Below are positions 1 to 64,000 of a stretch of DNA of 64,000 nt, in pieces. The stretch covers positions 166,070 to 230,069 of the IMG/VR virus record IMGVR_UViG_3300028840_005860; one strand, 5' to 3'. A program made the position numbers and the translations under genes. The notes below the pieces were generated by a model. It was not told where the DNA came from. It saw nothing but the letters and a program-made list of their open reading frames with translations, and ran no database searches. The number at the start of each line of letters is the position of its first letter. Positions within the stretch are counted from its first letter, which is position 1.

Positions 1-3
1 GAG

Positions 4-2484
4 GTGAGCGCCGCGACCCTGGAGTTCTTCGACGGAGACGAGTTGGCGGCAGACACGTGGGTCTCGAAGTACGCGCTGCGAGACGGCGACGGGCGGTACG
101 TCGAGAAGACCCCCCCCGACATGCACTGCAGGCTCGCGCGAGAGTTCGCCAGGATCGAGAAAAGCTACGAGAACCCGATGTCCGAGGAGGAGATCTTCGG
201 CCTGCTGAGCGACTGGACAGTCGTGGCCCAGGGTTCTCCGATGAGCGGCGTCGGCAACCCGTTCCAGCTCCAGAGCGTCTCCAACTGTTTCGGAATATCG
301 CCGCCGTTCGACTCCTATGGTGGGATCCTGCTCACGGACCAGCAGCAGGCGCAGATCATGAAACGTCGCGGGGGCGTCGGAACCGACATCTCGACGTTGC
401 GTCCCAAGGGGATGCCCACGGCCAACGCGGCCCACACGACGGACGGCCTCGGGATCTTCATGGAGAGGTTCAGCCACACCTGTGGCGAGGTCGGCCAGGG
501 CGGACGACGCGGGGCCCTCATGCTCACCTGCGACGTGCACCATCCCGAGATTCGACGGTTCATCGGCATCAAGGATGAGCGCTCCTCCTGCCGCGTCTGC
601 GGCCACGAGGAGCGCACGCGCGTCACGAAGGCGAACGTGAGCGTGCGCCTGAGCGACGAGTTCCTCGAGGCAGTCGAGAAGGGGGAGAAGTACCAGATGC
701 GCTGGCCGTGCGACCCGGATCAGAAGCCGGTCCTGGAGGAGTGGACCGACGCGCAAGAGATCTGGGACGACATCAACCAGCACGCGCGAGACAGCGCCGA
801 GCCCGGGCTCCTGTTCTGGGATCGCATCCTCCGCGAGAGCCCGGCGGACTGCTACGCGGACGTGGGCTTCAGGACGATCACCACGAACCCGTGCTCGGAG
901 ATTCCCCTGAGCGGCGCGGACGCGTGCCGGCTGCTGCTCGTGAACCTCGCGAAGTTCGTGAAGGACCCCTTCACCGACAAGGCGACGTTCGAGTGGGCGC
1001 GCCTGCACGAGGTCACCAAGAAGGCTCAGCGCCTCATGGACGACCTCGTGGACATTGAGCTCGAGCAGGTCGACAAGATCATCGCGAAGATCGAGGCCGA
1101 CCCGGAACCCCCCGAGGTCAAGACCGTCGAGCTCGGGCTCTGGCGGAAGATCCGGGCCTCCGGACACAACGGCCGCCGCACGGGCCTCGGCGTCACGGCG
1201 GTCGGGGACACCATCGCGATGCTCGGTCACAAATACGGCAGCGATGAGTCGATAGATCTCGTCGAGAAGATCTACAGGGCGCTGGCCGTGGCCTCCTACG
1301 AGTCCTCGATCGAGATGGCCGGAGAGCGCGGGTGCTTCCCCGTCTACAACTACAAGAAGGAGGAGGGACATCCCTTCATCGAGCGCGTCCTCGAGGCGGG
1401 GGGCGAGGAGCTGCGCACCAAGTATGAGCGGCACGGACGCAGGAACATCGCGAACCTGACGACGGCGCCCACAGGAAGCGTCAGCCTGCTGACCCAGACC
1501 TCGAGCGGCATCGAGCCGATCTACAGGGCCATCTACACGCGTCGCAAGAAGATCAACTCCGGGGATCCTGACGCCCGGATCGACTACGTGGACGCGTCGG
1601 GCGAGGCGTGGTCCGAGTACACGGTGCGTCACCACGGACTCGTCAGGTGGGAGCAGGTCACCGGCAAGGGGGACGAGGACTTCGAGGAGAGTCCCTACCA
1701 CGGGGCCGAGGCCCACGACCTGGACTGGAACCAGCGCGTCAGGTTTCAGGCGGCGGCGACCCGGTGGCTCGACCACGCCGTGAGTTCTACGATCAACCTA
1801 CCGGAGGACGTGTCCGTCGACACGGTCAAGCAGATCCACTGGATGGCGTGGAAGTCGGGATGCAAGGGCATCACGACCTACCGCGAAAACTCGCGGGACG
1901 GCGTGCTCGTCGAGAAGCGCGAGTTCCTCCAGCACAGCGCGCCTAAGCGTCCCGAGCGGCTGCCCTGCGACATTCACCGCAGCCGCGTCAAGCGGGAGGA
2001 CGGCGAGTACGAGGACTGGATCATCTTCGTCGGACTGTTCGAGGGCAAGCCGTACGAGGTCTTCGGCGGCACGACCGAGAACATCGAGCTCCCGAAGAAG
2101 GTCACCGAGGGTCACATCGTGAAGCGGGCGCTGAGGTCGGGCGGCAAGTACGATCTTCACTATGGAGAGGCCGACGACCCGCTCAAGATCAAGGATATCG
2201 TCCGGCAGTTCGACAACGCCGATAGGGGCTGGGCGACCCGCATGATCTCACTGGCCCTCCGACACGGGTCTCCGCCGCAGTACATGGTCGAGCAACTCCA
2301 GCACGATAAGGACAGCGACCTCTACGACTTCGCGAAGGCCGTCGCCCGCGTCCTCAAGAAGTACATCCAGGACGGGACGAAGTCGGGGAAGAAGATCTGT
2401 CCGAAGTGCGAGGCACACGACAGCCTCCGGTATCAAGAGGGGTGCCTGCTCTGCATCTCGTGCGGCTACAGCAAGTGCATGTAG
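4..2484 (+). CDS. nrdJ: Class II (B12-dependent) ribonucleotide reductase with C-terminal TSCPD/zinc-ribbon region
   Basis: SNCF, GGVG, TNPCSEI (thiyl Cys), TAPTGSVS, SSGIEP, SSTIN and KGITTYR motifs; C-terminal CPKC...CxSCGYSKC. The start lies at the window edge. Confidence 0.93.
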   Translation: MSAATLEFFDGDELAADTWVSKYALRDGDGRYVEKTPPDMHCRLAREFARIEKSYENPMSEEEIFGLLSDWTVVAQGSPMSGVGNPFQLQSVSNCFGISPPFDSYGGILLTDQQQAQIMKRRGGVGTDISTLRPKGMPTANAAHTTDGLGIFMERFSHTCGEVGQGGRRGALMLTCDVHHPEIRRFIGIKDERSSCRVCGHEERTRVTKANVSVRLSDEFLEAVEKGEKYQMRWPCDPDQKPVLEEWTDAQEIWDDINQHARDSAEPGLLFWDRILRESPADCYADVGFRTITTNPCSEIPLSGADACRLLLVNLAKFVKDPFTDKATFEWARLHEVTKKAQRLMDDLVDIELEQVDKIIAKIEADPEPPEVKTVELGLWRKIRASGHNGRRTGLGVTAVGDTIAMLGHKYGSDESIDLVEKIYRALAVASYESSIEMAGERGCFPVYNYKKEEGHPFIERVLEAGGEELRTKYERHGRRNIANLTTAPTGSVSLLTQTSSGIEPIYRAIYTRRKKINSGDPDARIDYVDASGEAWSEYTVRHHGLVRWEQVTGKGDEDFEESPYHGAEAHDLDWNQRVRFQAAATRWLDHAVSSTINLPEDVSVDTVKQIHWMAWKSGCKGITTYRENSRDGVLVEKREFLQHSAPKRPERLPCDIHRSRVKREDGEYEDWIIFVGLFEGKPYEVFGGTTENIELPKKVTEGHIVKRALRSGGKYDLHYGEADDPLKIKDIVRQFDNADRGWATRMISLALRHGSPPQYMVEQLQHDKDSDLYDFAKAVARVLKKYIQDGTKSGKKICPKCEAHDSLRYQEGCLLCISCGYSKCM

Positions 2485-2490
2485 CGGCCG

Positions 2491-2655
2491 CTAGACGTAG
2501 CAGCTGAAGCTCACGTCGACGCTGAAGTCGACCTTCGGGTCCCGTCTCGGTCGCTCCTCCTCGCGCCTCGTCGCGGGCGCGTCGTCCTCGGGGGGAGGCG
2601 CCGGCGGGGGCGCGCGGGGCTCGTCTTGGGTCGGAATGGGCCGGGTCGGTCTCAC
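2491..2655 (-). CDS. Small Pro-rich hypothetical protein (54 aa, below the ORF track cutoff)
   Basis: Manual translation: GTG start, MRPTRPIPTQDEPRAPPPAPPPEDD...VDFSVDVSFSCYV*; GAGGG upstream; fills the gap between two + genes. Confidence 0.45.
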   Translation of the reverse strand: MRPTRPIPTQDEPRAPPPAPPPEDDAPATRREEERPRRDPKVDFSVDVSFSCYV

Positions 2656-2739
2656 GCCCTCTGCACGAGGCGTCGGAGTAATTTACAGGAAACGCCGGTT
2701 TTCACGTTCTACGGGATCCTGAGGGGGTAAATTCCGTAG

Positions 2740-3285
2740 ATGACGACCCCGCTCAAGGGACTCAAGGTCGTGGACGCGCTGGGCGCGTTCTACCGCGACG
2801 GCGACCGCCTCATGGTGGCCGACGAGCTCGAGGGTACGCGCGACGTGGACAAGATTTTGAGCGCGTTCGAGGGTCACGAGGTGAGGCTCCTGGCGCACCA
2901 TCGACCGCCTGACGTCCCGCTGCGAGACAGGTGGGGAGCGGGCTGCTGCCTGCTCGAGAACACGGGCCGCTGCCACTACGGGCACCACGATGATCCCGGG
3001 CTCCTGTTCGCCTTCGACTCCGTCGGCGTCCTGCGACGGGAGAAGGACGACTGGATCGTGGAGAGGTCTGACGGCGAGCGACTGCGGGTTTACGTGAACT
3101 TCTTGGTGGGGCACAGGTCGCAGGTCGTTGTCACGTCTATTCCCGACCTAGAGAGCATCGACGAAAAGATCAAGTCGTTCGATCCGTCGAACCTGGACCC
3201 TACCAACCTCGAGGACCTCACCGGGCGCCTTCACGAGATCCGCGAGTTCCTTCAGCAGGTCGAATCCCTCAAGCGAGATCTTTGA
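2740..3285 (+). CDS. Hypothetical protein
   Basis: Genome-typical codon usage; stop overlaps the next start (TGATG); GGGGTA promoter-like motif upstream. Confidence 0.8.
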   Translation: MTTPLKGLKVVDALGAFYRDGDRLMVADELEGTRDVDKILSAFEGHEVRLLAHHRPPDVPLRDRWGAGCCLLENTGRCHYGHHDDPGLLFAFDSVGVLRREKDDWIVERSDGERLRVYVNFLVGHRSQVVVTSIPDLESIDEKIKSFDPSNLDPTNLEDLTGRLHEIREFLQQVESLKRDL

Positions 3286-6200
3286 TGTCCAACTACTACG
3301 CCGGGCGCGTCCAGACGGTCGTCTTCGAGAACGACGCCCAGAGCTTCTACGTCGTCAAGATGGTCCTCGACGGTCGAAAGGGGAAGAACGCCTCGGTGAC
3401 GGTCCGCGGGAACGTCCCCGGACTCGAGGTGAGGGAGGGCAGCTGGTTCGGCTTCGAGGCGAAGTGGCAGAACCATCAGACCTACGGACGCCAGCTCGTC
3501 ATCTCGCGCGCTCCGGTCGTCAAGAGTTGGGACGCCCAGACGACCGTGAAGATGCTGCAGGGCCACGGCGTGGGGAGCAGGGTGTGCGAGGCGCTGCTCG
3601 CCCACTTCGGAGAGGGGCTGCCCGACGCGCTCTCGGACAGCGAACGTCTCCAGGAGGTCCCCTCGGTCTCGGAGTTCACGGCGCACTACCTGGTGAGCAG
3701 GTGGCAGGCCGTGCGTTCCATGTTCCAGTCGCTCAAGTTCCTCTCGGACCTGAACCTGCCCAAGCGAAAGATCGAGCGGATCTACACCCGTTTCGGGGAC
3801 GAGGCCGAGCAGGTCCTGAGCGAGAACCCGTGGGCGCTGGTCGAGATCGACGGGATCACGTTCGACCAGGCCGACGAGGTCGCGATGCGCCTCGGACTCG
3901 ACCTGAAGTGTGCCGGACGCATCAGGGGCGCGGTCCTCCACACCTGCAAGGTGCGCCGCGGCATGGGGCACCTGTACCTGAACTCCGGCGAGATCGTGCA
4001 GGGCGTGCACCAGTACGCGCCCGACACGGAGCGACAGCGCATCGCGGAGACCCTCAAGGGGCTCCACGACGAGTCCCTGCTCGTGCTCGACAACCAGACC
4101 CGGCCACAGACCACGGCCATCTACGAGCCCTGGTTCCACGAGGTCGAGAGGGAGAGCGCCCGTCTCCTAGCGGAGAGGATGGAGCACGCGAGCTTCGAGG
4201 ACGACGACGACTTCGCGGAGTACCTCGAGAAGCTCTCCTCCGTGGGCCCCGAGACGAAGAAAGTCGCGGAGGCAGGGAGTCGCGGGCTCGGGGACGTCGC
4301 GCAGGCGGCCATCACCGAGTGGTCGAGCCACGGCGAGATCCGACTCTCCGAGGCCCAGCTCGAGGGCGCCGTCAACGCCCTAGTCGAGCCGGTGTCGATA
4401 GTGACGGGACTTCCCGGGACTGGGAAGTGCGTGGTACCCACCACTTTAGTGAGCGGCCCCTGGGGCGCGCGGCCCATCGGAGACTTCCTACCGACGGGTC
4501 TTGCACCTGACCAAGACCAGACGCTTTCCCTCGACATTGATACGAGCAGGGGAATCGAAAAAACGGCGTACATCTACAATGGAGGCGTAGCTCCCACTGT
4601 CCGCATCACGACGCAATCGGGGTATACCTTGGAGGGCACTCCAGAACATCCCATCCGCATCGTTCAGGAAGGGGACTTCGTCTGGAAAAAGATGGGCGAC
4701 CTGGGCGTCGGTGATGTCCCTGTCATAGTTCGGGGCAGTTTCCACTCCTCAGGGTCCGGCGGCGCGGAGCTGCCCCCGCTGACCGAAGGCGACTATCGGG
4801 AATTTCGATACCGCAGCCCTAGACGGATGTCGGAGGCTCTTGCGCGGGTCTTGGGTTACCTGATCTCAGAGGGCACCGTCACGAGTGCCTCCCACTGGGC
4901 CGTGACCAACCACGATCCTCGCGTCCGCAACGACGTCAGGCGGTGGTGCCAAGATCTGTTCGGCTACGAGGTCCGAGATCATTATGACAAGCGAGTCGGT
5001 GGCCTCGTGGGTGTCCGTCTCAACAGCGTACAGCTTATCAGGTGGTTTCGGGCGTTGGGCGTGGGTGCCGCCACCTCCTTCACTAAAACCGTCCCGCATG
5101 TCATTTTGGCGGGATCGGAAGGCGAGCGCCGAGGTTTCCTTTCCGCTCTATTTGAAGGAGACGGCACCGTGCACGCTGAGCGGTTTTCGGTTGAATATGG
5201 AACCCGGTCCGAGAAACTTGCACGCGGTATCCAGTATCTACTTCTGACGCTCGGCATCGTCTGTTCTTTTCGTGAAGAACAGAGAGAGGGCGCCTCGTGG
5301 TACCGGCTCTCCATGTACGGGCAGGACTACGACAGGTTCCGAGAACGTGTGGGGTGCGAGTTCAAGGTCCTCCCTGAGAGAACCACGAAGACCAACACGA
5401 ACCGGCACCTGATTTACAACGCCGAGTCGCTCATCGAGGCACTCATGGCACAGACGCGTCCCAGGAAAGGAACTGATTACGATCGGTTTTACCGATATGG
5501 GAAGGGGAAAAACGGTAATGAACGGCATCCGTCCCGCGAACATCTGGAGCAGCTGCTGGGTTACGCGAAGAGGTCAACGCCAGTCACCGAGAGACTCCGG
5601 GCTTTGATGCGAGAGGATTTTTTCTACGACCCCATCACGACTATTGAAAGCGGCGTTTCCCAAGTTGTCGATTTCGGTGCGCCAGAAAGTCACGAGTTTC
5701 TCTCAAACGGGTTCATCAGCCACAATACGACCCTGCTGAGGATCGTCGTCAAGGTGCTCCAGGACGCGGGGGTGCCCTTCCTGCTCGTGGCCCCGACGGG
5801 CATCGCCGCCAAGCGCATCACGGCGGTCACGGGCGCCGAGGCGTCGACCATCCACCGGGCGTTCGGAGCCCGTGGCGCCAGGAGCGAGGACGGTCGAGAG
5901 AGCACCTACGCCGGGATCGTGGGTGACGCGGTGTCCACCGTGGACGCCGACGGCAGCGACGAGTACTGGAGCTTCTCGACGATGCGCCCGCACCCGGCGC
6001 GCGTGGTGGTCGTGGACGAGAGCAGCATGATGGACCAGCACCTCCTCTTTCGGCTCCTGAGTTGCACCGTCTCGAGCTGCCGGCTGGTGTTCGTGGGCGA
6101 CGCCGCCCAGCTGCCCTCGGTCGGGCCCGGAAACGTGCTGCGCGACTTGGTGGACAGCGAGCGTTTTCCGGTCGTGAATTTGCGGGAGATCTTCCGTCAG

Positions 6201-6932
6201 GACGAGGCCAGCGACATCGTGATCGCGGCTCACGCCATCAACGGAGGCACCGTCCCGAGTTTCAAGGATGGCTCGAGGGACTTCACCTTCGTGGAGGTCC
6301 GAGACGAGGCGCAGGTGCTCGAGATGGTCGTGGGCACGGTCGAGAAGCTCTACGCTCGCAGAACCAACTTTCAGGTGCTCAGCCCGCGTCACAAGGGGAC
6401 CCTGGGCGTCACGAACCTGAACCTGCGCATCCGCGAACTCCTGAACCCCAAAACTCCCGGCCTCCGGGAGATGCGCCTCGGCTCGGAGACGGTTCGCGAG
6501 GGAGACCGCGTGATGGTCTCCAAGAACAACTACCGCTACGAGATCTTCAACGGGGACGTAGGCAAGGTCACCCGGCTGGACGAGAGGTCGAAGTCGGTCT
6601 CCGTGAAGATCCACGGTCCTCCGGTCATGCAGGTGGAGATGCCGTTCAGGGACGCCCCTGAGCACCTTCGGCTGGCCTACTGCGTGACCATCCACAAGAG
6701 CCAGGGCCAGGAGTACGACGTCATCCTTATGCCGTGGGTGGGCGGCTTCCACCACCAGCTCCAGCGCAACCTGATCTACACGGCGATCACGCGAGCGCGG
6801 AAGAAGGTGATTCTCGTCGGACATCCCGAGGCTTTGGAAAAAGCCGTTCGTAACAGCAAGATCGATACGCGAAATACTCTCTTTCCCGACCGTCTGAGGG
6901 CGTTTCTCGGCCGATTCAGCAGGACCCCGTGA
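3285..6932 (+). CDS. recD2: RecD2-like SF1B DNA helicase, intein-containing
   Basis: N-terminal OB-like and HhH regions (ENPWAL..IDGITFDQAD), Walker A GLPGTGK/TT interrupted by an intein, VVDESSM, GDAAQLPSVGPG, IFRQ, TIHKSQGQEY, YTAITRAR. Confidence 0.93.
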   Translation: MSNYYAGRVQTVVFENDAQSFYVVKMVLDGRKGKNASVTVRGNVPGLEVREGSWFGFEAKWQNHQTYGRQLVISRAPVVKSWDAQTTVKMLQGHGVGSRVCEALLAHFGEGLPDALSDSERLQEVPSVSEFTAHYLVSRWQAVRSMFQSLKFLSDLNLPKRKIERIYTRFGDEAEQVLSENPWALVEIDGITFDQADEVAMRLGLDLKCAGRIRGAVLHTCKVRRGMGHLYLNSGEIVQGVHQYAPDTERQRIAETLKGLHDESLLVLDNQTRPQTTAIYEPWFHEVERESARLLAERMEHASFEDDDDFAEYLEKLSSVGPETKKVAEAGSRGLGDVAQAAITEWSSHGEIRLSEAQLEGAVNALVEPVSIVTGLPGTGKCVVPTTLVSGPWGARPIGDFLPTGLAPDQDQTLSLDIDTSRGIEKTAYIYNGGVAPTVRITTQSGYTLEGTPEHPIRIVQEGDFVWKKMGDLGVGDVPVIVRGSFHSSGSGGAELPPLTEGDYREFRYRSPRRMSEALARVLGYLISEGTVTSASHWAVTNHDPRVRNDVRRWCQDLFGYEVRDHYDKRVGGLVGVRLNSVQLIRWFRALGVGAATSFTKTVPHVILAGSEGERRGFLSALFEGDGTVHAERFSVEYGTRSEKLARGIQYLLLTLGIVCSFREEQREGASWYRLSMYGQDYDRFRERVGCEFKVLPERTTKTNTNRHLIYNAESLIEALMAQTRPRKGTDYDRFYRYGKGKNGNERHPSREHLEQLLGYAKRSTPVTERLRALMREDFFYDPITTIESGVSQVVDFGAPESHEFLSNGFISHNTTLLRIVVKVLQDAGVPFLLVAPTGIAAKRITAVTGAEASTIHRAFGARGARSEDGRESTYAGIVGDAVSTVDADGSDEYWSFSTMRPHPARVVVVDESSMMDQHLLFRLLSCTVSSCRLVFVGDAAQLPSVGPGNVLRDLVDSERFPVVNLREIFRQDEASDIVIAAHAINGGTVPSFKDGSRDFTFVEVRDEAQVLEMVVGTVEKLYARRTNFQVLSPRHKGTLGVTNLNLRIRELLNPKTPGLREMRLGSETVREGDRVMVSKNNYRYEIFNGDVGKVTRLDERSKSVSVKIHGPPVMQVEMPFRDAPEHLRLAYCVTIHKSQGQEYDVILMPWVGGFHHQLQRNLIYTAITRARKKVILVGHPEALEKAVRNSKIDTRNTLFPDRLRAFLGRFSRTP
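4428..5726 (+). mobile_element. Intein with LAGLIDADG endonuclease in the helicase P-loop (433 aa)
   Basis: GK|CVVPTTLV...GTPEHP...LGYLISEG...FLSALFEGDG...NGFISHN|T; lower GC than the exteins. Confidence 0.95.
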
Positions 6933-6940
6933 GGGGTAAA
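6912..6940 (+). promoter_or_regulatory. Putative early/middle promoter (CGATTCAGC...GGGGTAA)
   Basis: 22/29 identical to 17057..17085. Confidence 0.6.
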
Positions 6941-6976
6941 CCCGATGAGGATTTCCACGACGGAGCCCCTGTCGAA

Positions 6977-7414
6977 ATGTCAGAAGCGCACAGCCAGAAC
7001 CCTCCCTCCAAGGACGAGGCGCGCCGGTGGCTACGCCGAGTTCGGCGGGGCATCCGCGTCACGAAGATAACGTGCACGCGCTGCGTGAAGGGCCGGAACG
7101 GAGACAGCTTCGTCGGCTTCTCGGCGGCGTGGCAGTCCGTGCAGGACGACATGGGTGGGTCGGGCGACGTCCACGTGGAGGAGGACGATGCCGAGGAGCA
7201 GGCGGCCCAGGGGCTCAACCTGAAGGACGCCAAGCTGGCGCGGCACATGCTCGCGATGGAGGTGGACCTCGCCGCGCTTGAGTCCGCGGTCGCGAACGGC
7301 ACCATCAGCGCGAGCTACTTCGCGGACGCCACGAAGGGCGTCCGAAACAACTACAACGAACTCATCATGCGAGAGATGGGACTTCTGACCGATGACGGCG
7401 ACCAAGGCAAGTAG
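6977..7414 (+). CDS. Hypothetical protein
   Basis: ORF 6929..7414; ATG 6977 preferred because a promoter-like motif occupies 6912-6940. Confidence 0.75.
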   Translation: MSEAHSQNPPSKDEARRWLRRVRRGIRVTKITCTRCVKGRNGDSFVGFSAAWQSVQDDMGGSGDVHVEEDDAEEQAAQGLNLKDAKLARHMLAMEVDLAALESAVANGTISASYFADATKGVRNNYNELIMREMGLLTDDGDQGK

Positions 7415-8357
7415 CGAGCAGAAGAGGCCCGCGCCCGTCGTCGATCTCGAGCGGATCGGGCGGACGTACGCCGAGCTCAAGGACATGGAGGTCAAGCTCG
7501 ACCCTAATCCCATCGAGTACGGCCCCAAGCGGTTCAACAACCGCATCGCCCGCGTCAGGGCCCTCCTGAACCGCGTCGATCAGATCTTCCTCCAGATCTC
7601 GGAGGATCTCCACTACTTCCAGCGAGACATCAACGCCCGGCGCACCCTCTACGAGCTCGAGAAGCGCGAGCTGCTCGTGAACGATCCGAGGTGTCGGGTG
7701 GGGCGCTCGCAGCAGGAGCGCGAGGCCCTGGCCGACGTGCAGCTCAGGGACCAGATCGAGAAGATTCAGAACCTCGAGGCGCAGGCCCACGACCTGGAGA
7801 CGCTCATGATCTCGGTCAAGTCCAAGCGGACGGACCTCAAGAACGTTCAGGGTCGGATGAAGGACCAGATGAAGCTCATCGAGCACGACATCGGGATGGG
7901 CGCGCGCTGGGGCGGCGATGGCGGCCCTTCGCTCCTCAGCGACGGGGTGAAGGAGATCGACGAGATGCTTGCCAGCGTGGACGAGCGCATGAGCTGGACG
8001 GACGAGGGCGACGAGGTGGCCCCCACCTCGGGGAAGGACGCGACCGCGGACGAGCCCGACGAGGACGACGAGGAAGTCGAGGCGAGCGACGACCAGGATC
8101 CGGCCCCGCAGGCGTCCGAGGAGCCCGTGCTCGAGTTCGGGGCGCCCGACGGAGAGGCCGTTCCCGACATCGCCGAGCTGCTGCCCTCGACCGAGGAGCA
8201 GACGCCCCTTCCCGACGACGGCGTCGAGCGGGACGCCGACGACTTCCTGACGAATTTCGATCCAGAGACGGAGGACGGCGAGGAAAGCGCGGAGGGAGGA
8301 GAAGCCCCAACCTCGGACGGGATCGATGACCTGATCGCGAGCTTCGCCGACGACTAG
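7392..8357 (+). CDS. Coiled-coil protein with acidic tail, possible UvsY-like recombination mediator
   Basis: Helical N-half (DVQLRDQIEKIQNLE...VKSKRTDLKN), long acidic disordered C-half ending IDDLIASFADD; lies upstream of the SSB-like gene, ruvC and recA. Confidence 0.45.
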   Translation: MTATKASSEQKRPAPVVDLERIGRTYAELKDMEVKLDPNPIEYGPKRFNNRIARVRALLNRVDQIFLQISEDLHYFQRDINARRTLYELEKRELLVNDPRCRVGRSQQEREALADVQLRDQIEKIQNLEAQAHDLETLMISVKSKRTDLKNVQGRMKDQMKLIEHDIGMGARWGGDGGPSLLSDGVKEIDEMLASVDERMSWTDEGDEVAPTSGKDATADEPDEDDEEVEASDDQDPAPQASEEPVLEFGAPDGEAVPDIAELLPSTEEQTPLPDDGVERDADDFLTNFDPETEDGEESAEGGEAPTSDGIDDLIASFADD

Positions 8358-8440
8358 GCGGTCGCGGTCTCGGGGCCAAACGAATCGGCAAAGTCTGACG
8401 GACACGCCACCTGAGGAAAGAACAAGGACGAGAGGAAGCA

Positions 8441-9199
8441 ATGACCGACTCACAGGAGACCTTCGGCTTCGGCCAGAACGACGCGGGCGTAGGAGGTCGC
8501 GTCCAGAAGTTCAAGGGCGAGAAGGGGCGGACCTACAGGATAGGGTTCGCTTGGTGGCCCGGCATGGAGGGAGGCCGAGATTTCACGCACAAGGACCTCT
8601 GTCCGAAGGAGGACCAGAACGAGGACGAGCTCACGCCGTTGTTCATCCGGGCGCCCCGGAACTTCATCAACAGCGTTGGCTACGTCATCAACAAGGGGCC
8701 CGAGTTCACTAAGCTCGCCGGGCAAGCTCCGAAGATGATGATCGCGACGATCATCGTCTCGTGGCCACTGGGCAAGCAGGGAACCCCGACGAAGGAGTCG
8801 CTGTTCGGTCAGAAGCCGGACGTGATGCCCTGGATCTTCTCCGGCGACAAGTACGAGAAGCTGAAGAAGATGCACACGTCGGGGTACCCGATGCACGACT
8901 GGGACGTGCAGCTCGACTGCGAGGACTCGCAGTTCCAGAAGTTCGGGTTCCTGCCCGCGAAACAGTGCGTCCTCAAGGAGATGCTGAAGGCCCAGAACCC
9001 CGCGGGACAGGAGATCGCCCAGCACGTGCTCGCCCAGGTCCGCGCCCTCGCGCCCACCCTGGGCAACGAGATCGGACAGGATCTCACCATCGACCAGCTC
9101 CGCGAGCGTATGGGCCAGGACGTGGCCAGCCCGGTGGCGAACATCGTGGCCGGGGACCAGGAGGTGGACAGCATGCTCGGCTCGCTGCTCGACGAGTAG
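8441..9199 (+). CDS. Putative single-stranded DNA-binding protein (gp32-like)
   Basis: Beta-rich core, acidic/hydrophobic tail (EVDSMLGSLLDE), strong RBS, position in the recombination cluster. Confidence 0.55.
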   Translation: MTDSQETFGFGQNDAGVGGRVQKFKGEKGRTYRIGFAWWPGMEGGRDFTHKDLCPKEDQNEDELTPLFIRAPRNFINSVGYVINKGPEFTKLAGQAPKMMIATIIVSWPLGKQGTPTKESLFGQKPDVMPWIFSGDKYEKLKKMHTSGYPMHDWDVQLDCEDSQFQKFGFLPAKQCVLKEMLKAQNPAGQEIAQHVLAQVRALAPTLGNEIGQDLTIDQLRERMGQDVASPVANIVAGDQEVDSMLGSLLDE

Positions 9200-9216
9200 G
9201 GAGCGAGACGTCCCCG

Positions 9217-9861
9217 ATGCTGGTGCTGGGACTTGATCCGTCGTTGACAAATTTCGGATGGGCCCTTCACGACACCGATGCCGAGGGAGCGCCGAGATGC
9301 GTCGAGAGAGGGCGCTTCAGGACGGGTCCCCGTGACTTCCGCGACGAGATCGACAGGTACGTGCATCTCCGCGAGGCGCTCCGCGACAAGGTCGTGGAGC
9401 TTGAGCCCGATCACATGGGTATCGAGCATCCCGTCTTCAACGAAGACTATTCCGAGGGGATGTACGGCCTGTTCCTGTTCAGCCTGGAGGCCATCAAGGA
9501 CTGCGGCCAGGACCTCGTCCTGTTCGCGCCTCCCCAGGTCAAGAAGTTCGCGAAACTCATTCTCGAGCGCCCCCGCGGCTGGTCCATGGCGAAGTCGGAC
9601 ATGGTGGACGCCGCGCGGGAGGACTCGGGGGGAGGCCCCTGGAACCACAACGAGGCGGACGCCTACCTGGTCGCCGCCTTCGCGGGCCGGTTCTGGAAAT
9701 TCTACGAGGGGAGCCTCGTCGAGGACGACCTCACACCCTACGAGAAGAAGACGTTCACGCACATGCGTACCATCACCAAGGGCAAGCGCGCCGGCCAGCT
9801 CGAGATCAAGGGGATCCTGCATCGCGAGTCGGAGAGGTTCTTTCTCTGGTCGATGAAGTAG
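9217..9861 (+). CDS. ruvC: RuvC-like Holliday junction resolvase
   Basis: MLVLGLDPSLTNFGW, IEHP, VKKF, KSDMV, HNEADAY; start reassigned to ATG 9217. Confidence 0.88.
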   Translation: MLVLGLDPSLTNFGWALHDTDAEGAPRCVERGRFRTGPRDFRDEIDRYVHLREALRDKVVELEPDHMGIEHPVFNEDYSEGMYGLFLFSLEAIKDCGQDLVLFAPPQVKKFAKLILERPRGWSMAKSDMVDAAREDSGGGPWNHNEADAYLVAAFAGRFWKFYEGSLVEDDLTPYEKKTFTHMRTITKGKRAGQLEIKGILHRESERFFLWSMK

Positions 9862-9870
9862 AGGGCAGCG

Positions 9871-11166
9871 ATGGTGAAGAAGAAGGAAACCAAGAAGACC
9901 TCCAAGAAGACCGCCAAGAAGAAGACCAAGAAGAAGGCCAAGGCGAAGTCTGCGCTCCTCCAGGCGAAGGGTCTGCTGAACCACGCCCTCAAGAGCAACG
10001 ACTGGCAGGCGAACCTAGACCCCAAGACCGCCAACAAGCCGCTGGATATCCTCTCGACGAGCTCGATCATCATCGATCACCTCATCGGCGGCAAGTTGAA
10101 CGAACGGGGAATCGCCCCCTGTCCGGGCCTCCCTCGAGGTCGCATCGTGAACGTCTACGGGCGCGAGGGCAGCGGCAAGACCACGCTAGCCCTTGGGACA
10201 TCAGCCCAGACGATCCACGACGGGGGGGTCGTCTGCTACATCGACTGGGAGCACGAGATCGTGCCCGGCTATGCCCTGGCGCTCGGCGTGCCCATCGGTG
10301 ACGAGGAGAGGTTCATGCTCTGCCAGCCTGACACTCTCGACGAGGGCATAGCCATCCTCTGGACGATGGTGAACTCCGGCGTGGACCTGGTCGTGCTCGA
10401 CTCCGTCGGGGCTGGCGTTCCCAGGGCGTACTTCGAGAAGTCCATCAAGGAGACCGCCGAGCAGGGACGCGTCGGGATGAACGCCGCTGTGTGGTCGGCT
10501 TTCCTGCCGAAGCTGAAGGCCCGCACGAGCAAGACGGGTTCGGCCGTGCTCGGGGTCTCCCAGATCCGAGACGCTATCAACACTGGCGGGGGTTACGGCG
10601 ACACCTTCACGGTCCAGGGTGGGAAGGCGTGGAAGTTCTACAGCGCGATCCGCCTGCGTCTTCAGCCGATAGGCGTCGAGAAGGCGTCCGACTACTCCGC
10701 CTTGACGAACAAGGCGCAGGATCGGGTGATCGGGGCGAAGATCCGGGCGAAACTCGACAAGTGCAAGGTCAGTCCGCAGCAGGGGAACGAGGAGATTTTC
10801 TACATCCGGTGGGGCGAGGGCATCGACGATCTACGCTCTCTCATCGAGATCGGCTGCGCCCACAGGCTCGTTCAGAAGAAGGGCTCGTGGCTCTACTGGG
10901 TCGACCCGGACGGCGAGCAGCACGGCAAGCAGGGAATGGAGAACTTCCGCAGGATGTTCGTGGACAACGAGCGTCTGGCCGTGGCCCTGGAGAAGCAGGT
11001 CAAGCCGTTCATGGGCGCCACAGGTAGCTCGAAGGACGAGGATGAGGACGAGGACGAAAACGAGCTGTTCGCCGCCGACGCGTTCCAGGACGACGGCGAA
11101 CTCAGGGAGATCCTCTCGAGCATTCAGACGGACGACCCGGAGATTCCTCCCGACGAACCCGCGTGA
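9871..11166 (+). CDS. recA: RecA recombinase
   Basis: GLPRGRIVNVYGREGSGKTT, YIDWEH, VLDSV, SQIR, GGKAWKFYSAIRL, KCKV; Lys-rich N-terminus and acidic tail. Confidence 0.95.
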   Translation: MVKKKETKKTSKKTAKKKTKKKAKAKSALLQAKGLLNHALKSNDWQANLDPKTANKPLDILSTSSIIIDHLIGGKLNERGIAPCPGLPRGRIVNVYGREGSGKTTLALGTSAQTIHDGGVVCYIDWEHEIVPGYALALGVPIGDEERFMLCQPDTLDEGIAILWTMVNSGVDLVVLDSVGAGVPRAYFEKSIKETAEQGRVGMNAAVWSAFLPKLKARTSKTGSAVLGVSQIRDAINTGGGYGDTFTVQGGKAWKFYSAIRLRLQPIGVEKASDYSALTNKAQDRVIGAKIRAKLDKCKVSPQQGNEEIFYIRWGEGIDDLRSLIEIGCAHRLVQKKGSWLYWVDPDGEQHGKQGMENFRRMFVDNERLAVALEKQVKPFMGATGSSKDEDEDEDENELFAADAFQDDGELREILSSIQTDDPEIPPDEPA

Positions 11167-11182
11167 GGCGGTAGAGTAGGTC

Positions 11183-12424
11183 GTGCCCCTGAAGATCCGC
11201 GTGAGGAACTTCCAGAGCGTCGAGGACGCGGAGATCGTGGTGGACGGCCTGACGGTCGTCACGGGCACGAACAACGCGGGCAAGTCGGCGTTCTTCCGCG
11301 CCGTCCGCGGCGCCCTGACGAACGCGCGAGGTTCGGACTTCGTGCGGCACGGGACGAGCTCCTGCACCGTCGACGTCGAGGATCTCGAGTCCGGCCGCAA
11401 GCTCACGTGGGAGAAGGGGGCCAAGGTGAACCGCTACACGGTAGACGGCGAGGTCTTCGACCGCGTGGGACACGGGGTTCCGCCGGAGGCGCGCGTCTTC
11501 GGAGTGGAGTCCGTCGGCGCCGGCAACTCCGAGCTGTGGCCTCAGATCGCGCCCCAGATCACGGGCGTGAGCTTCCTGCTCCACGAGCCCGGCTCCGTGA
11601 TCGCCGAGGCCGTGGCCGACGTGGAGCGCGTCAACCAGCTCGGCCGCGCTCTCAAGGCGTGCGAGTCTGACCGGCGCGCGGCCAAGGGCGACCTCAAGAC
11701 CCGACGAGCCGACGCCGCGATTCTGAGCCGCCGCCGCGAGGGGTTCGCAGGCCTGGACGAGTTGCTGCAGCGGCTGACGGAGCTGGAGGCGCGCCGGGTG
11801 GCGGCAGATCGCGTGGCGAAGGCCCACGGCAACCTATCGAAGATGGGTCGCAGGTACCACGATGCCGCGGAGGCCGTCGAGAAACTCGCCGGACTGGAGG
11901 ACCTGGAGGCCCCCGTCCCTCCGGAGGAGCGGGTCGTCGCCGTGCAGGGTGTCGCGACCGAACTCGCCGCCACGCGTTCTCTGCGGTGTCGTCATGACCT
12001 CGCGGCGACCGTCGTCCGAAATCTCGAGGGTTCGGACCAGGTGGGAGACCTCTTGCCCTCGGACGAGCGCGTCGCGTATGTCGAGAAGTTTAGGCACGCT
12101 CTCGGAATGTCCGTGGGCCTGGCCCTCCGGCACGACGAGGCCGTCGAGGAGCGAGACCGGACGCTCGAGGTAGAGGCGGCGCTCGAGGGGATCCTCCTCG
12201 ACGACCAGGTCCTCGACCGCGTGGAGAAGCTCCGACGGGCCGTCGTCAACGCGCGTGGTCTCGTGAGGCGGCGCGCGGAGCTGGGTAAGGAGGTGGCGCA
12301 GCTCGAGCGTGAGCTAGCTCGACACGAGGAGGCCCTTGAGCAGACGATGCTGACGGCGGCCCAGCTGCTTGGGACGTACGAGGAGTGCCCCACCTGCGGC
12401 GGCGCGCTAGACCACGTCCACTGA
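11183..12424 (+). CDS. SbcC/Rad50-like ATPase, N-terminal half ending at the zinc hook
   Basis: IRVRNFQS, Walker A GTNNAGKS, coiled coil, terminal CPTCG; no signature motif or Walker B. Confidence 0.85.
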   Translation: MPLKIRVRNFQSVEDAEIVVDGLTVVTGTNNAGKSAFFRAVRGALTNARGSDFVRHGTSSCTVDVEDLESGRKLTWEKGAKVNRYTVDGEVFDRVGHGVPPEARVFGVESVGAGNSELWPQIAPQITGVSFLLHEPGSVIAEAVADVERVNQLGRALKACESDRRAAKGDLKTRRADAAILSRRREGFAGLDELLQRLTELEARRVAADRVAKAHGNLSKMGRRYHDAAEAVEKLAGLEDLEAPVPPEERVVAVQGVATELAATRSLRCRHDLAATVVRNLEGSDQVGDLLPSDERVAYVEKFRHALGMSVGLALRHDEAVEERDRTLEVEAALEGILLDDQVLDRVEKLRRAVVNARGLVRRRAELGKEVAQLERELARHEEALEQTMLTAAQLLGTYEECPTCGGALDHVH

Positions 12425-12427
12425 GAA

Positions 12428-12736
12428 CTACGACCCGGTGCCCGTGTCGGTTTCTCCGGTTTCGGTACCGGAGCCGTCGGTGGGGGTCTCGGTCCCTTCC
12501 GTGTCGGAGCCGTCGGTGGGGGTCTCGGTCCCTCCCGTGTCGGAGCCGTCGGTGGGGGTCTCGGTCCCTTCCGTGTCGGAGCCGTCGGTGGGGGTCTCGG
12601 TCCCTTCCGTGCTGGAGGCATCGGCGGAGGTCCCGCTGTCGGTACCCGAACCGGTCCCGTCGGTGTCGTCATCGTCCGACCCACAGCATGGAACCACGCT
12701 AAGGATCACGGCAAGTACAGCGTGCTCGATCTTCAT
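12428..12736 (-). CDS. Small secreted/lipoprotein-like protein with Thr/Gly/Asp repeats
   Basis: Signal peptide MKIEHAVLAVILSVVPCC followed by TEGTETPTDGSD repeats. Confidence 0.7.
   Translation of the reverse strand: MKIEHAVLAVILSVVPCCGSDDDDTDGTGSGTDSGTSADASSTEGTETPTDGSDTEGTETPTDGSDTGGTETPTDGSDTEGTETPTDGSGTETGETDTGTGS
12469..12611. repeat. 36-bp tandem repeat, 4 copies
   Basis: Unit CGGAGCCGTCGGTGGGGGTCTCGGTCCCTTCCGTGT at 12469, 12505, 12541 and 12577; coding repeat. Confidence 0.95.
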
Positions 12737-12817
12737 GGCGTAGAAGGCAATCCAATAGGGGAATCAGCGGGTTCTTTGCACCATCTCCGAGTTTCACGTA
12801 GAAACAGAGGAGGCCAG

Positions 12818-15064
12818 ATGACCACCCTGTTCGACGTGGACCTGTACACCGTCTTCCTCGGGTTGACCGGCTCGCACGCCTACGGGACGGCGCGGCCGGG
12901 CTCCGACGTGGACGTTCGGGGAGCCTGTCTCGTCCCCGGTCGGGTCCGGGAGAGCTTCTACCAGACGTTCGAGCAGTTCCTCTCCGAGAACCAGAAGGGG
13001 CCCTGGGGCGATAACGCGCGTCGTGCGGTCGAGGTCGTCCTCCGGCACCCGACGGCGGGCCCGGCGTACACGGACGGTGGCGAGGTCCTGGACCTCTGCG
13101 TGTACTCGATCCACAAGTACGTGGCGCTCGCCGCCAACGCCAACCCAAACGTGCTCGAGCTCCTGTTCTTGGACGACCGAGACGTGCTCTTCACGACGCC
13201 GGCGTGGGACCGGCTCCGGGAACACAGAGACCTGTTCCTGTCGAAGAAGTGTCGTCACACGTACACGGGCTACGCGATGTCGCAGCTCAAGCGCATCAAG
13301 GGGCATCGAGCGTGGCTTCTGAACCCGCCGAAGGCCGAGCCCACGCGGGCGGAGTTCGGACTGCCCGAGGAGTCCGTGCTCCCGGCCGACGTACGCAACC
13401 AGATCGACGAGGCGGTGTCGAAGATCATCCGTGACTGGGGAGTCGAGGACGGTCTCGACGAGCATATCAAGGGTGCTCCACAGGACGTGCTGCGCGAGCG
13501 CATGGCCGATTTCCAGGCGACCGTCCTGAACTGCACGGAGGACATGCTGGACGAGAGGACCTACGAGCTGGCCGGGGCGAGTCTCGGACTCACGAAGGAC
13601 GTGCTCTACGCGATCAAGCAGGAGCGGCGGTACCGGGTGGCGCGGAAGCACTGGGAGCAGTTCAAGCGGTGGGAACGTGACCGCAACCCGGCCCGCGCCG
13701 AGCTCGAGGCGAAGCACGGCTACGACTGCTATTCGGCGGACACGCAGTTTCTGACCGACAGCGGGTGGAAGTACTTCGACGAGGTGGGTCAGGAGGACAT
13801 GCTTGCGACCATGTACGTCGGCAGAGACATGCAGCACAGGCGGCTTGGTGCCCTGGAGTATCAAGAGCCTCTTGAGAGGTTCGACGGGACCTTCACAGGC
13901 AACCTGTATGCGTTCAAGGGTTACCACACCGACGTGCTCGTGACCCCCAACCACAGAATGCTTCATCGTCAGGTCTCGCGAAGGAAGGATGAGACCTACG
14001 GCATCACCATGACAGAAGCCGCGCGGCTGCCGGATGCCTTCGATTTCTTCCGAACGATCCGCCCACGCAAGAAGAGGTACTCCACACAGGACCTTTTCGC
14101 CAACCTTCCAATCAAACCGGAGGCGTTCCTCCGTCTGATGGGCTGGTATCTCTCGGACGGGACCGCGTCAAAGCCGAAGGGTTCGGCGCGCGTGAAGGAT
14201 GTCCGCGTCAGCCAGAAAAAGGGAGGCCGTCTTCATCGGGGCCTTTCCCGGTTTCATGGTCAGTACGGAAAGAGCGCGAACGCCACTCTGCATTCCTACG
14301 ACAGAGAGAGTGGAACGGGAGAGCGGATTACGGAGATGGTCCTGGTGGTCCGAAACAAGATTATCCGGGAGAGGCTCGTGTCGGAGTGCGGCAGGAAGAA
14401 GGACAAGCGCATCCCCCGGTGGGTGTTTGGCCTTTCGAAACGCATGATGGAGATCCTTTTCGATGCGATGTGCGGAGGTGACGGCACCGTCCGTCCCACT
14501 TCCAAGAGAAGTTGGATCTACTACTCGTCCCTGGAGGGACTCGCGGACGACGTCAACGAGCTGGCCGTACACTGCGGCTGGGAGACGTCGCGTTGGGGGC
14601 CGTATCCGAGCCCGACCGACTGGAATCCTGATGCCGTCATGTACCAGGTCCACGTCGATAAGAAGGCGAAGCGGTTTCAGCGGTTCGTCCGGCACGGGGC
14701 CGTTGAGACGGTGCCCGTGAAGAACCATCGAATCGTGTGTTTTACGGTTCCTAACGGAACCTTGATCACCAGGCGCAACGGGCGTGTCGGCATCCATGGG
14801 AACAGCAAGCACGGGGCTCATCTCATCCGTCTCTTGAGGACGGGACTGGAGATTCTGCGAGACGGGGAGTTGCTCGTGCGGCGTCCTGATGCCGAGGAAC
14901 TTGCAAAGATCAGGGACGGTTACTACACGTACGACGACCTGATGGCCGAGGCCGAATCGCTCCAGGAGGCGATGAAGGAGGCTGCCAAGGACTCCGCGCT
15001 GCCGGAGGCTCCCGACAGGGAGCGCATCGACGAGGTTCTTTTCTCGATCCTTGAGACCGCCTAA
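12818..15064 (+). CDS. Pol-beta superfamily nucleotidyltransferase (YcgL/RlaP/T4 NrdC.11-like), intein-containing
   Basis: GSHAYGTARPGSDVDVRG, NPNVLELLF, GYAMSQL, GYD|intein|SKHGAHLIRLL; GAGGAGG RBS before ATG 12818. Confidence 0.88.
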   Translation: MTTLFDVDLYTVFLGLTGSHAYGTARPGSDVDVRGACLVPGRVRESFYQTFEQFLSENQKGPWGDNARRAVEVVLRHPTAGPAYTDGGEVLDLCVYSIHKYVALAANANPNVLELLFLDDRDVLFTTPAWDRLREHRDLFLSKKCRHTYTGYAMSQLKRIKGHRAWLLNPPKAEPTRAEFGLPEESVLPADVRNQIDEAVSKIIRDWGVEDGLDEHIKGAPQDVLRERMADFQATVLNCTEDMLDERTYELAGASLGLTKDVLYAIKQERRYRVARKHWEQFKRWERDRNPARAELEAKHGYDCYSADTQFLTDSGWKYFDEVGQEDMLATMYVGRDMQHRRLGALEYQEPLERFDGTFTGNLYAFKGYHTDVLVTPNHRMLHRQVSRRKDETYGITMTEAARLPDAFDFFRTIRPRKKRYSTQDLFANLPIKPEAFLRLMGWYLSDGTASKPKGSARVKDVRVSQKKGGRLHRGLSRFHGQYGKSANATLHSYDRESGTGERITEMVLVVRNKIIRERLVSECGRKKDKRIPRWVFGLSKRMMEILFDAMCGGDGTVRPTSKRSWIYYSSLEGLADDVNELAVHCGWETSRWGPYPSPTDWNPDAVMYQVHVDKKAKRFQRFVRHGAVETVPVKNHRIVCFTVPNGTLITRRNGRVGIHGNSKHGAHLIRLLRTGLEILRDGELLVRRPDAEELAKIRDGYYTYDDLMAEAESLQEAMKEAAKDSALPEAPDRERIDEVLFSILETA
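13727..14803 (+). mobile_element. Intein with LAGLIDADG endonuclease (359 aa)
   Basis: D|CYSADTQFLTDSGW...VTPNHRM...MGWYLSDG...MCGGDG...VGIHGN|S. Confidence 0.93.
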
Positions 15065-15108
15065 ACGGCAGCCGGTTTCGCGCAAATCTGGTGGGTACAA
15101 GTGAGGAG

Positions 15109-16098
15109 ATGCTTCGTCTCCTCTGGCGCACCGACGTCCACTACTCCGACCAGACGCCTTCCTCCCGGACAGACGACTGGACGGAGACGGTCGCTCACAA
15201 ACTCGCCGAGGTCGGCCGAATCGCGCGCGACCACGAGTGCAGGGCCGTGATCGACGGCGGCGACTTCTTTAACGAGAAGACTCCCGTCCGCACGAGCCAC
15301 CGTCTCGTGGGGCGCATCGCCCGCATCCACGCGCACTACCCGTGCCCCGTGTTCTGCAACGTGGGCAACCACGACGTGCGCCTTGCCAGACTCGAGAACC
15401 TCGCTGAGAGCCCGCTCGGGAGCCTCTTCGACGCGGGCGTGTTCTACCCTCTGCACGACAGCAACGAGATGCTCGTGGACCACGAGGGGGTGAAGGTCCG
15501 GGCCGTCGGCATCCCGTACCACGGGCCGCGCTACGATCTCGACAGGTTCCGCGCGATCAGTCGTCGCGACGAGGACTGGCTCCTGTGTGCGGCCCACCTG
15601 CTCGCGTCTCCGCATGGCGGAGAGATGTTCAAGAAGGAGGACATCGTCCGCTACTCCGACCTGCCCGAGCTCGCGCCCGACGTGGACATTTTCCTGCTGA
15701 GCCACTGGCATAAGGACCAGGGCATCGAGGAGGTCGCGGACGGCAAGTGGGTGGTGAACGTGGGGAGTTTGACGCGAGGAGCCCTGACGCAGGACAACGT
15801 GGACCGAGAGCCGGGCGTGGTGGTCATCGGCCTCTGGCCGCGATCTCGGGGGATCCCGCCCCAGCTGGAGTTCGTGAAAATCTCGGTCCGGCCCGCGAGC
15901 GAGGTCTTCGACATGGAGAAGCGCACTCGAGAGGAGGCACGGCTCATGACGGTGGATGCCTTCGTCGAGTCGGTGAGGCGCGAGCTCCAGTCGTCGTCCG
16001 ACCGTCCTTTCAGCGAGATCGTCGCCGAGATGGACCTTCCCGACAGGGTGAGGGAACGGGCGATGGCGTACATCGAGGAGGCCGCGAGGCCGCGATGA
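15109..16098 (+). CDS. SbcD/Mre11-like metallophosphoesterase nuclease
   Basis: TDVH, GGDFF, VGNHD, SHWH, VGSL motifs; GAGGAG before ATG 15109. Confidence 0.9.
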   Translation: MLRLLWRTDVHYSDQTPSSRTDDWTETVAHKLAEVGRIARDHECRAVIDGGDFFNEKTPVRTSHRLVGRIARIHAHYPCPVFCNVGNHDVRLARLENLAESPLGSLFDAGVFYPLHDSNEMLVDHEGVKVRAVGIPYHGPRYDLDRFRAISRRDEDWLLCAAHLLASPHGGEMFKKEDIVRYSDLPELAPDVDIFLLSHWHKDQGIEEVADGKWVVNVGSLTRGALTQDNVDREPGVVVIGLWPRSRGIPPQLEFVKISVRPASEVFDMEKRTREEARLMTVDAFVESVRRELQSSSDRPFSEIVAEMDLPDRVRERAMAYIEEAARPR

Positions 16099-17084
16099 GC
16101 GAGCTAGGACCGCGGGAGGCCTCGGTAGAGTGCCCCCCGATGCCTCCCCCGCGCACCTTGTTCTGGACGCACCTCGACTCGTACGAGAAGTGCCCTCAGA
16201 AGTGCCTCTGGTCGGCGGGTTGGGGCGGCATCGACCTGGGCGCCGGTCCGGGCAAGGCGAAGCCCAAGCCGAACGACAAGTCCCGACACCACGCCGTCAT
16301 GGGCATTGTGATCCAGGCCGTGCTGGAGGACCTCTACAATCAGTATCTCTGGAAGCATCGGCAGGGCCTCCAGACGCGGCTCACGCAGCTCACGCGCGAG
16401 AAGCTGTCGGCCACGTGCGCCAGGTCGTACATCGACTGGCACCAGGCCCCCTCCTACGAGGAGATGGAGCAGATCTGCGTCGCGGGCGTGCTCGGCTACC
16501 TGAAGACGATGAAGGGTCATCGCCTCCTGGGCCAGTACGCGCGCAGCGAGGTGGAGCTATTCGGTCACGCCGCGAGCTGGCTCCCGCTCGGAGGACGCGC
16601 GGACTTCGTGATCCGTCGCGACGACACGGGCATCACCCTGCTCGACGGCAAGAACAGCGAGACGAAGATGAAGTACGTCGATCCGGACCAGCTGCGCTGG
16701 TACGCGCTGTGCTTCGTCCTGAGCTACCACCAACTCCCGCAGCGGCTCGGCTTCGTCTGGTACCGCTACCCGTTCGATGAGCAAACCGGGGAGTCGGGAG
16801 TCGACTGGGTAGAGTTCACGAAGCGCGACCTGGCCGAGCTCGTCGAGCGCGCCAAGAAGGTGCGCCGTGGACAGGAGGCCGAGAAGTTCGACGCGTCCCC
16901 GGCCTACAAGGTCTGCCGGTTCTGCGACTACGAGTCCGTGTGCCCGCAGCGCCAGGAGGCCAAGGCGAAGAACGTGGCGAAGCGCAAACGTGAAAATCCC
17001 GAATTGTACGTCTCGGGGGACGACCCTCTGGGCATCGTGGAGTTCGGGTTCGGAGGCGATTCAGCGGTCCTCCGCAAGGGGTAA
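16095..17084 (+). CDS. PD-(D/E)XK exonuclease (RecB/AddB/Cas4-like) with Fe-S cysteines
   Basis: YEKCP, GRADFV, LDGK, QLRWYA, CRFCDYESVC; ATGA overlap with the upstream gene. Confidence 0.87.
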   Translation: MSELGPREASVECPPMPPPRTLFWTHLDSYEKCPQKCLWSAGWGGIDLGAGPGKAKPKPNDKSRHHAVMGIVIQAVLEDLYNQYLWKHRQGLQTRLTQLTREKLSATCARSYIDWHQAPSYEEMEQICVAGVLGYLKTMKGHRLLGQYARSEVELFGHAASWLPLGGRADFVIRRDDTGITLLDGKNSETKMKYVDPDQLRWYALCFVLSYHQLPQRLGFVWYRYPFDEQTGESGVDWVEFTKRDLAELVERAKKVRRGQEAEKFDASPAYKVCRFCDYESVCPQRQEAKAKNVAKRKRENPELYVSGDDPLGIVEFGFGGDSAVLRKG

Positions 17085-17085
17085 C
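17057..17085 (+). promoter_or_regulatory. Putative early/middle promoter (CGATTCAGC...GGGGTAA)
   Basis: Matches 6912..6940 with identical spacing. Confidence 0.6.
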
Positions 17086-17137
17086 AGGGACAGGAGCATG
17101 TCCCGGCACCAATCCAGGGGCCCTCGGGAGGAGCGGC

Positions 17138-17437
17138 GTGACCAACCTCGACCAGGAACTTGAGAACGTCGTCAGGAAGCGAAAGCAGCTCCAGGGGGAG
17201 CTCGAGCGCCTGCGCGGTCGCAAGGAGCAGGCCGAGGCTAATCTCGAGGCCGTCGAGAAGGAGATTCGGTCCAAAGGAATCGAACCCTCCGAGATCGACG
17301 AGAAGCTCCGCCAGCTCGAGGAGAAGTACCAGACCCTCGTCGAGGAACTCAAGAAAGACACCGAAGCAGCCGAGCGGGCCCTCGCCCCGTTCGTCGGAGG
17401 AAGCGAAAACAATGAAGATCGAAGTAGCCAAGCCTGA
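17138..17437 (+). CDS. Small coiled-coil protein
   Basis: GGAGG RBS; heptad-rich 99 aa. Confidence 0.75.
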   Translation: MTNLDQELENVVRKRKQLQGELERLRGRKEQAEANLEAVEKEIRSKGIEPSEIDEKLRQLEEKYQTLVEELKKDTEAAERALAPFVGGSENNEDRSSQA

Positions 17438-18572
17438 TCTCGAGGCGGCGCTCCAGGTCGCATCCATCGGGACCGCGTCGACCGGAAGCGACCTCACGAC
17501 CCACTTCGTATTCTGGCACAGGCCAGACGGCATCGTCGAGGTTCTGTCCAGTAACAACCGTCTCGGCGTCTCGATGCCCATCGCGGGCTGCAAGGCGGTC
17601 CTCCCGGACGGCGACGACACGGGCTCGTTCACCATCGAGTCGTGGCGCCTCAACAAGTGGATCGCGGCGGTCGAGGACGCCGTGCTCGCGCTGGAGCTGG
17701 AGGACGGCGTCGTCAAGGCGACGTGCCCGAAGGGTTCGGTCAAGTTCCAGTCCCTCGATCCCTCGGAGTTCCCTCACTGGGAGGAGGCTCTCGCGGAGAG
17801 CCCGGCCGGGACCGCCATCGCGGCGCGGCGGCTCCACGCGGCCCTGTCCCACGTCAAGCTGTTCATCTCGGACAAGGACACCACCACCCCGAAGCTGGCG
17901 GTGACCGAGATCCTGAACGAGTCCCTCCAGGCGACCGACAAGGGCGCGCTCGGGGTCGTGACTATCGATGAGCTGGCCAAGAGCAACCTCCGCATCCACG
18001 GCAAGGACCTGGGCCAGGTGCTCTCCTTCCTGGCCGCGTGCGGCGACGACGAGGTGCAGGTTCGGGAGCACGAGAGGTGCCTCTTCCTCGTGCGTCAGGA
18101 CGAGGGCGTCATGTCGGTCGGGCGGCCGCACCACGCCTTCCCGGACATCAAACTCGACAAGAAACCGGACGATCCGCATCACTGGACGATCAAGACGGCG
18201 GAACTTCGCATGGCAATCAACGCCCTCGCAGCCTCGGCCGCGAGGGAGGACACGCGGCTCAGCTTCGGGATCGACAGGAACATGGTCGGCCTGACGATGA
18301 CCAGCGCGTCGGGAGACCGCGTCACCCTGCACTTGGAGGCGCAGGACCAGAGTTCGGGCGAGGACGCCGAGGTCCCGCTCCCGGAGAGCGGTTTCGACAT
18401 CGCCTACCCCTACCTCCTCAAGCTGCTCGGCCAGTACCAGGCCGAGACCATCAAGTTCGGCCTCAATCCCCAGGTAGACCAGGCGACCGGAAAACCCCGT
18501 GGCGGCTGGGTGCGCTTCCGTGAGGATCGGGGTGGCGACGACTACCTCACGCTGCTCGTCTGGCTGCTCTAG
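17412..18572 (+). CDS. dnaN: DNA polymerase III beta sliding clamp-like protein
   Basis: About 386 aa; MKIEVAKPDLEAAL start, SLDPSEFP, LQATD, AFPD and three-domain periodicity; dnaX nearby. Confidence 0.75.
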   Translation: MKIEVAKPDLEAALQVASIGTASTGSDLTTHFVFWHRPDGIVEVLSSNNRLGVSMPIAGCKAVLPDGDDTGSFTIESWRLNKWIAAVEDAVLALELEDGVVKATCPKGSVKFQSLDPSEFPHWEEALAESPAGTAIAARRLHAALSHVKLFISDKDTTTPKLAVTEILNESLQATDKGALGVVTIDELAKSNLRIHGKDLGQVLSFLAACGDDEVQVREHERCLFLVRQDEGVMSVGRPHHAFPDIKLDKKPDDPHHWTIKTAELRMAINALAASAAREDTRLSFGIDRNMVGLTMTSASGDRVTLHLEAQDQSSGEDAEVPLPESGFDIAYPYLLKLLGQYQAETIKFGLNPQVDQATGKPRGGWVRFREDRGGDDYLTLLVWLL

Positions 18573-18598
18573 GAGGGGCCCTCGGGCCATCCCGAACC

Positions 18599-19270
18599 GT
18601 GACGGATCTCGCTGCCCTTCCCGACCTCACGGCCGCGCGTGCGATGGCCAACAAGGCCCTCGGGCTCCGGGACGCGCTCGACCAGCAGATCGAGGAGAAC
18701 GACCGACGCATCACCGACCTGGAGAGGGAGGAGGAGCTGCTCGAGCTCGTCGGCAACCTGCTCCGACGCCTCATCGACGCCGAGGTCACGGATGGCGTCC
18801 GGGCCGTCGAGAAGCTTCAGACGGAGGGACTCCAGGAGATCTTCCACGACCAAGAGATGTCCGTGCGCGCCGAGGTAGAGGAGTCGAGGGGCAGGATCTC
18901 CGTCACTCTCCTGACGCAGCGCAGGCAGAAGGACGGTTCTTTCGTAGAGGGCGTCGTAGATCAGTCGTTCGGCGGCAGCGTGCTCACGATGCAGAGCATT
19001 CTCATGCGGATCACGGTCATCTTCCGTCGGGGACTGCGGCCGCTCCTCCTCCTGGACGAGACGCTGGGGGCCGTGGCGAACAAGTACGTCGACCGGGCGG
19101 CGCGGTTCCTGTCCACGCTCTGCCGACGCCTAGAACTCGACATTCTCCTGATAACCCACGACGAGGCCCTAGTGGGCGCGGGCCATCGAGCCTACTACGT
19201 GACCTACGCCAAGGACCGCGCGAGGTTCCGGGAGATCTCCTCCGAGGAGATGCAGGGAATCAGACGATGA
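18599..19270 (+). CDS. SbcC/Rad50-like ATPase, C-terminal half
   Basis: Short coiled coil, signature-like SFGGS, Walker B LLLLDE, H-loop LITHD; no Walker A. Confidence 0.85.
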   Translation: MTDLAALPDLTAARAMANKALGLRDALDQQIEENDRRITDLEREEELLELVGNLLRRLIDAEVTDGVRAVEKLQTEGLQEIFHDQEMSVRAEVEESRGRISVTLLTQRRQKDGSFVEGVVDQSFGGSVLTMQSILMRITVIFRRGLRPLLLLDETLGAVANKYVDRAARFLSTLCRRLELDILLITHDEALVGAGHRAYYVTYAKDRARFREISSEEMQGIRR

Positions 19271-19785
19271 AGACGGAGGGTCAGATCAAGCAGAAGGCCA
19301 AGCAGGTGATCTTCCGTCACCGCAAGGAGTACGTCCGTCAGGGACTCGCCCGGCGGCCGCCGAACTGCCTCTACAACGAGGAGGTCACGCTTCCCGTCCA
19401 CATGGCGAACCGAGCGACCATCCACGTCTGCGGATACTATCCCGGTGCCGACCGCAACAACGTCGTCTGCGACTCGACCATGGGAGGCGACCGGCAGGCG
19501 GCCGAGTGCCCCTACTTCCGCGTCCGCCGGAGTCCGGAGGCCCTCAAGGACGAGTTTCACGACAGGATAGGTCGAGGGATCGGCTACCTTGCGAAGGCGT
19601 ACCCGGACGTGGCCGCGCTCATGTGGGTGATGGGTCCCGGCAAGGAGACGAGTCGGGAGGAGGCCGAGTCCGAACCCGAGCCCGAGAACCAGGGCAACAT
19701 CCTCGCGTTCTTCGGCGAGGAGGAACCCGAGGACCTACCTGAGCGTCCTCTCGTGGAGGAGGGATCCGATGACGAGTCTCCTTGA
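19267..19785 (+). CDS. Cys-containing hypothetical protein
   Basis: ATGA overlap with the upstream gene; four spaced Cys and an acidic tail. Confidence 0.7.
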   Translation: MKTEGQIKQKAKQVIFRHRKEYVRQGLARRPPNCLYNEEVTLPVHMANRATIHVCGYYPGADRNNVVCDSTMGGDRQAAECPYFRVRRSPEALKDEFHDRIGRGIGYLAKAYPDVAALMWVMGPGKETSREEAESEPEPENQGNILAFFGEEEPEDLPERPLVEEGSDDESP

Positions 19786-20308
19786 GGTGATGGACTTCGG
19801 AGCCACTATCAAGGAGACCCGGCGTGGGCGGGTAGCTCCCGCGATGATGGAGTTCGAGGTGAACCCGGAGCTCGCGCCATACCTCGTCTCGAGCACGCGC
19901 TCGGTCCTGTGGGTTCCCCACGCCTCGCAGGCGCAGACGATCCGGGCAGCTGTCCGCAAGCGCAAGGGACTCGAGGCGGAGCTCGTCGCCGCCATCGTCA
20001 GCATGGGAGAGCAGGCGGAGTGGGGGAACGCCCATCCGCTGACCTCCGAAGGACTCGACGCGTGCATCGAGCACCTGAAGTACTACGGCCTCGAGCAGCT
20101 CGAGATGCTCATCGCGCCCGAGACCGACGTGTCGGGACTGCTCGTTCCCGACATCCCGCTCGTCAGGGCGTCCTGGATGCCCGAGGAGGCGGTCGTGGTC
20201 GTCCCCGCCGACCGGGGGTTCGTGGGCACCCTCGGAGTCATCGGGCAGTACAAGGCGGTCGCGGTGGTCCACAATGCGAGCCGAGGAGTCGCGGTCGCGT
20301 GGAGGTGA
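19769..20308 (+). CDS. Hypothetical protein resembling the C-terminal half of the major capsid protein
   Basis: By-eye alignment to 57248..58126 (see findings). Confidence 0.5.
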   Translation: MTSLLEVMDFGATIKETRRGRVAPAMMEFEVNPELAPYLVSSTRSVLWVPHASQAQTIRAAVRKRKGLEAELVAAIVSMGEQAEWGNAHPLTSEGLDACIEHLKYYGLEQLEMLIAPETDVSGLLVPDIPLVRASWMPEEAVVVVPADRGFVGTLGVIGQYKAVAVVHNASRGVAVAWR

Positions 20309-20982
20309 GCGAGTGGATCGGTCGTGCGCTAGACGACTCGACCCTGCTGGACGAGCACCGCGACTACCTCATGGGACGCGGCGCGACGCCCGACCTGATC
20401 GAGAAGTGGGGTATCCGCACCTTCGAGTGCCCCTTCTCGCGCTGTCCCGACCCAGTTCTGGCCAAGCGATACGGTCCGCACCTGGAGACTTTCAGGGAGC
20501 GCATCGTCTACCCGCTCCGGTCGCTGCGCGGACGCCTGCTGGGCTTCGACAGCCGTCATGTGGACCAGAAGGACGACTTGCGGCTGCTCCTCGCCGAGAG
20601 CCGCTGGAACTGCGTCTGGATCGGGGCCCCCCAGGGAATGGACCTGATCTGGGCGGGCTCGGATCTCGTCGTCGTCGAGGGCCGCTACGACGTGTTCGCC
20701 ATGCTCCAGATCGTCGGCGACAAGGCGGTCTGGGGTTCGGGACCGGCTCACCTGTCGTGGAAACACGTCGAGTCCGTGCGCCGCTGGGTGCGCGGGACCG
20801 TGCACGTAGTCTACGACCAGGACGAAGCGGGACGCAGGGGCACCGAGAAGGGGTTAGGAGAGATGCGGCGGCACGAGGTAAGGTGCATCGAGGTTCCTTA
20901 CGGCGCGTCCGGGGACGACCCCGGCGCAATCTGGGATCGCGGAGGGAGAGAGGCACTCCGCGAGGCATTCCCGTCCCTCTGA
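20305..20982 (+). CDS. DnaG-type primase catalytic core/TOPRIM, lacking the zinc-binding domain
   Basis: YLMGRG, FRERIVYP, GFDSR, VVEGRYD, YDQDEAG, DDPG; GTGA overlap with the upstream gene. Confidence 0.85.
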   Translation: MSEWIGRALDDSTLLDEHRDYLMGRGATPDLIEKWGIRTFECPFSRCPDPVLAKRYGPHLETFRERIVYPLRSLRGRLLGFDSRHVDQKDDLRLLLAESRWNCVWIGAPQGMDLIWAGSDLVVVEGRYDVFAMLQIVGDKAVWGSGPAHLSWKHVESVRRWVRGTVHVVYDQDEAGRRGTEKGLGEMRRHEVRCIEVPYGASGDDPGAIWDRGGREALREAFPSL

Positions 20983-20995
20983 AGGAGACATCGTC

Positions 20996-21529
20996 ATGGA
21001 GATCTACAAGGCCGGTGCCGAAGTGATGGACCGGGTCAAGAAGCTCGTCGCGGACTATCATCCTCACCTCGCGCTCATCCTGGACGACATCGGGGTGGTG
21101 TTCCGCGAGAAGGCGATCGAGAAGGGCGGGAAGGTGCTCCTCGGCGCCACGAAGAAGGCACCGCCCCTGCTCCCCGTGCTGACCGACAAGAAGTTCAACT
21201 ACAAGTTCATCATCGAGATCGGGGAGGACGTGTGGAAGGAGCTGACCCCCGCGCAGCAGACGGCCCTGCTCGACCACCACCTGTGCGCGATGAGGGTCGA
21301 GGAAGACGCCGAGAGTGGCACGATGAAGTGCTCGATCCGGCCGCCCGACTTCGTCGGCTACCGCGAGGAGGTCGAGCGCCACGGGATGTGGCGCCCCATG
21401 GATGACGACACCCTGTCGGTCATCGAGGAGATGTTCGGCAAGAAAGCCGAGGAGGTCCAGCAGGCCAGCGCGGCCTCGGAGACGGCGGACGAGGACGTAG
21501 AGGACATCGTCGAGGCGCTGAATGCCTGA
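20996..21529 (+). CDS. Putative phage metallopeptidase-like protein (degenerate HExxH)
   Basis: KFIIEI..DVW..L...QQTALLDHHLCAM...PPDFVGY.E.V.RHG.W pattern; strong RBS. Confidence 0.65.
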   Translation: MEIYKAGAEVMDRVKKLVADYHPHLALILDDIGVVFREKAIEKGGKVLLGATKKAPPLLPVLTDKKFNYKFIIEIGEDVWKELTPAQQTALLDHHLCAMRVEEDAESGTMKCSIRPPDFVGYREEVERHGMWRPMDDDTLSVIEEMFGKKAEEVQQASAASETADEDVEDIVEALNA

Positions 21530-21848
21530 GGCTAGGGTCGCTTCCGAGGCCGAGATCGACAGGATCCTCGGGGACTTTTTCGAGCGGGACCCGTACGCAG
21601 AGCGGCACTATGGGCTGCACCCGGATGGCTCGGTATCGACGCTGAGCCGTGGCACCACCCTGCATTGTCCTCTCTGTCACGAGAAACCGACGGGGCGCAT
21701 GCCTATCGTGAAAATCGAGGGGACCGACGGCACGATGCTGTTCGATGGGTGCGTGCGCTGCCTTGACCGGCATGTGCAGGAACCTCTGGCTAGAGCCTTC
21801 GTTCAGATAGCGCTGGCCACGCCCAAGCACACGGGATTTCAAGCCTAG
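21522..21848 (+). CDS. Small zinc-binding protein
   Basis: CPLC...CVRC. Confidence 0.6.
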   Translation: MPEARVASEAEIDRILGDFFERDPYAERHYGLHPDGSVSTLSRGTTLHCPLCHEKPTGRMPIVKIEGTDGTMLFDGCVRCLDRHVQEPLARAFVQIALATPKHTGFQA

Positions 21849-21869
21849 CCTGGGTGTAGAAAGAGGGCG

Positions 21870-23342
21870 GTGAGTCTCGCGACGAAATACCGGCCCCTGC
21901 ACTACGCCGACGTGCTCGGTCAGGAGGCGACCATCGCCGTCTGTCGGCAATACGTCAAGGAAGGTAAGGGATTCCAGCAGAGTTACGTGTTTGCCGGGGC
22001 GCACGGGGGCGGCAAGACCACCATCGCGCGCATCCTCGGTCGCGCCCTCCTGTGCGAGAATCCCCGGGACGGCGAACCCTGCGACGAGTGCTCTCAGTGT
22101 GCCGCAATGCTCGCGGACAAGTCGGAAAACCTGATCGAGGTCGACGCGGCGACGAACAGCGGCAAGGAGGACATGAAGCGCATCACCGAGGAGGCGCAGT
22201 TCGGGAGCTTCTCGGGACGCCGGAAGATCTACATACTCGACGAGGCGCACGAGCTCAGTCGGCAGGCGATGGACGCCCTCCTCAAGCCGCTCGAGGACAA
22301 TCGACGAGGGACGAGCGAGAAGCAGATCGTCTGCCTCTTCTGCACGACGGAGCCCGAAAAGATGCGCCCGGCGATCCTGAGCCGCTGCGCCCCCCTGTTC
22401 CGCATCCGGGCCAACACGCCCCAGGAGATCGCCGCGCGCCTGAGGCACATCTGCGAGAAGGAGGGGATCGACCACGACCCCGAGGTGCTGCCGCTGATCG
22501 CGGAGGTGACCGAGTGTCACGTCCGGGATGCCATCCAGGCCGTCGAGGGCGTCTCCATGCTCGGTCGAATCGACCGGGACAACGTGGCCCGCTACCTGCA
22601 CCTGGACGCCAACGCCCTGTACCTCGACGTGCTCGAGAACCTGGGATCGGATCTCCCGGCCCTGCTCGCGACCATCGAGAAACTCGACGAGAAGGTCTCC
22701 CCGGCCGTCCGCTACGAGCGCATGGCCGACGTGTGCATGCTGGCCTACCGGCTCGTCAACCTCGGAGAGGCGTCGATCCCCTCCTACTGGGATCGACAGC
22801 GACTCGAGGCCGTCGGGAAGTTGCACCGGGAGTTTTTGATCGAGTTCGCCCAGCGGTTCGCCCAGCGCCCCGTTCGCTCGACCTCGGCCATGTTCGCCTG
22901 CGACGTCTCGGCGCTGCACCAGCGACGTGCGGGCATCGTCGTTCGAACCGAGCGGTCCGAGGTCGTCGTGCCCTCGCACGCCTCGGTTCGGGCCTCTCCT
23001 ACGCCGACGGATCCTCCGGCGCCGACCGAGGCGACCGCGGCCCCTATCGAACCATCACCGAAGCCCGGGTCCCCCACGTCGCCTGGGACCGAGAACCTCT
23101 CCGCGAGCGTTGGTAGTATGAGCGCTGATCCCTACCTCACCGAGACGGGGATCGGCATCAACCCGCTTGCGCAGAACACCCGTCGCGCCCACGAGGCGCG
23201 GCGGCCAAACCCCGAAGAGACCATGCCGGCGATGCCGGCAGACGAGTTCGTGAAAACGCTGAAGCGCCGGGTCATTGAGCTGTTGGAGGAGCAGTCATCC
23301 AGTGGCAGACCGGCGCGACGAAACGACCTGGGTAGCCCTTGA
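21870..23342 (+). CDS. dnaX: DNA polymerase III gamma/tau clamp-loader subunit
   Basis: SLATKYRP, GAHGGGKTT, C-x8-C-xx-C-xx-C zinc site, EVDAA, ILDEAH, SRC motif. Confidence 0.93.
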   Translation: MSLATKYRPLHYADVLGQEATIAVCRQYVKEGKGFQQSYVFAGAHGGGKTTIARILGRALLCENPRDGEPCDECSQCAAMLADKSENLIEVDAATNSGKEDMKRITEEAQFGSFSGRRKIYILDEAHELSRQAMDALLKPLEDNRRGTSEKQIVCLFCTTEPEKMRPAILSRCAPLFRIRANTPQEIAARLRHICEKEGIDHDPEVLPLIAEVTECHVRDAIQAVEGVSMLGRIDRDNVARYLHLDANALYLDVLENLGSDLPALLATIEKLDEKVSPAVRYERMADVCMLAYRLVNLGEASIPSYWDRQRLEAVGKLHREFLIEFAQRFAQRPVRSTSAMFACDVSALHQRRAGIVVRTERSEVVVPSHASVRASPTPTDPPAPTEATAAPIEPSPKPGSPTSPGTENLSASVGSMSADPYLTETGIGINPLAQNTRRAHEARRPNPEETMPAMPADEFVKTLKRRVIELLEEQSSSGRPARRNDLGSP

Positions 23343-23832
23343 GCTCACGCACCACGGTGAGAAGCTAGTCGACGACGGAGTCCTCGCGGACGAGCTGCGC
23401 GCCGAACTCGACGTCGGGCCCGAGTGGCCGGTCTTCATTCCGGCTCGGGCCTTCGAGAAGAAGGGGCGACGAATCACCGTCCATCTCCTTGAGGGGTACG
23501 CGTTCGTCGCCACCGGACTGGACGAGGTCTGTTACTTTCGGCTCGAGCAGACCAAGCTCGTCAGCCAGGTCCTGGCCTCGCGCGGGCCGCGCGGCCTGCG
23601 GGTCTTGTCGGTGATCTCGGACGACAAAGTGGCCGAACTTCGGAGGCAGCTGAACGAGGAAGTGGCCTCCGACATCGTCCCCGGCATGGAGGTGCTCGTG
23701 ACGGACGGGACATACTGCAAATTGACGGGTACAGTCATGGACACGGAGGGCGATCACGCGGTCGTCCGCTTTGAGCTGCGTTCCCTGAGGATCCTGTCGA
23801 AGATCCCCAAGGTGTTCTTGGACACCGCGTGA
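23302..23832 (+). CDS. NusG/RfaH-family transcription elongation factor
   Basis: NGN domain (WVAL...VFIP...LLEGYAFV) and KOW (IVPGMEVLVTDGTYCKLTGTV); GGAGG before GTG 23302. Confidence 0.85.
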   Translation: MADRRDETTWVALELTHHGEKLVDDGVLADELRAELDVGPEWPVFIPARAFEKKGRRITVHLLEGYAFVATGLDEVCYFRLEQTKLVSQVLASRGPRGLRVLSVISDDKVAELRRQLNEEVASDIVPGMEVLVTDGTYCKLTGTVMDTEGDHAVVRFELRSLRILSKIPKVFLDTA

Positions 23833-23836
23833 CACG

Positions 23837-24448
23837 ATGACATCGAGCTGGGCGGATTGCAGGACGGTCGACCCCTCCGAGCTGGAGAGCCGGGTCAGCA
23901 CCGAGGACAACATCGAGTTCCTCGAGCAGATCCTCTCCGAGGAGCCGAGCGAGGAGTCGCAGCGCAACCTCGAGCGCGTGCGGGAGATCATGGAGGAGCT
24001 GCCGCCCCGCGAGGCCGACTTCGTCGACCTCTACTTCTTCTCCCACAAGACGCAGACCGACATCGCGGAGATCTTCAAGGTCTCGCAGCCCACCGTCTGC
24101 TACCGGCTCCAGCGCGCGACGGCCCGGATCCGGTTCGTGCTCGGGCTCCCCGACGTTTCCGAGGAGGAGATGCTCACCGCCCTGCGCGGTTTCCTCTCCG
24201 ACAACGAGGACGTTCAGATCATGCGGCTGATGTACGAGACCACGTGTCAGTCGGCCGTCGCCAAGCGCCTCGGCGTGACCCAAGGAAAGGTCCGGCATCG
24301 TTTCATGCGTTCCACGAAGCGGATGCTCGATCATCCTGGCATGCACAAGCTCGCGAAGATCTTCGCGAGCATCGCGGAAAACCTGAACATCCTGCACGAG
24401 GTGGACAGGCCCTCCTGGGACGAGAAGATCAGCTACGTCCTGGATTAG
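23837..24448 (+). CDS. Protein with two tandem sigma70 region-4-like HTH domains
   Basis: LPPREADFVDLYF..KTQTDIAEIFKVSQPTV and DVQIMRLMY..CQSAVAKRLGVTQGKV; no region 2 recognised. Confidence 0.8.
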   Translation: MTSSWADCRTVDPSELESRVSTEDNIEFLEQILSEEPSEESQRNLERVREIMEELPPREADFVDLYFFSHKTQTDIAEIFKVSQPTVCYRLQRATARIRFVLGLPDVSEEEMLTALRGFLSDNEDVQIMRLMYETTCQSAVAKRLGVTQGKVRHRFMRSTKRMLDHPGMHKLAKIFASIAENLNILHEVDRPSWDEKISYVLD

Positions 24449-24451
24449 GGC

Positions 24452-24466
24452 CGGTTTTCCTCCTAT
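24452..24466 (+). promoter_or_regulatory. Putative late promoter motif
   Basis: CGGTTTTCCTCCTAT; related copies at 28375, 39637 and 49858. Confidence 0.65.
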
Positions 24467-24493
24467 CCGAGGTCCCCGGTTAGGAGGCCAGCC

Positions 24494-25258
24494 ATGTCCC
24501 GTTTCGGCAAAATCAGCACGGTCGTCATGCTCGCGCTGCCCCTCGTCGTGGGAGGTTGCAGACCCAACAGGAAGACGGCGACTCCCGAGGACTACTATCC
24601 CCTCATCCAGGTCGCCTTCGAGGCCGGCGCGGTGGGTGCCATGATCGCGCGCAACGAGGCCATCGAGAAGAAGAATTTCGCGGCCTGCGTCGCCGCCGAC
24701 GTGCTCGCGGACGCGTTCGACAGCGCCGGAGACGCCCTCCAGGCGCGCATCTCCGACAAGATCGAGATCCCGGCCTTCGAGATGGACCTGACCGACTGTC
24801 TCGCCCTGCGTCCCGCGACCGATGAGGGGGACGAGAGCGCCCGCCTTGCGGGTCCCGTCGTCCTGATGACCATGGGCCCGGCCGAGGAGGAGAAGCCGAC
24901 CGAGGAAGCGGCCCCGGCCGAGGAGGAGAAGCCGACCGAGGAAGCGGCCCCGGCCGAGGAGGAGAAGCCGACCGAAGAGGCCGCGGCGGAGACTCCGGCC
25001 GAGGAGGTGGACGCCACGCTCGACAAGGGCAACCCGGACGCCGCCGTGCTCGTCGAGGCGATAGCAGGTATCACCCTGACCGCGGCCCTGTACTACGCGA
25101 ACAAGCTCAAGACAGCGAACTGCAAGAAGGGGGTCGCGGCGCTCGCGGCCATCCACTACGTCAACGGCATGATCAAGCCGATCGCGGACGAGATCGCGGA
25201 ACCCGACGGAAAGGTGTCGGTCCCGGCGGTCACCATCGACTTCTCGGAGTGCAAGTGA
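24494..25258 (+). CDS. Lipoprotein with internal two-domain duplication
   Basis: Signal peptide with lipobox LVVGG-C; two related domains ending IPAFEMDLTDC and VPAVTIDFSEC, separated by an acidic repeat linker. Confidence 0.75.
   Translation: MSRFGKISTVVMLALPLVVGGCRPNRKTATPEDYYPLIQVAFEAGAVGAMIARNEAIEKKNFAACVAADVLADAFDSAGDALQARISDKIEIPAFEMDLTDCLALRPATDEGDESARLAGPVVLMTMGPAEEEKPTEEAAPAEEEKPTEEAAPAEEEKPTEEAAAETPAEEVDATLDKGNPDAAVLVEAIAGITLTAALYYANKLKTANCKKGVAALAAIHYVNGMIKPIADEIAEPDGKVSVPAVTIDFSECK
24878..24985 (+). repeat. 36-bp tandem repeat, 3 copies (PAEEEKPTEEAA)
   Basis: Unit CCGGCCGAGGAGGAGAAGCCGACCGAGGAAGCGGCC. Confidence 0.92.
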
Positions 25259-25290
25259 GGAGCTGACGCGACGGCCACGCGAGGAGGCAC

Positions 25291-25596
25291 ATGACCGATA
25301 GACCCTCAGCACGTCGAATCGTGATGTCCAAATCGGTGGCCCGGCAGTGGCTCATCAAGCAGGCCCGCCCCGAGTACCGCATCAAGGTGTTCAACCCCAA
25401 CGCCCGAGACTACCCGTCCGTCCTGCGCGCTTTCCGGGACGAGAGGCTGAGGATGGCCGGGGTGTCGCCCCTCCCCGACCTCGGCGTGAGGGAGGACTTC
25501 GGCGGCTTCTACGTCTGGTCGTCCGACCGAGAGGCCCTCGCCACCCTCCAGGGGTGGTTCGAGAAGCGCGGCCTGGAGACCTCCTGGATCTGGTGA
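25291..25596 (+). CDS. Hypothetical protein (late operon)
   Basis: GAGGAGG RBS; carries SVARQWLIKQA. Confidence 0.75.
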   Translation: MTDRPSARRIVMSKSVARQWLIKQARPEYRIKVFNPNARDYPSVLRAFRDERLRMAGVSPLPDLGVREDFGGFYVWSSDREALATLQGWFEKRGLETSWIW

Positions 25597-25597
25597 G

Positions 25598-26041
25598 ATG
25601 GCCGCCGTTCGCACTCGCCTCCAGAGCTGCTTCGTCTACAACGTGCGGATCGATGATCCGTGCAACCCGTCGTGGCAGTTCACCATCATCGTCAACCAGG
25701 ACGGCACGTACGGAGTCGAGAACATCCGCTCACCGAACGGGAGCATCTGCGACCCCAACACCCAGCTCCCGGCGGAGGTCCTCGACGAGATCAACGCCGC
25801 CAAGGGAGACGTGGAGAACATCTTGGCACAGACGAGCGCAGTCAACGGAACCCTGACCTTCACGGCCCAGACCAGTCAGTCGATAGTGTTCGCCACGCCG
25901 TTCGCGAACACGCAGTACAGGGTCTACGTGTCGCTGCCGGACTTCGTCGACTGGAAGATCACCAACAAGACCCTCACCGGCTTCGACCTGGAGATCAATA
26001 CCACCTACACCGGGACGGTCGGCTACGACGTGTTCGTCTAG
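25598..26041 (+). CDS. Putative virion structural protein
   Basis: Thr/Asn/Val-rich beta protein; C-terminal IVFATPF....Y.V...NKTLTGF domain typical of fibre-tip/H-lectin-like modules. Confidence 0.6.
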   Translation: MAAVRTRLQSCFVYNVRIDDPCNPSWQFTIIVNQDGTYGVENIRSPNGSICDPNTQLPAEVLDEINAAKGDVENILAQTSAVNGTLTFTAQTSQSIVFATPFANTQYRVYVSLPDFVDWKITNKTLTGFDLEINTTYTGTVGYDVFV

Positions 26042-26049
26042 GAGGAAGC

Positions 26050-26118
26050 ATGTCTCGTGCCGACGAGAAGGACATGGTGAGCCACGACCCGCCCGAGGTG
26101 CGGCTCTGGTGGGACTAG
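26050..26118 (+). CDS. Micro-ORF, 22 aa (MSRADEKDMVSHDPPEVRLWWD)
   Basis: AGGAGG RBS at canonical spacing; fills the intergenic gap. Confidence 0.5.
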   Translation: MSRADEKDMVSHDPPEVRLWWD

Positions 26119-26138
26119 AAGCCTGAGAGGAACCTGAT

Positions 26139-27746
26139 ATGGCCGTTCAACCCCCATTCAGAAGCGACGTCTACGAGGTCGAGAACGCCGATGCGCCGGT
26201 CGGTCCACGACTGATCGAGGCCGACGAGAACGACGGCTCGCTCCGTTTCACCGATCCGAGGATCCCCGGGGGCATCGACCTATTCGAGCTCGCCGGACTC
26301 CAGCAGGCGAACAATACCATTGTCGTCTCGCCCACGGGGGCGGCGGCGAGCAAGGACGCGAACGGCGACTCCATCACCACGGTCCAGGCCGGACTCGATG
26401 CCGTACCCACCTCGGCCGACGTGAACGACCCTTGGACGGTTCTCCTGGCCCCCGGCATCTACGCCGAGGACGTGCTCTTCATCCGCGACGGGACGGTTCT
26501 GCGAGGACTCGGCAACGTCACGCTCCGATCCGCGGGCGCGTTCAGCACCGTCCGCATCGGCGCGGGACCGGCCAGCGTTCCCCGTCGGATCAGACTCCAG
26601 GACCTCAGGATTGAGAACTCCGTGGCGTCCGAGGCGTGCGTGGATATCGGCAGCGCGACGTTCGCCACGGGGACTTTCACGGTGGCCTCGGTTCCGAACG
26701 TGGGCGACCAGGTGACCGTGGACGTGACGACGCTGACGGCCATCGCCAACGGCGGTGTCCCGGCCCCCGGCGAGTTCGAGCTCGGAACGGACGCGGCCTC
26801 GACCGCCACGAACTTGGCCGACGCCATCAACGACCCCGTCAACGGGCTGAACGCCATCGTGGTGGCGACCGTGGTCGGGACCGTCGTCACCGTCCGGGCC
26901 CTGAATCCGGGCGTCGCGGGCAACCTCGTCGCCATCGCCTCGAGCGTCCCCCTGGTCCTCGTGCCCTCCGGCGCCACCCTCGCGGGCGGCGCGGACGCCA
27001 GTGCCGGCTCGACGGTCGGAAACGACCTTATCGAGATCGTCGACTGCGACCTCGTGGCTACCGGCGTCAACGGCTTCCAGATCCGGGCCGTCTCGATCAA
27101 CAACGTCTCCGTGAGGGGCGGCGACTGGAGTGGCGGCGTCACCACGAGCTCGGTGTGGGTCTCCGAGTGCGCCTCCTTCAGCCTGGTAGACCAGCAGGCC
27201 CTGTTCGGCGTCACCACGAACTACAACTCGGCCGCACCTAACATCCCGAGCATCGCGACCTCGGCCTACAGCCTCCAGCGGGTTCGCAGCGGCTACGCCT
27301 TCGCCTCGAACCTGGCCGGAGCGGGCAGCGTCACCATGCAGGACGTGACGTTCCTCGGGGCCGTCGGCTACACTGGAGACGCGGCCCTGCGTACGTTCGA
27401 GGCCACCCGGTGCCGATTCGGTCCCCTGACGCTCGGGGGGACCGGGACCGTCACCCTGAGCAACTCCACCCGCGGAGGTCTGGTCGCGGCCGGGACCGGC
27501 ACCCTAGCCGAGACCTCCGCGCAGGGGAGCGCGGCATTCGTCGCCGTCCCGGTGGTCACGGTGCCCTTCGTGGAACCCCAGCCCGACACCGCTTACACGG
27601 TGGCGCTCGAGTGGGACGGGCCGCCGGCCGCGATCACCGACGTTCCCTCGGTTCCGGCGTCGTCGAAGCTGACGAGCGGCTTCGACATCGCCTTCGGAGC
27701 GGCTCAGACCATGACCGTACACTACGTGATCAGGCGGGACGTCTAG
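26139..27746 (+). CDS. Putative virion fibre/spike structural protein
   Basis: Ala/Gly/Thr/Val-rich; TVQAGLDA...LLAPGIYAED beta-helix-type start; C-terminal domain related to that of 25598..26041. Confidence 0.6.
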   Translation: MAVQPPFRSDVYEVENADAPVGPRLIEADENDGSLRFTDPRIPGGIDLFELAGLQQANNTIVVSPTGAAASKDANGDSITTVQAGLDAVPTSADVNDPWTVLLAPGIYAEDVLFIRDGTVLRGLGNVTLRSAGAFSTVRIGAGPASVPRRIRLQDLRIENSVASEACVDIGSATFATGTFTVASVPNVGDQVTVDVTTLTAIANGGVPAPGEFELGTDAASTATNLADAINDPVNGLNAIVVATVVGTVVTVRALNPGVAGNLVAIASSVPLVLVPSGATLAGGADASAGSTVGNDLIEIVDCDLVATGVNGFQIRAVSINNVSVRGGDWSGGVTTSSVWVSECASFSLVDQQALFGVTTNYNSAAPNIPSIATSAYSLQRVRSGYAFASNLAGAGSVTMQDVTFLGAVGYTGDAALRTFEATRCRFGPLTLGGTGTVTLSNSTRGGLVAAGTGTLAETSAQGSAAFVAVPVVTVPFVEPQPDTAYTVALEWDGPPAAITDVPSVPASSKLTSGFDIAFGAAQTMTVHYVIRRDV

Positions 27747-27756
27747 GAGGAGAGCC

Positions 27757-28323
27757 ATGGCAGACGACGACTTCTGGACCGAGTTGACGCAGGGGCCTCA
27801 GACCCGAACGGCCTCGTCGCTCGACGCCCACCTCCAGGGGCGTGACGCGGGGGACTCGGGACTCCGGGTGCTCACCGACAAGGGACGCGCCGAGGCGGCC
27901 CTCCCGACGCCCGCGGAGGCAGGGACGAGGGTCCAGTTCGTCACCAATATCGGCAGCGTCCTCACCTACCCGAATCCTCCGCTCCCGGAGGCCGAGGGCA
28001 CCGTCGTCATGGTGCGGACCGCGGAGGGAGACCAGACCGGCCTGGACGAGATGGTCTTCGTGAAGTTCGACGACGGCAAGTTCCTCGCCGTCCACGCGGA
28101 GCACCTCAGGAGGGCATCGAGCGGCTCCAAGGTCGCGACGAGCTTCGCTCGCCGCGTGGGCTGCCTGGGTGATCTGAGCGGATTCCTGCGATGGGGTCAG
28201 GAGGAGGACAACGAGCTCGTGCACAGGGCCACGAGGGACCTCTGGTCCTACCAGCAGACCGAGGACGGAGACTTCGTGATCGCTCGTCTGTTCGACGACA
28301 CCGGAGAGCCGCTTCGGGTGTGA
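27757..28323 (+). CDS. Putative head-associated protein with SH3-like domain
   Basis: GTRVQF...EGTVVMV...VFVKFDDG...AEHL; RTAS/RRAS/KVAT motifs; strong RBS. Confidence 0.65.
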   Translation: MADDDFWTELTQGPQTRTASSLDAHLQGRDAGDSGLRVLTDKGRAEAALPTPAEAGTRVQFVTNIGSVLTYPNPPLPEAEGTVVMVRTAEGDQTGLDEMVFVKFDDGKFLAVHAEHLRRASSGSKVATSFARRVGCLGDLSGFLRWGQEEDNELVHRATRDLWSYQQTEDGDFVIARLFDDTGEPLRV

Positions 28324-28374
28324 TGCCATCGTCTCGCGGTCTTTGCGCCACGCCTCGAACGAGCCGTGGATTGG

Positions 28375-28389
28375 TGGTTTTCCCTTTAT
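28375..28389 (+). promoter_or_regulatory. Putative late promoter motif
   Basis: TGGTTTTCCCTTTAT, intergenic. Confidence 0.65.
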
Positions 28390-28416
28390 AGGCCCCCGTT
28401 GGCAGGAACTTTCGTC

Positions 28417-29358
28417 GTGCCCACTCCCGACCCGAAGAGAGTCGCCGCGGCCTACCGCCAGGACCTCGTGAAGACCGCCGGCGAGGTCATTTTCAAGAAG
28501 GACCGAAGCGGCGACGTGGGCTCGTGGGCCTACACGGACGTCGCGCCGAGTCGTCGCGAGATCCCGGCCGACTTCAACTACTCCCCGAAGAACCGCAAGT
28601 CGCTCGCGAAGATCCTGCGAGGGACGCTCGCGGGCCTCGGGCACGTGCTCGCCGCCTACACGCAGTTCGCGAAGCTGAAGTCCGCTCGCCTGAGCCCCGA
28701 CGGGAGCCTCGGCGGCCGCGGCTACATCCAGAACATCGCGGACATGCGCAAGCAGTACATGAACTGCGTCGAGGCCCTGTCGGCCCTGAGCGACACGGTC
28801 TACGACGAGCTCCACGCCCCGCACTGGGCCGTCGTCTCTCGCCAGGAGGACGACGGGGAGAAGGCGGAGGTCTCCGCCATCATCGACGACGCCGAGACCA
28901 TCCGTCGGGACCCGCAGGAGTGGGCCGAGGAGGTGGAGGCCGACGAGGCGATGCAGGGGAAGCGGAGGGGTCCTCGACCGCAGGTGCCGAAGATACGGGT
29001 GCCCGAGATGGAGCCTCACGAGATGCAGGAACGGGGAAGGGGACAGCCACCCGACCTGTTCGATGCCCAGAACCTGGTCCCGGCCACCATGGGCAAGGTG
29101 GCCTCTCTCGAGGAGAGCGTGCGACGAGTCGCCTACGGCTGGATCGCGGGAGAGTACAGGGATCGCATCCCGGGCGGACTGGCCGACGAGAAGCGGCCGT
29201 CCGACTTCGATCCCGTCCAGCTCGAGAAGGGAATCAAGGTCGAGCGCGAACATGCCGGGAAGGACACGGCCCTAGCCCGGGAGATCGCGATGGATCATCT
29301 CACCGAGGACCCCGACTATTACCGGAAGCTCGAGAAGATAGAGGAGGGAGCTCACTGA
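28417..29358 (+). CDS. Putative head-associated protein with C-terminal DUF5661-like domain
   Basis: GGLAD...FDPVQLEKGIKVEREH...AREIAMDHLTEDPDYYRKL; start placed after the late-type promoter motif. Confidence 0.7.
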   Translation: MPTPDPKRVAAAYRQDLVKTAGEVIFKKDRSGDVGSWAYTDVAPSRREIPADFNYSPKNRKSLAKILRGTLAGLGHVLAAYTQFAKLKSARLSPDGSLGGRGYIQNIADMRKQYMNCVEALSALSDTVYDELHAPHWAVVSRQEDDGEKAEVSAIIDDAETIRRDPQEWAEEVEADEAMQGKRRGPRPQVPKIRVPEMEPHEMQERGRGQPPDLFDAQNLVPATMGKVASLEESVRRVAYGWIAGEYRDRIPGGLADEKRPSDFDPVQLEKGIKVEREHAGKDTALAREIAMDHLTEDPDYYRKLEKIEEGAH

Positions 29359-31604
29359 TGGGTTCCAAGAAGGCCAATTCCACCCTCCCGAGCGAGCTCA
29401 ACGAGGACTGGGGCTCGAACTACATGATGGACGGCTTCTGGCACGACATGGAGTACGAGCACGGACTCCGCGAGAACCCGGCGCGTGACCCGGTGCCGCA
29501 ACCTTCGACCTCGGGTTTCGCCCAGCTGCCGGGAGCGCTGATCGTGGGCGACGAGGAGACGGAGCCTCCTCAGGAGGTCGAGCAGGAGGCGCTCATCGAC
29601 CTCGAGGCCCTGGGCATCGTCGCCTCGGTCGATCCCGACGTCGACCGCAGCGACGTGGGCGTCGTCGACTTCTCGTGGATCGGAGAGGCGCGTCAGGACC
29701 TCGACCGCCTGCCGAATCAGCCGGTCGACAACGGCATCCCAGAACTGCAGGAGGCGTGGGGGGACCGCACGGACGGCATCCATCGGATCGACCTGTACGA
29801 CCGGGACGAGACTCACTACGAGGACGCGGACCAGCGGAAGGAGGACGACGACCGCCTCAATCGCGAGAAGCTCGCGGGCCTCGTCGGCGCCGCCATGAGG
29901 CGCTCGGCGGCCGGAGATCCGCTGCAATCCATCAAGGCGGACCTCGCGGCCCACGTCGACTCCGAGGACGTGCCGAAGATCGTCCGAGCGGTTCGCGCCG
30001 TCGAGGCAGAGCACGGGCTTGTCGGCAACGTTTACGTCCGGGCCTCGGCGTACCCCGGTCTCCACAAGGGACGGCACCGGGAGGCGATGCAGCGAGCCGC
30101 CAAGGGGGCTCGGTACCTCGTGGCGCACGAGGGCTGCGACTGCACCGACTGTGCCTGTGCCCTGGGCCTGCGCGTCGTGGATCATGCGAATGAGATCGAC
30201 TGGAACGACGCCTACGAGCACTACGCGCCTCAGCTCGAGGCGACGGGACGTCTTGATAGGATGGCGACCATCATGGACAAGCGCGAGTCGCTCCGCAGGG
30301 CCTTCTTGGCCCACGAGGTCGCGCCTCGCCTCGCCGTCGAGAGCACCAAGGTGCGGCCCACGATGCCGGCCGACCGCGTGTCCTCCGAGGAGGCTCGCGC
30401 CGCCCTGGCGGCGCTGAAGACTGGCGAGCGCGAGACGTTGACGAACGAGGCGAGGGAGCACGCGGTCGTGATCCGGAACCTCGGGGTCAGGCTCGGAGCA
30501 CTCGTCAAGGCCAGCCTCATCACGCAGGAGGAGGCGGACAGGCTGTTCAAGTCGGAGGCTCCCGCAGAGATGCGTCTCCGCATGGCCCACCTGCTCGCCG
30601 CGCGGACGAAGCGGGCGAGTTACTCGGGAGCGAGCCTCCAGGACGCTCGAGTCAGGATCTCCGCCGAGCAGTTCGCCCGGGCGGCGGCGGACGCGTCGCG
30701 ACACGAGCACATGGCCCGGACGGCGTCTGCCGCCGAGGGGGCCGAGCGCCTGCGCCTTCTCGAGGGGTTCAGGCGCGTCGAGGCCCGCTACGAGCAGGCG
30801 CGGAGGAAGTTCGCCCAGGTGCTCGAGGCCGTCGAGAAGGGAGACGTCAAGGGCGCGGCCCTGCGGAAGATGGTCGACGGCCTTTTCGACGGGCTAGAGC
30901 GCAGGATGGTCGCATTCGAGCTCGACCCCGTGCTCGCGAGGAACGGCTACTACGAGCAGTCCGAGGCTCCTCGGGACTACCAGGACGCGGCGGTCCGCGA
31001 GGCGGTGCCGGCGAGACACGAGCCCGTAGTCTCCGCTGGGGAGGTCTCGGGGGCGGTGCGCTGGACGCGGCGGCAGATGAGCGAGGGCGCGGCGGGGCGC
31101 GAGCTCGACCGCCTCCTTCGGGCAAGGTTCGAGCCGCGCGTGATGAAGGCCGCGAGCGAGAAGATTGCCGCCGCCAGACGCGAGCACGAGGGGTTGTCGG
31201 GTCACCTCTACGCCGATGCGGGCGCGTACGCGACGAGGAAGACGGCCAAGGGCTGCGAGGAGGGTGGACTGCGCCATCGGGCCAACGGGCTGAAGTACGT
31301 CCTGGCGATGCCCCGCTGCGAGGGGTGCGTCTTCAAGAACGCCGACGGCGTCTGCCAGAAGTACAACAAGGTCCTGGCCGACGAGTTCTCCGGCGACGAC
31401 GTCGAGCAGCTTCGGCGCCGCACGATCGCGTCGCACGAGATGACCGACCAGGAGCAGACGGCGGCGATGTTCGCGGTCGGGACTCAGGCGGCCGACGAGG
31501 CCACCCGGTTCGGCCTCCACAACGCCATGCTCGACGACGTGGAGACCGAGGAACCCGAGCACGGGCTCCTCGACGGGATCTTCTTCGGAGGCTTCGAGAT
31601 ATGA
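29358..31604 (+). CDS. Large putative head/core protein with duplicated Cys-rich domain
   Basis: TGATG coupling; two related segments (EAEHGLVGNVYVRASAY / RREHEGLSGHLYADAGAY), each followed by Cys clusters. Confidence 0.7.
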   Translation: MGSKKANSTLPSELNEDWGSNYMMDGFWHDMEYEHGLRENPARDPVPQPSTSGFAQLPGALIVGDEETEPPQEVEQEALIDLEALGIVASVDPDVDRSDVGVVDFSWIGEARQDLDRLPNQPVDNGIPELQEAWGDRTDGIHRIDLYDRDETHYEDADQRKEDDDRLNREKLAGLVGAAMRRSAAGDPLQSIKADLAAHVDSEDVPKIVRAVRAVEAEHGLVGNVYVRASAYPGLHKGRHREAMQRAAKGARYLVAHEGCDCTDCACALGLRVVDHANEIDWNDAYEHYAPQLEATGRLDRMATIMDKRESLRRAFLAHEVAPRLAVESTKVRPTMPADRVSSEEARAALAALKTGERETLTNEAREHAVVIRNLGVRLGALVKASLITQEEADRLFKSEAPAEMRLRMAHLLAARTKRASYSGASLQDARVRISAEQFARAAADASRHEHMARTASAAEGAERLRLLEGFRRVEARYEQARRKFAQVLEAVEKGDVKGAALRKMVDGLFDGLERRMVAFELDPVLARNGYYEQSEAPRDYQDAAVREAVPARHEPVVSAGEVSGAVRWTRRQMSEGAAGRELDRLLRARFEPRVMKAASEKIAAARREHEGLSGHLYADAGAYATRKTAKGCEEGGLRHRANGLKYVLAMPRCEGCVFKNADGVCQKYNKVLADEFSGDDVEQLRRRTIASHEMTDQEQTAAMFAVGTQAADEATRFGLHNAMLDDVETEEPEHGLLDGIFFGGFEI

Positions 31605-32140
31605 GCACGGAGCGATGGACCTTCATGGGTGGCCGCAACGCGGCCGATGACCGCGCCCAGGCGGTGGAGATCCTGCGGTGGCTCCTCGCGTGCCTGCGCG
31701 GCCAGTACTGGTCGTACCAGCAGTCTCACTGGCAAGCTCAGGGAGCGCCCGCGTACGGCGACCACCTCCTGTTCCAGCGGCTCTACGAGAGCGTCCAGGA
31801 CCACGTCGACACGCTCGCGGAGAAGATGGTCGGCCTGTACGGGAACGAGGCGGTGAACACCCTGAGCCTCGCGCCGAAGTTCGACTCCTGGGTCGCCCGG
31901 TGGGCGGAGGTCCAGTGCCTCCACAAGCGCGGGCTGCTCTCCGAGGACGACTTCCAGAAGGCGTGTCGGCAGACCTACGACAAGCTCGGAGACCTGGGCG
32001 AGCTGTCGCTGGGCATGGACGACTACCTGATGGCGACGGCTAGCGACCACGAGACGAACCAGTTCCTGCTGCGCCAGGTCCTCCGGCAGAAGCAGGCGTC
32101 GGCCGACTGGGCCGAGCTCAGGAGGAGCTTGAAGGAGTAG
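31601..32140 (+). CDS. Dps/ferritin-like protein
   Basis: HWQAQG..YGDHLLFQRLYE....VDTLAEK ferroxidase-type pattern; HE near the C-terminus. Confidence 0.8.
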   Translation: MSTERWTFMGGRNAADDRAQAVEILRWLLACLRGQYWSYQQSHWQAQGAPAYGDHLLFQRLYESVQDHVDTLAEKMVGLYGNEAVNTLSLAPKFDSWVARWAEVQCLHKRGLLSEDDFQKACRQTYDKLGDLGELSLGMDDYLMATASDHETNQFLLRQVLRQKQASADWAELRRSLKE

Positions 32141-32144
32141 TCGC

Positions 32145-32774
32145 ATGCCAACCGCCGCCAAAGTCGGGTACGAGATCCTCGTCGCGAACTTCTCGCGACC
32201 CTTCCCGAGCTCGATCACGGGGGCGGACCCCGTTCACGACGCCCCGACGAAGACGCGCACGGGTTTCGAGTTCACCCACGTGCAGACCCTCGGGTTCGCC
32301 TTGGACCACACGCAGGCAGGCGCCGCGCGGTCGGTCGTGGTCAGCAGCCTGCAGCAGGGGTTCGAGCCCTTTCCGCCGACCGCGCTGCCGCAGGCGAGCC
32401 TCGACGTCGTGGACAACACGTTCGCCGGACTCTCCGCGATCCTGTACCTCGGTCCCTATGAGTTAGTCTCCAACCGCGACTACGTGGTCGGGGCCGGCGT
32501 CAACGCGACGGCGGCGGCGATAGGCGCGGCCATCGACAACCTTCCCGGCTACAGTACCGTGGTCGCGCTCGCGAACGTGGCCGTGAGCGGTCCGCGAGGC
32601 CAGGTCGGGCTGCGTTTCGACGCGACCTACAGGGGAGGCAACGACAACTTCACGTTCAACTATCCGGCAGGCTCCCCGGACGGGGTCCTCGGCTACGGAC
32701 CCTCCCCGGGCGACGGGCCGATCAAGCCGCCGCACATCCTGCCGCCGGGCCTGCCGAACGGCGTGGCCCCCTAG
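32145..32774 (+). CDS. Putative virion structural protein
   Basis: Gly/Ala/Pro/Val-rich; NATAAAIGAAIDN resembles TATNLADAIN in 26139..27746. Confidence 0.55.
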   Translation: MPTAAKVGYEILVANFSRPFPSSITGADPVHDAPTKTRTGFEFTHVQTLGFALDHTQAGAARSVVVSSLQQGFEPFPPTALPQASLDVVDNTFAGLSAILYLGPYELVSNRDYVVGAGVNATAAAIGAAIDNLPGYSTVVALANVAVSGPRGQVGLRFDATYRGGNDNFTFNYPAGSPDGVLGYGPSPGDGPIKPPHILPPGLPNGVAP

Positions 32775-32788
32775 CCCGCGGAGGCTGA

Positions 32789-33484
32789 ATGGAAGCAGAG
32801 AGGCAGAGCACCCGCGACGAGATCCTCGCCCTCATTCCCGACGACGCCAAGCGCGTGAAGGTGAAGACGGAGAAGGGCGGCGAGCGCTGGCGCGACATCG
32901 AGGGAGGCAACCTGAGCGGCATCCTCGAGGGCGACGAGATCGTCGTTCTGAACGGGAAGCCCGTGGTCATGAAGACAAAGCCGGGTCGCAAGGCCAAACC
33001 CCCGGCCCCGAAGGCACCTCCTCCCGTGACCCAGACGGTCGCGCAGCTCCAGGTCGCGAAGCAGCACTTCTTCGACATGGACCCCCTGCTCCGGCAGCTC
33101 TCGAAGGGAGTCGACTCGGAGGACGTGCTGCACCTCGTCATGCACGGGTTCGCGCAGGAGGCGGCGTCGCTTGAGTTCGAGCGGCAGGAGGCCGAGCGCA
33201 CCGGCAAGGAGACGAGCCAACTCTCCATCCGCCGAATCAACGCCCTCAAGGCCCTGGCCGAGACGTGGATCAAGCGGAAGGAGCAGCTCTCCGGGAAGAC
33301 CATCGACATGGACAGTCCCGCGTTCCGCGAGCTGTTCAGCTTCATGCTCGACAACTTCCGCGAGGCCATGCACAAGGGCGGCGTTCCACGGGACCAGGCC
33401 GAGACCGTGTTCGTGAGTTTGTCGGAGCGGATGAGCGACGAGTCCTGGGAGCAGGAGGCGCGCAACCGGATGAAGGGAGGATGA
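32789..33484 (+). CDS. Hypothetical protein, candidate terminase small subunit
   Basis: Immediately upstream of the large terminase; helical C-half. The functional call is positional only. Confidence 0.45.
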   Translation: MEAERQSTRDEILALIPDDAKRVKVKTEKGGERWRDIEGGNLSGILEGDEIVVLNGKPVVMKTKPGRKAKPPAPKAPPPVTQTVAQLQVAKQHFFDMDPLLRQLSKGVDSEDVLHLVMHGFAQEAASLEFERQEAERTGKETSQLSIRRINALKALAETWIKRKEQLSGKTIDMDSPAFRELFSFMLDNFREAMHKGGVPRDQAETVFVSLSERMSDESWEQEARNRMKGG

Positions 33485-33488
33485 GGCG

Positions 33489-35390
33489 TTGGCGAAGGGC
33501 ACGGCCAACCTGGCTCGGATGGCCCTCAACGCCGGGCGACGGTCGGAGAACGCGGGGCAGCGCGACGTCGTAGACATCATCACGTTCGTCGAGGCCGAGT
33601 GGGGCCTCGACATGCGCCTGTACCCCGTCCAGCGCGTCATCCTGAAGGCCCACTACGGGATCCCGCTCGACGACAACCTGGCGAACAGCTTCGTCATCAC
33701 GGACTGGAGGCGGGAGAATCCCCGGAGGTTCACGGAGGCCGAGTACCTCCGGTACCTCAACGACGAGGGCCGCTGCAACATCCGAGAGGTCGTGCCGGGA
33801 CAGGAACGCCGACAGATGATCCTGAGCGTCGGACGCCGGAGTGGCAAGACCTTGATCAGCTCTTGCGTCGCGGCCTACGAGACCTACAAGCTGATCAACA
33901 AGGGCAACCCGCAGCACTACTACGGCCTGAGCCCGTCGAGCAACATCCAGCTCATCTCGGTCGCGACCGGCAAGGACCAGGCGGGCCTCCTCTACCAGGA
34001 GGTGTCGGGCCACTATGCGAAGTGCTCGTTCTTCAGGCGCTACACGGCGAACCACACGATGTCGTACGCGCGGTTCCAGACCCCCCACGACATCGAAGAG
34101 TTCGGCCCGTACTCCGAGAACCCCCAGGCGCGGGCGAGCATCAAGGCCACTTTCCATGCTTGCAACGCCAAGGGCCTGCGCGGCGCGGGGAACGTGGTCG
34201 TCATCCTCGACGAGGTGGCCCACTTCGTCGAGCAGGGCGGGAGCTCGGCCGAGGACGTCTGGAAGGCTATCGCACCCTCGATAGGTACGTTCACCCCGAA
34301 GGACGAGTACGGCGAGCCGATCGATGGTCCCGGCACCCCCTCGGAGGGTCGCACGATCCTCATCTCCTCCCCGCTCGGCACGCAGGGCCTGTTCTACAAC
34401 AAGTTCCGACAGGGGATGTCGGGCGGCGAGTCGTCCGAGCACATGCTGTGCGTTCAGGCCCCGACCTGGGAGGTCAACCCGACGGTCTCGGCGTCCGTGT
34501 TCAAGGACGCCTACGCCGAGGATCCCCGGATCTTCTTCACCGAGTGGGGGGGCGAGTTCAGGAGCGCCACCCTGGGCTGGCTGGAGGACCCGAAAGACCT
34601 CTTCGACTGCGTGGATCCGCATCTGCGTCCCCGGTCTCGGGGACAGGCGAGGCGCCCGTACTTCGTGGGATTCGACCTCGGCCTGGCGGGGAACGGGAGC
34701 GCCCTGGCCATCGTCCACATCGACGAGCTCAACCGGATCGTCCTCGACTTCGTCGGCCAGATGAAGGCCGGAGAGGGAGAGCACGCCGACAAGGAGCGCC
34801 TCGACTTCGAGGAGGTCGCGGCCTGGATCTTCTCCCTGTCGCGGCGCTTTCACTTCTACAAGGGCCTCTTCGACCAGTGGGGCGCGATCCCTCTCGAGCA
34901 GGCGCTCGCGAAGAAGGGCCTCAAGCAGTTCGAGGGCAAGCTGTTCTCGCCGCAGGAGAGGTCCCAGATCTGGCAGAACTTCAAGTCGATCCTCTGGGAC
35001 CGCGTGAACGGAAAGCCGCGCCTCGTCCTGTACGACATCACTCCGGAGGAGAAGGCGAGGTACGAGGCTCGAGACGAGAAGCCGCCCGAGCACCTCCTCT
35101 ACCTCACGCAGCTGACCGAGCTGCAGGCGACCTACAGGAGCAAGTACGTCATCCACGTGGAGGCGCCCCAGGTCGAGGGCAAGCACGACGACATGCCCGA
35201 CGCCCTGTCGCGAGCCGTGTGGCTCGCGAGCCAGCATCTCGGCAAGATGAAGCACATCGCGCGGTCGAAGAACGGCATCAACCCAAGCTGGCCGCAACCC
35301 TCGTCGAAGGTCCGGCGTGCGAACCATCGCAAGAGGCTCCTCGGAGGCTCGGACCCGAAGAGGCAGGTCCCGCGGAGGCGCTACAGGTAG
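33489..35390 (+). CDS. terL: Terminase large subunit
   Basis: Walker A GRRSGKT, Walker B VVILDEVAH, ISSP coupling motif, nuclease GFDLG and HDDMPDA. Confidence 0.92.
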   Translation: MAKGTANLARMALNAGRRSENAGQRDVVDIITFVEAEWGLDMRLYPVQRVILKAHYGIPLDDNLANSFVITDWRRENPRRFTEAEYLRYLNDEGRCNIREVVPGQERRQMILSVGRRSGKTLISSCVAAYETYKLINKGNPQHYYGLSPSSNIQLISVATGKDQAGLLYQEVSGHYAKCSFFRRYTANHTMSYARFQTPHDIEEFGPYSENPQARASIKATFHACNAKGLRGAGNVVVILDEVAHFVEQGGSSAEDVWKAIAPSIGTFTPKDEYGEPIDGPGTPSEGRTILISSPLGTQGLFYNKFRQGMSGGESSEHMLCVQAPTWEVNPTVSASVFKDAYAEDPRIFFTEWGGEFRSATLGWLEDPKDLFDCVDPHLRPRSRGQARRPYFVGFDLGLAGNGSALAIVHIDELNRIVLDFVGQMKAGEGEHADKERLDFEEVAAWIFSLSRRFHFYKGLFDQWGAIPLEQALAKKGLKQFEGKLFSPQERSQIWQNFKSILWDRVNGKPRLVLYDITPEEKARYEARDEKPPEHLLYLTQLTELQATYRSKYVIHVEAPQVEGKHDDMPDALSRAVWLASQHLGKMKHIARSKNGINPSWPQPSSKVRRANHRKRLLGGSDPKRQVPRRRYR

Positions 35391-35393
35391 ACG

Positions 35394-35654
35394 ATGTCGA
35401 AGGGGATCATGCCGGGAGACCCGTCCAGGGCCGATCACAGGCTCGTGGGTTACGTCCTCAAGACCTTCTTCAAGGACAGGAAGGTCCTGCACGTGCCCGA
35501 AGAGTTCGACCGCGTGGGGCGCGTGTTCGAGCGGGCCGGGGGTTCCTGGGAGCACCTGTTCAAGGGCTCGATCAGGGACATCAACCTCCTCAAGCGGATC
35601 GTGAAGATCGCGATCAAAGAGGGTTTCATGTCGAAGGCTCCGCGCTTTCGGTAG
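35394..35654 (+). CDS. Hypothetical protein
   Basis: Tightly packed ORF with typical codon usage. Confidence 0.7.
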   Translation: MSKGIMPGDPSRADHRLVGYVLKTFFKDRKVLHVPEEFDRVGRVFERAGGSWEHLFKGSIRDINLLKRIVKIAIKEGFMSKAPRFR

Positions 35655-35655
35655 G

Positions 35656-36138
35656 ATGACGAGCGACGTGACCGATACGCCCGACAGCACGCCCGAGACC
35701 GAGCCCAAGCCCCGGACGGAGGACGCCGAGGTCGAGCGCGAGACCATCCGGGAGGCCGTCGTCGCCCAGCAGGAGCTCGAGCGCGAGCAGCGGATCGCGG
35801 TCGAGCGAGCGGAGGCTCGGAGGGCACGGGATCGCCGCGCCGAGCAGCGTCGGGAGGAGCGCGTCGCGCAGGCCAGGGAGGCCCAGGCGCGGCGCGTAAG
35901 GGCCCTCGAGGAGGCCAACGACAGGGTCGCGGCGAACGTCGCGGAAGCCTCACGGGCTCTCAGAGGCGCCCTGAGAGCGGCCTCGGAGGTGCCCCTAGGG
36001 CGCCAGTCGGTCGAGGGACGCGAGCAGCGGCGCCTCGTGCGGAGCATCGAGGACGCCATGGGTGCCCTGCGCCGCATCCGGCGCGGGACTTTTCACGAAG
36101 GAGAGCTCGAGCTCGACCTGGATCTTCACATCGACTGA
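35656..36138 (+). CDS. Coiled-coil hypothetical protein
   Basis: Arg/Glu/Ala-rich helix; tightly packed. Confidence 0.7.
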   Translation: MTSDVTDTPDSTPETEPKPRTEDAEVERETIREAVVAQQELEREQRIAVERAEARRARDRRAEQRREERVAQAREAQARRVRALEEANDRVAANVAEASRALRGALRAASEVPLGRQSVEGREQRRLVRSIEDAMGALRRIRRGTFHEGELELDLDLHID

Positions 36139-36184
36139 ACCACCCACAGGAGCACAGAACACAGGACCCCAGGAGTAGCGAGCG

Positions 36185-39100
36185 ATGGCAGCGGAAGGCA
36201 GCAAGAACGCAATCGCGGGATCGGCGTCCCCGTCCTCACAGAGGAAGAACGAGGACGAGCGCGTCGTGGCGGACGTCCCGAACACCCGGCCCGAGCTGCA
36301 CATCGGCAAACCCACCCGCGTCGTCGTCGGATCTATGAGATCGAGGGGCGGCCCTACCAGCTTCCGCGCGAGGGTGGCGAGCTGCGGGCCGGGCACCGGC
36401 AGCTACGGCGGCGTCAGTGCCGGAGGCGGCGGCACCGGCTACGGAGGGTACGGAGGCTTCGGAGGGAACTTCGGAGCCGGAGCCGTCATGCAGGCGAGCT
36501 CCGGAAACTTCTACTCCCCCGAGCTGAGCACCGACTTCCTTGAGCTTCCCCAGTCGCTCAACGAGCAGTGGAACTACTACAGGTTCTTCTACGACAACGA
36601 ACCGTTCGTCGGGCAGGCGCTCGACCTGCACACCGAGCTGCCGCTGTCCAAGGTCCGGCTCGGGCGCCCGAAGGCCAACGACAGGCGGATGGCCGAGGCG
36701 TCTCTGCGGTTCTGCGAGAAGTGGGTGAAGCGCATCGGGCTGCTCCAGCGTCTGCTCGAGATCGTCCACGACTACTTCAAGATCGGAGAGGTCTACATCT
36801 TCTGCGAGGACGCCAACCCGGAGATCCCACAGGACGTCCGGAAGAAGGTCGTGAGGCGCGTCGAGGCGGACGGCACGCTGACGGAGACGTGGGTCGACCG
36901 CGAGGACGCGAACGAGCGCACCGTCAGGTGGATGAAGCAGCACTACAAGGGGTGGACCAGCATCAGGACCGTCCCGCCCGAGCAGATCCACCTCCAGACG
37001 TTCCCGTTCACCGACGAGGTGTTGATCGATCTGATCCCCGACTCGAAGAGCAGGCACCTGCTCGACATGGCCGACCAGGGCGACAAGTACGCCGCGCGCG
37101 TCGTCAAGTCCATGGATCCGGTCGTGGTGGAGGCCCTTCGCAGGGGAGAAAACGTCCCGCTCAGCACCGACCCGGACGGCGGCTCCTTCGTCCACTACAT
37201 GGCGAACAAGAAGTCGCAGTACGAGCCGAGGGGCCACAGCATCCTCCAGCGGTGCCTTCTTCCCGGCACGCTCATAACCGTCCAGCGCAACGGGATCGTG
37301 CGGCAGGTCCCCGTGGAGGACGTCGACACGACTACGGATCTCCTGTTGACCCACAAGGGTCGGTTCCGTCGGGCCACGGCAGGTTCTCGCCCGGTGCGCG
37401 AGAGGGTCGCGGTCCTGCGCATCGAAGGCGTCGAAGACCCCTTGGCCCTCACCACTGACCACGAGGTGCTCCTCGTGCGGGAAGACGGCACCGAGGCGTG
37501 GGTGCCCGCGGGCGAAGTGCGCGAGGGCGACATCGTGCGCGAGAGTCACGTTGTCCCGGAGAACGAGCCCGTCCCTGAGATCGACCTCGCGACGTGGTGG
37601 AGTAATCGGAGGCTCAACGTTGCGCGACGTTTCCGTGAAAACGCGAAGGAAGTCGAAATCCGCAACCGTGAGGTTCGCGTCATCGACGTCGAGGATGGTC
37701 CCGATGGGCTCACCGTCACCTTCGAGCACGACAACGACGACGCGGGTCAGATCGAGGCGACTGAGGGGATGCGTCGGTTCGTGGCATGGCTCAAGAACCT
37801 GGACGCGCCCACGGAGGCCACCTATGACGAGATCGCGGCCGTCACCGGAGTCGACAAGTCGAAACTCAGGAACTACGCGCACCTCCTCCGAAGGGAAGCG
37901 GATCTGCGCACCGAGAGTCGGAGCCTTGGACGGGGTCGAGGTCGTCGCACGACCTGGTGGCCCCTCTCTGGCGACGCGGTCGTCCCGCGAGAGACCCGCT
38001 GCGTCACGATGACGTCCCCCGTCGCCCGGATCGAGGTGGACGAGGGATTCTGTTACCTGCTCGGCACGTGGGTCGGAAACGGCAACATCTGGACCTCGGA
38101 CGAGTTGGTCCTCAATTCTCATTCCGTCGCTTGGACCGCGGGCACCGGCGACCTGGAGCAGGAAATCAAGGCAGAGGAGATGAGGCTCGCCAGTGCCTCC
38201 TTCGGCGACCAGTGCTCGGACGGCCACCTGTTTGGAGAGGAGTCCGGCTCCGACGCGTTCAGGATTGAGGATCCGCTCCTGGCGCGGTGGTTTATGGATG
38301 AGTTCGGGCACTCGGCCCAGAGCAAGCGGATCCCGAGGTGGCTCTTCGACCTCGACGAGGCTCGCGTGTTGGCGTTCCTGCGGGGACTGCTCGACACGGA
38401 CGGGAATCTCCAGGAGAGGACGACACAGACGACCATCAGGTTTGAGATGGATAACCGCGTCCTCCTCGACCAGGTGCATCTCCTCTGCAACAGGCTCGGG
38501 ATAAAGACCCAGGTCAGGAACTATGTGAAACCCGCGCGGTCGTGGACGCGGCGCTGGAAGACCAAGAGGGGTTGGAAAGAGAAGAGTTACCATTACGATG
38601 CCAAGGCGTACGCGACTCTCACGGCGACGCGCCACGCTGACGTGCGTCGTTGGGCCGAGGGGTCCGTCAAGGGATCGAAGGTCGAGTGGCAGGACAAGAC
38701 GCACCCGAACGCCCTGCGTACACAGTTCGTGAACGGATGGCTCACGCGGAGGGTCGAAGGCACCGGTTTGGTGCCATACGAAGGACTCGTGTTCTCGTTC
38801 GATGTCGAGGGAGACGAGTCTCACGTAACACATCAAATGGTGACCCATAACTGCTTGAGAACATTAGTATTTTTTGATAAGTTGAGACAGGCCCAGACCA
38901 GCATCGCCTCCCGGCACATGACGCCGATCCGGCTCGTCTACGCCGAGGACATGGACGAGGAGAACACCGAGGCCCTCCGCGACCAGATCGACCTCGCCCT
39001 CCAGGACCCGGACTACACCATCGTCACCAACTTCCAGGTGACGTGGGAGGAGATGAACTCGAACGGGCGCCTCCTCGAACTCTCGAGCGAGTACGACCTC

Positions 39101-39634
39101 ATCGCGCGGCAGCTCTACGCGGGGCTCGGCGTCACCGAGACCCTCCTGAACGGAGAGTCGAGCTACAGCGGCGACCGCATCAACCTCGAGGTCATCAACA
39201 CGCGCTACATGCTGCTCCGCGAGAACGTCCAGCGCCTCGTCGAGGAGTACTTCTTCAAGCCCATGTGTCGTCGGATGGGCTTCGTCGAGGAGGACGAGGA
39301 CGGCCAGCTCGAAGTGATCTACCCGCGCCTGAGCTTCACGCGGCTCGCCCTGCGCGACAACCAGGACACCTTCGACGCGCTGTTCAACCTCTACCAGAAG
39401 GGGAGCCTCGACATAGAGACGATCCTCGACCTGCTCAACATCGACCCGGTGGTCGTCCGTGAGAGGCTCGAGGCCGACTTCGGGACCTTCAACGACTCGC
39501 AGTTCAACGAGGTCCTGCGCTCCGCCTACGGGCGCGTCGGCGACCAGCTCGTCGAGGGGTCCGACATCGTTCAGAAGATCGCCGACGTCCTGGGCGTGGA
39601 CTACAAGAAGCCCGAGGAACCCGGACGGTTCTAG
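36185..39634 (+). CDS. Portal protein, intein-containing
   Basis: Downstream of TerL; about 616 aa after intein removal; RFFY..EPFVGQALD, G.SILQR and PIRLV portal-like segments. Confidence 0.8.
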   Translation: MAAEGSKNAIAGSASPSSQRKNEDERVVADVPNTRPELHIGKPTRVVVGSMRSRGGPTSFRARVASCGPGTGSYGGVSAGGGGTGYGGYGGFGGNFGAGAVMQASSGNFYSPELSTDFLELPQSLNEQWNYYRFFYDNEPFVGQALDLHTELPLSKVRLGRPKANDRRMAEASLRFCEKWVKRIGLLQRLLEIVHDYFKIGEVYIFCEDANPEIPQDVRKKVVRRVEADGTLTETWVDREDANERTVRWMKQHYKGWTSIRTVPPEQIHLQTFPFTDEVLIDLIPDSKSRHLLDMADQGDKYAARVVKSMDPVVVEALRRGENVPLSTDPDGGSFVHYMANKKSQYEPRGHSILQRCLLPGTLITVQRNGIVRQVPVEDVDTTTDLLLTHKGRFRRATAGSRPVRERVAVLRIEGVEDPLALTTDHEVLLVREDGTEAWVPAGEVREGDIVRESHVVPENEPVPEIDLATWWSNRRLNVARRFRENAKEVEIRNREVRVIDVEDGPDGLTVTFEHDNDDAGQIEATEGMRRFVAWLKNLDAPTEATYDEIAAVTGVDKSKLRNYAHLLRREADLRTESRSLGRGRGRRTTWWPLSGDAVVPRETRCVTMTSPVARIEVDEGFCYLLGTWVGNGNIWTSDELVLNSHSVAWTAGTGDLEQEIKAEEMRLASASFGDQCSDGHLFGEESGSDAFRIEDPLLARWFMDEFGHSAQSKRIPRWLFDLDEARVLAFLRGLLDTDGNLQERTTQTTIRFEMDNRVLLDQVHLLCNRLGIKTQVRNYVKPARSWTRRWKTKRGWKEKSYHYDAKAYATLTATRHADVRRWAEGSVKGSKVEWQDKTHPNALRTQFVNGWLTRRVEGTGLVPYEGLVFSFDVEGDESHVTHQMVTHNCLRTLVFFDKLRQAQTSIASRHMTPIRLVYAEDMDEENTEALRDQIDLALQDPDYTIVTNFQVTWEEMNSNGRLLELSSEYDLIARQLYAGLGVTETLLNGESSYSGDRINLEVINTRYMLLRENVQRLVEEYFFKPMCRRMGFVEEDEDGQLEVIYPRLSFTRLALRDNQDTFDALFNLYQKGSLDIETILDLLNIDPVVVRERLEADFGTFNDSQFNEVLRSAYGRVGDQLVEGSDIVQKIADVLGVDYKKPEEPGRF
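37253..38851 (+). mobile_element. Intein with LAGLIDADG endonuclease and extra HTH-like insertion (533 aa)
   Basis: R|CLLPGTLITV...LTTDHEV...LGTWVGNG...FLRGLLDTDG...MVTHN|C. Confidence 0.93.
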
Positions 39635-39636
39635 GA

Positions 39637-39651
39637 CGGTTTTCGCCCTAT
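39637..39651 (+). promoter_or_regulatory. Putative late promoter motif
   Basis: CGGTTTTCGCCCTAT, intergenic. Confidence 0.65.
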
Positions 39652-39675
39652 CGTGCGGCCTCTAGCGGAGGCCCC

Positions 39676-42240
39676 GTGCCCTCGCTCATCCCCGACAATT
39701 TCACGAAGGAGACGCCTCCCGAGCCGGTGCGTCAGCTCGCGGAGGCGTGGCTTCGCGCGAGGCTTCGGGGTGCCGAGCCCGACTTCCTCGACGTGGCGGA
39801 CGGGGCGGTGATCGGCGTCTACCGGCTGCCCTGCGGCCTCGTCAGGCGGGCGAGCCACAGCTTCTCGCGGTGCATGGCGAAGGGCTGCCAGAAGCCGCCC
39901 GAGGTGGAGTGCCTCTGGGCCGAGGGTCGCGGCCGTGCCTGGCACTGTCAGAAGCACCACGACGCCTGGGTGAAGGAGGACGGTCCGGACGGGCGCGACA
40001 TCATCAAGCAGCAGAAGATTCCCGACGGCGTCGTGGGCGAGAAGTACGGCGAGTATCCGGCGAAGAAGACGGCCGGGGACGGCGACGAGTTCAAGAAGGG
40101 CGACAGGATCGTCTACGGCCCGCTCGTGCCGCCCGGCCCCAGGTACCTGCCGGGGATCGTCGTGAAACCGCAGGCCCCCTCGAGCCTCGACAACCCCGTG
40201 ACGATCAGGGTGAAGGGAGAGGGCACGTTCGAGACCGACCCCGACAGCGTGACTCCGCTGTCCCGGTGGAAGCGAAACCCGGATCTCGGCAAGACGGCCA
40301 AGGCGACAGGCAAGAAGACCGGCGTCGGCGAGCACGTCGGGCTGTTCATCCCGCTTCCGAAGGATCTAGCCAAGAAGTTCCCGTCGCTCGGCGAGGACGA
40401 CCCGTCCCCGTCCCACGTGACCTTCCTCTACATCGGCGACTGCAAGGGCAAGCGCGACCAGAAGGTCCTGGTCGACACGCTCCGGGACGCCTGTCGGCGC
40501 TGGTGGCCCGGCGCCAAGGCCACGCTCGGGGGCCTCGAGTACTTCACCCACGAAGACAAGGATCGTCGCGTCCCCCACGTCTCCGTGGACTTCGACAAGG
40601 ACCTGTCGGGTTTCAAGCACCGCATCAGGCAGGAGCTCGAGGAGAACGGCGTCGAAGTCGAGGACAGCTGGCCCGACTTCAAACCCCACGTGACGCTCGG
40701 ATACCTACCGGGTACGGACTCCGAGTGGAAGGGCAAGGTTCCGAAGGGTTCCTGGAGTTTCGACGAGATGGAGGTCTGGGGTCTCCCGAAGGTCCACAAG
40801 CTCAAGCTCGGTCCCTCCATCTACAAGATCTCCGACACGTGGCTCCGCGGGAGGTTGCACCGCTACGTTGCCGCGCGCTACCTCGTTCGCAAGATCGCCG
40901 GATGGTGGGCCATCAGGCCGGGCAGTCCGGGAATCAACTGCCCGCCCGTGGACAAGGGCGGCCTCATGAATGCCATCCCCGGCACGGACCCGCCGGACGC
41001 CCGCTACAACGGGGACGGCCCGGCCGACATCATGGACGCCGCGCTCGCGGACGTCGACATGGAGTACCTGATGGAGTGGGGGCGCCCCGCGACCAAGCAG
41101 GAGCTCCAGGCGGTGTTCGACTTCTGCACTGGGGCCCTCCGCGAGGACGGTTCGAGGGACTACGGCAAGCACGAGCACGTGAATCAGTGGTTCGTCGAGT
41201 TCGCGGAATGGCTTGGCAAGAGGCCGAATGAGATCCGGTTCTTTCAGGGCGACAGCGACATCGTGGACGCCCTCCGGCAGAACTGGGACGGTACGGGCGA
41301 GTCCCTGGACGCCTACAAGAAGGAGATCCTGGACCTCGTCGACAAGACCAAGAAGTTCGAGGGCGGTCTCGAGGCCAAGGACCTGGCAGAGCGTCTGAAG
41401 GCCAGAACCCAGGTGATCCACGACGAGACCTTCCGGGGCGAGGACTGCCTGGAGGGGGGAGAAGATCCCGAGATCGTCATAAAGCGGGTAGCATCGAGGT
41501 ACATGGCCTCGATCCCGCACGGCAAGAACGTCGCCCTGATGAAGTGGCTCTCGGACGTGACCAGGCGCCTGGGCGTCGCCCGGGACACCTACGTCGTCGG
41601 GGGTGCGGTCAGGAACTTCCTCATCGGTCGGCCCATCAAGGATCTCGACGTGGTGATCGACTCGGTTCGGGCCGGACGCGACTCCGCGTGGCTGGCGGCT
41701 CAGATCTCCCGGCACGTGCCCGCTCCGACGAACGTCACGACGAACCAGTACGGCGTCGCCATCCTGACGATCAAGGGGAGCTGGGTCCTCGACGGCGAGG
41801 ACATGCGAGGCGAGGTGATCGAGATCGCCAACGCCCGCAAGGAGAGCTACGCGGAGGGACTCGGGAAGGGGCACAAACCCCATACGGTTGCCCCGGCCAC
41901 CATCGAGGAGGACGTCAGGCGTCGAGACTTTACGATGAACGCGCTTCTCTGGCGTCTGATGGACCTGGCGCACGGGCCCGAGAAGGCCGAGGTGATCGAC
42001 CTCACCGGCTGCGGCCGGCGCGACCTTGAGCAGGGGGTCCTGCGGTGCCCGCAGCCGCCCGACAAGGTGTTCTCTGACGATCCGACGAGGATGCTGCGTC
42101 TTGTTCGACTCGCCTCCAAGTACAATCTGAAAATCCCACCTGATGTGGCTGCCTCAGTACGCCGGAATGCAAGCAAACTGAAGAGAATGCCTTGGGAGGC
42201 GGTCGCGACGATCCTCATGCAGACACTGGAGGGCAGGTAA
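39676..42240 (+). CDS. Multidomain protein: Zn-finger-like, SH3-like, 2H phosphoesterase, and N-terminal part of a CCA-adding-type nucleotidyltransferase
   Basis: Two HxT motifs (SHVTF, PHVTL); YVVGGAVRN...KDLDVV, ARKESY, EEDVRRRDFTMNA, FSDDPTRMLR. Confidence 0.88.
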   Translation: MPSLIPDNFTKETPPEPVRQLAEAWLRARLRGAEPDFLDVADGAVIGVYRLPCGLVRRASHSFSRCMAKGCQKPPEVECLWAEGRGRAWHCQKHHDAWVKEDGPDGRDIIKQQKIPDGVVGEKYGEYPAKKTAGDGDEFKKGDRIVYGPLVPPGPRYLPGIVVKPQAPSSLDNPVTIRVKGEGTFETDPDSVTPLSRWKRNPDLGKTAKATGKKTGVGEHVGLFIPLPKDLAKKFPSLGEDDPSPSHVTFLYIGDCKGKRDQKVLVDTLRDACRRWWPGAKATLGGLEYFTHEDKDRRVPHVSVDFDKDLSGFKHRIRQELEENGVEVEDSWPDFKPHVTLGYLPGTDSEWKGKVPKGSWSFDEMEVWGLPKVHKLKLGPSIYKISDTWLRGRLHRYVAARYLVRKIAGWWAIRPGSPGINCPPVDKGGLMNAIPGTDPPDARYNGDGPADIMDAALADVDMEYLMEWGRPATKQELQAVFDFCTGALREDGSRDYGKHEHVNQWFVEFAEWLGKRPNEIRFFQGDSDIVDALRQNWDGTGESLDAYKKEILDLVDKTKKFEGGLEAKDLAERLKARTQVIHDETFRGEDCLEGGEDPEIVIKRVASRYMASIPHGKNVALMKWLSDVTRRLGVARDTYVVGGAVRNFLIGRPIKDLDVVIDSVRAGRDSAWLAAQISRHVPAPTNVTTNQYGVAILTIKGSWVLDGEDMRGEVIEIANARKESYAEGLGKGHKPHTVAPATIEEDVRRRDFTMNALLWRLMDLAHGPEKAEVIDLTGCGRRDLEQGVLRCPQPPDKVFSDDPTRMLRLVRLASKYNLKIPPDVAASVRRNASKLKRMPWEAVATILMQTLEGR

Positions 42241-42242
42241 TC

Positions 42243-43070
42243 GTGGCCGGAAGACCTTGGACGGAAGGAGAGGAGAGGCTTCTTCGCCACTTATGGAAGT
42301 CCGACCTCACGCGGGAGGAGGTCGCGGCACGGTTGCTAGGACGAACGCCGGTCGCCATACAGGTGAGGGCAAAGCGTCTTGGTCTTCGCCATACGGATGA
42401 GCAGTTCCGCCGGATCCTTTCGAAGAAAAGCAAGGGGGAGAACAATGGGATGTTCGGACGTGAGGGGCCGCGCAGAGGTGTAGTGCTCACTGTTACCCAG
42501 CGAGATCTTCTCAGAAAGAAGGCGCTCAACTCCTACAAGAATGGGCGACCCAAGATGGTCGGTGCTCGAAACCCGATGTTTGGTAAGCCGGGCACGATGC
42601 GCGGCAAGAAGTTGCCACCGTCGGCCAAGGCCACCCTCTCCGAGAAAGCCAAAGTCCGTTGGTGTCAGGCATCGGACGAGGAAAAGGCCAAGAAAGTCGC
42701 TCAGCTTCGTGAGGGTCGCGAGCGTCTCGGACGTGACAGCCCCTCATCGATCGAGGTGGCGATGAGGGAATGGTTGTCAGACTTGCAAACTGACTTTGAA
42801 GCACAGGTCGTGATTGGGTTCTACACCGTCGATTTCCTTGTATCGGAGAACAAGGTCATCGAGTGTCACGGCGACTATTGGCACGCGCACCCTGAGAAGT
42901 ACGCGAGCGGCGACCTTGATGAGACGCAACGGCATAATGTTCACCGAGACCGCCGCAAGGCCACTTTTCTCCGAAATCGGGGTTATGGGCTGCTTGTGAT
43001 GTGGGAGAGTGACATCAAGGAGCGTCCTTCGTGGTGCGTCTCGCAAGTGGAGGATTTTCTTCATGGGTGA
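42243..43070 (+). mobile_element. Free-standing homing endonuclease (HTH + NUMOD3 + Vsr/DUF559-like nuclease)
   Basis: WTEGEE..L...GRT..AI..RA..LGL; GENNGMFG and GARNPMFG; SSIE...YTVDF...IECHGDYWH; lower GC; own RBS. Confidence 0.85.
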
Positions 43071-43503
43071 TCCCAGGAAGGCTCTTCAGCAGATGAAGCA
43101 GCTCGGGCTGCTCGAGGTGGTCTCCGAGATGATCAGGTCGAGCAAGCCCTTCTCCGCCTACATGGCGAACCAGCTGCGGACGAACAGGAGGGTCCCCCTC
43201 CTCCTCGACCTCATGGACATGGGGGTCCCCGCGACCACGCCCCTCTCGTTCCTCGACCGCGCGGGACAGCAGCGCGTCCGCGAGGTCACGATGCCGATGA
43301 CAGAGCGCGAGGCCGCGGACTTCGTGAACCTCCTGATCAAGCCGCCCGTGGACAACAGGCGGATCATCGAGGAGCTCGGGCTCCCAGGTCCCGAGCGGCG
43401 CCTCATCCTGCCGATGGCGCGCGACCTGATCCTCAAGAACCCCCCTCTCGCGGCCGACGGGCGCAGGCTGACCGAGGAGGTCCTCCGAGCATGGCCGCGC
43501 TAG
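43063..43503 (+). CDS. C-terminal part of the split CCA-adding enzyme
   Basis: MGDPRKALQQMKQLGLLE matches the helix that follows motif E in class II CCA enzymes; VDNRRIIEELGLPGPE tail motif; GGAGG RBS inside the endonuclease gene. Confidence 0.75.
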   Translation: MGDPRKALQQMKQLGLLEVVSEMIRSSKPFSAYMANQLRTNRRVPLLLDLMDMGVPATTPLSFLDRAGQQRVREVTMPMTEREAADFVNLLIKPPVDNRRIIEELGLPGPERRLILPMARDLILKNPPLAADGRRLTEEVLRAWPR

Positions 43504-46500
43504 CACAGCTGGCCCTCCGCGTCGCCGCGAGGCACCTCGCAGCCGACGCCTACTTCGAGGTCGGCGAGGAGGTGCTGTACGGCAAGTTCAAGAACCGTCG
43601 CGGTCGGGTCGTCAGGATCTTCGACGACGAGCGCGGCGTCCCCTCCGTGGAGATTGAGCCGATCCCGAAGGGCCGCAGGCAGAACAGGATGGTGGGCCTC
43701 TACGGGATCTGGAAGCTGCCCGAGGCGCGGAAGACCGCAGCGATGGACCGCGAGGCCTGCATCATCGCGGGCCGCAAGTTCGGGGACGGCCTGTGCCTCA
43801 TGAAGACCCGCGACCGGGCCTACGATCCGAAGCTCCAGGTGCTCCACGTCGAGCGGGACGGCACCGAGATGGCCGTGGTGTTCGACAAGACCACGGGCTA
43901 CCTGGAGGGCGTCAACGAGCACGGCATCGGCATCGTCAACACGACGCTCATGGTCGTCCGGGACGAGCAGGAGGGCGTCAAGAAGACCAAGGGCGACAAG
44001 CAGAAGGGGCCCAAGAGGTCCAAGGACGGTCCCAAGATCTTCAAGGCGCTCGAGGCCGAGACCCTCGACGACGCCATCCGCTCCCTCGTCTCCTTCCGCG
44101 GCGGCATCAAGGGTCACACGTTCGTGGCGGACGGCGAGCGCATGGTCTGCATCGAGCGCAGCGGCAGGCATCCGGCCAAGATCCACCGCCTCGACCCGAC
44201 GCGCGTGAACACGCGCACCAACCACGGAGTCGCCTACCCCGACGCCGGCTACACCCACGGGGACGACTACGTGTCGTCCATCGTGCGGCGCTGGGAGGCC
44301 CAGAAGCGCCTCCAGAACGTGAACAATCCCGAGGTCGTGGCCCCGGCCCTGGTCCAGGCGATCCACGAGGCCGACAGCCCGTTCAACCCGGTCCGCTGCA
44401 CCGACAAGATGCGGACCACGAGCCAGCTCACCATCGACACGACGAACCCGACGCTCTACCTGTACGTCATCCCCGGGCACGCCGACCTCTCCCCCCCGCG
44501 CAACGTCCTCCCCGACGGCCGACGCCCCAAGATCCCCGTGCGGACCTTCCGCTACCGGCAGAGGATGGAGGACCGCACGGAGCAGCCGGGCCGGAAGACC
44601 GCGCGGGAGGTGCTCGCGCGCTACAAGTCGAAGAAGAAGGTCAGGTCCGAGGACGGCGACGAGACGACCGTCTACGAGTACTCCGAGCGCCAGGTCCAGC
44701 ACCGCAACCGCGAGAAGGCCGAGCGCATCGAGAGGCTCCGTGGATCGATAGGCAAACTCCGCGCGCAGCTCGAGAAGGACATCAGATCCGACGACCCCAA
44801 GAAGCGCGACGTCGCGGCCGCCGTGGGCCTCATGGATCACACGTACGAGCGTCCCGGCAACGACGAGTCGGCGTCCGACGGCCACTATGGCGTGACCAAC
44901 TGGAAGGTGCGGCACGTCAGGTTCGGCGACGGCCAGGCCAAGATCAGCTACGTCGGCAAGTCGGGCGTCAGGCAGCAGAAGTCCGTCACGGACCGAGACC
45001 TCGTGAAGGCGCTCAGGGCCGCCTGCGCCGACAAGGGCGCCGAAGCGACCTGCCTGGACGTGAGCGCCGACGAGGTCAACGAGTACCTCAGGCCCTTCGG
45101 CGTCACGGCGAAGGACCTGCGAGGGCTGCACGCCAACGGGGAGATGAAGGACCGGCTCAGGCGCGTGCGCCGGGAGGGCGGCCCGCTGCCCGAGGACCCG
45201 GAGAAGCGCGAGGAGAAGCTCAGGAAGGAGTTCGACAGGGCCCTGGACGAGGCCGCGGAGACGGTGGGCCACGAGCCTTCGACCCTCAAGAGCCAGTACC
45301 TCGTGCCCGGCCTGGAGGAAGACTACAAGAGGGACGGCACCGTGAGCGAGAGCCACGCCAAGAAGGCGGCCGAGGCCGTGACCGACACGGCGTCCTTCTA
45401 CGTGATCGCGCCCGAGGCGCTCAGGGGCATGCTCGACGACACCGACTGGCTCGAGCTCGCTCACGACCTATGGCCTGGAGAAGGGCGCCCGGGCGGCGAC
45501 GCCGAGGTGCTCGTGCCCGAGATGGAACGCCAGGTCCGCGAGAGCGGTGGCGCCGTGCTCGACACCGGATGGGACGGCGGCTTCGACGTCGGCGTGAGGG
45601 GCAAGTACGACGAGCTGGGCCGGATCGAGCCCTTCGACCTGCCCGTTCGCGAGAAGGGCGCGGTGCCTCCCTACGGGTTGCGCAAGAGCGCGTCGCTGCT
45701 GCGCGTCGCCGCCGAGGAGGGGACCTCGGCCGAGCGCAGGATCCTCGCCAACGCCCTGGTGGCCCCCGTGCTCGTGGCCCGGACGCGCGAGTGGTGGCTC
45801 CGCGAGGCGCCCCACCTGTACCGGATTGCTCGCGATCACGAGAAGCCTCGACCTCGCATCGAGGGCCTCGAGTTTCCGTCCAATCTTTTCACGATCCTAT
45901 GGTACGAAGACGCGGACGGGAACGACCTGGGAGACGGGGACCTTGAAGGAGAGCCGGGCGCGCCAGAAGGAGCACAGTACCAGCACAGCCAGTTCCCGCA
46001 CGTCCTGCACCACAACGTCCTGCGCCTCAACGACGACGGAACCTCCACGGACCTCGGCGGCGGCGAGGCGTCCTACCCGGAAGACCTCGTGAACGCGATG
46101 GTTCGCAGCGGGGACTGGGACGTGGGCGACGCGATCATGGTCGCCGCCCAGTCGTGCGAGCGGTGCCTGAACGTCCTGTGCCACCATTACGACCTGGACG
46201 ACGGCTACCCGTTCGGGTCCGAGGAGTACTGGAGCGCTGGCACCCGTTGTCCGATGTGCGAGAACGTGCATGCTCCCGCTCGCACGGCCGCGACGCCGAA
46301 CTACGAGGCGTACGTCGAGCGCAAGAGGCGGGAGGGAGAACCCCCGCTCGACCGCGAGCGGTGGGAGCGCAGGGTCCTGGGCGTGCGCGACGAAGAGGGT
46401 CCGCGCGACTGGGACGCGCACCGCAGAGACGTGATGCGGCGTCACGAGCTGGACAAGCTGCACGCGCCCTACGATCCCGAGAACAAGCACCTGCGCATCG

Positions 46501-49500
46501 ACCTGATCAGCGTCCGAAGGGACGCGCGCGGAGAGGGTCACGCCCGACGGGCGATGGAGGAGATCCTCGGATGGGCGGACCGGGCCGGAGCGACCGTCAC
46601 GCTGACGCCGACCTCCGAGTTCGGCGCGTCCAAGAAGCGCCTGACGCGGTGGTACGAGGGCATGGGGTTCGTCCCGAACAAGGGCAGGAACAAGGATTTT
46701 CGGTTTCAGGACGCGATGATCCGCGCCCCCCAAGTCAAGACCGCCACGAAGTCCGACGCCGAGCTCGACGAAGAGGCGGTCGAGGAGATGCTCCGCGAGG
46801 AGCCCAAGAAGAAGCCGCCTCGCTACGATCTGCGGGACAACCGACCCTTGGAGGACGACGACGAGGAGGACCTCGAGGGCCTCGGCGGCGGGGACCGGGG
46901 CGACCGGGACCTGAGCCTCAAGTGGAACAAGGTCGGCAGGCGCGTGGCGTTTCGCTGGCTGGCGACTCCCGGAAGGCTCTCGGCGGTCAGGACCGCCATG
47001 CGTCATCGGGCGAAGGTCACGCCCGACTCCGAGTTCCAGAAGGAGATCGCGGACAAGAAGTTCAGGCACCCGGAGACGGGCAACGAGGTCGCGTTCGGCT
47101 CCCTGCCGACCGAGGAACAGCACCGGATTTTCGAGGAGTGGAAGAAGAAGCACGCGCCGAAGGGGGAACCGGCCGAGGGCAAAGAGAAACCCAAGGAGGA
47201 GCCCGAGGGTCGGTCGCCCGAGGAGATCGACCAGGACATCTCCGAGGCCCGCGAGGCGGCCAAGAAGTTGAAGGGCGAGATCCGCGACCTGAAGGAGAAG
47301 ATTGGCGACGCGAAGAAGGCCATCGAGGACTGGACCGAGCTCACGAAGGGAGAGGTCGGCGAGGAGATGAGGAAGAAGGGCGACGCCGTCATCAAGGAGA
47401 TGAAGCGCATCGTCCTGGATGCCGAGGACGACATCGAGTACAAGACCCAGGACCTCAAGGACGCGCGCAGACGCGTCCAGGAGCTGAAGGAGGAGCGCGA
47501 GGACCCGACCGGAGCTAAGGCGAAGAAGGAGCAGGAGGAGAGGGAGCAGAAGGAGAAGCGGACGCGGCAGGCCGTCAAGGACACGGTCGCGGCGATGGAG
47601 AAGATGCTCGGCAGGGGGTCGAGGCTGCCGCAGGGGACGAGGCAGGAGATCGAGAGTGCGCTGGGCGACTTCGACTACCCCCAGCTCGAGGCGTTCGCGC
47701 TGGCGTTTCAGGGCGAGCTCAAGGACCTCAGCGGACAGGACCCGACGTCGCCCGACGTGATCTCCATGGCGAACCGGCAGGCGAAGATCGGCTTCGACGT
47801 GGAGGGTGTCACGGATCCCGAGGAGCTGGCGAGGCGTGCCGCGGAGGTCGGCTACGTGACGAACGTGGTCGCCAACCCGATGGTCGTGGGAGGCAGGCCC
47901 GTCGGGCAGACGGAGATGGACGACGCGGCACGGTCGGCGCGGGCGAGGGAGGCGTTCGCCCAGTTCGAGAATCTCCACCCGAAGCTGCAGCGCATGGCGG
48001 CGGAGCGCATCCGCGAGGAGCTAAGGGGCCTCGACGAGGACACCGACCGCGCCGTGGAGCTCGAGTCGATCCTCAGCGCCGTCGACCTGGCGCACGTGGG
48101 CCAGACCGGAGAGGCCCTCCCCGGACGCCCGCAGCCGAGCGCCGGCAACGCCGCGCTGATCAAGCGCATGATCGCGGACGGCAACGCCGACAGGATGTTC
48201 CAGACGAAGAAGGACTTCTTCTCGGAGGGATCGCGGGAGGCGATGGCGCAGGCGCTCGAGGAGATGGACGACGCCGACGTGGCCAATTTCATCACGGGCG
48301 ACGACCCGAGCCACCCGTTCTACGAGCTCTCCCAGAGCATGAGGACCGAGGGCGCGGGCGAGTTCAACCAGATGATCAAGGACTTCCTGATCAAGGACTT
48401 CCTGAACGACACGTGGGGCGACCGGGCCGCGCGCGACGTGATGGAGGCCGCGGGCGTCGAGGACTGGGACAGCCCGGAGGCGCGGGCCGAGCTGCTCGAG
48501 GAGTCCAAGCGAGCCGGCGAGACGCCCCTGGGTCAGGTGCTGGAGGCGAAGGAGCGTGTCGAGGCGGCGCGGGCCGCGGGCGAGGAACCCAGCCAGGACG
48601 ACCTGGACCTCGTGAGTTCGTACTTCGAGCCCGAGGCCGGCGAGGGGGTCGTCGGCAATGCCAGGGCCCTCCTCGGCCTCCTGAGGGACAAGTTCAAGAA
48701 GCACGTGATCTCGCCCGCCGTGGCCGTGCTCAACCACTTCGTGAAGACGCGGGATCCGAAGGTACTCAGCCAGGAGACGTTGCCGCACCCGGACGAGAGA
48801 TCCCCTGAGCCGAGACCCAAGGAGGAGCGCGAGAAGGCGCGGGTCGAGATGCCCACCGAGGCAGAGGCGCCCGAGAGCAAGCCTGGTAAGCCCGAGGTCG
48901 TGGCTCCCGAGTGGGCCGCGGAAGGACGCAAACCGGCCGAGGACCTGACCCCTGAGAAGGCGATGCGCAGGCGCATCGTCCTGAAGAGCGAGCGCCAGAA
49001 GCTAGAGGCCCAGCGAGAGAAGGCGCCGCCCGAGGAGCGCGGCAAGTACGACGTCAAGATCAGGAAGCTGGACAAGGAACTCGAGAGAGCCAGCGTTCCG
49101 AAGAGACCGGAGAAGAAGGCCCCTGAGCCGGAGAAGAAGGCCCCTGAGCCGGAGAAGGTGAAGGAGCCTGAGGTGGTGCGGAAGCGTCGCAAGCAGCTCG
49201 AGAAGGTGAAGTCCGTGCGCGACGAGGCCAGGGCGGCGCTGAAGGAGATGGAGCCCGCGGCCCGGAAACAGCTCGAACAGAAGCTCGAGAAGATGGACGC
49301 CGCCATCAGGCAGGTCGAGGAGCAGCACGCCGAGGACGAGAAGCACGGCCCCGGGGACGTCTGGAAGACCAAGGGAGGAAACTGGCGCGCCAAGAACGAG
49401 GAGGGTCTCTCCAGGAGTTTCAAGAAGAGGGACGAGGCCGAGACGTACGCGAGAGGGGAGCCCGAAAAGGAGTGGAGCGCCGAGTTCAAGGCAGTCTCGC

Positions 49501-49625
49501 CCGAGGAGGCCTGGCGCGGGCCGACGCGCTTCGCGGGGAACGTGACCGACGCGTGGCTCGCCCGCATCCGAAGCATCCATCCCGACGATCCCGACCGCCC
49601 CGTCATCGTGCTCGACGCGGCCTGA
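43491..49625 (+). CDS. 2044-aa polyprotein-like head protein: SH3-like, Ntn hydrolase, DNA topoisomerase IB, GNAT, coiled-coil domains
   Basis: CIIAG...KTRD...EGVNEHG...RTNHG (Ntn); ERPGN, VGKSG, KDLRG, VGHEP..LKSQY (Topo IB R-K-R-H-Y); ISVRRDARGEGHARRAM...WYEGMGF (GNAT). Confidence 0.85.
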   Translation: MAALAQLALRVAARHLAADAYFEVGEEVLYGKFKNRRGRVVRIFDDERGVPSVEIEPIPKGRRQNRMVGLYGIWKLPEARKTAAMDREACIIAGRKFGDGLCLMKTRDRAYDPKLQVLHVERDGTEMAVVFDKTTGYLEGVNEHGIGIVNTTLMVVRDEQEGVKKTKGDKQKGPKRSKDGPKIFKALEAETLDDAIRSLVSFRGGIKGHTFVADGERMVCIERSGRHPAKIHRLDPTRVNTRTNHGVAYPDAGYTHGDDYVSSIVRRWEAQKRLQNVNNPEVVAPALVQAIHEADSPFNPVRCTDKMRTTSQLTIDTTNPTLYLYVIPGHADLSPPRNVLPDGRRPKIPVRTFRYRQRMEDRTEQPGRKTAREVLARYKSKKKVRSEDGDETTVYEYSERQVQHRNREKAERIERLRGSIGKLRAQLEKDIRSDDPKKRDVAAAVGLMDHTYERPGNDESASDGHYGVTNWKVRHVRFGDGQAKISYVGKSGVRQQKSVTDRDLVKALRAACADKGAEATCLDVSADEVNEYLRPFGVTAKDLRGLHANGEMKDRLRRVRREGGPLPEDPEKREEKLRKEFDRALDEAAETVGHEPSTLKSQYLVPGLEEDYKRDGTVSESHAKKAAEAVTDTASFYVIAPEALRGMLDDTDWLELAHDLWPGEGRPGGDAEVLVPEMERQVRESGGAVLDTGWDGGFDVGVRGKYDELGRIEPFDLPVREKGAVPPYGLRKSASLLRVAAEEGTSAERRILANALVAPVLVARTREWWLREAPHLYRIARDHEKPRPRIEGLEFPSNLFTILWYEDADGNDLGDGDLEGEPGAPEGAQYQHSQFPHVLHHNVLRLNDDGTSTDLGGGEASYPEDLVNAMVRSGDWDVGDAIMVAAQSCERCLNVLCHHYDLDDGYPFGSEEYWSAGTRCPMCENVHAPARTAATPNYEAYVERKRREGEPPLDRERWERRVLGVRDEEGPRDWDAHRRDVMRRHELDKLHAPYDPENKHLRIDLISVRRDARGEGHARRAMEEILGWADRAGATVTLTPTSEFGASKKRLTRWYEGMGFVPNKGRNKDFRFQDAMIRAPQVKTATKSDAELDEEAVEEMLREEPKKKPPRYDLRDNRPLEDDDEEDLEGLGGGDRGDRDLSLKWNKVGRRVAFRWLATPGRLSAVRTAMRHRAKVTPDSEFQKEIADKKFRHPETGNEVAFGSLPTEEQHRIFEEWKKKHAPKGEPAEGKEKPKEEPEGRSPEEIDQDISEAREAAKKLKGEIRDLKEKIGDAKKAIEDWTELTKGEVGEEMRKKGDAVIKEMKRIVLDAEDDIEYKTQDLKDARRRVQELKEEREDPTGAKAKKEQEEREQKEKRTRQAVKDTVAAMEKMLGRGSRLPQGTRQEIESALGDFDYPQLEAFALAFQGELKDLSGQDPTSPDVISMANRQAKIGFDVEGVTDPEELARRAAEVGYVTNVVANPMVVGGRPVGQTEMDDAARSARAREAFAQFENLHPKLQRMAAERIREELRGLDEDTDRAVELESILSAVDLAHVGQTGEALPGRPQPSAGNAALIKRMIADGNADRMFQTKKDFFSEGSREAMAQALEEMDDADVANFITGDDPSHPFYELSQSMRTEGAGEFNQMIKDFLIKDFLNDTWGDRAARDVMEAAGVEDWDSPEARAELLEESKRAGETPLGQVLEAKERVEAARAAGEEPSQDDLDLVSSYFEPEAGEGVVGNARALLGLLRDKFKKHVISPAVAVLNHFVKTRDPKVLSQETLPHPDERSPEPRPKEEREKARVEMPTEAEAPESKPGKPEVVAPEWAAEGRKPAEDLTPEKAMRRRIVLKSERQKLEAQREKAPPEERGKYDVKIRKLDKELERASVPKRPEKKAPEPEKKAPEPEKVKEPEVVRKRRKQLEKVKSVRDEARAALKEMEPAARKQLEQKLEKMDAAIRQVEEQHAEDEKHGPGDVWKTKGGNWRAKNEEGLSRSFKKRDEAETYARGEPEKEWSAEFKAVSPEEAWRGPTRFAGNVTDAWLARIRSIHPDDPDRPVIVLDAA

Positions 49626-49857
49626 CCGTAGTTTCAGGGAACGAAAACCACCCTGAAAACCCGGAGGGCCGGTTTCTTCTCGACGCTGGGTAGGCAAACC
49701 ACCCTCGGAGCCCGCACTAGGGAGGTTTTTCCTACCTGCGAGTCAGGGTTTCAAGGTTCGTCGGGGGTTTGGTGCGCGCTACCGCTCCTCGGGAACTTCA
49801 AGGAGCGGAGGAGGGGATCTGTGAGTGACCTTGCGCCCCCTGAAACCCGGTTTGTGT

Positions 49858-49872
49858 CGATTTTCCTCTTAT
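49858..49872 (+). promoter_or_regulatory. Putative late promoter motif
   Basis: CGATTTTCCTCTTAT upstream of the protease/scaffold/capsid operon. Confidence 0.65.
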
Positions 49873-49952
49873 ATGGGTCGCCAGATAGGACAAGGGGCCC
49901 CCCTCTGGCGAGGGCGTCGCATGGCCCTGCTGCAGTCCTCAGGAGAACTTCG

Positions 49953-50456
49953 ATGCCGAAAAAGCTCAGCAAGCAAGGTGCCATGCAGGTCACGACCGAC
50001 CTGGATCGAATCGCGTCCCTCTTCGAGCAGGAGCACGAGACGCTCGGGATCTCCGACAAGATCGCCGGCGACTTCGCGCTTCGCTGCGACATCCTCTCGA
50101 CCGCGGTGGAGAAGACCGCGGGCATCGAGCGCACCCCTGAGGGGAAGCTCAAGGACCCCGAGCTCCTCAAGCTCGCGCAGATGGACCCGACCCAGAACTA
50201 CACGGAGACCAAGGTCAAGCCGAACGAGTTCGATCCCTCCGAGATCGCCAAGGAGACCCCGGCCGCGCTCCTGCGGAACACCGACGAGCCGTACATGGAC
50301 GTCTTCCGTCAGGACGAGTACGACCAGCTCCGCGAGGTCCAGCAGACGGGCATGTTCTCGAACGCCAAGACGGCCGCCGTCCTCGTGAAGAAGATGGCCG
50401 CCCTGCTGGCTCAGAACAACGTGCCCCTTCCCGTCGCACGTCAGCAGGCCGAGTAA
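49953..50456 (+). CDS. Putative head/core protein
   Basis: AGGAG RBS before ATG 49953, downstream of a late-type promoter motif; KTAG and KTAA motifs. Confidence 0.7.
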   Translation: MPKKLSKQGAMQVTTDLDRIASLFEQEHETLGISDKIAGDFALRCDILSTAVEKTAGIERTPEGKLKDPELLKLAQMDPTQNYTETKVKPNEFDPSEIAKETPAALLRNTDEPYMDVFRQDEYDQLREVQQTGMFSNAKTAAVLVKKMAALLAQNNVPLPVARQQAE

Positions 50457-50481
50457 CCCCTTCCTGGTCGGTTCTCTGCCC

Positions 50482-51411
50482 ATGCAGACGCCCAGCAACA
50501 TCGACCGTCTCGCCGGTCTCGAGGCGGAGCTAGTCAAGGCGCAGAAGGAGGCGGAGACGGTCGCGGGCTCGGTCGGGAAGGAGAACCCGGCCGGGGTCTC
50601 CCAGCTCAAGGCGGCCGCCAAGGAGCTGGGAGAGAAGCGTCGTCACGTCGTCGCCGCGCGAGAGGCCCTGCTGGAATTCGACGGCTACCTCCGAGCTAGG
50701 CAGGAGCTCGGGCGCCAGGAGTCCGACGATCCCGAGAAGCAGGGGCGTGCCGACCGGTTCGTCGGGGCCATCGGACAGCGGATGGCGGCGCGGATCGAGG
50801 AGGTCGTCGGGCGCCTCAGCGACGAGGTCATGGGCGACGTGTCTCACGTCTCCTCGGTCGTCCAGACGATCCGCTCCGTCCAGGACTCGGCCGCGCGCAC
50901 GAAGGCGGCCGAGGAGTGTGCCGCCCAGGTCGAGAAGATCCTGGCGGCGGCCAGGAAGGCGGTCGACAAGGCCGTCGAGGGGCGCCTCCCCGAGCCCGAG
51001 ATCGAGGAGGGGCTCGTCGACGACGTCGACGACGTGGAGGAGGCCGAGGAGATCGAAGTCGCCCCCGCGGACGATCACGGGTACGACCTCACCGCCTCCA
51101 AGATGTCCGACTTCATCAAGGAGAAGATCGAGGAGCGGGAGAAGGAGAAGGGGGACGAGGAGGGCAAGGAGAAGGGCGAGAAGCCGAAGAAGGGCGAGGT
51201 CCCTCCGCAGTTCCTCGAACACATGAAGAAGAAGAAGGCCGACGGCCACGGCTACGACCTCACGGCCGAGTCGCGCGTTCCGGGCAACGAGTCCAAGGGA
51301 CCGAAGGAGCTGGAAGAGGAGGACGAGGGTTGGGTCCCGGGTCACCGCACGCAGAAGAAGGCGTATGCCCTCACCGACGACGAGCCTCACGGCTACAGGC
51401 TGGACGCGTAG
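50482..51411 (+). CDS. Putative head/core protein with three HGYxLxA motifs
   Basis: Coiled-coil N-half, charged C-half containing HGYDLTA twice and HGYRLDA. Confidence 0.7.
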   Translation: MQTPSNIDRLAGLEAELVKAQKEAETVAGSVGKENPAGVSQLKAAAKELGEKRRHVVAAREALLEFDGYLRARQELGRQESDDPEKQGRADRFVGAIGQRMAARIEEVVGRLSDEVMGDVSHVSSVVQTIRSVQDSAARTKAAEECAAQVEKILAAARKAVDKAVEGRLPEPEIEEGLVDDVDDVEEAEEIEVAPADDHGYDLTASKMSDFIKEKIEEREKEKGDEEGKEKGEKPKKGEVPPQFLEHMKKKKADGHGYDLTAESRVPGNESKGPKELEEEDEGWVPGHRTQKKAYALTDDEPHGYRLDA

Positions 51412-51419
51412 GAGCACCG

Positions 51420-52061
51420 ATGCACAGACGTCAGGCGGATGAGGGCAACTGGCAGGCACGGGGGCAGGAGTTCGCCGTCGGCCAGTCCGTCAGGATGGTC
51501 AACGGGGGCTCGACCGACGAGGGCCGCGTGGTGGCCGTCTGGCCGGGCATCGGCATGGTGGACGTGCAGTTCCCGCACACGAGCTACAGGATGCCCGTCG
51601 AGAGCCTGCAGATCGTGAGTCCGGGCGACGACTCGTTCGTCACGCCCCTCCACGAGATGGTCCCGGGAGGGGCCGGAACCGTGGCCGAGGTGCCCGAGGG
51701 TGCCCTGGCGGAGGACCTTATCACGGCCGAGGAACCGCGCGTAGAGCTCGTCCACGAGGTCGGTCCCCTCGAGGAGCTCCGCAGGCAGGCGAGCATGGCG
51801 TCGAGGGTCGCCCGGGCCTTCGTCAAGAAGTCCCTCTACTGGCACGCCCGCGACCGCAAGTACCGGGTGAGCCGCGAGGAGCACGACAACGGGCAGTACC
51901 GCTGCCCGATCCGTGGCTGCGACGGCCACCTTCGGCGCGCGACCTACAAGATGCGCGACGGCGCGAAGATCAAGCTCCACGCCTGTCCCGCGTGCCTGTT
52001 CATGATCCGGGCGTCGGACCTCCTGGTCGACCACTGCGAGCCCGAGGAGGAGGTCTGCTGA
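51420..52061 (+). CDS. Putative head protein: SH3-like domain plus zinc ribbon
   Basis: FAVGQSV...GRVVAVWPGIGMVDVQF; CPIRGC...CPAC; AGGAG RBS. Confidence 0.7.
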   Translation: MHRRQADEGNWQARGQEFAVGQSVRMVNGGSTDEGRVVAVWPGIGMVDVQFPHTSYRMPVESLQIVSPGDDSFVTPLHEMVPGGAGTVAEVPEGALAEDLITAEEPRVELVHEVGPLEELRRQASMASRVARAFVKKSLYWHARDRKYRVSREEHDNGQYRCPIRGCDGHLRRATYKMRDGAKIKLHACPACLFMIRASDLLVDHCEPEEEVC

Positions 52062-52062
52062 C

Positions 52063-54843
52063 GTGGCGTTCCTGAAGACCGCGCGCGCGGGCATCATCCA
52101 CCGGGACTGGTCCCCCGAGAACTGGGGCAACTGGGTCGGACGACACCGCGACACCATCGCCAACGGCCCCTACCGGACGGCGTCGAGCTCCCCGAACCTC
52201 ATCGCCCAGGCCTCGGAGATCCTCAAGGAGGACTTCGACCCGAGGAACTACCTGCTGACCCACGCGACGATAGTCGCCTCCGTAGACACGGAGGACGTGC
52301 CGAACGTGAAGCTCGGCACCGTCACCGAGCTCGGGAGGAAGATCGACCGGCGCTGGCCGAACTACCACATCACGCCCGAGACCGAGCGCTGGACCAACAA
52401 CAACGGCGACTCCTGGGACCGTCCCGTGCTCCTCAAGAGCTACCGGACCTTCGTCGGATCGCACAACTGGGTCGAGCACGTCCAGGTCGAGGAGCAGTCG
52501 AAGGGCCGCATCATCGACGCCGTCGCGCGCGACATCGGCCCCTCCATCTACGTCGACATCCTGACGGCCACCAACCGGAGGCATGCCAGCCTGATCCGCG
52601 ACATCGAGAGCGGACGCCTGAACACGCTGTCCATGGGCTGCTTCCTTGCCGGCACCCAGGTCACGATGGCCGACGGGACTCGCGTCGCCATCGAGGACGT
52701 GGTGCCCGGCGACATGGTCCTCACCCACAGGGGACGTGCTCGTGAGGTGGTCAACAAGCAGATCCGAACTTACCGGGGGCCCTTGCGCCGTATCAAGGCC
52801 GTCGGCGTGTCCTCCACCATCCGAGCGACGGCGAATCACGGGTTCCACGTCCTGCGTGCCGCGAAAACCTGCGCCTGTGGCTGTGGCGAGGCTCTGCCGA
52901 CGACGAGCACCCTGACGCGCCGCATGACCCGGCGGTTCAAGCACGGACACGACAAGCGCATCTACAACCCGAACAACACCTACTCTCTGGAAGAGGCGCG
53001 CCGTCGCGAGGAACGGGTTCGATCTCTCAAGGAGTTCACCTTCGAGAAGATTCGTGCGGACGAGCTCGAGATCGGGGACTTCCTCGCCTTCCCGCGCCCC
53101 GCCGAGGGCGTCTCCGAGGGTTGGACTTCCGGCAAGGCGCGCCTCGTCGGCTACTTCTTGGCCGAGGGCTCGTATCTGAAGCACCGGGGTAGGCCCGTCG
53201 AGGTGCAGTTCAGTTTCTCCATGTCGGAGAGGGACACGTACGTCCGGGAGGTGGTCGATCTTCTTCGGCAGGAGTTCCCGTCGGCCAACGATCCCTGGGT
53301 GCAGGAGCGACCGACGAGGGGTGGCTGTGTCGTTCACATGACGGGCCCTGAGGCGGTCGAGTGGTTCTACCGGCATTGCGGCGAGTACAGCCACGGCAAG
53401 CGCATGAGCGCCGAGACCATGTCGCTGCCTGTCGAGCTACATAGGCATCTCGTGGGTGCGTGGATCAACGGCGACGGGACGTTCGGCGAGGCGAACAAGA
53501 CCCTCTCCGGCACGAGCGTGTCTTACGACCTCGCCTGTCAGATGCACTACCTCCTCGCTCGGTGCGGAGTCTTCGCGCGCATGGGGTGCGACCAGGAAGG
53601 TCGCAGCATCGAGGTCTCGGAGGCCATCGGTGCCGGATGGTTGCCCGACCCGGAGACCAGAAAGCGACCCGCGCTCACGTTGGTCATGGGACTCACGGGG
53701 CAGCAGCCCCTCGCGGGATTCTCCGACAAGGTCGGCAGGAACTCGCAGGCCGAGCAACAGCTTCGAGTGCTCGACGACTACGTGATCTTCCCGATCACCT
53801 CGATCGAATCCGAGTGGTACGAAGGGCCCGTTCACAACATGGAGGTGGAGGAGGACCACACCTACGTTGTGGAGGGCGTGACGGTTTACAACTGCTCGGT
53901 CACCGAGACGCAGTGCACCAAGTGCGGAAACGTCGCGGCCGACGAGACGGAGATGTGCCCGTGCGTCAAGTACGAGAAGCACAACGTCTTCTTCGACTCT
54001 CGCGGGGTCCGTCGCAAGGTCGCCGAACTCTGCGGCCACCACTCGCTCGACCCGACCGGCGGCGTGAACTTCATCGAGGCGTCCTGGGTCGCCGTCCCGG
54101 CCTTCGCCGGGGCCGTCACCCGCAACATCCTCCAGCCCGAGACCATCAGCGTCCAGACGACCGAGAAGATGCGGAGCGTCCTCGCGTCGCCGCCGCCCGA
54201 GTGGGTCGAGGGCGCCATTCCGAAGGCCGCGTCCTTCGAGAGTCCCAGCGTGTCGCCGCGCACCGACGTGACCACCCTGGAGGGGCGCGTCGCCCAGATG
54301 CCGGCCGCTCCCGAACCCGCGCCGGGCGGCATGCCCGGGATGCCGGGCGGCATGCCCGGGATGCCGGGGATGCCCGGCGCCGAGGAGAAGGACCCGCTCG
54401 AGGAGCTCGAGGACGAGGTCGAGAAGTTCGTCGTTGACAAGGTGAAGAAGAAGCTGCGCAAGAAGCTGCGCGAGGAGGTCGCCGAGAAGGCGGTCTCCGA
54501 GCCCGAGCTCGGCGCCTCCACCAACGAGAACGTCAACCACCAGGCGTCGGACCGCAGGATCGCCGCGCTCGTCAGCGGCACCTCGGCCCTGCTGAGGATC
54601 GCCCGCTCGGACGTCGAGCTGCTCGACGGCGTGGCCAGGCTCAGCGACGACCTGGGAGTCGAAGTTTCGAGGGACCTCTACCGCGCGGCCCTCCGCGTCG
54701 GGTCTACGGAAGGCCACCCGTCCCTCGATAGGTACCTCTCGCGTGCTGCGGAGGTACTCGGCCGCAAACCGACAACGGGAGAAGCCAAGACCCTGGTGCG
54801 TCTTGGGCGGATCCTTTCACTGCGAAAGAAGACCCGGTTCTAG
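52063..54843 (+). CDS. Prohead maturation protease (assemblin/HK97-type serine protease), intein-containing
   Basis: NNNGD, VEH (candidate catalytic His), LSMG|C (candidate catalytic Ser), CTKCG, FIEASWVAVPAF.GA; sits upstream of the scaffold and capsid genes. Confidence 0.8.
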   Translation: MAFLKTARAGIIHRDWSPENWGNWVGRHRDTIANGPYRTASSSPNLIAQASEILKEDFDPRNYLLTHATIVASVDTEDVPNVKLGTVTELGRKIDRRWPNYHITPETERWTNNNGDSWDRPVLLKSYRTFVGSHNWVEHVQVEEQSKGRIIDAVARDIGPSIYVDILTATNRRHASLIRDIESGRLNTLSMGCFLAGTQVTMADGTRVAIEDVVPGDMVLTHRGRAREVVNKQIRTYRGPLRRIKAVGVSSTIRATANHGFHVLRAAKTCACGCGEALPTTSTLTRRMTRRFKHGHDKRIYNPNNTYSLEEARRREERVRSLKEFTFEKIRADELEIGDFLAFPRPAEGVSEGWTSGKARLVGYFLAEGSYLKHRGRPVEVQFSFSMSERDTYVREVVDLLRQEFPSANDPWVQERPTRGGCVVHMTGPEAVEWFYRHCGEYSHGKRMSAETMSLPVELHRHLVGAWINGDGTFGEANKTLSGTSVSYDLACQMHYLLARCGVFARMGCDQEGRSIEVSEAIGAGWLPDPETRKRPALTLVMGLTGQQPLAGFSDKVGRNSQAEQQLRVLDDYVIFPITSIESEWYEGPVHNMEVEEDHTYVVEGVTVYNCSVTETQCTKCGNVAADETEMCPCVKYEKHNVFFDSRGVRRKVAELCGHHSLDPTGGVNFIEASWVAVPAFAGAVTRNILQPETISVQTTEKMRSVLASPPPEWVEGAIPKAASFESPSVSPRTDVTTLEGRVAQMPAAPEPAPGGMPGMPGGMPGMPGMPGAEEKDPLEELEDEVEKFVVDKVKKKLRKKLREEVAEKAVSEPELGASTNENVNHQASDRRIAALVSGTSALLRIARSDVELLDGVARLSDDLGVEVSRDLYRAALRVGSTEGHPSLDRYLSRAAEVLGRKPTTGEAKTLVRLGRILSLRKKTRF
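52639..53892 (+). mobile_element. Intein with LAGLIDADG endonuclease (418 aa)
   Basis: G|CFLAGTQVTMADG...ATANHGF...VGYFLAEG...AWINGDG...VTVYN|C. Confidence 0.93.
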
Positions 54844-54874
54844 CCAACCGAGACCACCGAGGAGAGGTAATCAC

Positions 54875-56383
54875 ATGCAGCGTCAACGACGTACCTGGAC
54901 GAAGAAGGCCGAGCAGGACAAGACGGCTTCCCCGCCGCCTCAGATGCCGGCCGTGGACCGTACCGAGGGGCCCGACCACCCCGCGTACCACGCGGACCCC
55001 GACGCCGACCAGTACAAGTCGGGCGACACCAGCTCGTGGGCCGAGGACCCCCACAAGCCGATGAGCCCGGAGTCCCCGCCCCCGGCAATGCCGGGCAACC
55101 TGACCACCGACGAGCTCGACCACCCGGGCACCTCGGACTTCCAGAAGACGCCCGAGAGCCCCGAGAAGGCCGAGGCGGCCGGAGGCGGCGGCAAGCAGGC
55201 GTCCAAGGAGCCGACGCTCCGCCAGCTCGCCGAGCAGCGCGCGACGCTCTGCGTCCGCATCGCCAGCGCCCTCATGCCGCAGGCCGACGTCAAGACCGTC
55301 GAGAACAAGGCCCTCGAGCTGATGGACCTCGACGACGCGCAGCTGCGGGCCACCGCCAGCACCCTCAAGATCGTCGCTGGCGAGGAGGAGGAGGAGGAGG
55401 TCGAAAAGGAGATGGAGACCGAGGCCGGCAAGAAGGCCAACGTCGAGGTCGTCGCCCGCGTCGAGAGGCTCGAGGGCGCCGTCGGCAAGCTCGTCAAGGC
55501 GATGAGCCACTTCTTCGGCCAGGAGGGCGACGAGTCCGACACGGACGGGATGTCCGACAGGGAGCTCCTCGCGTACCTGACGGCCGAGGACACGGACGGC
55601 GACGGCATCGACCAGAGCAAGAACGACTACCCGCAGGGGTACGACGTCGAGAAGATGGGCCAGGAGGAGGACGAGGAGGAGATGCTCAAGGCGATGCTCG
55701 AGGAGATGGACGAGGAGATGGCCGTCACCGCGGCCACCAAGGAGGAGGAGGTCACCGAGCCGCTCGCCAAGGGCGAGAGCATTCAGTCGGGCGAGGGCGG
55801 CAACGTCAACCCCGACGAGAAGGCCGAGACCCCTCAGGTCGAGCAGAGCGACGGCTCCGAGAAGACCGCCCAGGACGACGAGGCGAAGGAGAAGCCGAAG
55901 GAGTTCATCGAGGGCGAGGAGTCCGAGGGCACCAAGGAGTCCGACGAGGGCGAGAAGGAGGGCGCCTGCAAGAAGAAGGCGGAGGACGAGGAGACCCCCA
56001 AGGCGGCCGAGAACGACATCGACATCACCGCGGGCGTCGATCCGATGGGCCTGATGGAGGAGACGAGGGAGGCGTCGGCCGACGACGAGCTGATGCAGCT
56101 GTACGCCGACCTCGACCTGCCGAAGACCGTGGGCGAGGAGCCCGAGGAGGAGGCCCCCGTCGAGGAGGTCGTCGAGGAGACCGTCGAGGAGGAGAAGGAG
56201 GCTGGCAAGAAGAAGGCGGCCGACGAGCCCGAGCTCAAGCCGCAGGCCAAGGTCGCCAGCTCCGGCGCCAAGACCATCGGCAACGTCGCCCTCAGCAAGG
56301 AGGCTCGCGACGAGATCAGCGAGCTCGAGAAGATGTGGGAGCACGCTCCTAGCGTCAACAAGGTCTTCGGACTCCCCGAGTAG
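54875..56383 (+). CDS. Capsid scaffolding protein
   Basis: Highly acidic and disordered; lies between the protease and capsid genes; C-terminal LEKMW...PSVNKVFG. Confidence 0.7.
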   Translation: MQRQRRTWTKKAEQDKTASPPPQMPAVDRTEGPDHPAYHADPDADQYKSGDTSSWAEDPHKPMSPESPPPAMPGNLTTDELDHPGTSDFQKTPESPEKAEAAGGGGKQASKEPTLRQLAEQRATLCVRIASALMPQADVKTVENKALELMDLDDAQLRATASTLKIVAGEEEEEEVEKEMETEAGKKANVEVVARVERLEGAVGKLVKAMSHFFGQEGDESDTDGMSDRELLAYLTAEDTDGDGIDQSKNDYPQGYDVEKMGQEEDEEEMLKAMLEEMDEEMAVTAATKEEEVTEPLAKGESIQSGEGGNVNPDEKAETPQVEQSDGSEKTAQDDEAKEKPKEFIEGEESEGTKESDEGEKEGACKKKAEDEETPKAAENDIDITAGVDPMGLMEETREASADDELMQLYADLDLPKTVGEEPEEEAPVEEVVEETVEEEKEAGKKKAADEPELKPQAKVASSGAKTIGNVALSKEARDEISELEKMWEHAPSVNKVFGLPE

Positions 56384-56572
56384 GGGAGCCCGACTCCAGG
56401 GAAACGCCCCATAGTTCGACTATAGGGGCGTTTGCCCTCGGTAAAACGTGAATAGATGGGCCCGTATGTGTACCGGAAGGGTTCGTGATCGGTAGCGTGA
56501 AAAGTGACCCCACGGTGGGGTCGGCCGGCGCGAACACCACCCCAACCCTGTAAACAAGGAGCAGAAGCACAG

Positions 56573-57232
56573 ATGCCAATGCTTGGACAGGCGAGCGGTG
56601 GATGGACCGAGTCAAGCGCCGCGCTGAGACTTCTCCACGTGCAGATCAGGAACGCCACGGGAGTCCTCACCGCGGACGGCTTCACTCAGGCCAACCCGCC
56701 CATCGTCACCACCGCGGGCACGATCTCGACGCAGGTCAACACCGGAGTCTCCGGCGTCCTCTCGGGATCCGTCGCCTTCACACGGCCCGACCAGGGCTCG
56801 AACTTCATCGGCGGCCCCGTCGAGCCGGGCGCCCCCGATGAGATCCTCATCCAGCCCCTCGGCGTGTTCGTGAACACGGCCGTCGGCAACGCGTACGAGA
56901 ACCAGCCGGGGCCCGCCTCGGGGAAGAACACGTACGTGTCGGCTTCGGGCACGTTCGGCAACCAGCTGTTCGAGACCGAGGCGCTGGCCGCGGCGGGCGC
57001 GCTCGCCGTGGGCGCGGACCTCATCTACACCGCCGGACAGCAGCTCGTCGCCTCCCGCAACGGGTACCTCATCATGAGGGTCACCACCCAGACGGGCGTG
57101 GCGATCTCACTGGACCTCGCGACCATCACCTCAGAGGTGGCAAACGGTGCCGCGGCGTCCACCACGCTGGCCATCCTCAAGATGCCGCCCGACTCGGAGC
57201 AGTTCGAGTTGGTCTACGACCAAAGGATCTAG
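56573..57232 (+). CDS. Head decoration/cement-like protein
   Basis: Gly/Ala/Thr-rich beta protein immediately upstream of the capsid gene; AAGGAG RBS. Confidence 0.6.
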   Translation: MPMLGQASGGWTESSAALRLLHVQIRNATGVLTADGFTQANPPIVTTAGTISTQVNTGVSGVLSGSVAFTRPDQGSNFIGGPVEPGAPDEILIQPLGVFVNTAVGNAYENQPGPASGKNTYVSASGTFGNQLFETEALAAAGALAVGADLIYTAGQQLVASRNGYLIMRVTTQTGVAISLDLATITSEVANGAAASTTLAILKMPPDSEQFELVYDQRI

Positions 57233-57247
57233 GAAAGGAGATAGAAG

Positions 57248-58126
57248 ATGCCTACTGGTGTTGACAACGCAGTAAAGCAGCGGCTGATCTCCGAGTACAT
57301 CCGGACTCCGGCAGGTCGTGCCAAGCTCGCAGCCTCCCTCACCCAGCCCCTCCGCACGCGGCGGGACTACACGTCGGTCGGTCGGAAGACCTTCCTCGTC
57401 GAGCAGCTGCCCGACGGGGCCCTCCCGATCTACGACAAGGACCCGGACGTCACCGCGTTCGTGGTGGGTGAAGAGGGCGAGAACATCATCGCGGTCACCA
57501 AGCCGCGCCGGGTCATCTTCCCGTTGTTCGAGATCGCGAGCAACCCGGAGATCCCGCTCACCCAGATCAAGGAGCGCCGCTTCGACCTCATCGAGCGTGC
57601 CCAGGACCTCGCGCGTGCGCAGATCCAGGCCGCTGAGGACGAGCGCGTGTTCGCCGTTCTCGATGCCATCGCGACCAACGGTTTCGACAGCATCGCCGGC
57701 GGGACGAACCCGGACATCCCGGTCGTCGCTCCCATCTCTGGTGCGGTACTCGCCGACGCCTTCGCACTCATCGAGCGCCACGACCTCAGGGTCGCTCGCG
57801 TGTACATGAATGCGCGGGACTACGCGGACATCCGCAAGTTCGGCAGGGACATCCTCGACATCGAGTCGCAGGCCACCCTGCTGAAGACTGGTCTCCAGGC
57901 CACCCTCTGGGGTGCCCAGGTGATCACCTCGCGCATCGTGCCGGCAGGCACGGTGTACGTGTGCTGCGAGCCCGAGATGTTCGGGCGCATCCCCGTGCGC
58001 ACCGAGCTGACTGTGCTCTCCGCCGACGATCCGAAGGCTCGAACCATTGGCTTCAGTGTGTTCGAAAACCTCGGCATAGGCGCGTATAACCCGCGTGGGT
58101 TGACTCGCCTCGTCGTCACGCGCTAG
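57248..58126 (+). CDS. Major capsid protein (HK97 fold)
   Basis: 292 aa; GRAKLAASL.QP.R.RRDY...GRK...LP.GA.P.YD, FEIASNP, AQIQAAED, NPRG; resembles the Bxz1/E3-type capsid family as recalled (not searched); strong RBS and downstream terminator. Confidence 0.88.
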   Translation: MPTGVDNAVKQRLISEYIRTPAGRAKLAASLTQPLRTRRDYTSVGRKTFLVEQLPDGALPIYDKDPDVTAFVVGEEGENIIAVTKPRRVIFPLFEIASNPEIPLTQIKERRFDLIERAQDLARAQIQAAEDERVFAVLDAIATNGFDSIAGGTNPDIPVVAPISGAVLADAFALIERHDLRVARVYMNARDYADIRKFGRDILDIESQATLLKTGLQATLWGAQVITSRIVPAGTVYVCCEPEMFGRIPVRTELTVLSADDPKARTIGFSVFENLGIGAYNPRGLTRLVVTR

Positions 58127-58140
58127 TCCAACTAGCCGCT

Positions 58141-58182
58141 AGAGACCCCGAAGGGCCGCGAGGTTCTTCGGGGTTTCTGTTT
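58141..58182 (+). terminator. Rho-independent terminator after the capsid gene
   Basis: AGAGACCCCGAAGGGCC-GCGA-GGTTCTTCGGGGTTTCT stem with GNRA loop and T-rich tail. Confidence 0.85.
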
Positions 58183-58292
58183 GGTCGGATGCCACGCTAC
58201 ACGGACAGACCAAAAAGCTCCACTAACGGATTCTGAAACACCGGAAGGCACGGTCTTGACGGCGAAGGTGTTGTTCGTCATGGTACCGAAAC

Positions 58293-61200
58293 ATGACGGA
58301 CGCGGCGGACCCTCGAAGATCTGGACGAACACGTAGGCGTGAGCAGAGACCGACACGCCCGGACATGGAGAGCCCGTTCTGGACGCGTGCCGTTGGGTTA
58401 GGGTTGCCTGAGGAGGAGCGAGACGGGTACGTCGCTCTGTTCGAGAGTCAGCAGGGCAAGAAGAAGCGTCACGGGTTGGTGACGGGGCTCGGACTCTCGC
58501 TGGAGGCGTGGCAGACGCTCGCTCACGAGTTCACGGACTTGGAGATGGGACGGGCTCTAGGGCTCCTCTCGGCTGCGGTGACCGTCTTTCGCAAGCGCCG
58601 GGGCATCAACACCCTGACGGCCCGACAGCGTCGTGAGAAGGCGCAGGGAGGGCGACGACGGTCGCTCGATGACCTCACCAAGGCCCAACTTGAGAGTCTG
58701 ATCGCCGAGATGCCTCTGAAGGCGGTGGCCGCCCTCTACGGGGTGGCGCCTCCCGCGATACGGGCTCGATGTCGTCGGTGGGACATTTACGTGCCCTCCA
58801 AGTCGGAGCGCGCCGTTTCCGACAAGACTCTGACCGAGGAACAGAAGCAGGCCGTCTGGGGGATGATGCTAGGCGACGGGCACCTGACCGAGACGGGCTA
58901 CTTTAGGCTGGCGCACGGCTACGAGCAGTACGAGTACCTGATGCACTGCCGAAAACTCCTCGCCTGCATCGCCCGGTCCGTGACCTACGACGAGTCGGTG
59001 AAGGACAACGGCACGCTGTATCACGAGTTCTCCTTTCGGACGGACAACCATCCGTGGCTCAGGATGCAGCGCCCGCTCTGGTATCCGAACGGTTCGAGGA
59101 CGAAACGGCCGCTCCCCGAGGTGATCGACCGCCTCAGCCCGTTCGGTCTGGCCCTTTGGTTCATGGACGACGGTCATCGGGGGGACGTGGCTTCGTTCGC
59201 CGTAGGCGACGTGCCGTTTGATTTGGCCGAGGAGGTCGCCAGACGGACCGCGGCTCGCTTCGGGATCGAGACGTACATCAAGCCGCACAGTCGTCACACG
59301 ACCTGCAAGAGTTTGGCGATCCGCGGCGCGAGCCTCGACAGGTTTTTCTCTCTCATAAGGGACTACGTTCCGAACAACCTGTTGCACAAGCTGCCCGCTT
59401 CTTACTGGAAGGAGGGCACGCGCGCTGAGGGTCGTGTGGACGAGACGGACGGGCGCCTGTTCCCGAGAAGCGTTGCCGCACGCAGCAGAGACTACGAGAC
59501 CTTAGACGACCAGGAACGGGAGATTCTCGTGGACGAGGTGGTGGAGTACTGGCGCCGAGAGGGGTTTCCCTTTCACGAGCCTCGCGTGCGAGACCTGAGG
59601 ACGCTGGTGAACGTGACGGGGCGCCAGGCATTGAAGGGAGACCTGCTGCGGGCGTGGCAGGTGGGGCAGTCGTCCTGTCTGGCTTTCCAGCCCCATTACT
59701 GGGAAACGCCGGTTCACGGGCGAGAGGGCGAGACGCCGCTTGAGAGGTTCGGACGCGACGACGATCTGCGGAGGGAGATTCTGCGACTCCTCACGAAGGG
59801 GCGCGTTCCGAATGGTGCTCGTCTGAGGTCGGCCCTAGCGGGATCTCACAACTCGGTGTCGAACTTTCGTCCGAGCTCCGCGAAGGTTCTGGTGGAACGG
59901 TTCTGTCCCACGGGAGGCACAGTGTGGGACCCTTGCGCTGGCTGGGGCGGCCGTCTTCTGGGAGCTACGATGGCCTCCTGCATGCCGCGGTACGTCGCGT
60001 GCGAACCGCAGCCCTTGACGTTGCAGGGGTTGCGCGCGCTCGTTGACTGGCTGGGGCGGTTCGTGCCGGGTGCCGAAGAACGAGTCGAGCTCCACGCGGC
60101 CCCCGCGGAAGACTTCGAGCCGCCTTCTGGTCTTGACCTTGTCTTCACGAGTCCTCCGTATTTCAAGAAGGAGGTCTACGGGCACGAGGACACGCAGTCG
60201 TGGGTCCGTTATCCGAGCTACAGGGAGTGGATCGAGGGTTTCCTGGCTCCGGTCATGGTCAGGGCTCGCGATAGGCTCAGGCCCGGCGGCTGGCTCGTGC
60301 TCAACGTCGCGGACGTCACCATCGAAGGAAATCGCTATCCTCTCGTAGCGGACGCGAGGCGCGTGGCCGAGGAACTCGGACTCGGGGAGCCTGAGATCCT
60401 TCGCTACGAGCTCCCGTCGCTGCTCGGGGACGACCGCGAGGAGCCCGTCCTCTGTTGGTCGAAGTCAAGGGAGGCCACGCACCATCTCGGAGGTCCAGGG
60501 TTGCAGCTCGTCATGTGCGAGAAGTGTGGTCGGGTCACGGACCATCGGGTGCTTCGCGCTGGGATCTGCCCCTCCTGTGATGCGAAGGTCGTACGCTGTC
60601 AGTACCCGGGTTGTGGAAAGGACCTCCCCGGCGCCATCGCGACCCGCAGGTACTGTGATGACTGCGCCAGGAGGATCGACGCCGAACGGGCTCGGGATCG
60701 TCGGCGCGTCCTCCGGGAAAGGGTCCCCGTCAGAGTAATCAGGAAGTTTACCTGTACATGCGGGGTCGAATTCGAAGTACCAACGGACGGAGGGCGCCCC
60801 CGTGCATGCCCTTCCTGCACGAGCGCCCGCAAGGCCGAGGAGGCCGAAGCCGAGATCCGACGTCGCACCAAGACCTGCGCCTACCGACACTGTGATCGCG
60901 CGTTCGTAGATCATAGTCCGAGGAACAGTGCGAAATTCTGTCACGAGGAGCATCGGCGACGTGAGAAGGCATTTCGAACTGGTCGTGTTACCAGCGTAAA
61001 GGACTTCCGCAAGTCCGATCCCGTGTTGGACGAGAGGCCGTCCTCGGCGATCCACACCTGCAAGGGATGCGGAAACCCCTTCGAGTTGCCGAAGGGATCA
61101 CAGAGAACGCGATGTTCCGACTGCGAAGCCGAAGCGCGGAAGAAGGTCTGCAAGACGGAAGGCTGCGAGACGGAGTTTCACGACGAGTCCGAGCGCAACA

Positions 61201-61436
61201 ATCGGCGCTACTGTGAGGCTTGTCAGGCGAAGACGTCGGGACGGACGGGCAAGAGGAGGACAATCCAACGCAAACTCGATCCCGACAGGCTCGCCGTTCT
61301 CGCGGCTGCGGGCGTGCCTATCAAGAAGATGGCTGAGGTGTTGGGGGTAGGTGCTTCGACGCTCGATCGGTATCTCCGCAAGCACGGCATCGAGCACCCA
61401 CGGACGGGGGGCAACCCGAAGCACCGAGGCGCCTGA
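58293..61436 (+). CDS. Fusion: HTH + LAGLIDADG endonuclease + amino-DNA methyltransferase + zinc ribbons + HTH
   Basis: WGMMLGDG and LALWFMDDG; NFRP, WDPCAGWGGR (motif I), FTSPPYF (motif IV); many CxxC pairs; C-terminal IKKMAEVLGVGASTL. Confidence 0.85.
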   Translation: MTDAADPRRSGRTRRREQRPTRPDMESPFWTRAVGLGLPEEERDGYVALFESQQGKKKRHGLVTGLGLSLEAWQTLAHEFTDLEMGRALGLLSAAVTVFRKRRGINTLTARQRREKAQGGRRRSLDDLTKAQLESLIAEMPLKAVAALYGVAPPAIRARCRRWDIYVPSKSERAVSDKTLTEEQKQAVWGMMLGDGHLTETGYFRLAHGYEQYEYLMHCRKLLACIARSVTYDESVKDNGTLYHEFSFRTDNHPWLRMQRPLWYPNGSRTKRPLPEVIDRLSPFGLALWFMDDGHRGDVASFAVGDVPFDLAEEVARRTAARFGIETYIKPHSRHTTCKSLAIRGASLDRFFSLIRDYVPNNLLHKLPASYWKEGTRAEGRVDETDGRLFPRSVAARSRDYETLDDQEREILVDEVVEYWRREGFPFHEPRVRDLRTLVNVTGRQALKGDLLRAWQVGQSSCLAFQPHYWETPVHGREGETPLERFGRDDDLRREILRLLTKGRVPNGARLRSALAGSHNSVSNFRPSSAKVLVERFCPTGGTVWDPCAGWGGRLLGATMASCMPRYVACEPQPLTLQGLRALVDWLGRFVPGAEERVELHAAPAEDFEPPSGLDLVFTSPPYFKKEVYGHEDTQSWVRYPSYREWIEGFLAPVMVRARDRLRPGGWLVLNVADVTIEGNRYPLVADARRVAEELGLGEPEILRYELPSLLGDDREEPVLCWSKSREATHHLGGPGLQLVMCEKCGRVTDHRVLRAGICPSCDAKVVRCQYPGCGKDLPGAIATRRYCDDCARRIDAERARDRRRVLRERVPVRVIRKFTCTCGVEFEVPTDGGRPRACPSCTSARKAEEAEAEIRRRTKTCAYRHCDRAFVDHSPRNSAKFCHEEHRRREKAFRTGRVTSVKDFRKSDPVLDERPSSAIHTCKGCGNPFELPKGSQRTRCSDCEAEARKKVCKTEGCETEFHDESERNNRRYCEACQAKTSGRTGKRRTIQRKLDPDRLAVLAAAGVPIKKMAEVLGVGASTLDRYLRKHGIEHPRTGGNPKHRGA

Positions 61437-61457
61437 CGGGGTATAAGGGTCGAGATG
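61414..61457 (+). repeat. Junction repeat copy 1 (stop codon + promoter-like GGGGTATAAG + ATG)
   Basis: ACCCGAAGCACCGAGGCGCCTGACGGGGTATAAGGGTCGAGATG. Confidence 0.93.
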
Positions 61458-61655
61458 GAGCTGTCTGAACGCGTGCGGAGCATGGGGGACGACGAGCTCG
61501 AGCGGGTGATCGCGAAACTCGAGACCGAGCGGGGGACCTGGCACGACGAGCTGGAACGCGACGGTCTCGTCGCCCTCCTGCGGCTGGAGCAGAAGAGACG
61601 AGACGGCACCGAGACGCATCCGACGAAACACGAGGACCGAGATGACCGACCCTGA
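61455..61655 (+). CDS. Small hypothetical protein (paralogue at 63930)
   Basis: MELSERVRSMGDDELER vs MELSERIRSMTDDELER. Confidence 0.75.
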   Translation: MELSERVRSMGDDELERVIAKLETERGTWHDELERDGLVALLRLEQKRRDGTETHPTKHEDRDDRP

Positions 61656-62457
61656 CGTGCCGGTTGACGAACGAGATGCCTGTCGGATCCTTCAGGAGTT
61701 CTATCGGGAGCGGGGCCACCGTCCTTCGTGCGGCGACCTCAGGGAACTCGACAGGGCACTCAGGCGACGGGGAACTTCCCTCTTCGTCCTGTGCAACGAC
61801 ATGGGGTTTCCGGAGACGTACCGCACCCAAGAGCGAGGCTGGACGAGACGGAAGGCTCAAGAAAAGGTGTTCCAGTTCCATGCGAGTCACGGAAGACGCC
61901 CGAGTTGTAAGGAGATGGGATCGCTTCCAACCTGGCTCAAGTACCATCTCGACGAGACGCTGAGCGACTTCTGCAACGAGATCGGCATCCCGGAGGACCA
62001 ACCCCTCCGAACTCGGGACTCGATCCGGGCAGATGTTCAAGCGTTCTATGACGAGCATGGCCACCGTCCGACTCAGAGGGACTTCAAGAACCATGACGAC
62101 TGGCTCCAGAAGCAGGGGAGTTCCATCTCGAGGATGTGTGACGAGATGGGCCTGGTCGGAGACCGATTCGGACGGAGGAGGAGACGCAGCGAGAAGGAGA
62201 TCGAGCAGCGCGTGCGGGCCTTCTACACCGAGCACGGTCGGCGTCCCACCCAGGCTGACCTTCCAGGCGACAACAGATGGCTCCACAGGATCTTGGGGAG
62301 TTCGCTCCCGAAGCTCTGTGATGCAATGGGGTTTCCTCGAAGTCCCCCAACGCGTCGCCGACCCCCAGCTCGGATCATGGAGGCGATGAGGACCGAGATC
62401 CGGGAGTTCTTCGACCAACACGATCCCTCGACAGACCCGAAGCACCGAGGCGCCTGA
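61642..62457 (+). CDS. Protein of four ~55-aa helical repeats (homing-endonuclease-associated repeat-like)
   Basis: F[YH]xxxGxRP...[WA]L...[ST][LI]..[LFM]Cxx[MI]G four times. Confidence 0.75.
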   Translation: MTDPDVPVDERDACRILQEFYRERGHRPSCGDLRELDRALRRRGTSLFVLCNDMGFPETYRTQERGWTRRKAQEKVFQFHASHGRRPSCKEMGSLPTWLKYHLDETLSDFCNEIGIPEDQPLRTRDSIRADVQAFYDEHGHRPTQRDFKNHDDWLQKQGSSISRMCDEMGLVGDRFGRRRRRSEKEIEQRVRAFYTEHGRRPTQADLPGDNRWLHRILGSSLPKLCDAMGFPRSPPTRRRPPARIMEAMRTEIREFFDQHDPSTDPKHRGA

Positions 62458-62478
62458 CGGGGTAGAAGGATCGAGATG
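62435..62478 (+). repeat. Junction repeat copy 2
   Basis: ACCCGAAGCACCGAGGCGCCTGACGGGGTAGAAGGATCGAGATG (42/44 identical to copy 1). Confidence 0.93.
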
Positions 62479-62664
62479 GCCCACCTCGAGTTCCGTTGCC
62501 GGTATTGCGCCTCGCTGATGAACGTGAGCGCGGCGTCCTACGCGGAGAACCCTTGGTGTGTGAACTGCCTGGACGAGCGCATGGCAAGGGCGGCTGCCGA
62601 AAATCCGCTCATCGGCTGGCGCGTGGAGGGCGACTACATGGTTCCGATCTGGAGGGACGACTGA
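62476..62664 (+). CDS. Small zinc-ribbon protein
   Basis: CRYC...CVNC; starts at the ATG of the repeat. Confidence 0.7.
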   Translation: MAHLEFRCRYCASLMNVSAASYAENPWCVNCLDERMARAAAENPLIGWRVEGDYMVPIWRDD

Positions 62665-62689
62665 CCCGAGGCACCGAGGCGCCTGACGG
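62664..62689 (+). repeat. Junction repeat, left half only
   Basis: ACCCGAGGCACCGAGGCGCCTGACGG. Confidence 0.9.
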
Positions 62690-62880
62690 CTGCGCTAACA
62701 GCGCACTCCCTTTTGGAGTACAAGGGAGGAAGGCGCCGGGAGTGCCTGCCGTTCGCGCCTCCTCCGGGGGCATGGTGAAACTTCCTGGAATCCTGAGTCT
62801 CCTGGTCGCTGACCGTTTCCCGAGACCCAGCCCCCGCAACGCGAACACGGAGCCCTGACGGGTCTCAAGGAAAGGATCAA
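62690..62880 (+). ncRNA. Candidate structured leader RNA
   Basis: Non-coding gap with several complementary pairs (TGCGC/GCGCA, GCACTCCC/GGGAGTGC, GGAGG..GGCG/CGCCTCCTCC, GAGACCC/GGGTCTC). Confidence 0.4.
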
Positions 62881-62885
62881 CGATC

Positions 62886-63911
62886 ATGGACGGGAAAAAT
62901 TCGTCTACCGCTCCTCTCAAGACCCAGGCCAAGGCGCTTCGCAAGTATCTGGCCGAGCAAGGTGTCGAGCTCGGGCACTCGAAGTGCCTCGAGGCCGTCG
63001 CACGAACCCAGGGATTCAAGAACTGGGACACGGCGTCGGCCCGCGTGAAAGGGGGTGAGGGGGTTCTTGGAGAGTCCGAGTTTGACGCCCGTCGCCCCGC
63101 GGGGGCACGTGGAGTTCTCGAGGCCGGCGAGGAGGGGCACGTCGTTCGCGTGTTCGTGGACGATCAGGAAGTACTCGGCCAGCTCGTGGACGCGGGGGTG
63201 AGTTTGACCGGCTCGCGTACTCTCCGTTTCGATCGGGAGACCGAGATTCCCCTTCCAGAGCAGGGGGCTCGCGTCCTGCTCCGCGTGGGGAACGAGGTCG
63301 TTGAGCGCGGGGTGGGGGGCGCAAGGTCGGCGCACGGCGAGACCGAGGTGCGGTTCTTCGAGGTAGACGACCTCGCGGAGGACATGCCAGCCCACGTGTT
63401 CGCCAGGTATGACTGTCTGCTCCCCGTATCTCTCCCCGGAAACGATCTCCGTGATCAATTAAAGCACTGGCCTCCAGGTCGCGCCTTCCTGTGGCTCGCC
63501 AAGCGGTACGACGCGGCCGCCGCTCAGTGTCGCCGTGTCGGAGGGGTCCTGAAGGAACTTTCGGACATCGAGATTCGCGCCGACGGACACGACATCGTCA
63601 TCTCTGCCTCTAGCGAAGCGCTGGAGCCTCTGCGGGACGAGGGGGTCCTGCAAAGGAGTCCGGAGGAGCAGCAGGAATCCTGGGAAACGAAGGAAGCGTT
63701 CTCCGCGGCCCTGCCTACAGAGATGACGGAGCTGGGTTTGCCATTCAGTCTCTCCGACGTGCTCAAGTGGTTCGAGAACAGGTACGAGGAACTCTGCGGA
63801 CTGAACCCGGCTTGGGTTCGCCTTCAGCTCGAGAACATGACCCGAGAGGGCCTGCTTCAGGATGTCGGTGACGGGAAGTACGTGGTCAAGGACGAGAGCG
63901 CAGATACCTGA
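62886..63911 (+). CDS. Protein with N-terminal Glyoxalase_8-like (glyoxalase superfamily protein) helical domain
   Basis: LKTQAKALRKYL...G.EL.HSKCLEAVAR..GFKNWDT. Confidence 0.7.
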   Translation: MDGKNSSTAPLKTQAKALRKYLAEQGVELGHSKCLEAVARTQGFKNWDTASARVKGGEGVLGESEFDARRPAGARGVLEAGEEGHVVRVFVDDQEVLGQLVDAGVSLTGSRTLRFDRETEIPLPEQGARVLLRVGNEVVERGVGGARSAHGETEVRFFEVDDLAEDMPAHVFARYDCLLPVSLPGNDLRDQLKHWPPGRAFLWLAKRYDAAAAQCRRVGGVLKELSDIEIRADGHDIVISASSEALEPLRDEGVLQRSPEEQQESWETKEAFSAALPTEMTELGLPFSLSDVLKWFENRYEELCGLNPAWVRLQLENMTREGLLQDVGDGKYVVKDESADT

Positions 63912-63932
63912 AGGGGTATAAGGACCGAGATG
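63907..63932 (+). repeat. Junction repeat, right half only
   Basis: CCTGAAGGGGTATAAGGACCGAGATG. Confidence 0.85.
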
Positions 63933-64000
63933 GAGTTGTCCGAGCGCATCAGGAGCATGACCGACGACGAGCTCGAGCGCGCGGCGGCGAAGTTGGAGGC
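63930..64000 (+). CDS. Small hypothetical protein, paralogue of 61455..61655 (runs off the window)
   Basis: MELSERIRSMTDDELERAAAKLE. Confidence 0.7.
   Translation, partial: MELSERIRSMTDDELERAAAKLE

What the first reader, a model, noticed from the sequence alone, without database searches (positions are those of the whole stretch)
58293..61436. LAGLIDADG endonuclease fused to an SPPY-type DNA methyltransferase and a zinc-ribbon array
Seen: one 1047-aa ORF with HTHs, two LAGLIDADG helices, MTase motif I then motif IV (SPPY), about ten Cys-pair modules and a terminal HTH. It has lower GC than the core genes and sits right after the capsid terminator, with a possible TTGACG-17-CATGGT promoter. 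Inference: a selfish element coupling homing with methylation (self/non-self marking or anti-restriction), or an MTase using a LAGLIDADG scaffold for targeting.
Basis: partly seen in the sequence, partly recalled or inferred. Interest (0 to 1): 0.6.

Follow-up and report, generated by a model that had tools for sequence, protein, structure and literature searches.

The report
Homing endonuclease fused to DNA methyltransferase
Just after the capsid gene of a 230-kb phage, one gene encodes a 1047-residue protein that joins an I-SceI-like DNA-cutting "homing" enzyme to a DNA-methylating enzyme and six zinc fingers. Related phages carry the cutter alone, a methylase alone, both fused or neither at that spot, so this is a mobile-type cassette with a build I found described nowhere.

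Summary
Window 58293-61436 (+) is one open 1047-aa frame. It contains:
- an HTH;
- a complete two-motif LAGLIDADG domain (Pfam E 5e-17; I-SceI/I-WcaI-like, Z 20.4) with all four active-site residues kept;
- a complete about 320-aa class-I amino-methyltransferase (motif I, then an invariant TSPPY);
- six zinc ribbons;
- a terminal HTH.

The gene follows the terminator hairpin of an ultra-conserved capsid gene (89-98% identity in 573 IMG/VR contigs of up to 618 kb).

Across 72 related loci this slot holds the fusion (14), a free-standing HTH-LAGLIDADG-HTH endonuclease (22), a methylase without the endonuclease (3) or neither (32). That needs at least 18 switches on the capsid tree. Within subclades, though, the fusion is inherited collinearly with the capsid gene. 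All seven fusion homologues whose context I looked up sit at this same slot.

A 99.93%-identical natural strain has a 2-bp deletion in a (GC)4 tract. It splits the methylase and gives two ORFs, while the endonuclease part stays intact.

Best reading: a free-standing homing-endonuclease cassette fused to a DNA methyltransferase. Cleavage, methylation and any coupling between them are untested. I rate it a new variant of a known kind, of moderately high interest.

The parts
57248..58126 (+). Major capsid protein gene (292 aa); the conserved anchor on the left of the slot
   Evidence: phrog_2522 E 7e-50. It is 89-98% identical in 573 IMG/VR loci and 90% identical to LR745208.1.
58127..58190 (+). 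Terminator-like hairpin after the capsid stop. The variable cassette slot begins after it.
   Evidence: RNA fold dG -38.3 kcal/mol, z -4.4. An equivalent GC-rich hairpin plus T-run is present in nearly all related loci of every class.
58293..61436 (+). The 1047-aa fusion ORF (P0001); alternative start at 58365 (M25)
58674..58781 (+). N-terminal helix-turn-helix (aa 128-163), of the type found in free-standing relatives
   Evidence: HTH_Tnp_ISL3 E 7e-5, sub-threshold. It aligns with the N-terminal HTH of the 303-327-aa endonucleases. The model shows three helices.
58818..59402 (+). I-SceI-type monomeric LAGLIDADG endonuclease domain (aa 176-370). Motif 1 Asp195 is at 58875-58877 and motif 2 Asp293 at 59169-59171. 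Lys271 and Lys366 are also kept.
59505..60476 (+). Complete amino-methyltransferase module (aa 405-728): a helical N-domain plus a Rossmann core. Motif I is at 59928-59951 and TSPPY at 60147-60161.
   Evidence: More than 1000 stand-alone homologues of about 340 aa. Vibrio phage AUS02009.1 is annotated as an N4-cytosine methylase. Fold pLDDT 94. PADLOC mad2 8e-10 and Type II MTase models.
60032..60039 (+). (GC)4 tract. A (GC)3 allele in a 99.93%-identical strain shifts the frame and splits the ORF into 559 + 457 aa.
   Evidence: L087 and L088 gene calls, alignments, run X3, sequence
60516..61223 (+). Zinc-ribbon array (aa 742-977): 12 knuckles forming 6 ribbons, alternating CxxC ribbons with CGNR-like fingers
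   Evidence: The same array opens the LAGLIDADG-less L070-type methylase.
61248..61433 (+). C-terminal HTH tail (aa 986-1047). It is 48-58% identical to the tails of free-standing endonucleases at the same slot.
   Evidence: PADLOC mad1 2e-5
61414..61458 (+). First copy of a 45-nt direct repeat (last codons, stop, RBS and ATG of the next ORF). Further copies lie at 62435-62479 and 62664-62689.
   Evidence: only these three copies in the genome
61642..62457 (+). Neighbouring 271-aa gene with a homing-endonuclease-associated repeat. It ends with the same PKHRGA tail and the same junction repeat.
   Evidence: PF18780 E 1e-11

Best explanation
The ORF is a real single gene. It encodes a chimera built on a free-standing, I-SceI-type LAGLIDADG homing endonuclease of HTH-LAGLIDADG-HTH build. 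A complete TSPPY amino-DNA-methyltransferase and a six-ribbon zinc array are fused between its nuclease core and its C-terminal HTH.

The gene occupies an accessory cassette slot just downstream of the terminator of the ultra-conserved major capsid gene. The host is a cosmopolitan clade of large and huge phages.

Shown here:
- the domain identities;
- conservation of the catalytic residues of both enzymes;
- strict fidelity to one locus;
- repeated gain, loss or replacement at that locus;
- domain shuffling with neighbouring endonuclease genes;
- a natural frameshift allele that breaks the methylase only.

Inferred:
- During co-infection the endonuclease cuts a long site at or near the capsid-gene end or slot of relatives that lack it. 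Repair then copies the cassette in (intron-less homing).
- The HTHs and zinc ribbons extend DNA binding.
- The methylase modifies phage DNA, probably m4C or m6A. It travels as linked cargo that benefits the phage (for example against host restriction) and so stabilises the cassette.
- This would explain why the fusion is retained and co-diverges within subclades.
For: Domains:
- LAGLIDADG_2 over the full model, E 4.6e-17.
- I-SceI alignment places D44/D145/K122/K223 on D195/D293/K271/K366. These are invariant, or K/R at 271, wherever the domain is present among the 16 homologues.
- I-WcaI Z 20.4.
- MTase motif I, the acidic motif II residue and TSPPY are invariant. Fold pLDDT 94.
- Paralogous copies pass PF01555. 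PADLOC gives mad2 and Type II MTase hits. A stand-alone phage homologue is annotated as an N4-cytosine methylase.

Locus:
- All seven homologues whose context was looked up lie directly after the capsid gene.
- Slot states in 72 loci: 14 fusion, 22 endonuclease only, 3 methylase only, 32 neither.
- At least 18 changes on the capsid tree; discordant sister pairs have 98-100 support.
- A clean 2.49-kb indel begins 58 nt after the capsid stop in L014 versus L015.

Shuffling:
- The C-terminal HTH is 48-58% identical to the tails of free-standing endonucleases, although the nuclease cores are only 26-31% identical.
- The zinc array is shared with L070-type methylases.
- A 45-nt junction repeat occurs three times.

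Literature: phage homing-endonuclease genes cluster beside essential genes, capsid genes included, and shuffle domains (Barth 2023, PMC10448857).
Against: - No cleavage, methylation or transcription data exist; no RNA run holds the gene.
- Within subclades the fusion is collinear with the capsid module, and its divergence tracks that of neighbouring genes. Much of the pattern could be vertical descent plus loss in a generally hypervariable accessory slot.
- 'Empty' slots carry unrelated cargo, including a Dam-like methylase.
- No target site could be identified. Capsid 3'-end identity drops in only some discordant pairs.
- The nearest solved structures of the methylase are tRNA m2G enzymes, so a DNA substrate is inferred from context.
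- PF01555 is sub-threshold on this protein.
Confidence: 0.55

Rival explanations
1. Domesticated targeting module. The protein is essentially a phage DNA methyltransferase. The LAGLIDADG domain, HTHs and zinc ribbons serve only to bind or tether it to DNA, with no cleavage and no homing. The gene is a vertically inherited accessory gene that is often lost.
For: - Long-type fusions follow the capsid-tree clades and are collinear with the capsid module within subclades.
- Their divergence tracks that of neighbouring genes.
- This methylase family is repeatedly fused to DNA-binding N-terminal modules such as HTH and ParB.
- The two-domain AF2 model has pTM 0.80 over 611 residues, which suggests a fixed mutual orientation. 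This is an inference, as no PAE was available.
Against: - All four I-SceI active-site equivalents are conserved down to 30% identity. Pure binding modules, such as maturases, usually lose them.
- Free-standing endonucleases of the same family occupy the same slot in sister phages.
- The short and long subfamilies replace each other on the capsid tree, for example L014 inside clade A.
Confidence: 0.2
2. Single-chain restriction-modification-like weapon. The endonuclease cuts unmethylated DNA of competing phages or of the host. The fused methylase marks the phage's own copies of the site, so methylation is the immunity mechanism.
For: - Nuclease and methylase lie in one chain, as in Type IIG/IIC enzymes.
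- The methylase part resembles defence-system methylases: mad2 8e-10 and Type II MTase models.
- The same methylase family is also fused to Endonuclease VII domains (P0035, P0042).
- Some relatives carry a second methylase plus unknown repeat domains.
Against: - A natural strain at 99.93% identity has the methylase split by a frameshift while the endonuclease part is intact. This would be hard to tolerate if methylation were the only self-protection.
- I-SceI-type enzymes recognise about 18 bp (established knowledge), which is too rare a site for general restriction.
- Free-standing relatives persist without any methylase.
Confidence: 0.12
3. Two genes or an artefact. The long frame results from an assembly or indel error, and the real genome encodes separate endonuclease and methylase/zinc-finger proteins.
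For: Contigs L087 and L088 and run X3 show a 2-bp shorter (GC) tract and two ORFs of 559 and 457 aa.
Against: - The break falls inside the Rossmann fold, between motifs II and III, not between domains.
- Two runs from other studies hold the intact frame, though they may be sources of the window's assembly.
- Fourteen or more divergent homologues (30-69% identity) from independent metagenomes keep one frame across the same junctions.
Confidence: 0.03

Closest known systems
I-SceI / I-WcaI (monomeric two-motif LAGLIDADG homing endonucleases, Pfam PF03161)
   Same: Full-length sequence and fold match. Both LAGLIDADG Asp residues and both active-site Lys equivalents are conserved.
   Different: Those enzymes are encoded in group I introns of mitochondrial rRNA genes and have about 235 aa and no extra domains. 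This one is free-standing in a phage, flanked by HTHs and fused to a methylase and zinc ribbons.
Free-standing phage homing-endonuclease genes beside essential genes (T4 seg/mob genes; ICP1 T5orf172 and HNH genes; Barth et al. 2023, PMC10448857)
   Same: The position next to a highly conserved structural gene, presence/absence among relatives, a modular nuclease-plus-DNA-binding build, and domain shuffling.
   Different: Those are GIY-YIG, HNH or T5orf172 nucleases. The paper mentions no methyltransferase (0 occurrences). Here the nuclease is LAGLIDADG and is fused in frame to a methylase.
Endonuclease elements inside phage methylase genes: LAGLIDADG inteins in mycobacteriophage N6_N4 methylases (Kelley 2016, PMC5050341) and the ShiLan out-of-frame HNH insertion (Arsenault 2025, PMC11855218)
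   Same: A homing endonuclease physically joined to a phage DNA methylase gene.
   Different: There the endonuclease interrupts the methylase, and it either splices out as an intein or is read in another frame. Here there are no Hint blocks. The endonuclease lies N-terminal to an uninterrupted methylase and is translated in the same frame as one protein.
Type IIG/IIC restriction-modification enzymes and ParB- or HTH-methyltransferase fusions of phages
   Same: A nuclease or DNA-binding module and an amino-methyltransferase in one polypeptide. Members of the same methylase family are fused to ParB, HTH and Endonuclease VII modules.
   Different: To my knowledge, known restriction enzymes use PD-(D/E)XK, HNH, GIY-YIG, PLD or half-pipe nucleases, not LAGLIDADG. 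The context here is a phage structural module, not a cellular defence island.

Membership tests
LAGLIDADG homing endonuclease, I-SceI type (PF03161) | Two LAGLIDADG motifs in one chain forming the pseudo-dimeric alpha-beta-beta-alpha-beta-beta-alpha core | tested here: met
   Pfam positions 2-168 of 168, E 4.6e-17, 62.9 bits against a cut-off of 25. I-SceI aligns over residues 30-227. I-WcaI gives Z 20.4, rmsd 3.1 over 200 residues.
LAGLIDADG homing endonuclease, I-SceI type (PF03161) | Metal-binding Asp at the end of each motif, plus the two active-site Lys (I-SceI D44, D145, K122, K223; roles taken from the literature on I-SceI) | tested here: met
   D195, D293, K271 (K or R in homologues) and K366 are conserved in all homologues that have the domain.
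LAGLIDADG homing endonuclease, I-SceI type (PF03161) | Site-specific cleavage of a long target, and super-Mendelian spread into empty alleles | not testable with these tools
   Only indirect evidence: a polymorphic slot with at least 18 state changes, a clean indel between sister loci, and locus fidelity. Vertical descent within subclades is also seen.
Intein-borne endonuclease | Hint splicing blocks flanking the endonuclease | tested here: not met
   No Hint or intein family hits P0001 even at E up to 1. The model shows HTH, LAGLIDADG and MTase only. The neighbouring 926-aa gene does show Hint hits, so the method can detect them.
Exocyclic-amino (N4-C / N6-A) DNA methyltransferase | SAM-binding motif I, the acidic motif II residue and the catalytic (S/D/N)PP(Y/F) motif IV on a class-I Rossmann fold | tested here: met
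   DPCAGWGG 546-553, E571 (E or D in homologues) and TSPPY 619-623 are invariant. pLDDT 94; class-I MTase hits with Z 15-18.6. As I recall it, F-T-S-P-P-Y fits the PROSITE N4-methylase signature.
Exocyclic-amino (N4-C / N6-A) DNA methyltransferase | Membership of Pfam N6_N4_Mtase (PF01555), with its usual beta-class order (motif IV before motif I) | tested here: not met
   19.5 bits against a cut-off of 26.7, and only the motif IV-VI part matches. The order here is I then IV, as in the gamma class. Paralogous copies in P0006 and P0013 do pass (66-72 bits). The family is therefore related but permuted or divergent.
Exocyclic-amino (N4-C / N6-A) DNA methyltransferase | DNA rather than RNA or protein as substrate, and the identity of the modified base | not testable with these tools
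   The best structural neighbours are tRNA m2G enzymes TrmN, Trm14 and Trm11 (Z 17.8-18.6), in a flat list. The context favours DNA: phage genes, fusions to HTH, ParB, Endonuclease VII and LAGLIDADG, and mad2 and Type II MTase models.
Type IIG/IIC single-chain restriction-modification enzyme | Nuclease and methylase in one chain, acting on the same short site, in a cellular defence role | tested here: inconclusive
   The one-chain feature is met. The context is a phage structural module. The methylase-broken allele persists in nature. Site specificities are unknown.
Phase-variable methyltransferase (simple-sequence-repeat switch) | An in-frame repeat tract whose length varies between strains and switches the frame; it is usually long | tested here: inconclusive
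   (GC)4 and (GC)3 alleles exist. The tract has only 4 units and is not conserved in the closest homologues, which have different residues there.
CGNR-type zinc finger (PF11706) | C-x(2-4)-C ... [YF]-C-x2-[CH] followed by a basic helix | tested here: met
   30.0 and 28.8 bits against a cut-off of 24, in two stretches. Three such fingers alternate with three CxxC ribbons.

The most novel reading that the evidence does not exclude
The fusion is a functional unit: a LAGLIDADG-based, restriction-modification-like homing system. The tethered methylase would modify a base inside or next to the endonuclease's long target on the carrier genome, giving immunity. Unmodified co-infecting relatives would be cut and converted. 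This would be the first natural endonuclease-methylase pairing built on the LAGLIDADG fold. It would also be a mechanistic bridge between homing endonucleases and restriction-modification systems in phage-phage competition.
Probability: 0.12. Interest if true: 0.85.

Novelty: new variant of a known kind. Interest (0 to 1): 0.6.

Why it matters
Homing endonucleases and restriction-modification systems are the two classic families of selfish DNA-cutting elements. They are usually treated as separate solutions. One avoids self-cutting by disrupting or mutating its own site; the other avoids it by methylation.

Here, a natural protein family joins an apparently active I-SceI-type endonuclease to an apparently active DNA methyltransferase. 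I found about 16 distinct proteins in metagenomes, and 14 of the 72 evaluable capsid loci carry the fusion.

The family is tied to one slot beside the most conserved gene of a globally distributed clade of huge phages. That gives a concrete system for three questions:
- Can methylation and homing be coupled?
- How do accessory cassettes spread among huge phages?
- Could a methylase that arrives already tethered to a long-site DNA binder be useful as a targeted-methylation scaffold?

If the two activities prove independent, the finding is still a clear example of a homing-endonuclease hot spot and of domain shuffling next to a capsid gene in uncultured huge phages.

Tried and rejected
- Megablast of 56000-64000 against GenBank phages found no match. 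Relatives had to be found through proteins.
- The terminator scan missed the capsid hairpin. Folding showed it.
- A first N-terminal HTH (aa 50-118) could not be shown. There is no self-similarity to 119-180 and no Pfam hit on residues 1-120.
- Foldseek against the PDB with the methylase model returned only generic Rossmann methyltransferases. The VIA search gave a flat list led by tRNA m2G enzymes. The fold therefore cannot settle DNA versus RNA.
- Intein reading: rejected, because there are no Hint blocks.
- A conserved slippery repeat: rejected, because the closest homologues have different residues at the (GC)4 site.
- Co-conversion signal: capsid 3'-end identity falls in some discordant sister pairs but not in all. 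This is suggestive only.
- Expression: no RNA run holds the gene.
- Five literature searches found no description of an in-frame LAGLIDADG-methyltransferase fusion. The library is incomplete, so this is not proof of novelty.
- The large representative-protein search was not used, as the operators advised, because the word search already found relatives.
Full report
**What is there**

Window 58293-61436 (+) is one uninterrupted 1047-codon frame. The window is the last 64 kb of a 230,069-bp linear IMG/VR virus record that CheckV rates about 90% complete.

The gene directly upstream (57248-58126) is the major capsid protein (phrog_2522, E 7e-50). A strong hairpin follows it (dG -38 kcal/mol, z -4.4).

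The frame's GC3 is 0.76, against a genome median of 0.87 for long ORFs. The genes downstream share this lower value.

Gene callers on near-identical contigs start the protein at Met25 (window 58365), and the homologue P0005 starts at the aligned position. The first 24 codons are therefore uncertain. The proposed TTGACG-17-CATGGT promoter is in the sequence but fails a consensus scan.

**Domains**

*Endonuclease.* Residues 186-351 match Pfam LAGLIDADG_2 from end to end (E 4.6e-17). The nearest solved protein by sequence is I-SceI, aligned over residues 30-227 of its 235.
- That alignment places I-SceI D44, D145, K122 and K223 on D195, D293, K271 and K366. The first two are the metal ligands, and the two lysines give nickases when mutated (roles from the I-SceI literature).
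- All four are conserved in every homologue that has the domain, with K or R at 271.
- An AF2 model of residues 120-730 (pLDDT 88, pTM 0.80) has the I-SceI orthologue I-WcaI as its top structural match (Z 20.4, 200 of 226 residues).

*Methyltransferase.* Residues 405-728 form a complete methyltransferase module.
- More than 1000 stand-alone proteins of about 340 aa align over its whole length. One is a Vibrio-phage gene annotated as an N4-cytosine methylase.
- Motif I (DPCAGWGG, 546-553), an acidic motif II residue (E571) and motif IV (TSPPY, 619-623) are invariant.
- The fold is a confident class-I Rossmann methyltransferase (pLDDT 94).
- The motif order, I before IV, is gamma-like. It is permuted relative to Pfam N6_N4_Mtase, which this protein matches only below threshold. 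Paralogous copies in relatives do pass the threshold.
- The nearest structures are tRNA m2G enzymes, in a flat list. A DNA substrate is therefore inferred from context: phage genes, fusions to HTH, ParB, Endonuclease VII and LAGLIDADG modules, and matches to the PADLOC mad2 and Type II methylase models.

*Zinc array and tail.* Residues 742-977 hold 12 Cys/His knuckles, making six ribbons. Three CxxC ribbons alternate with three CGNR-type fingers. The last 60 residues form an HTH.

*Not an intein.* No Hint blocks are present.

**Relatives and the locus**

A word search found about 16 proteins with the same LAGLIDADG-methylase order, at 30-69% identity, all from metagenomes. A 1229-aa version with two HTH-LAGLIDADG units occurs in the 485-kb uncultured phage LR745208.1.

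In all seven homologues whose context could be read, the gene lies immediately after a capsid gene of about 292 aa.

That capsid protein is extraordinarily conserved. IMG/VR holds 573 loci at 89-98% identity, on contigs of up to 618 kb. Neighbouring genes are only 30-85% identical. The nearest isolates are distant (Tunturiibacter phage Tunturi_5 at 48%, Bacillus phage G at 38%) and have no such gene after the capsid gene.

**The slot is polymorphic**

Of the 80 retrieved capsid loci plus the earlier ones, 72 had enough downstream sequence to score:

| State of the slot | Loci |
|---|---|
| LAGLIDADG-methylase fusion | 14 |
| LAGLIDADG endonuclease without methylase | 22 |
| Methylase without LAGLIDADG | 3 |
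| Neither | 32 |
| Ambiguous | 1 |

- On a capsid-gene tree these states need at least 18 changes. Well-supported sister pairs differ: L011 (fusion) versus L010 (endonuclease only), and L014 (fusion) versus L015 (neither).
- L014 and L015 differ by a clean 2.49-kb indel that begins 58 nt after the capsid stop.
- Nearly all loci keep a terminator-like hairpin before the variable part.
- 'Empty' slots carry other cargo, including a Dam-like methylase in L023.

**Mosaic origin**

The free-standing endonucleases (303-327 aa) are HTH-LAGLIDADG-HTH proteins.
- Their C-terminal HTH is 48-58% identical to the last 60 residues of the window's protein, although the nuclease cores are only 26-31% identical.
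- Only the window's subclade (with P0004 and P0005) has this tail.
- The window's protein therefore looks like a methylase-zinc module sitting between the core and tail of such an endonuclease, or like a fusion that captured the tail by recombination.

The zinc array also opens the LAGLIDADG-less L070-type proteins, which run zinc array, two unknown repeats, then a second methylase. The 1560-aa P0006 is the sum of both types.

A 45-nt direct repeat occurs three times at successive gene junctions just here. It carries the last codons ('..PKHRGA'), the stop, the RBS and the next ATG. It occurs nowhere else in the genome.

**Vertical as well as horizontal**

- The fusion-protein tree has a short subfamily without the zinc array and a long subfamily with it.
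- The long-type subclades broadly follow the capsid clades.
- Within subclades, nucleotide homology runs unbroken from the capsid gene to the end of the fusion gene and stops there.
- Identity of the fusion tracks that of neighbouring genes.
- Short-type genes nevertheless occur inside long-type clades, for example L014.

The history is thus long residence punctuated by loss and replacement. That fits a homing element that carries useful cargo. It also fits a merely hypervariable accessory slot.

**A natural two-ORF allele**

Contigs L087 (JGI) and L088 (ENA) are 99.93% identical to the window. They carry (GC)3 instead of (GC)4 at 60032-60039.
- The frame then ends after residue 583, and a 457-aa ORF follows.
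- The break lies between methylase motifs II and III, so it destroys the methylase and leaves the endonuclease part intact.
- Contigs of run X3 show the same deletion. Runs X1 and X2, from other studies but possibly sources of the window's assembly, show the intact frame.
- L087, L088 and X3 may derive from one data set, so I count them as one independent observation.
- The intact frame is ancestral, since all divergent homologues have it.

The allele shows the methylase is dispensable at least in the short term. It weakens the idea that methylation is the only protection against the fused nuclease.

**Conclusion**

The best-supported mechanism is a free-standing I-SceI-type homing-endonuclease cassette at a hot spot beside the capsid gene. 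It is fused to, and probably stabilised by, a DNA methyltransferase as cargo (confidence about 0.55).

The rivals are:
- a domesticated DNA-targeting role for the LAGLIDADG domain (0.2);
- an RM-like coupling of cutting and methylation (0.12);
- an artefact or two genes (0.03).

Known cases join these two activities only through inteins or out-of-frame insertions inside methylase genes (PMC5050341, PMC11855218). Surveys of phage homing-endonuclease genes near capsid genes do not mention methylases (PMC10448857). I found no description of this in-frame architecture in five literature searches. I rate it a new variant of a known kind.

Noticed in passing
window 52063-54843 (+): A 926-aa gene carries an intein (Hom_end_hint, Hint_2 and LAGLIDADG_3 hits). 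Its N-terminal part weakly matches a head maturation protease (phrog_18299). The same intein-bearing gene is seen in relative L096. This makes a second LAGLIDADG-type selfish element in the same structural module.
   Followed up: partly
window 43491-49625 (+): A 2044-aa protein has a eukaryotic-type topoisomerase I catalytic core (PF01028, E 1e-24) plus a GNAT acetyltransferase region. It is syntenic upstream of the capsid module in L003 and L004.
   Followed up: no
window 61414-61458, 62435-62479, 62664-62689: A 45-nt direct repeat links the 3' ends of three consecutive ORFs to the RBS and ATG of the next ('..PKHRGA' tail, stop, junction). These are the only three copies in the genome. It looks like a cassette-junction or recombination scar.
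   Followed up: partly
window 61642-62457 (+): A 271-aa protein has a homing-endonuclease-associated repeat (PF18780, E 1e-11) but no recognisable nuclease domain. Small ORFs of 66 and 62 aa flank it, the latter with CxxC pairs.
   Followed up: no
G000:C1:57565-57900 (outside the window; locus L093): A second, shorter LAGLIDADG_2 match (model positions 4-106, 31 bits) lies in a 185-192-aa frame. It is possibly a degenerate endonuclease gene.
   Followed up: no
window 57248-58126 and loci L007-L086: The capsid protein is 89-98% identical across 573 IMG/VR contigs of very different size (up to 618 kb) and GC content. Adjacent genes are 30-85% identical. This is an unusually frozen capsid gene in a widespread huge-phage clade.
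   Followed up: partly
L070:7012-9366; L057 and L031 likewise; P0006 residues about 740-1560: Relatives carry a LAGLIDADG-less protein at the same slot. It has the zinc array, two copies of an unknown domain of about 150 aa (WWGRVGE...LHLxP motif) and a second TSPPY methylase.
   Followed up: partly
L023:6963-7841: In one 'empty' relative, the first gene after the capsid gene is a D12-class (Dam-like) N6-adenine methylase. Different methylase families thus recur at this late-gene slot.
   Followed up: no

What the first reader, a model, noticed from the sequence alone, without database searches (positions are those of the whole stretch)
61414..64000. Gene cassettes bounded by a 44-bp repeat, with one insertion splitting a repeat like attL/attR
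Seen: full repeats at 61414 and 62435 supply the stop of the upstream gene (two unrelated proteins both end PKHRGA*), a GGGGTA[TG]AAG box and the ATG of the next gene. At 62664 only the left half occurs and at 63907 only the right half; they share the core CCTGA[CA]GG and flank a 1.2-kb segment (leader plus Glyoxalase_8-like gene). The gene after the right half is a paralogue of the gene after copy 1. Known analogy: PeSL promoter cassettes that mediate modular shuffling in T4-type phages. Inference: a recombination-driven gene capture/shuffling array in which each cassette gains a promoter and translation start; it probably continues beyond the window.
Basis: partly seen in the sequence, partly recalled or inferred. 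Interest (0 to 1): 0.75.

Follow-up and report, generated by a model that had tools for sequence, protein, structure and literature searches.

The report
Repeated gene-junction modules in a megaphage
A giant phage carries a stretch of small accessory genes joined by near-identical 27-46-bp junction pieces (the end of a homing-endonuclease gene plus a start signal for the next gene); related strains differ in which genes sit between such pieces, much like the known promoter cassettes of T4-type phages.

Summary
The repeat is real and not chance. Two 46-nt copies (61414-61459, 62435-62480) differ at 3 positions. A left half lies at 62663-62689 and a right half at 63907-63933.

The window is the end of a 230-kb viral contig that continues into a 213-kb contig, so the genome is at least 443 kb.
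- **Left half:** the native 3' end of the LAGLIDADG-HTH homing-endonuclease gene next to the capsid gene. Relatives end GNPFHRGF*, GNPRHRTP*.
- **Right half:** a genome-wide -10-like/ribosome-binding box, GGGGTA[TGC]AAGG, 3-8 nt before many ATGs.

The attL/attR reading fails. The 1.2-kb "insert" is a conserved resident unit: a structured RNA leader plus its Glyoxalase_8-N-domain gene, found together in six other contigs. The relative L046 joins the endonuclease tail directly to that leader, so the variable block is A1-271aa-Zn62.

The shuffling idea is supported. A co-occurring strain, 99.9% identical upstream, carries at least five more modules and different ORFan cassettes. Three other relatives independently repeat their own endonuclease tail plus promoter; L076/L094 form a clean empty/occupied pair.

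No tyrosine or serine recombinase was found; a RecA-like gene was. Verdict: a PeSL-like hyperplastic region seeded by a homing-endonuclease tail, a new variant of a known kind.

The parts
57248..58126 (+). Major capsid protein gene; conserved left anchor of the variable region.
   Evidence: phrog_2522 major head protein, E = 7e-50. It is 89-98% identical in more than 570 IMG/VR contigs.
58293..61436 (+). 1047-aa ORF combining LAGLIDADG homing endonuclease, N6/N4 methyltransferase, CGNR zinc fingers and a C-terminal HTH. Its last 8 codons plus TGA form the left half (L) of the module.
   Evidence: Pfam LAGLIDADG_2, E = 5e-17, plus zf-CGNR, N6_N4_Mtase and HTH hits. Relatives' endonuclease-HTH genes end GNPFHRGF*, GNPRHRTP*, GNPRYREVGA*.
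61414..61459 (+). Module M1 (L+R): stop of the endonuclease gene, GGGGTATAAGG box, ATG of A1.
61455..61655 (+). A1, a 66-aa ORFan; paralogue of A2.
61620..61644 (+). Start-context variant R-b (CCGACGAAACACGAGGACCGAGATG) inside the A1 3' end, before the 271-aa gene. It matches 22 of 28 positions of a hapB module (L133 9293-9320).
61642..62457 (+). 271-aa protein made of homing-endonuclease-associated repeats. It ends in the L-encoded DPKHRGA*.
   Evidence: Pfam PF18780 HNH_repeat, E = 1e-11. No paralogue in the 443 kb and none in IMG/VR.
62435..62480 (+). Module M2 (L+R): stop of the 271-aa gene, GGGGTAGAAGG box, ATG of Zn62.
62476..62664 (+). Zn62, a 62-aa CxxC...CxxC protein. Its own TGA lies 22 nt before the module's TGA and in another frame.
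   Evidence: A positional counterpart in relative L151 (Zn57) ends in-frame ...SNPARRGKA* on L-like DNA.
62663..62689 (+). Module M3, left half only (GACCCGAGGCACCGAGGCGCCTGACGG). It is non-coding here and is the copy adjacent to the leader, as in L046.
62691..62714 (+). Terminator-like hairpin (stem 62691-62705) plus T-run, between L and the next box.
   Evidence: DNA fold z = -2.4 for 62660-62730.
62715..62725 (+). -10-like box GGAGTACAAGG, the putative promoter of the leader. It aligns with GGTGTATAAGAG in L046 and GGGGTATAAGG in other relatives.
62725..62886 (+). Conserved structured 5' leader RNA of the Glyoxalase_8-N-domain gene. Helix 62803-62814 x 62874-62886 covers the ribosome-binding region and AUG. 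CCTGACGGGTCTC (62853-62866) pairs with GAGACCCAG (62822-62830).
   Evidence: Seven-sequence alignment A6. 46 pairs, 8 with compensatory changes. 93% of cells paired against 37-53% in slid controls; 0-2 of 500 shuffles reach the observed values. Coordinates. No Rfam hit.
62886..63911 (+). 341-aa protein with a conserved N-terminal ~50 aa (Glyoxalase_8 profile positions 4-55) and a unique C-terminal part. Its TGA lies in module M5.
63907..63933 (+). Module M5, right half only (CCTGAAGGGGTATAAGGACCGAGATGG).
63930..64000 (+). Start of A2, cut by the window end. It is 58 aa in G001 and 54 aa in hapB, where it is followed by another R copy.
10117..10824 (+). RecA-family recombinase match, a candidate general recombination function. 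It is not adjacent to the array.
   Evidence: PF00154, E = 5e-44, at G000:176186-176893.

Best explanation
This is the start of a hyperplastic (accessory-gene) region of a megaphage of at least 443 kb, downstream of the capsid gene and a free-standing LAGLIDADG homing-endonuclease gene.

Unrelated small genes are joined by short direct repeats, or junction modules. Each module has two halves:
- **L:** the last codons and TGA of the endonuclease-HTH gene.
- **R:** the phage's own -10-like/ribosome-binding box GGGGTA[TG]AAGG, a 7-nt spacer and the ATG.

A module therefore ends one gene and starts the next.

**Shown**
- The copies are recent duplicates rather than convergent motifs.
- They are confined to this region.
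- L derives from the endonuclease tail.
- R is a genome-wide start-proximal box.
- Strains and relatives differ by whole cassettes whose edges coincide with such modules.

**Inferred**
- The modules act as portable patches of homology for the phage's general recombination machinery (a RecA-like gene is present; no site-specific recombinase was found).
- Cassettes would then be gained, lost or swapped without breaking expression signals, as shown experimentally for PeSL cassettes of T4-type phages.
- Double-strand breaks made by the neighbouring endonuclease may stimulate this.
For: **Repeat real and local**
- (p = 2e-6 for the core).
- GG[AG][TC]CGAGATG occurs 5 times in 230 kb, 4 of them here.

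**L is the endonuclease tail**
- Conserved GNP.HRG C-termini in L046, L049 and L052.

**R is a genome-wide box**
- GGGTANAA precedes a good start in 16 of 29 cases, against 9-25% for reversed controls.
- A TTTCACGA-type element lies upstream in 8 of 61 cases, against 1.2 expected (p = 3e-5).

**Cassette variation**
- hapB contigs (L133-L135, L137, L139, L140) are 99.8-99.9% identical up to A2.
- They then carry R at L133 8626-8651, L+R-b at 9284-9318, R-c at 9711-9736, and L+R and R on L139, with ORFans absent from G000 and G001.
- Homology between the haplotypes resumes exactly at the left edge of an R-like module.
- Both haplotypes occur in the same metagenomes.

**Anchors**
- L046 has endonuclease tail, then box, then leader, with no cassette.
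- The window has three genes there and L151 has five.

**Independent parallels**
- L151 repeats its own tail+box, GTCCGAGGAAGGGGTAGAAGGA, at 100% identity.
- L094 repeats about 100 nt of tail+promoter three times.
- L076 lacks one cassette relative to L094, with an 81-nt repeat at the boundary and 97-98% identical flanks.

**Enzymes**
- RecA-like gene present.
- Phage_integrase and Resolvase families absent from 443 kb, with positive controls ringing.
Against: - For the window's own cassettes (A1-271, Zn62) no variant order was found in 10 contigs from at least 7 samples.
- No deletion or circle joint was found in three runs. These were Logan contigs, which drop rare variants.
- The left breakpoint between the two haplotypes lies inside A2, about 70 nt before the next module, not cleanly in a module.
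- L046 is distant: its endonuclease C-terminus is only about 56% identical. The empty-site inference for the window therefore rests on a diverged relative.
- Modules are 27-46 bp, at the low end of what homologous recombination uses.
- Promoter activity of the modules is unproven, and they lack the -35-like TTTCACGA element.
- L and R halves reassort at one constant core, CTGACGG. General homologous recombination does not by itself predict this.
Confidence: 0.55

Rival explanations
1. Endonuclease-driven scars. The LAGLIDADG enzyme cuts at or near junction boxes in co-infecting genomes or ectopic copies. Repair copies from the box next to the endonuclease gene and drags in a variable length of the gene's tail. 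The L copies are then co-conversion scars, and the endonuclease is the engine of cassette turnover.
For: - In four of about 14 genotypes, what is repeated downstream is specifically the endonuclease tail plus the adjacent promoter.
- L tracts have variable left ends (27, about 20 and about 12 nt) but run continuously into R.
- The array starts immediately after the endonuclease gene.
Against: - No cleavage site is known.
- L also occurs without R (62663-62689).
- The endonuclease ORF is split by a 2-nt deletion in some strains without visible consequence.
- The 9/25 versus 82/1200 enrichment counts non-independent loci.
Confidence: 0.15
2. Pure regulatory conservation. The modules are similar only because each gene needs the same promoter or ribosome-binding context, perhaps bound by one regulator. 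They play no part in rearrangement.
For: - The R box is genome-wide and start-proximal.
- The variant R-b keeps a Shine-Dalgarno-like GGAGGA at the same spacing.
Against: - Two copies are 43 of 46 identical, including 24 nt that are coding sequence of an unrelated upstream gene.
- L is non-coding and out of frame in other copies.
- Modules of this exact type are absent from the other 440 kb.
- Indel edges coincide with modules.
Confidence: 0.1
3. Site-specific recombination at the 7-bp core CTGACGG, integron- or att-like, by an unrecognised recombinase.
For: L and R halves occur in different combinations that always break at the same core: L+R, L+hairpin, L+R-b, and non-L+R three times.
Against: - No tyrosine or serine recombinase in 443 kb, with controls positive.
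- No inverted repeat or attC-like fold: z = +1.4 and +2.0.
- The core contains the stop codon and is partly fixed by function.
- In the leader it is fixed by an RNA helix.
- Other relatives use quite different module sequences.
- The supposed attL/attR pair flanks a conserved resident unit.
Confidence: 0.05
4. Fossil duplication. One or two old segmental duplications of the endonuclease tail, box and A gene, followed by gene replacement. The repeats are inert leftovers with no ongoing role.
For: - A1 and A2 and their upstream R form a 92-nt, 78% duplication.
- The window's order is invariant in all close contigs.
Against: - M1 and M2 are far more alike (93-95%) than A1/A2 DNA (78%).
- hapB adds five modules and different cassettes at 99.9% flank identity.
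- The same pattern arose independently with different sequences in L151 and in L094/L076.
Confidence: 0.1

Closest known systems
PeSL (promoter-early stem-loop) cassettes of T4-type phages (Arbiol et al. 2010, PMC2839356; Comeau et al. 2014, PMC4122927)
   Same: [quoted passage not shown]
- They cluster in hyperplastic regions rich in ORFans.
- They carry expression signals.
- Indels and replacements between close relatives are bounded by them.
- No dedicated recombinase is involved; the phage's general recombination is invoked.
   Different: - The modules here are shorter (27-46 bp against about 100 bp). The AT-rich relatives L094 and L076 have 80-190 bp.
- Most lack the stem-loop terminator; only 62691-62705 has one.
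- There is no canonical sigma-70 -35/-10 pair.
- The left half is the coding tail of a homing-endonuclease gene and often supplies the C-terminus and stop of the upstream protein.
- The host phage is an unrelated high-GC megaphage.
- Mini-circles were not tested.
Integron gene cassettes (IntI / attI / attC)
   Same: An array of promoter-dependent, mostly single-gene cassettes separated by a recurring site with a short common core.
   Different: - No IntI or other tyrosine recombinase.
- The repeat has no imperfect-palindrome attC fold.
- Each module carries its own start signals rather than relying on one Pc promoter.
Free-standing homing endonucleases with flanking-marker co-conversion in T-even phages (own knowledge: intronless homing of seg/mob genes such as SegG)
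   Same: A free-standing endonuclease gene sits between conserved genes and borders a region of high exchange. Sequence next to the endonuclease gene spreads with it.
   Different: Here only the last 12-55 nt of the endonuclease gene plus the adjacent promoter recur, several times in one genome, flanking unrelated cassettes. No such pattern was found in two full-text paper searches.
Morons and linker sequences of lambdoid phages (discussed in PMC2839356)
   Same: Accessory genes that bring their own expression signals; short conserved boundary sequences proposed as exchange points.
   Different: Morons are not thought to depend on conserved flanking repeats. Here near-identical repeats flank the cassettes.

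Membership tests
PeSL regulatory cassettes (T4-type phages) | Strong sigma-70-like promoter (-35 and -10) within the module | tested here: inconclusive
   - A -10-like box, GGGGTA[TG]AAGG, is present and start-proximal genome-wide.
- The modules lack the TTTCACGA element seen at other boxes.
- The consensus scan found 0 sigma-70-type promoters in 56000-64000.
- No transcript-start data are available.
PeSL regulatory cassettes (T4-type phages) | Adjacent stem-loop acting as terminator | tested here: not met
   M1, M2 and M5 fold no better than shuffles (z = +1.4, +2.0, -0.5). Only the 62663-62725 copy has a hairpin plus T-run.
PeSL regulatory cassettes (T4-type phages) | Clustered in hyperplastic regions next to ORFans | tested here: met
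   All copies lie in the last 2.7 kb of 230 kb and its continuation. Cassette genes have no Pfam family or relatives.
PeSL regulatory cassettes (T4-type phages) | Indels or replacements between close relatives bounded by the modules | tested here: met
   hapA versus hapB. L076 versus L094, with an 81-nt repeat at the indel edge. The window versus L046 and L151, between the same anchors.
PeSL regulatory cassettes (T4-type phages) | Mini-circles formed by recombination between flanking modules | not testable with these tools
   Only assembled Logan contigs could be laid. No joints were seen, but rare forms are dropped.
Integron | IntI tyrosine recombinase | tested here: not met
   PF00589 found no match in G000+G001 (443 kb), while 14 of 14 control genomes matched.
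Integron | attC site with imperfect inverted repeats folding as a hairpin | tested here: not met
   Single-strand DNA folds of the modules are weaker than shuffles.
Free-standing LAGLIDADG homing endonuclease locus | LAGLIDADG endonuclease domain in an intergenic, variably present gene | tested here: met
   PF03161, E = 5e-17. Relatives carry 300-1050-aa versions, one to several copies, at the same place after the capsid gene.
Free-standing LAGLIDADG homing endonuclease locus | Cleavage of a cognate site in genomes lacking the gene, with co-conversion of flanks | not testable with these tools
   This needs enzyme assays or mixed infections.
Glyoxalase_8 (PF20066) for the 341-aa protein | Match across the domain | tested here: not met
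   Only residues 4-55 match profile positions 4-55 of 143. Homologues share just this N-terminal ~50 aa at 57-90% identity, with unrelated C-terminal parts.

The most novel reading that the evidence does not exclude
The LAGLIDADG homing endonuclease next to the capsid gene is the motor of a cassette-exchange system. It cuts at junction boxes, and repair from the copy next to the endonuclease gene spreads that gene's tail plus a promoter. This creates the homology that lets accessory genes be inserted, deleted and swapped. A selfish nuclease would then be co-opted as a diversity generator for a megaphage's accessory-gene array. The pattern recurs across a clade with very different GC content.
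Probability: 0.15. Interest if true: 0.8.

Novelty: new variant of a known kind. Interest (0 to 1): 0.55.

Why it matters
**Gene turnover in megaphages**
- Megaphages carry hundreds of ORFans, and how they acquire and turn them over is poorly understood.
- This locus gives a concrete, testable case: two haplotypes coexist in the same sediments, share a 230-kb arm at 99.9% identity, and differ by whole cassettes whose edges carry short repeated modules.
- The modules are built from the tail of a homing-endonuclease gene plus a start signal, and the same construction arose independently in relatives.
- This links two known sources of phage mosaicism, homing endonucleases and PeSL-type regulatory cassettes, and extends the PeSL principle beyond T4-type phages.

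**By-product**
- The "leader" inside the finding is a conserved, structured, unannotated 5' RNA element.
- It covers the ribosome-binding site of a family of modular phage proteins and is a candidate new cis-regulatory RNA.

Tried and rejected
**Searches that led nowhere**
- Exact 16-17-mers of either half in IMG/VR gave only chance-level single hits, apart from L037 (= G001).
- Searches of IMG/VR with the 341-aa and 271-aa proteins found nothing.
- A1 in the 5.8-billion-protein set found only itself.
- The leader's 20-mer found only L046.
- The L046 contig and the end of hapB could not be extended.
- Rfam gave no credible family for 61300-64000.

**Ideas tested and dropped**
- The leader folded alone was not significant (z = -1.4). 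Only the seven-sequence alignment revealed structure.
- A 28-aa small ORF in the leader (62772-62858) is not conserved: ACG replaces ATG and the frame breaks in L151.
- CCTGACGGGTCTC at 62853 is not a degenerate recent module copy. It is conserved with the leader in relatives and paired in the RNA structure.
- Zn62 and the 271-aa protein are not decayed parts of the large endonuclease ORF; there is no similarity.
- The one "joint" reported in the laid runs (64000 back to 61533) is an artefact of A2/A1 paralogy.
- The end of G001 does not overlap the start of G000, so no circle is closed.

**Failed run**
- A first script for the tail-duplication census timed out and was rerun with a k-mer index.

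Full report
**1. Where the window lies**

The window is the last 64 kb of a 230,069-bp IMG/VR viral contig (G000) with 65.7% GC.
- A second contig, G001 (213,010 bp), begins with 144 nt that are 100% identical to window 63857-64000.
- Contigs of a sister strain run straight across this point. The genome is therefore at least 443 kb, and the contig break is an assembly branch point.
- The end of G001 does not overlap the start of G000.
- The gene at 57248-58126 is a major capsid protein. It is 89-98% identical in more than 570 IMG/VR contigs of up to 618 kb. This marks a widespread megaphage clade.

**2.

- Two 46-nt copies (61414-61459 and 62435-62480) differ at 3 positions. A 33-nt probe has 0 chance expectation.
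- The left half recurs at 62663-62689 and the right half at 63907-63933.
- No other copy of either half exists in the 230 kb. G001 has only the copy at its start.
- The 1047-aa and 271-aa proteins share nothing but (N/D)PKHRGA*.
- A1 and A2 are paralogues, 66% identical over 53 aa.
- The core CCTGA[AC]GGG is strongly concentrated here (p = 2e-6).

**3. What the two halves are**

*The left half (L).* The upstream 1047-aa ORF combines a LAGLIDADG homing endonuclease, a methyltransferase, CGNR zinc fingers and a C-terminal HTH.
- Relatives carry LAGLIDADG-HTH genes at the same place after the capsid gene.
- Their C-termini are GNPFHRGF* (L046), GNPRHRTP* (L049) and GNPRYREVGA* (L052).
- So L, which encodes NPKHRGA*, is that gene's native 3' end.
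- It is copied to the end of the 271-aa gene, where it is in frame. It is also copied to a position after Zn62, where it is out of frame and non-coding.

*The right half (R).* It carries a box, GGGGTA[TGC]AAGG, found throughout the genome.
- The box lies 3-8 nt before ATGs of ORFs with high third-position GC. GGGTANAA precedes such a start in 16 of 29 cases, against 9-25% for reversed controls.
- A TTTCACGA or TTCGTGAAAA element often lies 10-14 nt upstream: 8 of 61 cases against 1.2 expected (p = 3e-5).
- This geometry fits a bacterial-type promoter giving leaderless or very short-leader mRNAs. The AAGG(A/G) part could also serve as a ribosome-binding site.
- The modules themselves lack TTTCACGA, and a sigma-70 consensus scan of 56000-64000 finds nothing. 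Promoter activity of the modules therefore remains untested.
- The exact start context GG[AG][TC]CGAGATG is specific to this region, with 4 of the 5 genome-wide hits.

**4. The attL/attR reading fails**

Three results count against a 1.2-kb insertion splitting a repeat.
- **Layout after the left half.** After 62663-62689 comes a small terminator-like hairpin (62691-62705 plus T-run), then a box, GGAGTACAAGG (62715-62725). L046 has the same layout: endonuclease tail, about 28 nt, GGTGTATAAGAG.
- **Ancestral adjacency.** What follows in L046 is 87-93% identical to window 62714-62779. The adjacency of endonuclease tail and leader is therefore the ancestral one. The variable block is [R-A1-271-L][R-Zn62-L], about 1.25 kb.
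- **The "leader" is a resident unit.** The stretch 62725-62886 is a conserved structured RNA that travels with the Glyoxalase_8-N-domain gene.
  - It aligns across seven contigs from different samples (A6).
  - It has 46 predicted pairs, 8 with compensatory changes.
  - 93% of cells are paired, against 37-53% when partners are slid. Between 0 and 2 of 500 shuffles reach the observed values.
  - One helix (62803-62814 with 62874-62886) covers the ribosome-binding region and the AUG.
  - CCTGACGGGTCTC at 62853-62866 pairs with GAGACCCAG at 62822-62830. That copy of the core is held by RNA structure and is not a recent module copy.
  - Rfam has no family for the leader.

**5. The shuffling idea is supported by comparison**

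*Strain level.* Contigs L133, L134, L135 and L137 (hapB) are 99.8-99.9% identical to the window from 55455 through A2, and then diverge.
- hapB has a shortened A2', followed by another R copy (L133 8626-8651).
- Next come a 212-aa ORFan, an L+R-b module (GAGGGCGCCTGACGAAACAGGAGGATCGAGATGG; 9284-9318), and 82-aa and 51-aa ORFans.
- An R-like module (9711-9736) then sits before a 108-aa gene that is 82% identical to the one in G001.
- Further on, L139 adds an L+R copy and an R copy flanking 77-, 104- and 66-aa ORFans.
- These cassettes have no counterpart in G000 or G001 and no Pfam family.
- Homology between the haplotypes resumes exactly at the left edge of a module. The left breakpoint lies inside A2, about 70 nt before the next module.
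- Both haplotypes occur in the same metagenomes. Contig depths are roughly additive: 20.8 against 18.5 plus about 4.8.

*Between conserved anchors.* Between the capsid-endonuclease block and the leader-Glyoxalase_8-N gene, gene content differs:

| Genome | Genes between the anchors |
|---|---|
| L046 | none |
| This window | A1, 271 aa, Zn62 |
| L151 | Zn57, 93 aa, a PARG-like gene, 137 aa, 229 aa |

*Independent parallels.*
- L151 repeats its own endonuclease tail plus box, GTCCGAGGAAGGGGTAGAAGGA, at 100% identity 1.65 kb downstream, where it is non-coding. It repeats the box plus start a third time.
- L094 repeats about 100 nt of tail plus promoter three times, flanking 104-aa and 176-aa genes.
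- L076 lacks the 104-aa cassette. Its single junction aligns to both L094 copies over 81 nt, with flanks at 97-98% identity. This is a clean empty/occupied pair.
- Across relatives, 9 of 25 endonuclease-gene ends have a duplicate on the same strand, against 82 of 1200 random windows. Several of these loci are the same genotype; about 4 of 14 genotypes show the pattern.

**6. What was not found**

- For the window's own cassettes, all 10 contigs carrying A1 or Zn62 have the same order.
- Three runs laid on 58101-64000 show no deletion or circle joint. The only "joint" is an A2/A1 paralogy artefact. These were assembled contigs, which cannot show rare forms.
- No tyrosine or serine recombinase is detectable in 443 kb, with positive controls ringing.
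- A RecA-family gene lies at window 10117-10824.
- The modules have no hairpin potential.

**7. Mechanism**

*Most likely (about 0.55).* The modules are short direct repeats that arose by recombination. They serve as portable homology for the phage's general recombination system.
- Whole cassettes are then inserted, deleted or replaced while each gene keeps a stop for its upstream neighbour and a start signal of its own.
- This is how PeSL cassettes work in T4-type phages. There, crossovers between modules and mini-circles were shown experimentally (PMC2839356, PMC4122927).
- Shown here: the duplication, the origin of L, the genome-wide nature of R, and the coincidence of indel edges with modules.
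- Inferred: the recombination pathway and present-day activity.

*An attractive variant (about 0.15).* Breaks made by the adjacent LAGLIDADG enzyme drive the process, and the L tracts are co-conversion scars of variable length.

*An unexplained feature.* The constant break between L and R at CTGACGG is not predicted by plain homologous recombination. It keeps a site-specific reading formally open (about 0.05).

*Other rivals.* Purely regulatory conservation (0.1) and inert fossil duplication (0.1) fit the data less well. The copies are near-identical across unrelated coding sequence, and module-bounded polymorphism exists at 99.9% flank identity.

**8. Comparison and novelty**

- In function this is PeSL-like. 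It is not a member of that family in the strict sense.
  - Most copies have no stem-loop.
  - There is no canonical sigma-70 pair.
  - The phage lineage is different.
  - The left half is the coding tail of a homing-endonuclease gene.
- It is not an integron: there is no IntI and no attC fold.
- Two full-text paper searches turned up no description of a homing-endonuclease tail repeated as a cassette boundary.
- I rate it a new variant of a known kind, of moderate interest.
- A secondary find is the conserved leader RNA, which is unannotated and could be a new cis-regulatory element.

Noticed in passing
window 62725-62886; also L151 4846-5001, L154 2495-2651, L157 ~1290-1455, L158 ~215-381, L159 1-161, L161 ~110-277: A conserved, structured ~160-nt 5' leader always precedes genes whose products share a ~50-aa Glyoxalase_8-like N-terminus. 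It starts just after a -10-like box, and one helix covers the ribosome-binding site and AUG. Covariation supports the fold (8 compensatory pairs among 7 sequences), and Rfam has no family for it. It is a candidate new cis-regulatory RNA.
   Followed up: partly
window 62886-63911; P0003-P0012: The 341-aa protein belongs to a set of proteins that share only the first ~50 residues (57-90% identity) and have unrelated C-terminal parts of 150-290 aa. This is a modular family with a constant head and variable body. In two contigs (L159, L161) the next gene is a DEAD/ResIII helicase.
   Followed up: partly
L154 4454-8562 and L156 2274-6382: Two contigs carrying a leader-Glyoxalase_8-N gene (neither includes a capsid gene) encode Cas_GSU0053, Cas_GSU0054 and a Cas3-like HD helicase just downstream. 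This may be a phage-borne CRISPR-Cas module.
   Followed up: no
window 57248-58126 and loci L046-L125: The 292-aa capsid protein is 89-98% identical across more than 570 viral contigs. Their DNA ranges from AT-rich (L076, L094) to 66% GC, and contigs reach 618 kb. That is unusually strong protein conservation across such divergent genomes.
   Followed up: no
window ~60032; L135 1845-4914, L137 426-3495: In some strains the large LAGLIDADG-methyltransferase ORF is split into 559-aa and 457-aa ORFs. A 2-nt deletion at 60032 is seen in run X3. The endonuclease fusion may be decaying in part of the population.
   Followed up: partly
L048 11012-14126: The 618-kb relative has three or four LAGLIDADG-type ORFs in tandem after its capsid gene. 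Further on it has pairs of 25-47-nt promoter-like repeats (16164/18815 and 17389/19224) ending in GGGGTAGAAT or GGTGTAGAAGGAG.
   Followed up: partly
G000 genome-wide, e.g. window-external 73286, 112650, 32597(-): TTTCACGA(A), or its complement TTCGTGAAA(A), occurs about 45 times in 230 kb, often 10-14 nt upstream of the GGGGTAnAA box. It may be the -35-like element or an operator of a phage-specific promoter class.
   Followed up: partly
window 12433-12648 and 24874-24989: There are two tandem arrays with a 36-nt period (5 and 3 copies, 86-98% identical), presumably in-frame 12-residue repeats within coding regions.
   Followed up: no
G001 4110-4146 vs G000 78741-78777 and 76005-76041: A 37-nt sequence is shared at 95-97% identity between the intergenic region before the 362-aa gene of G001 and two places in G000, one of them inverted. 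Its nature is unknown.
   Followed up: no
G000 and G001 records: The completeness estimates of 90% for the 230-kb contig and 40% for the 213-kb contig cannot both be right if the two are parts of one genome, as the 144-nt overlap and bridging contigs indicate.
   Followed up: partly
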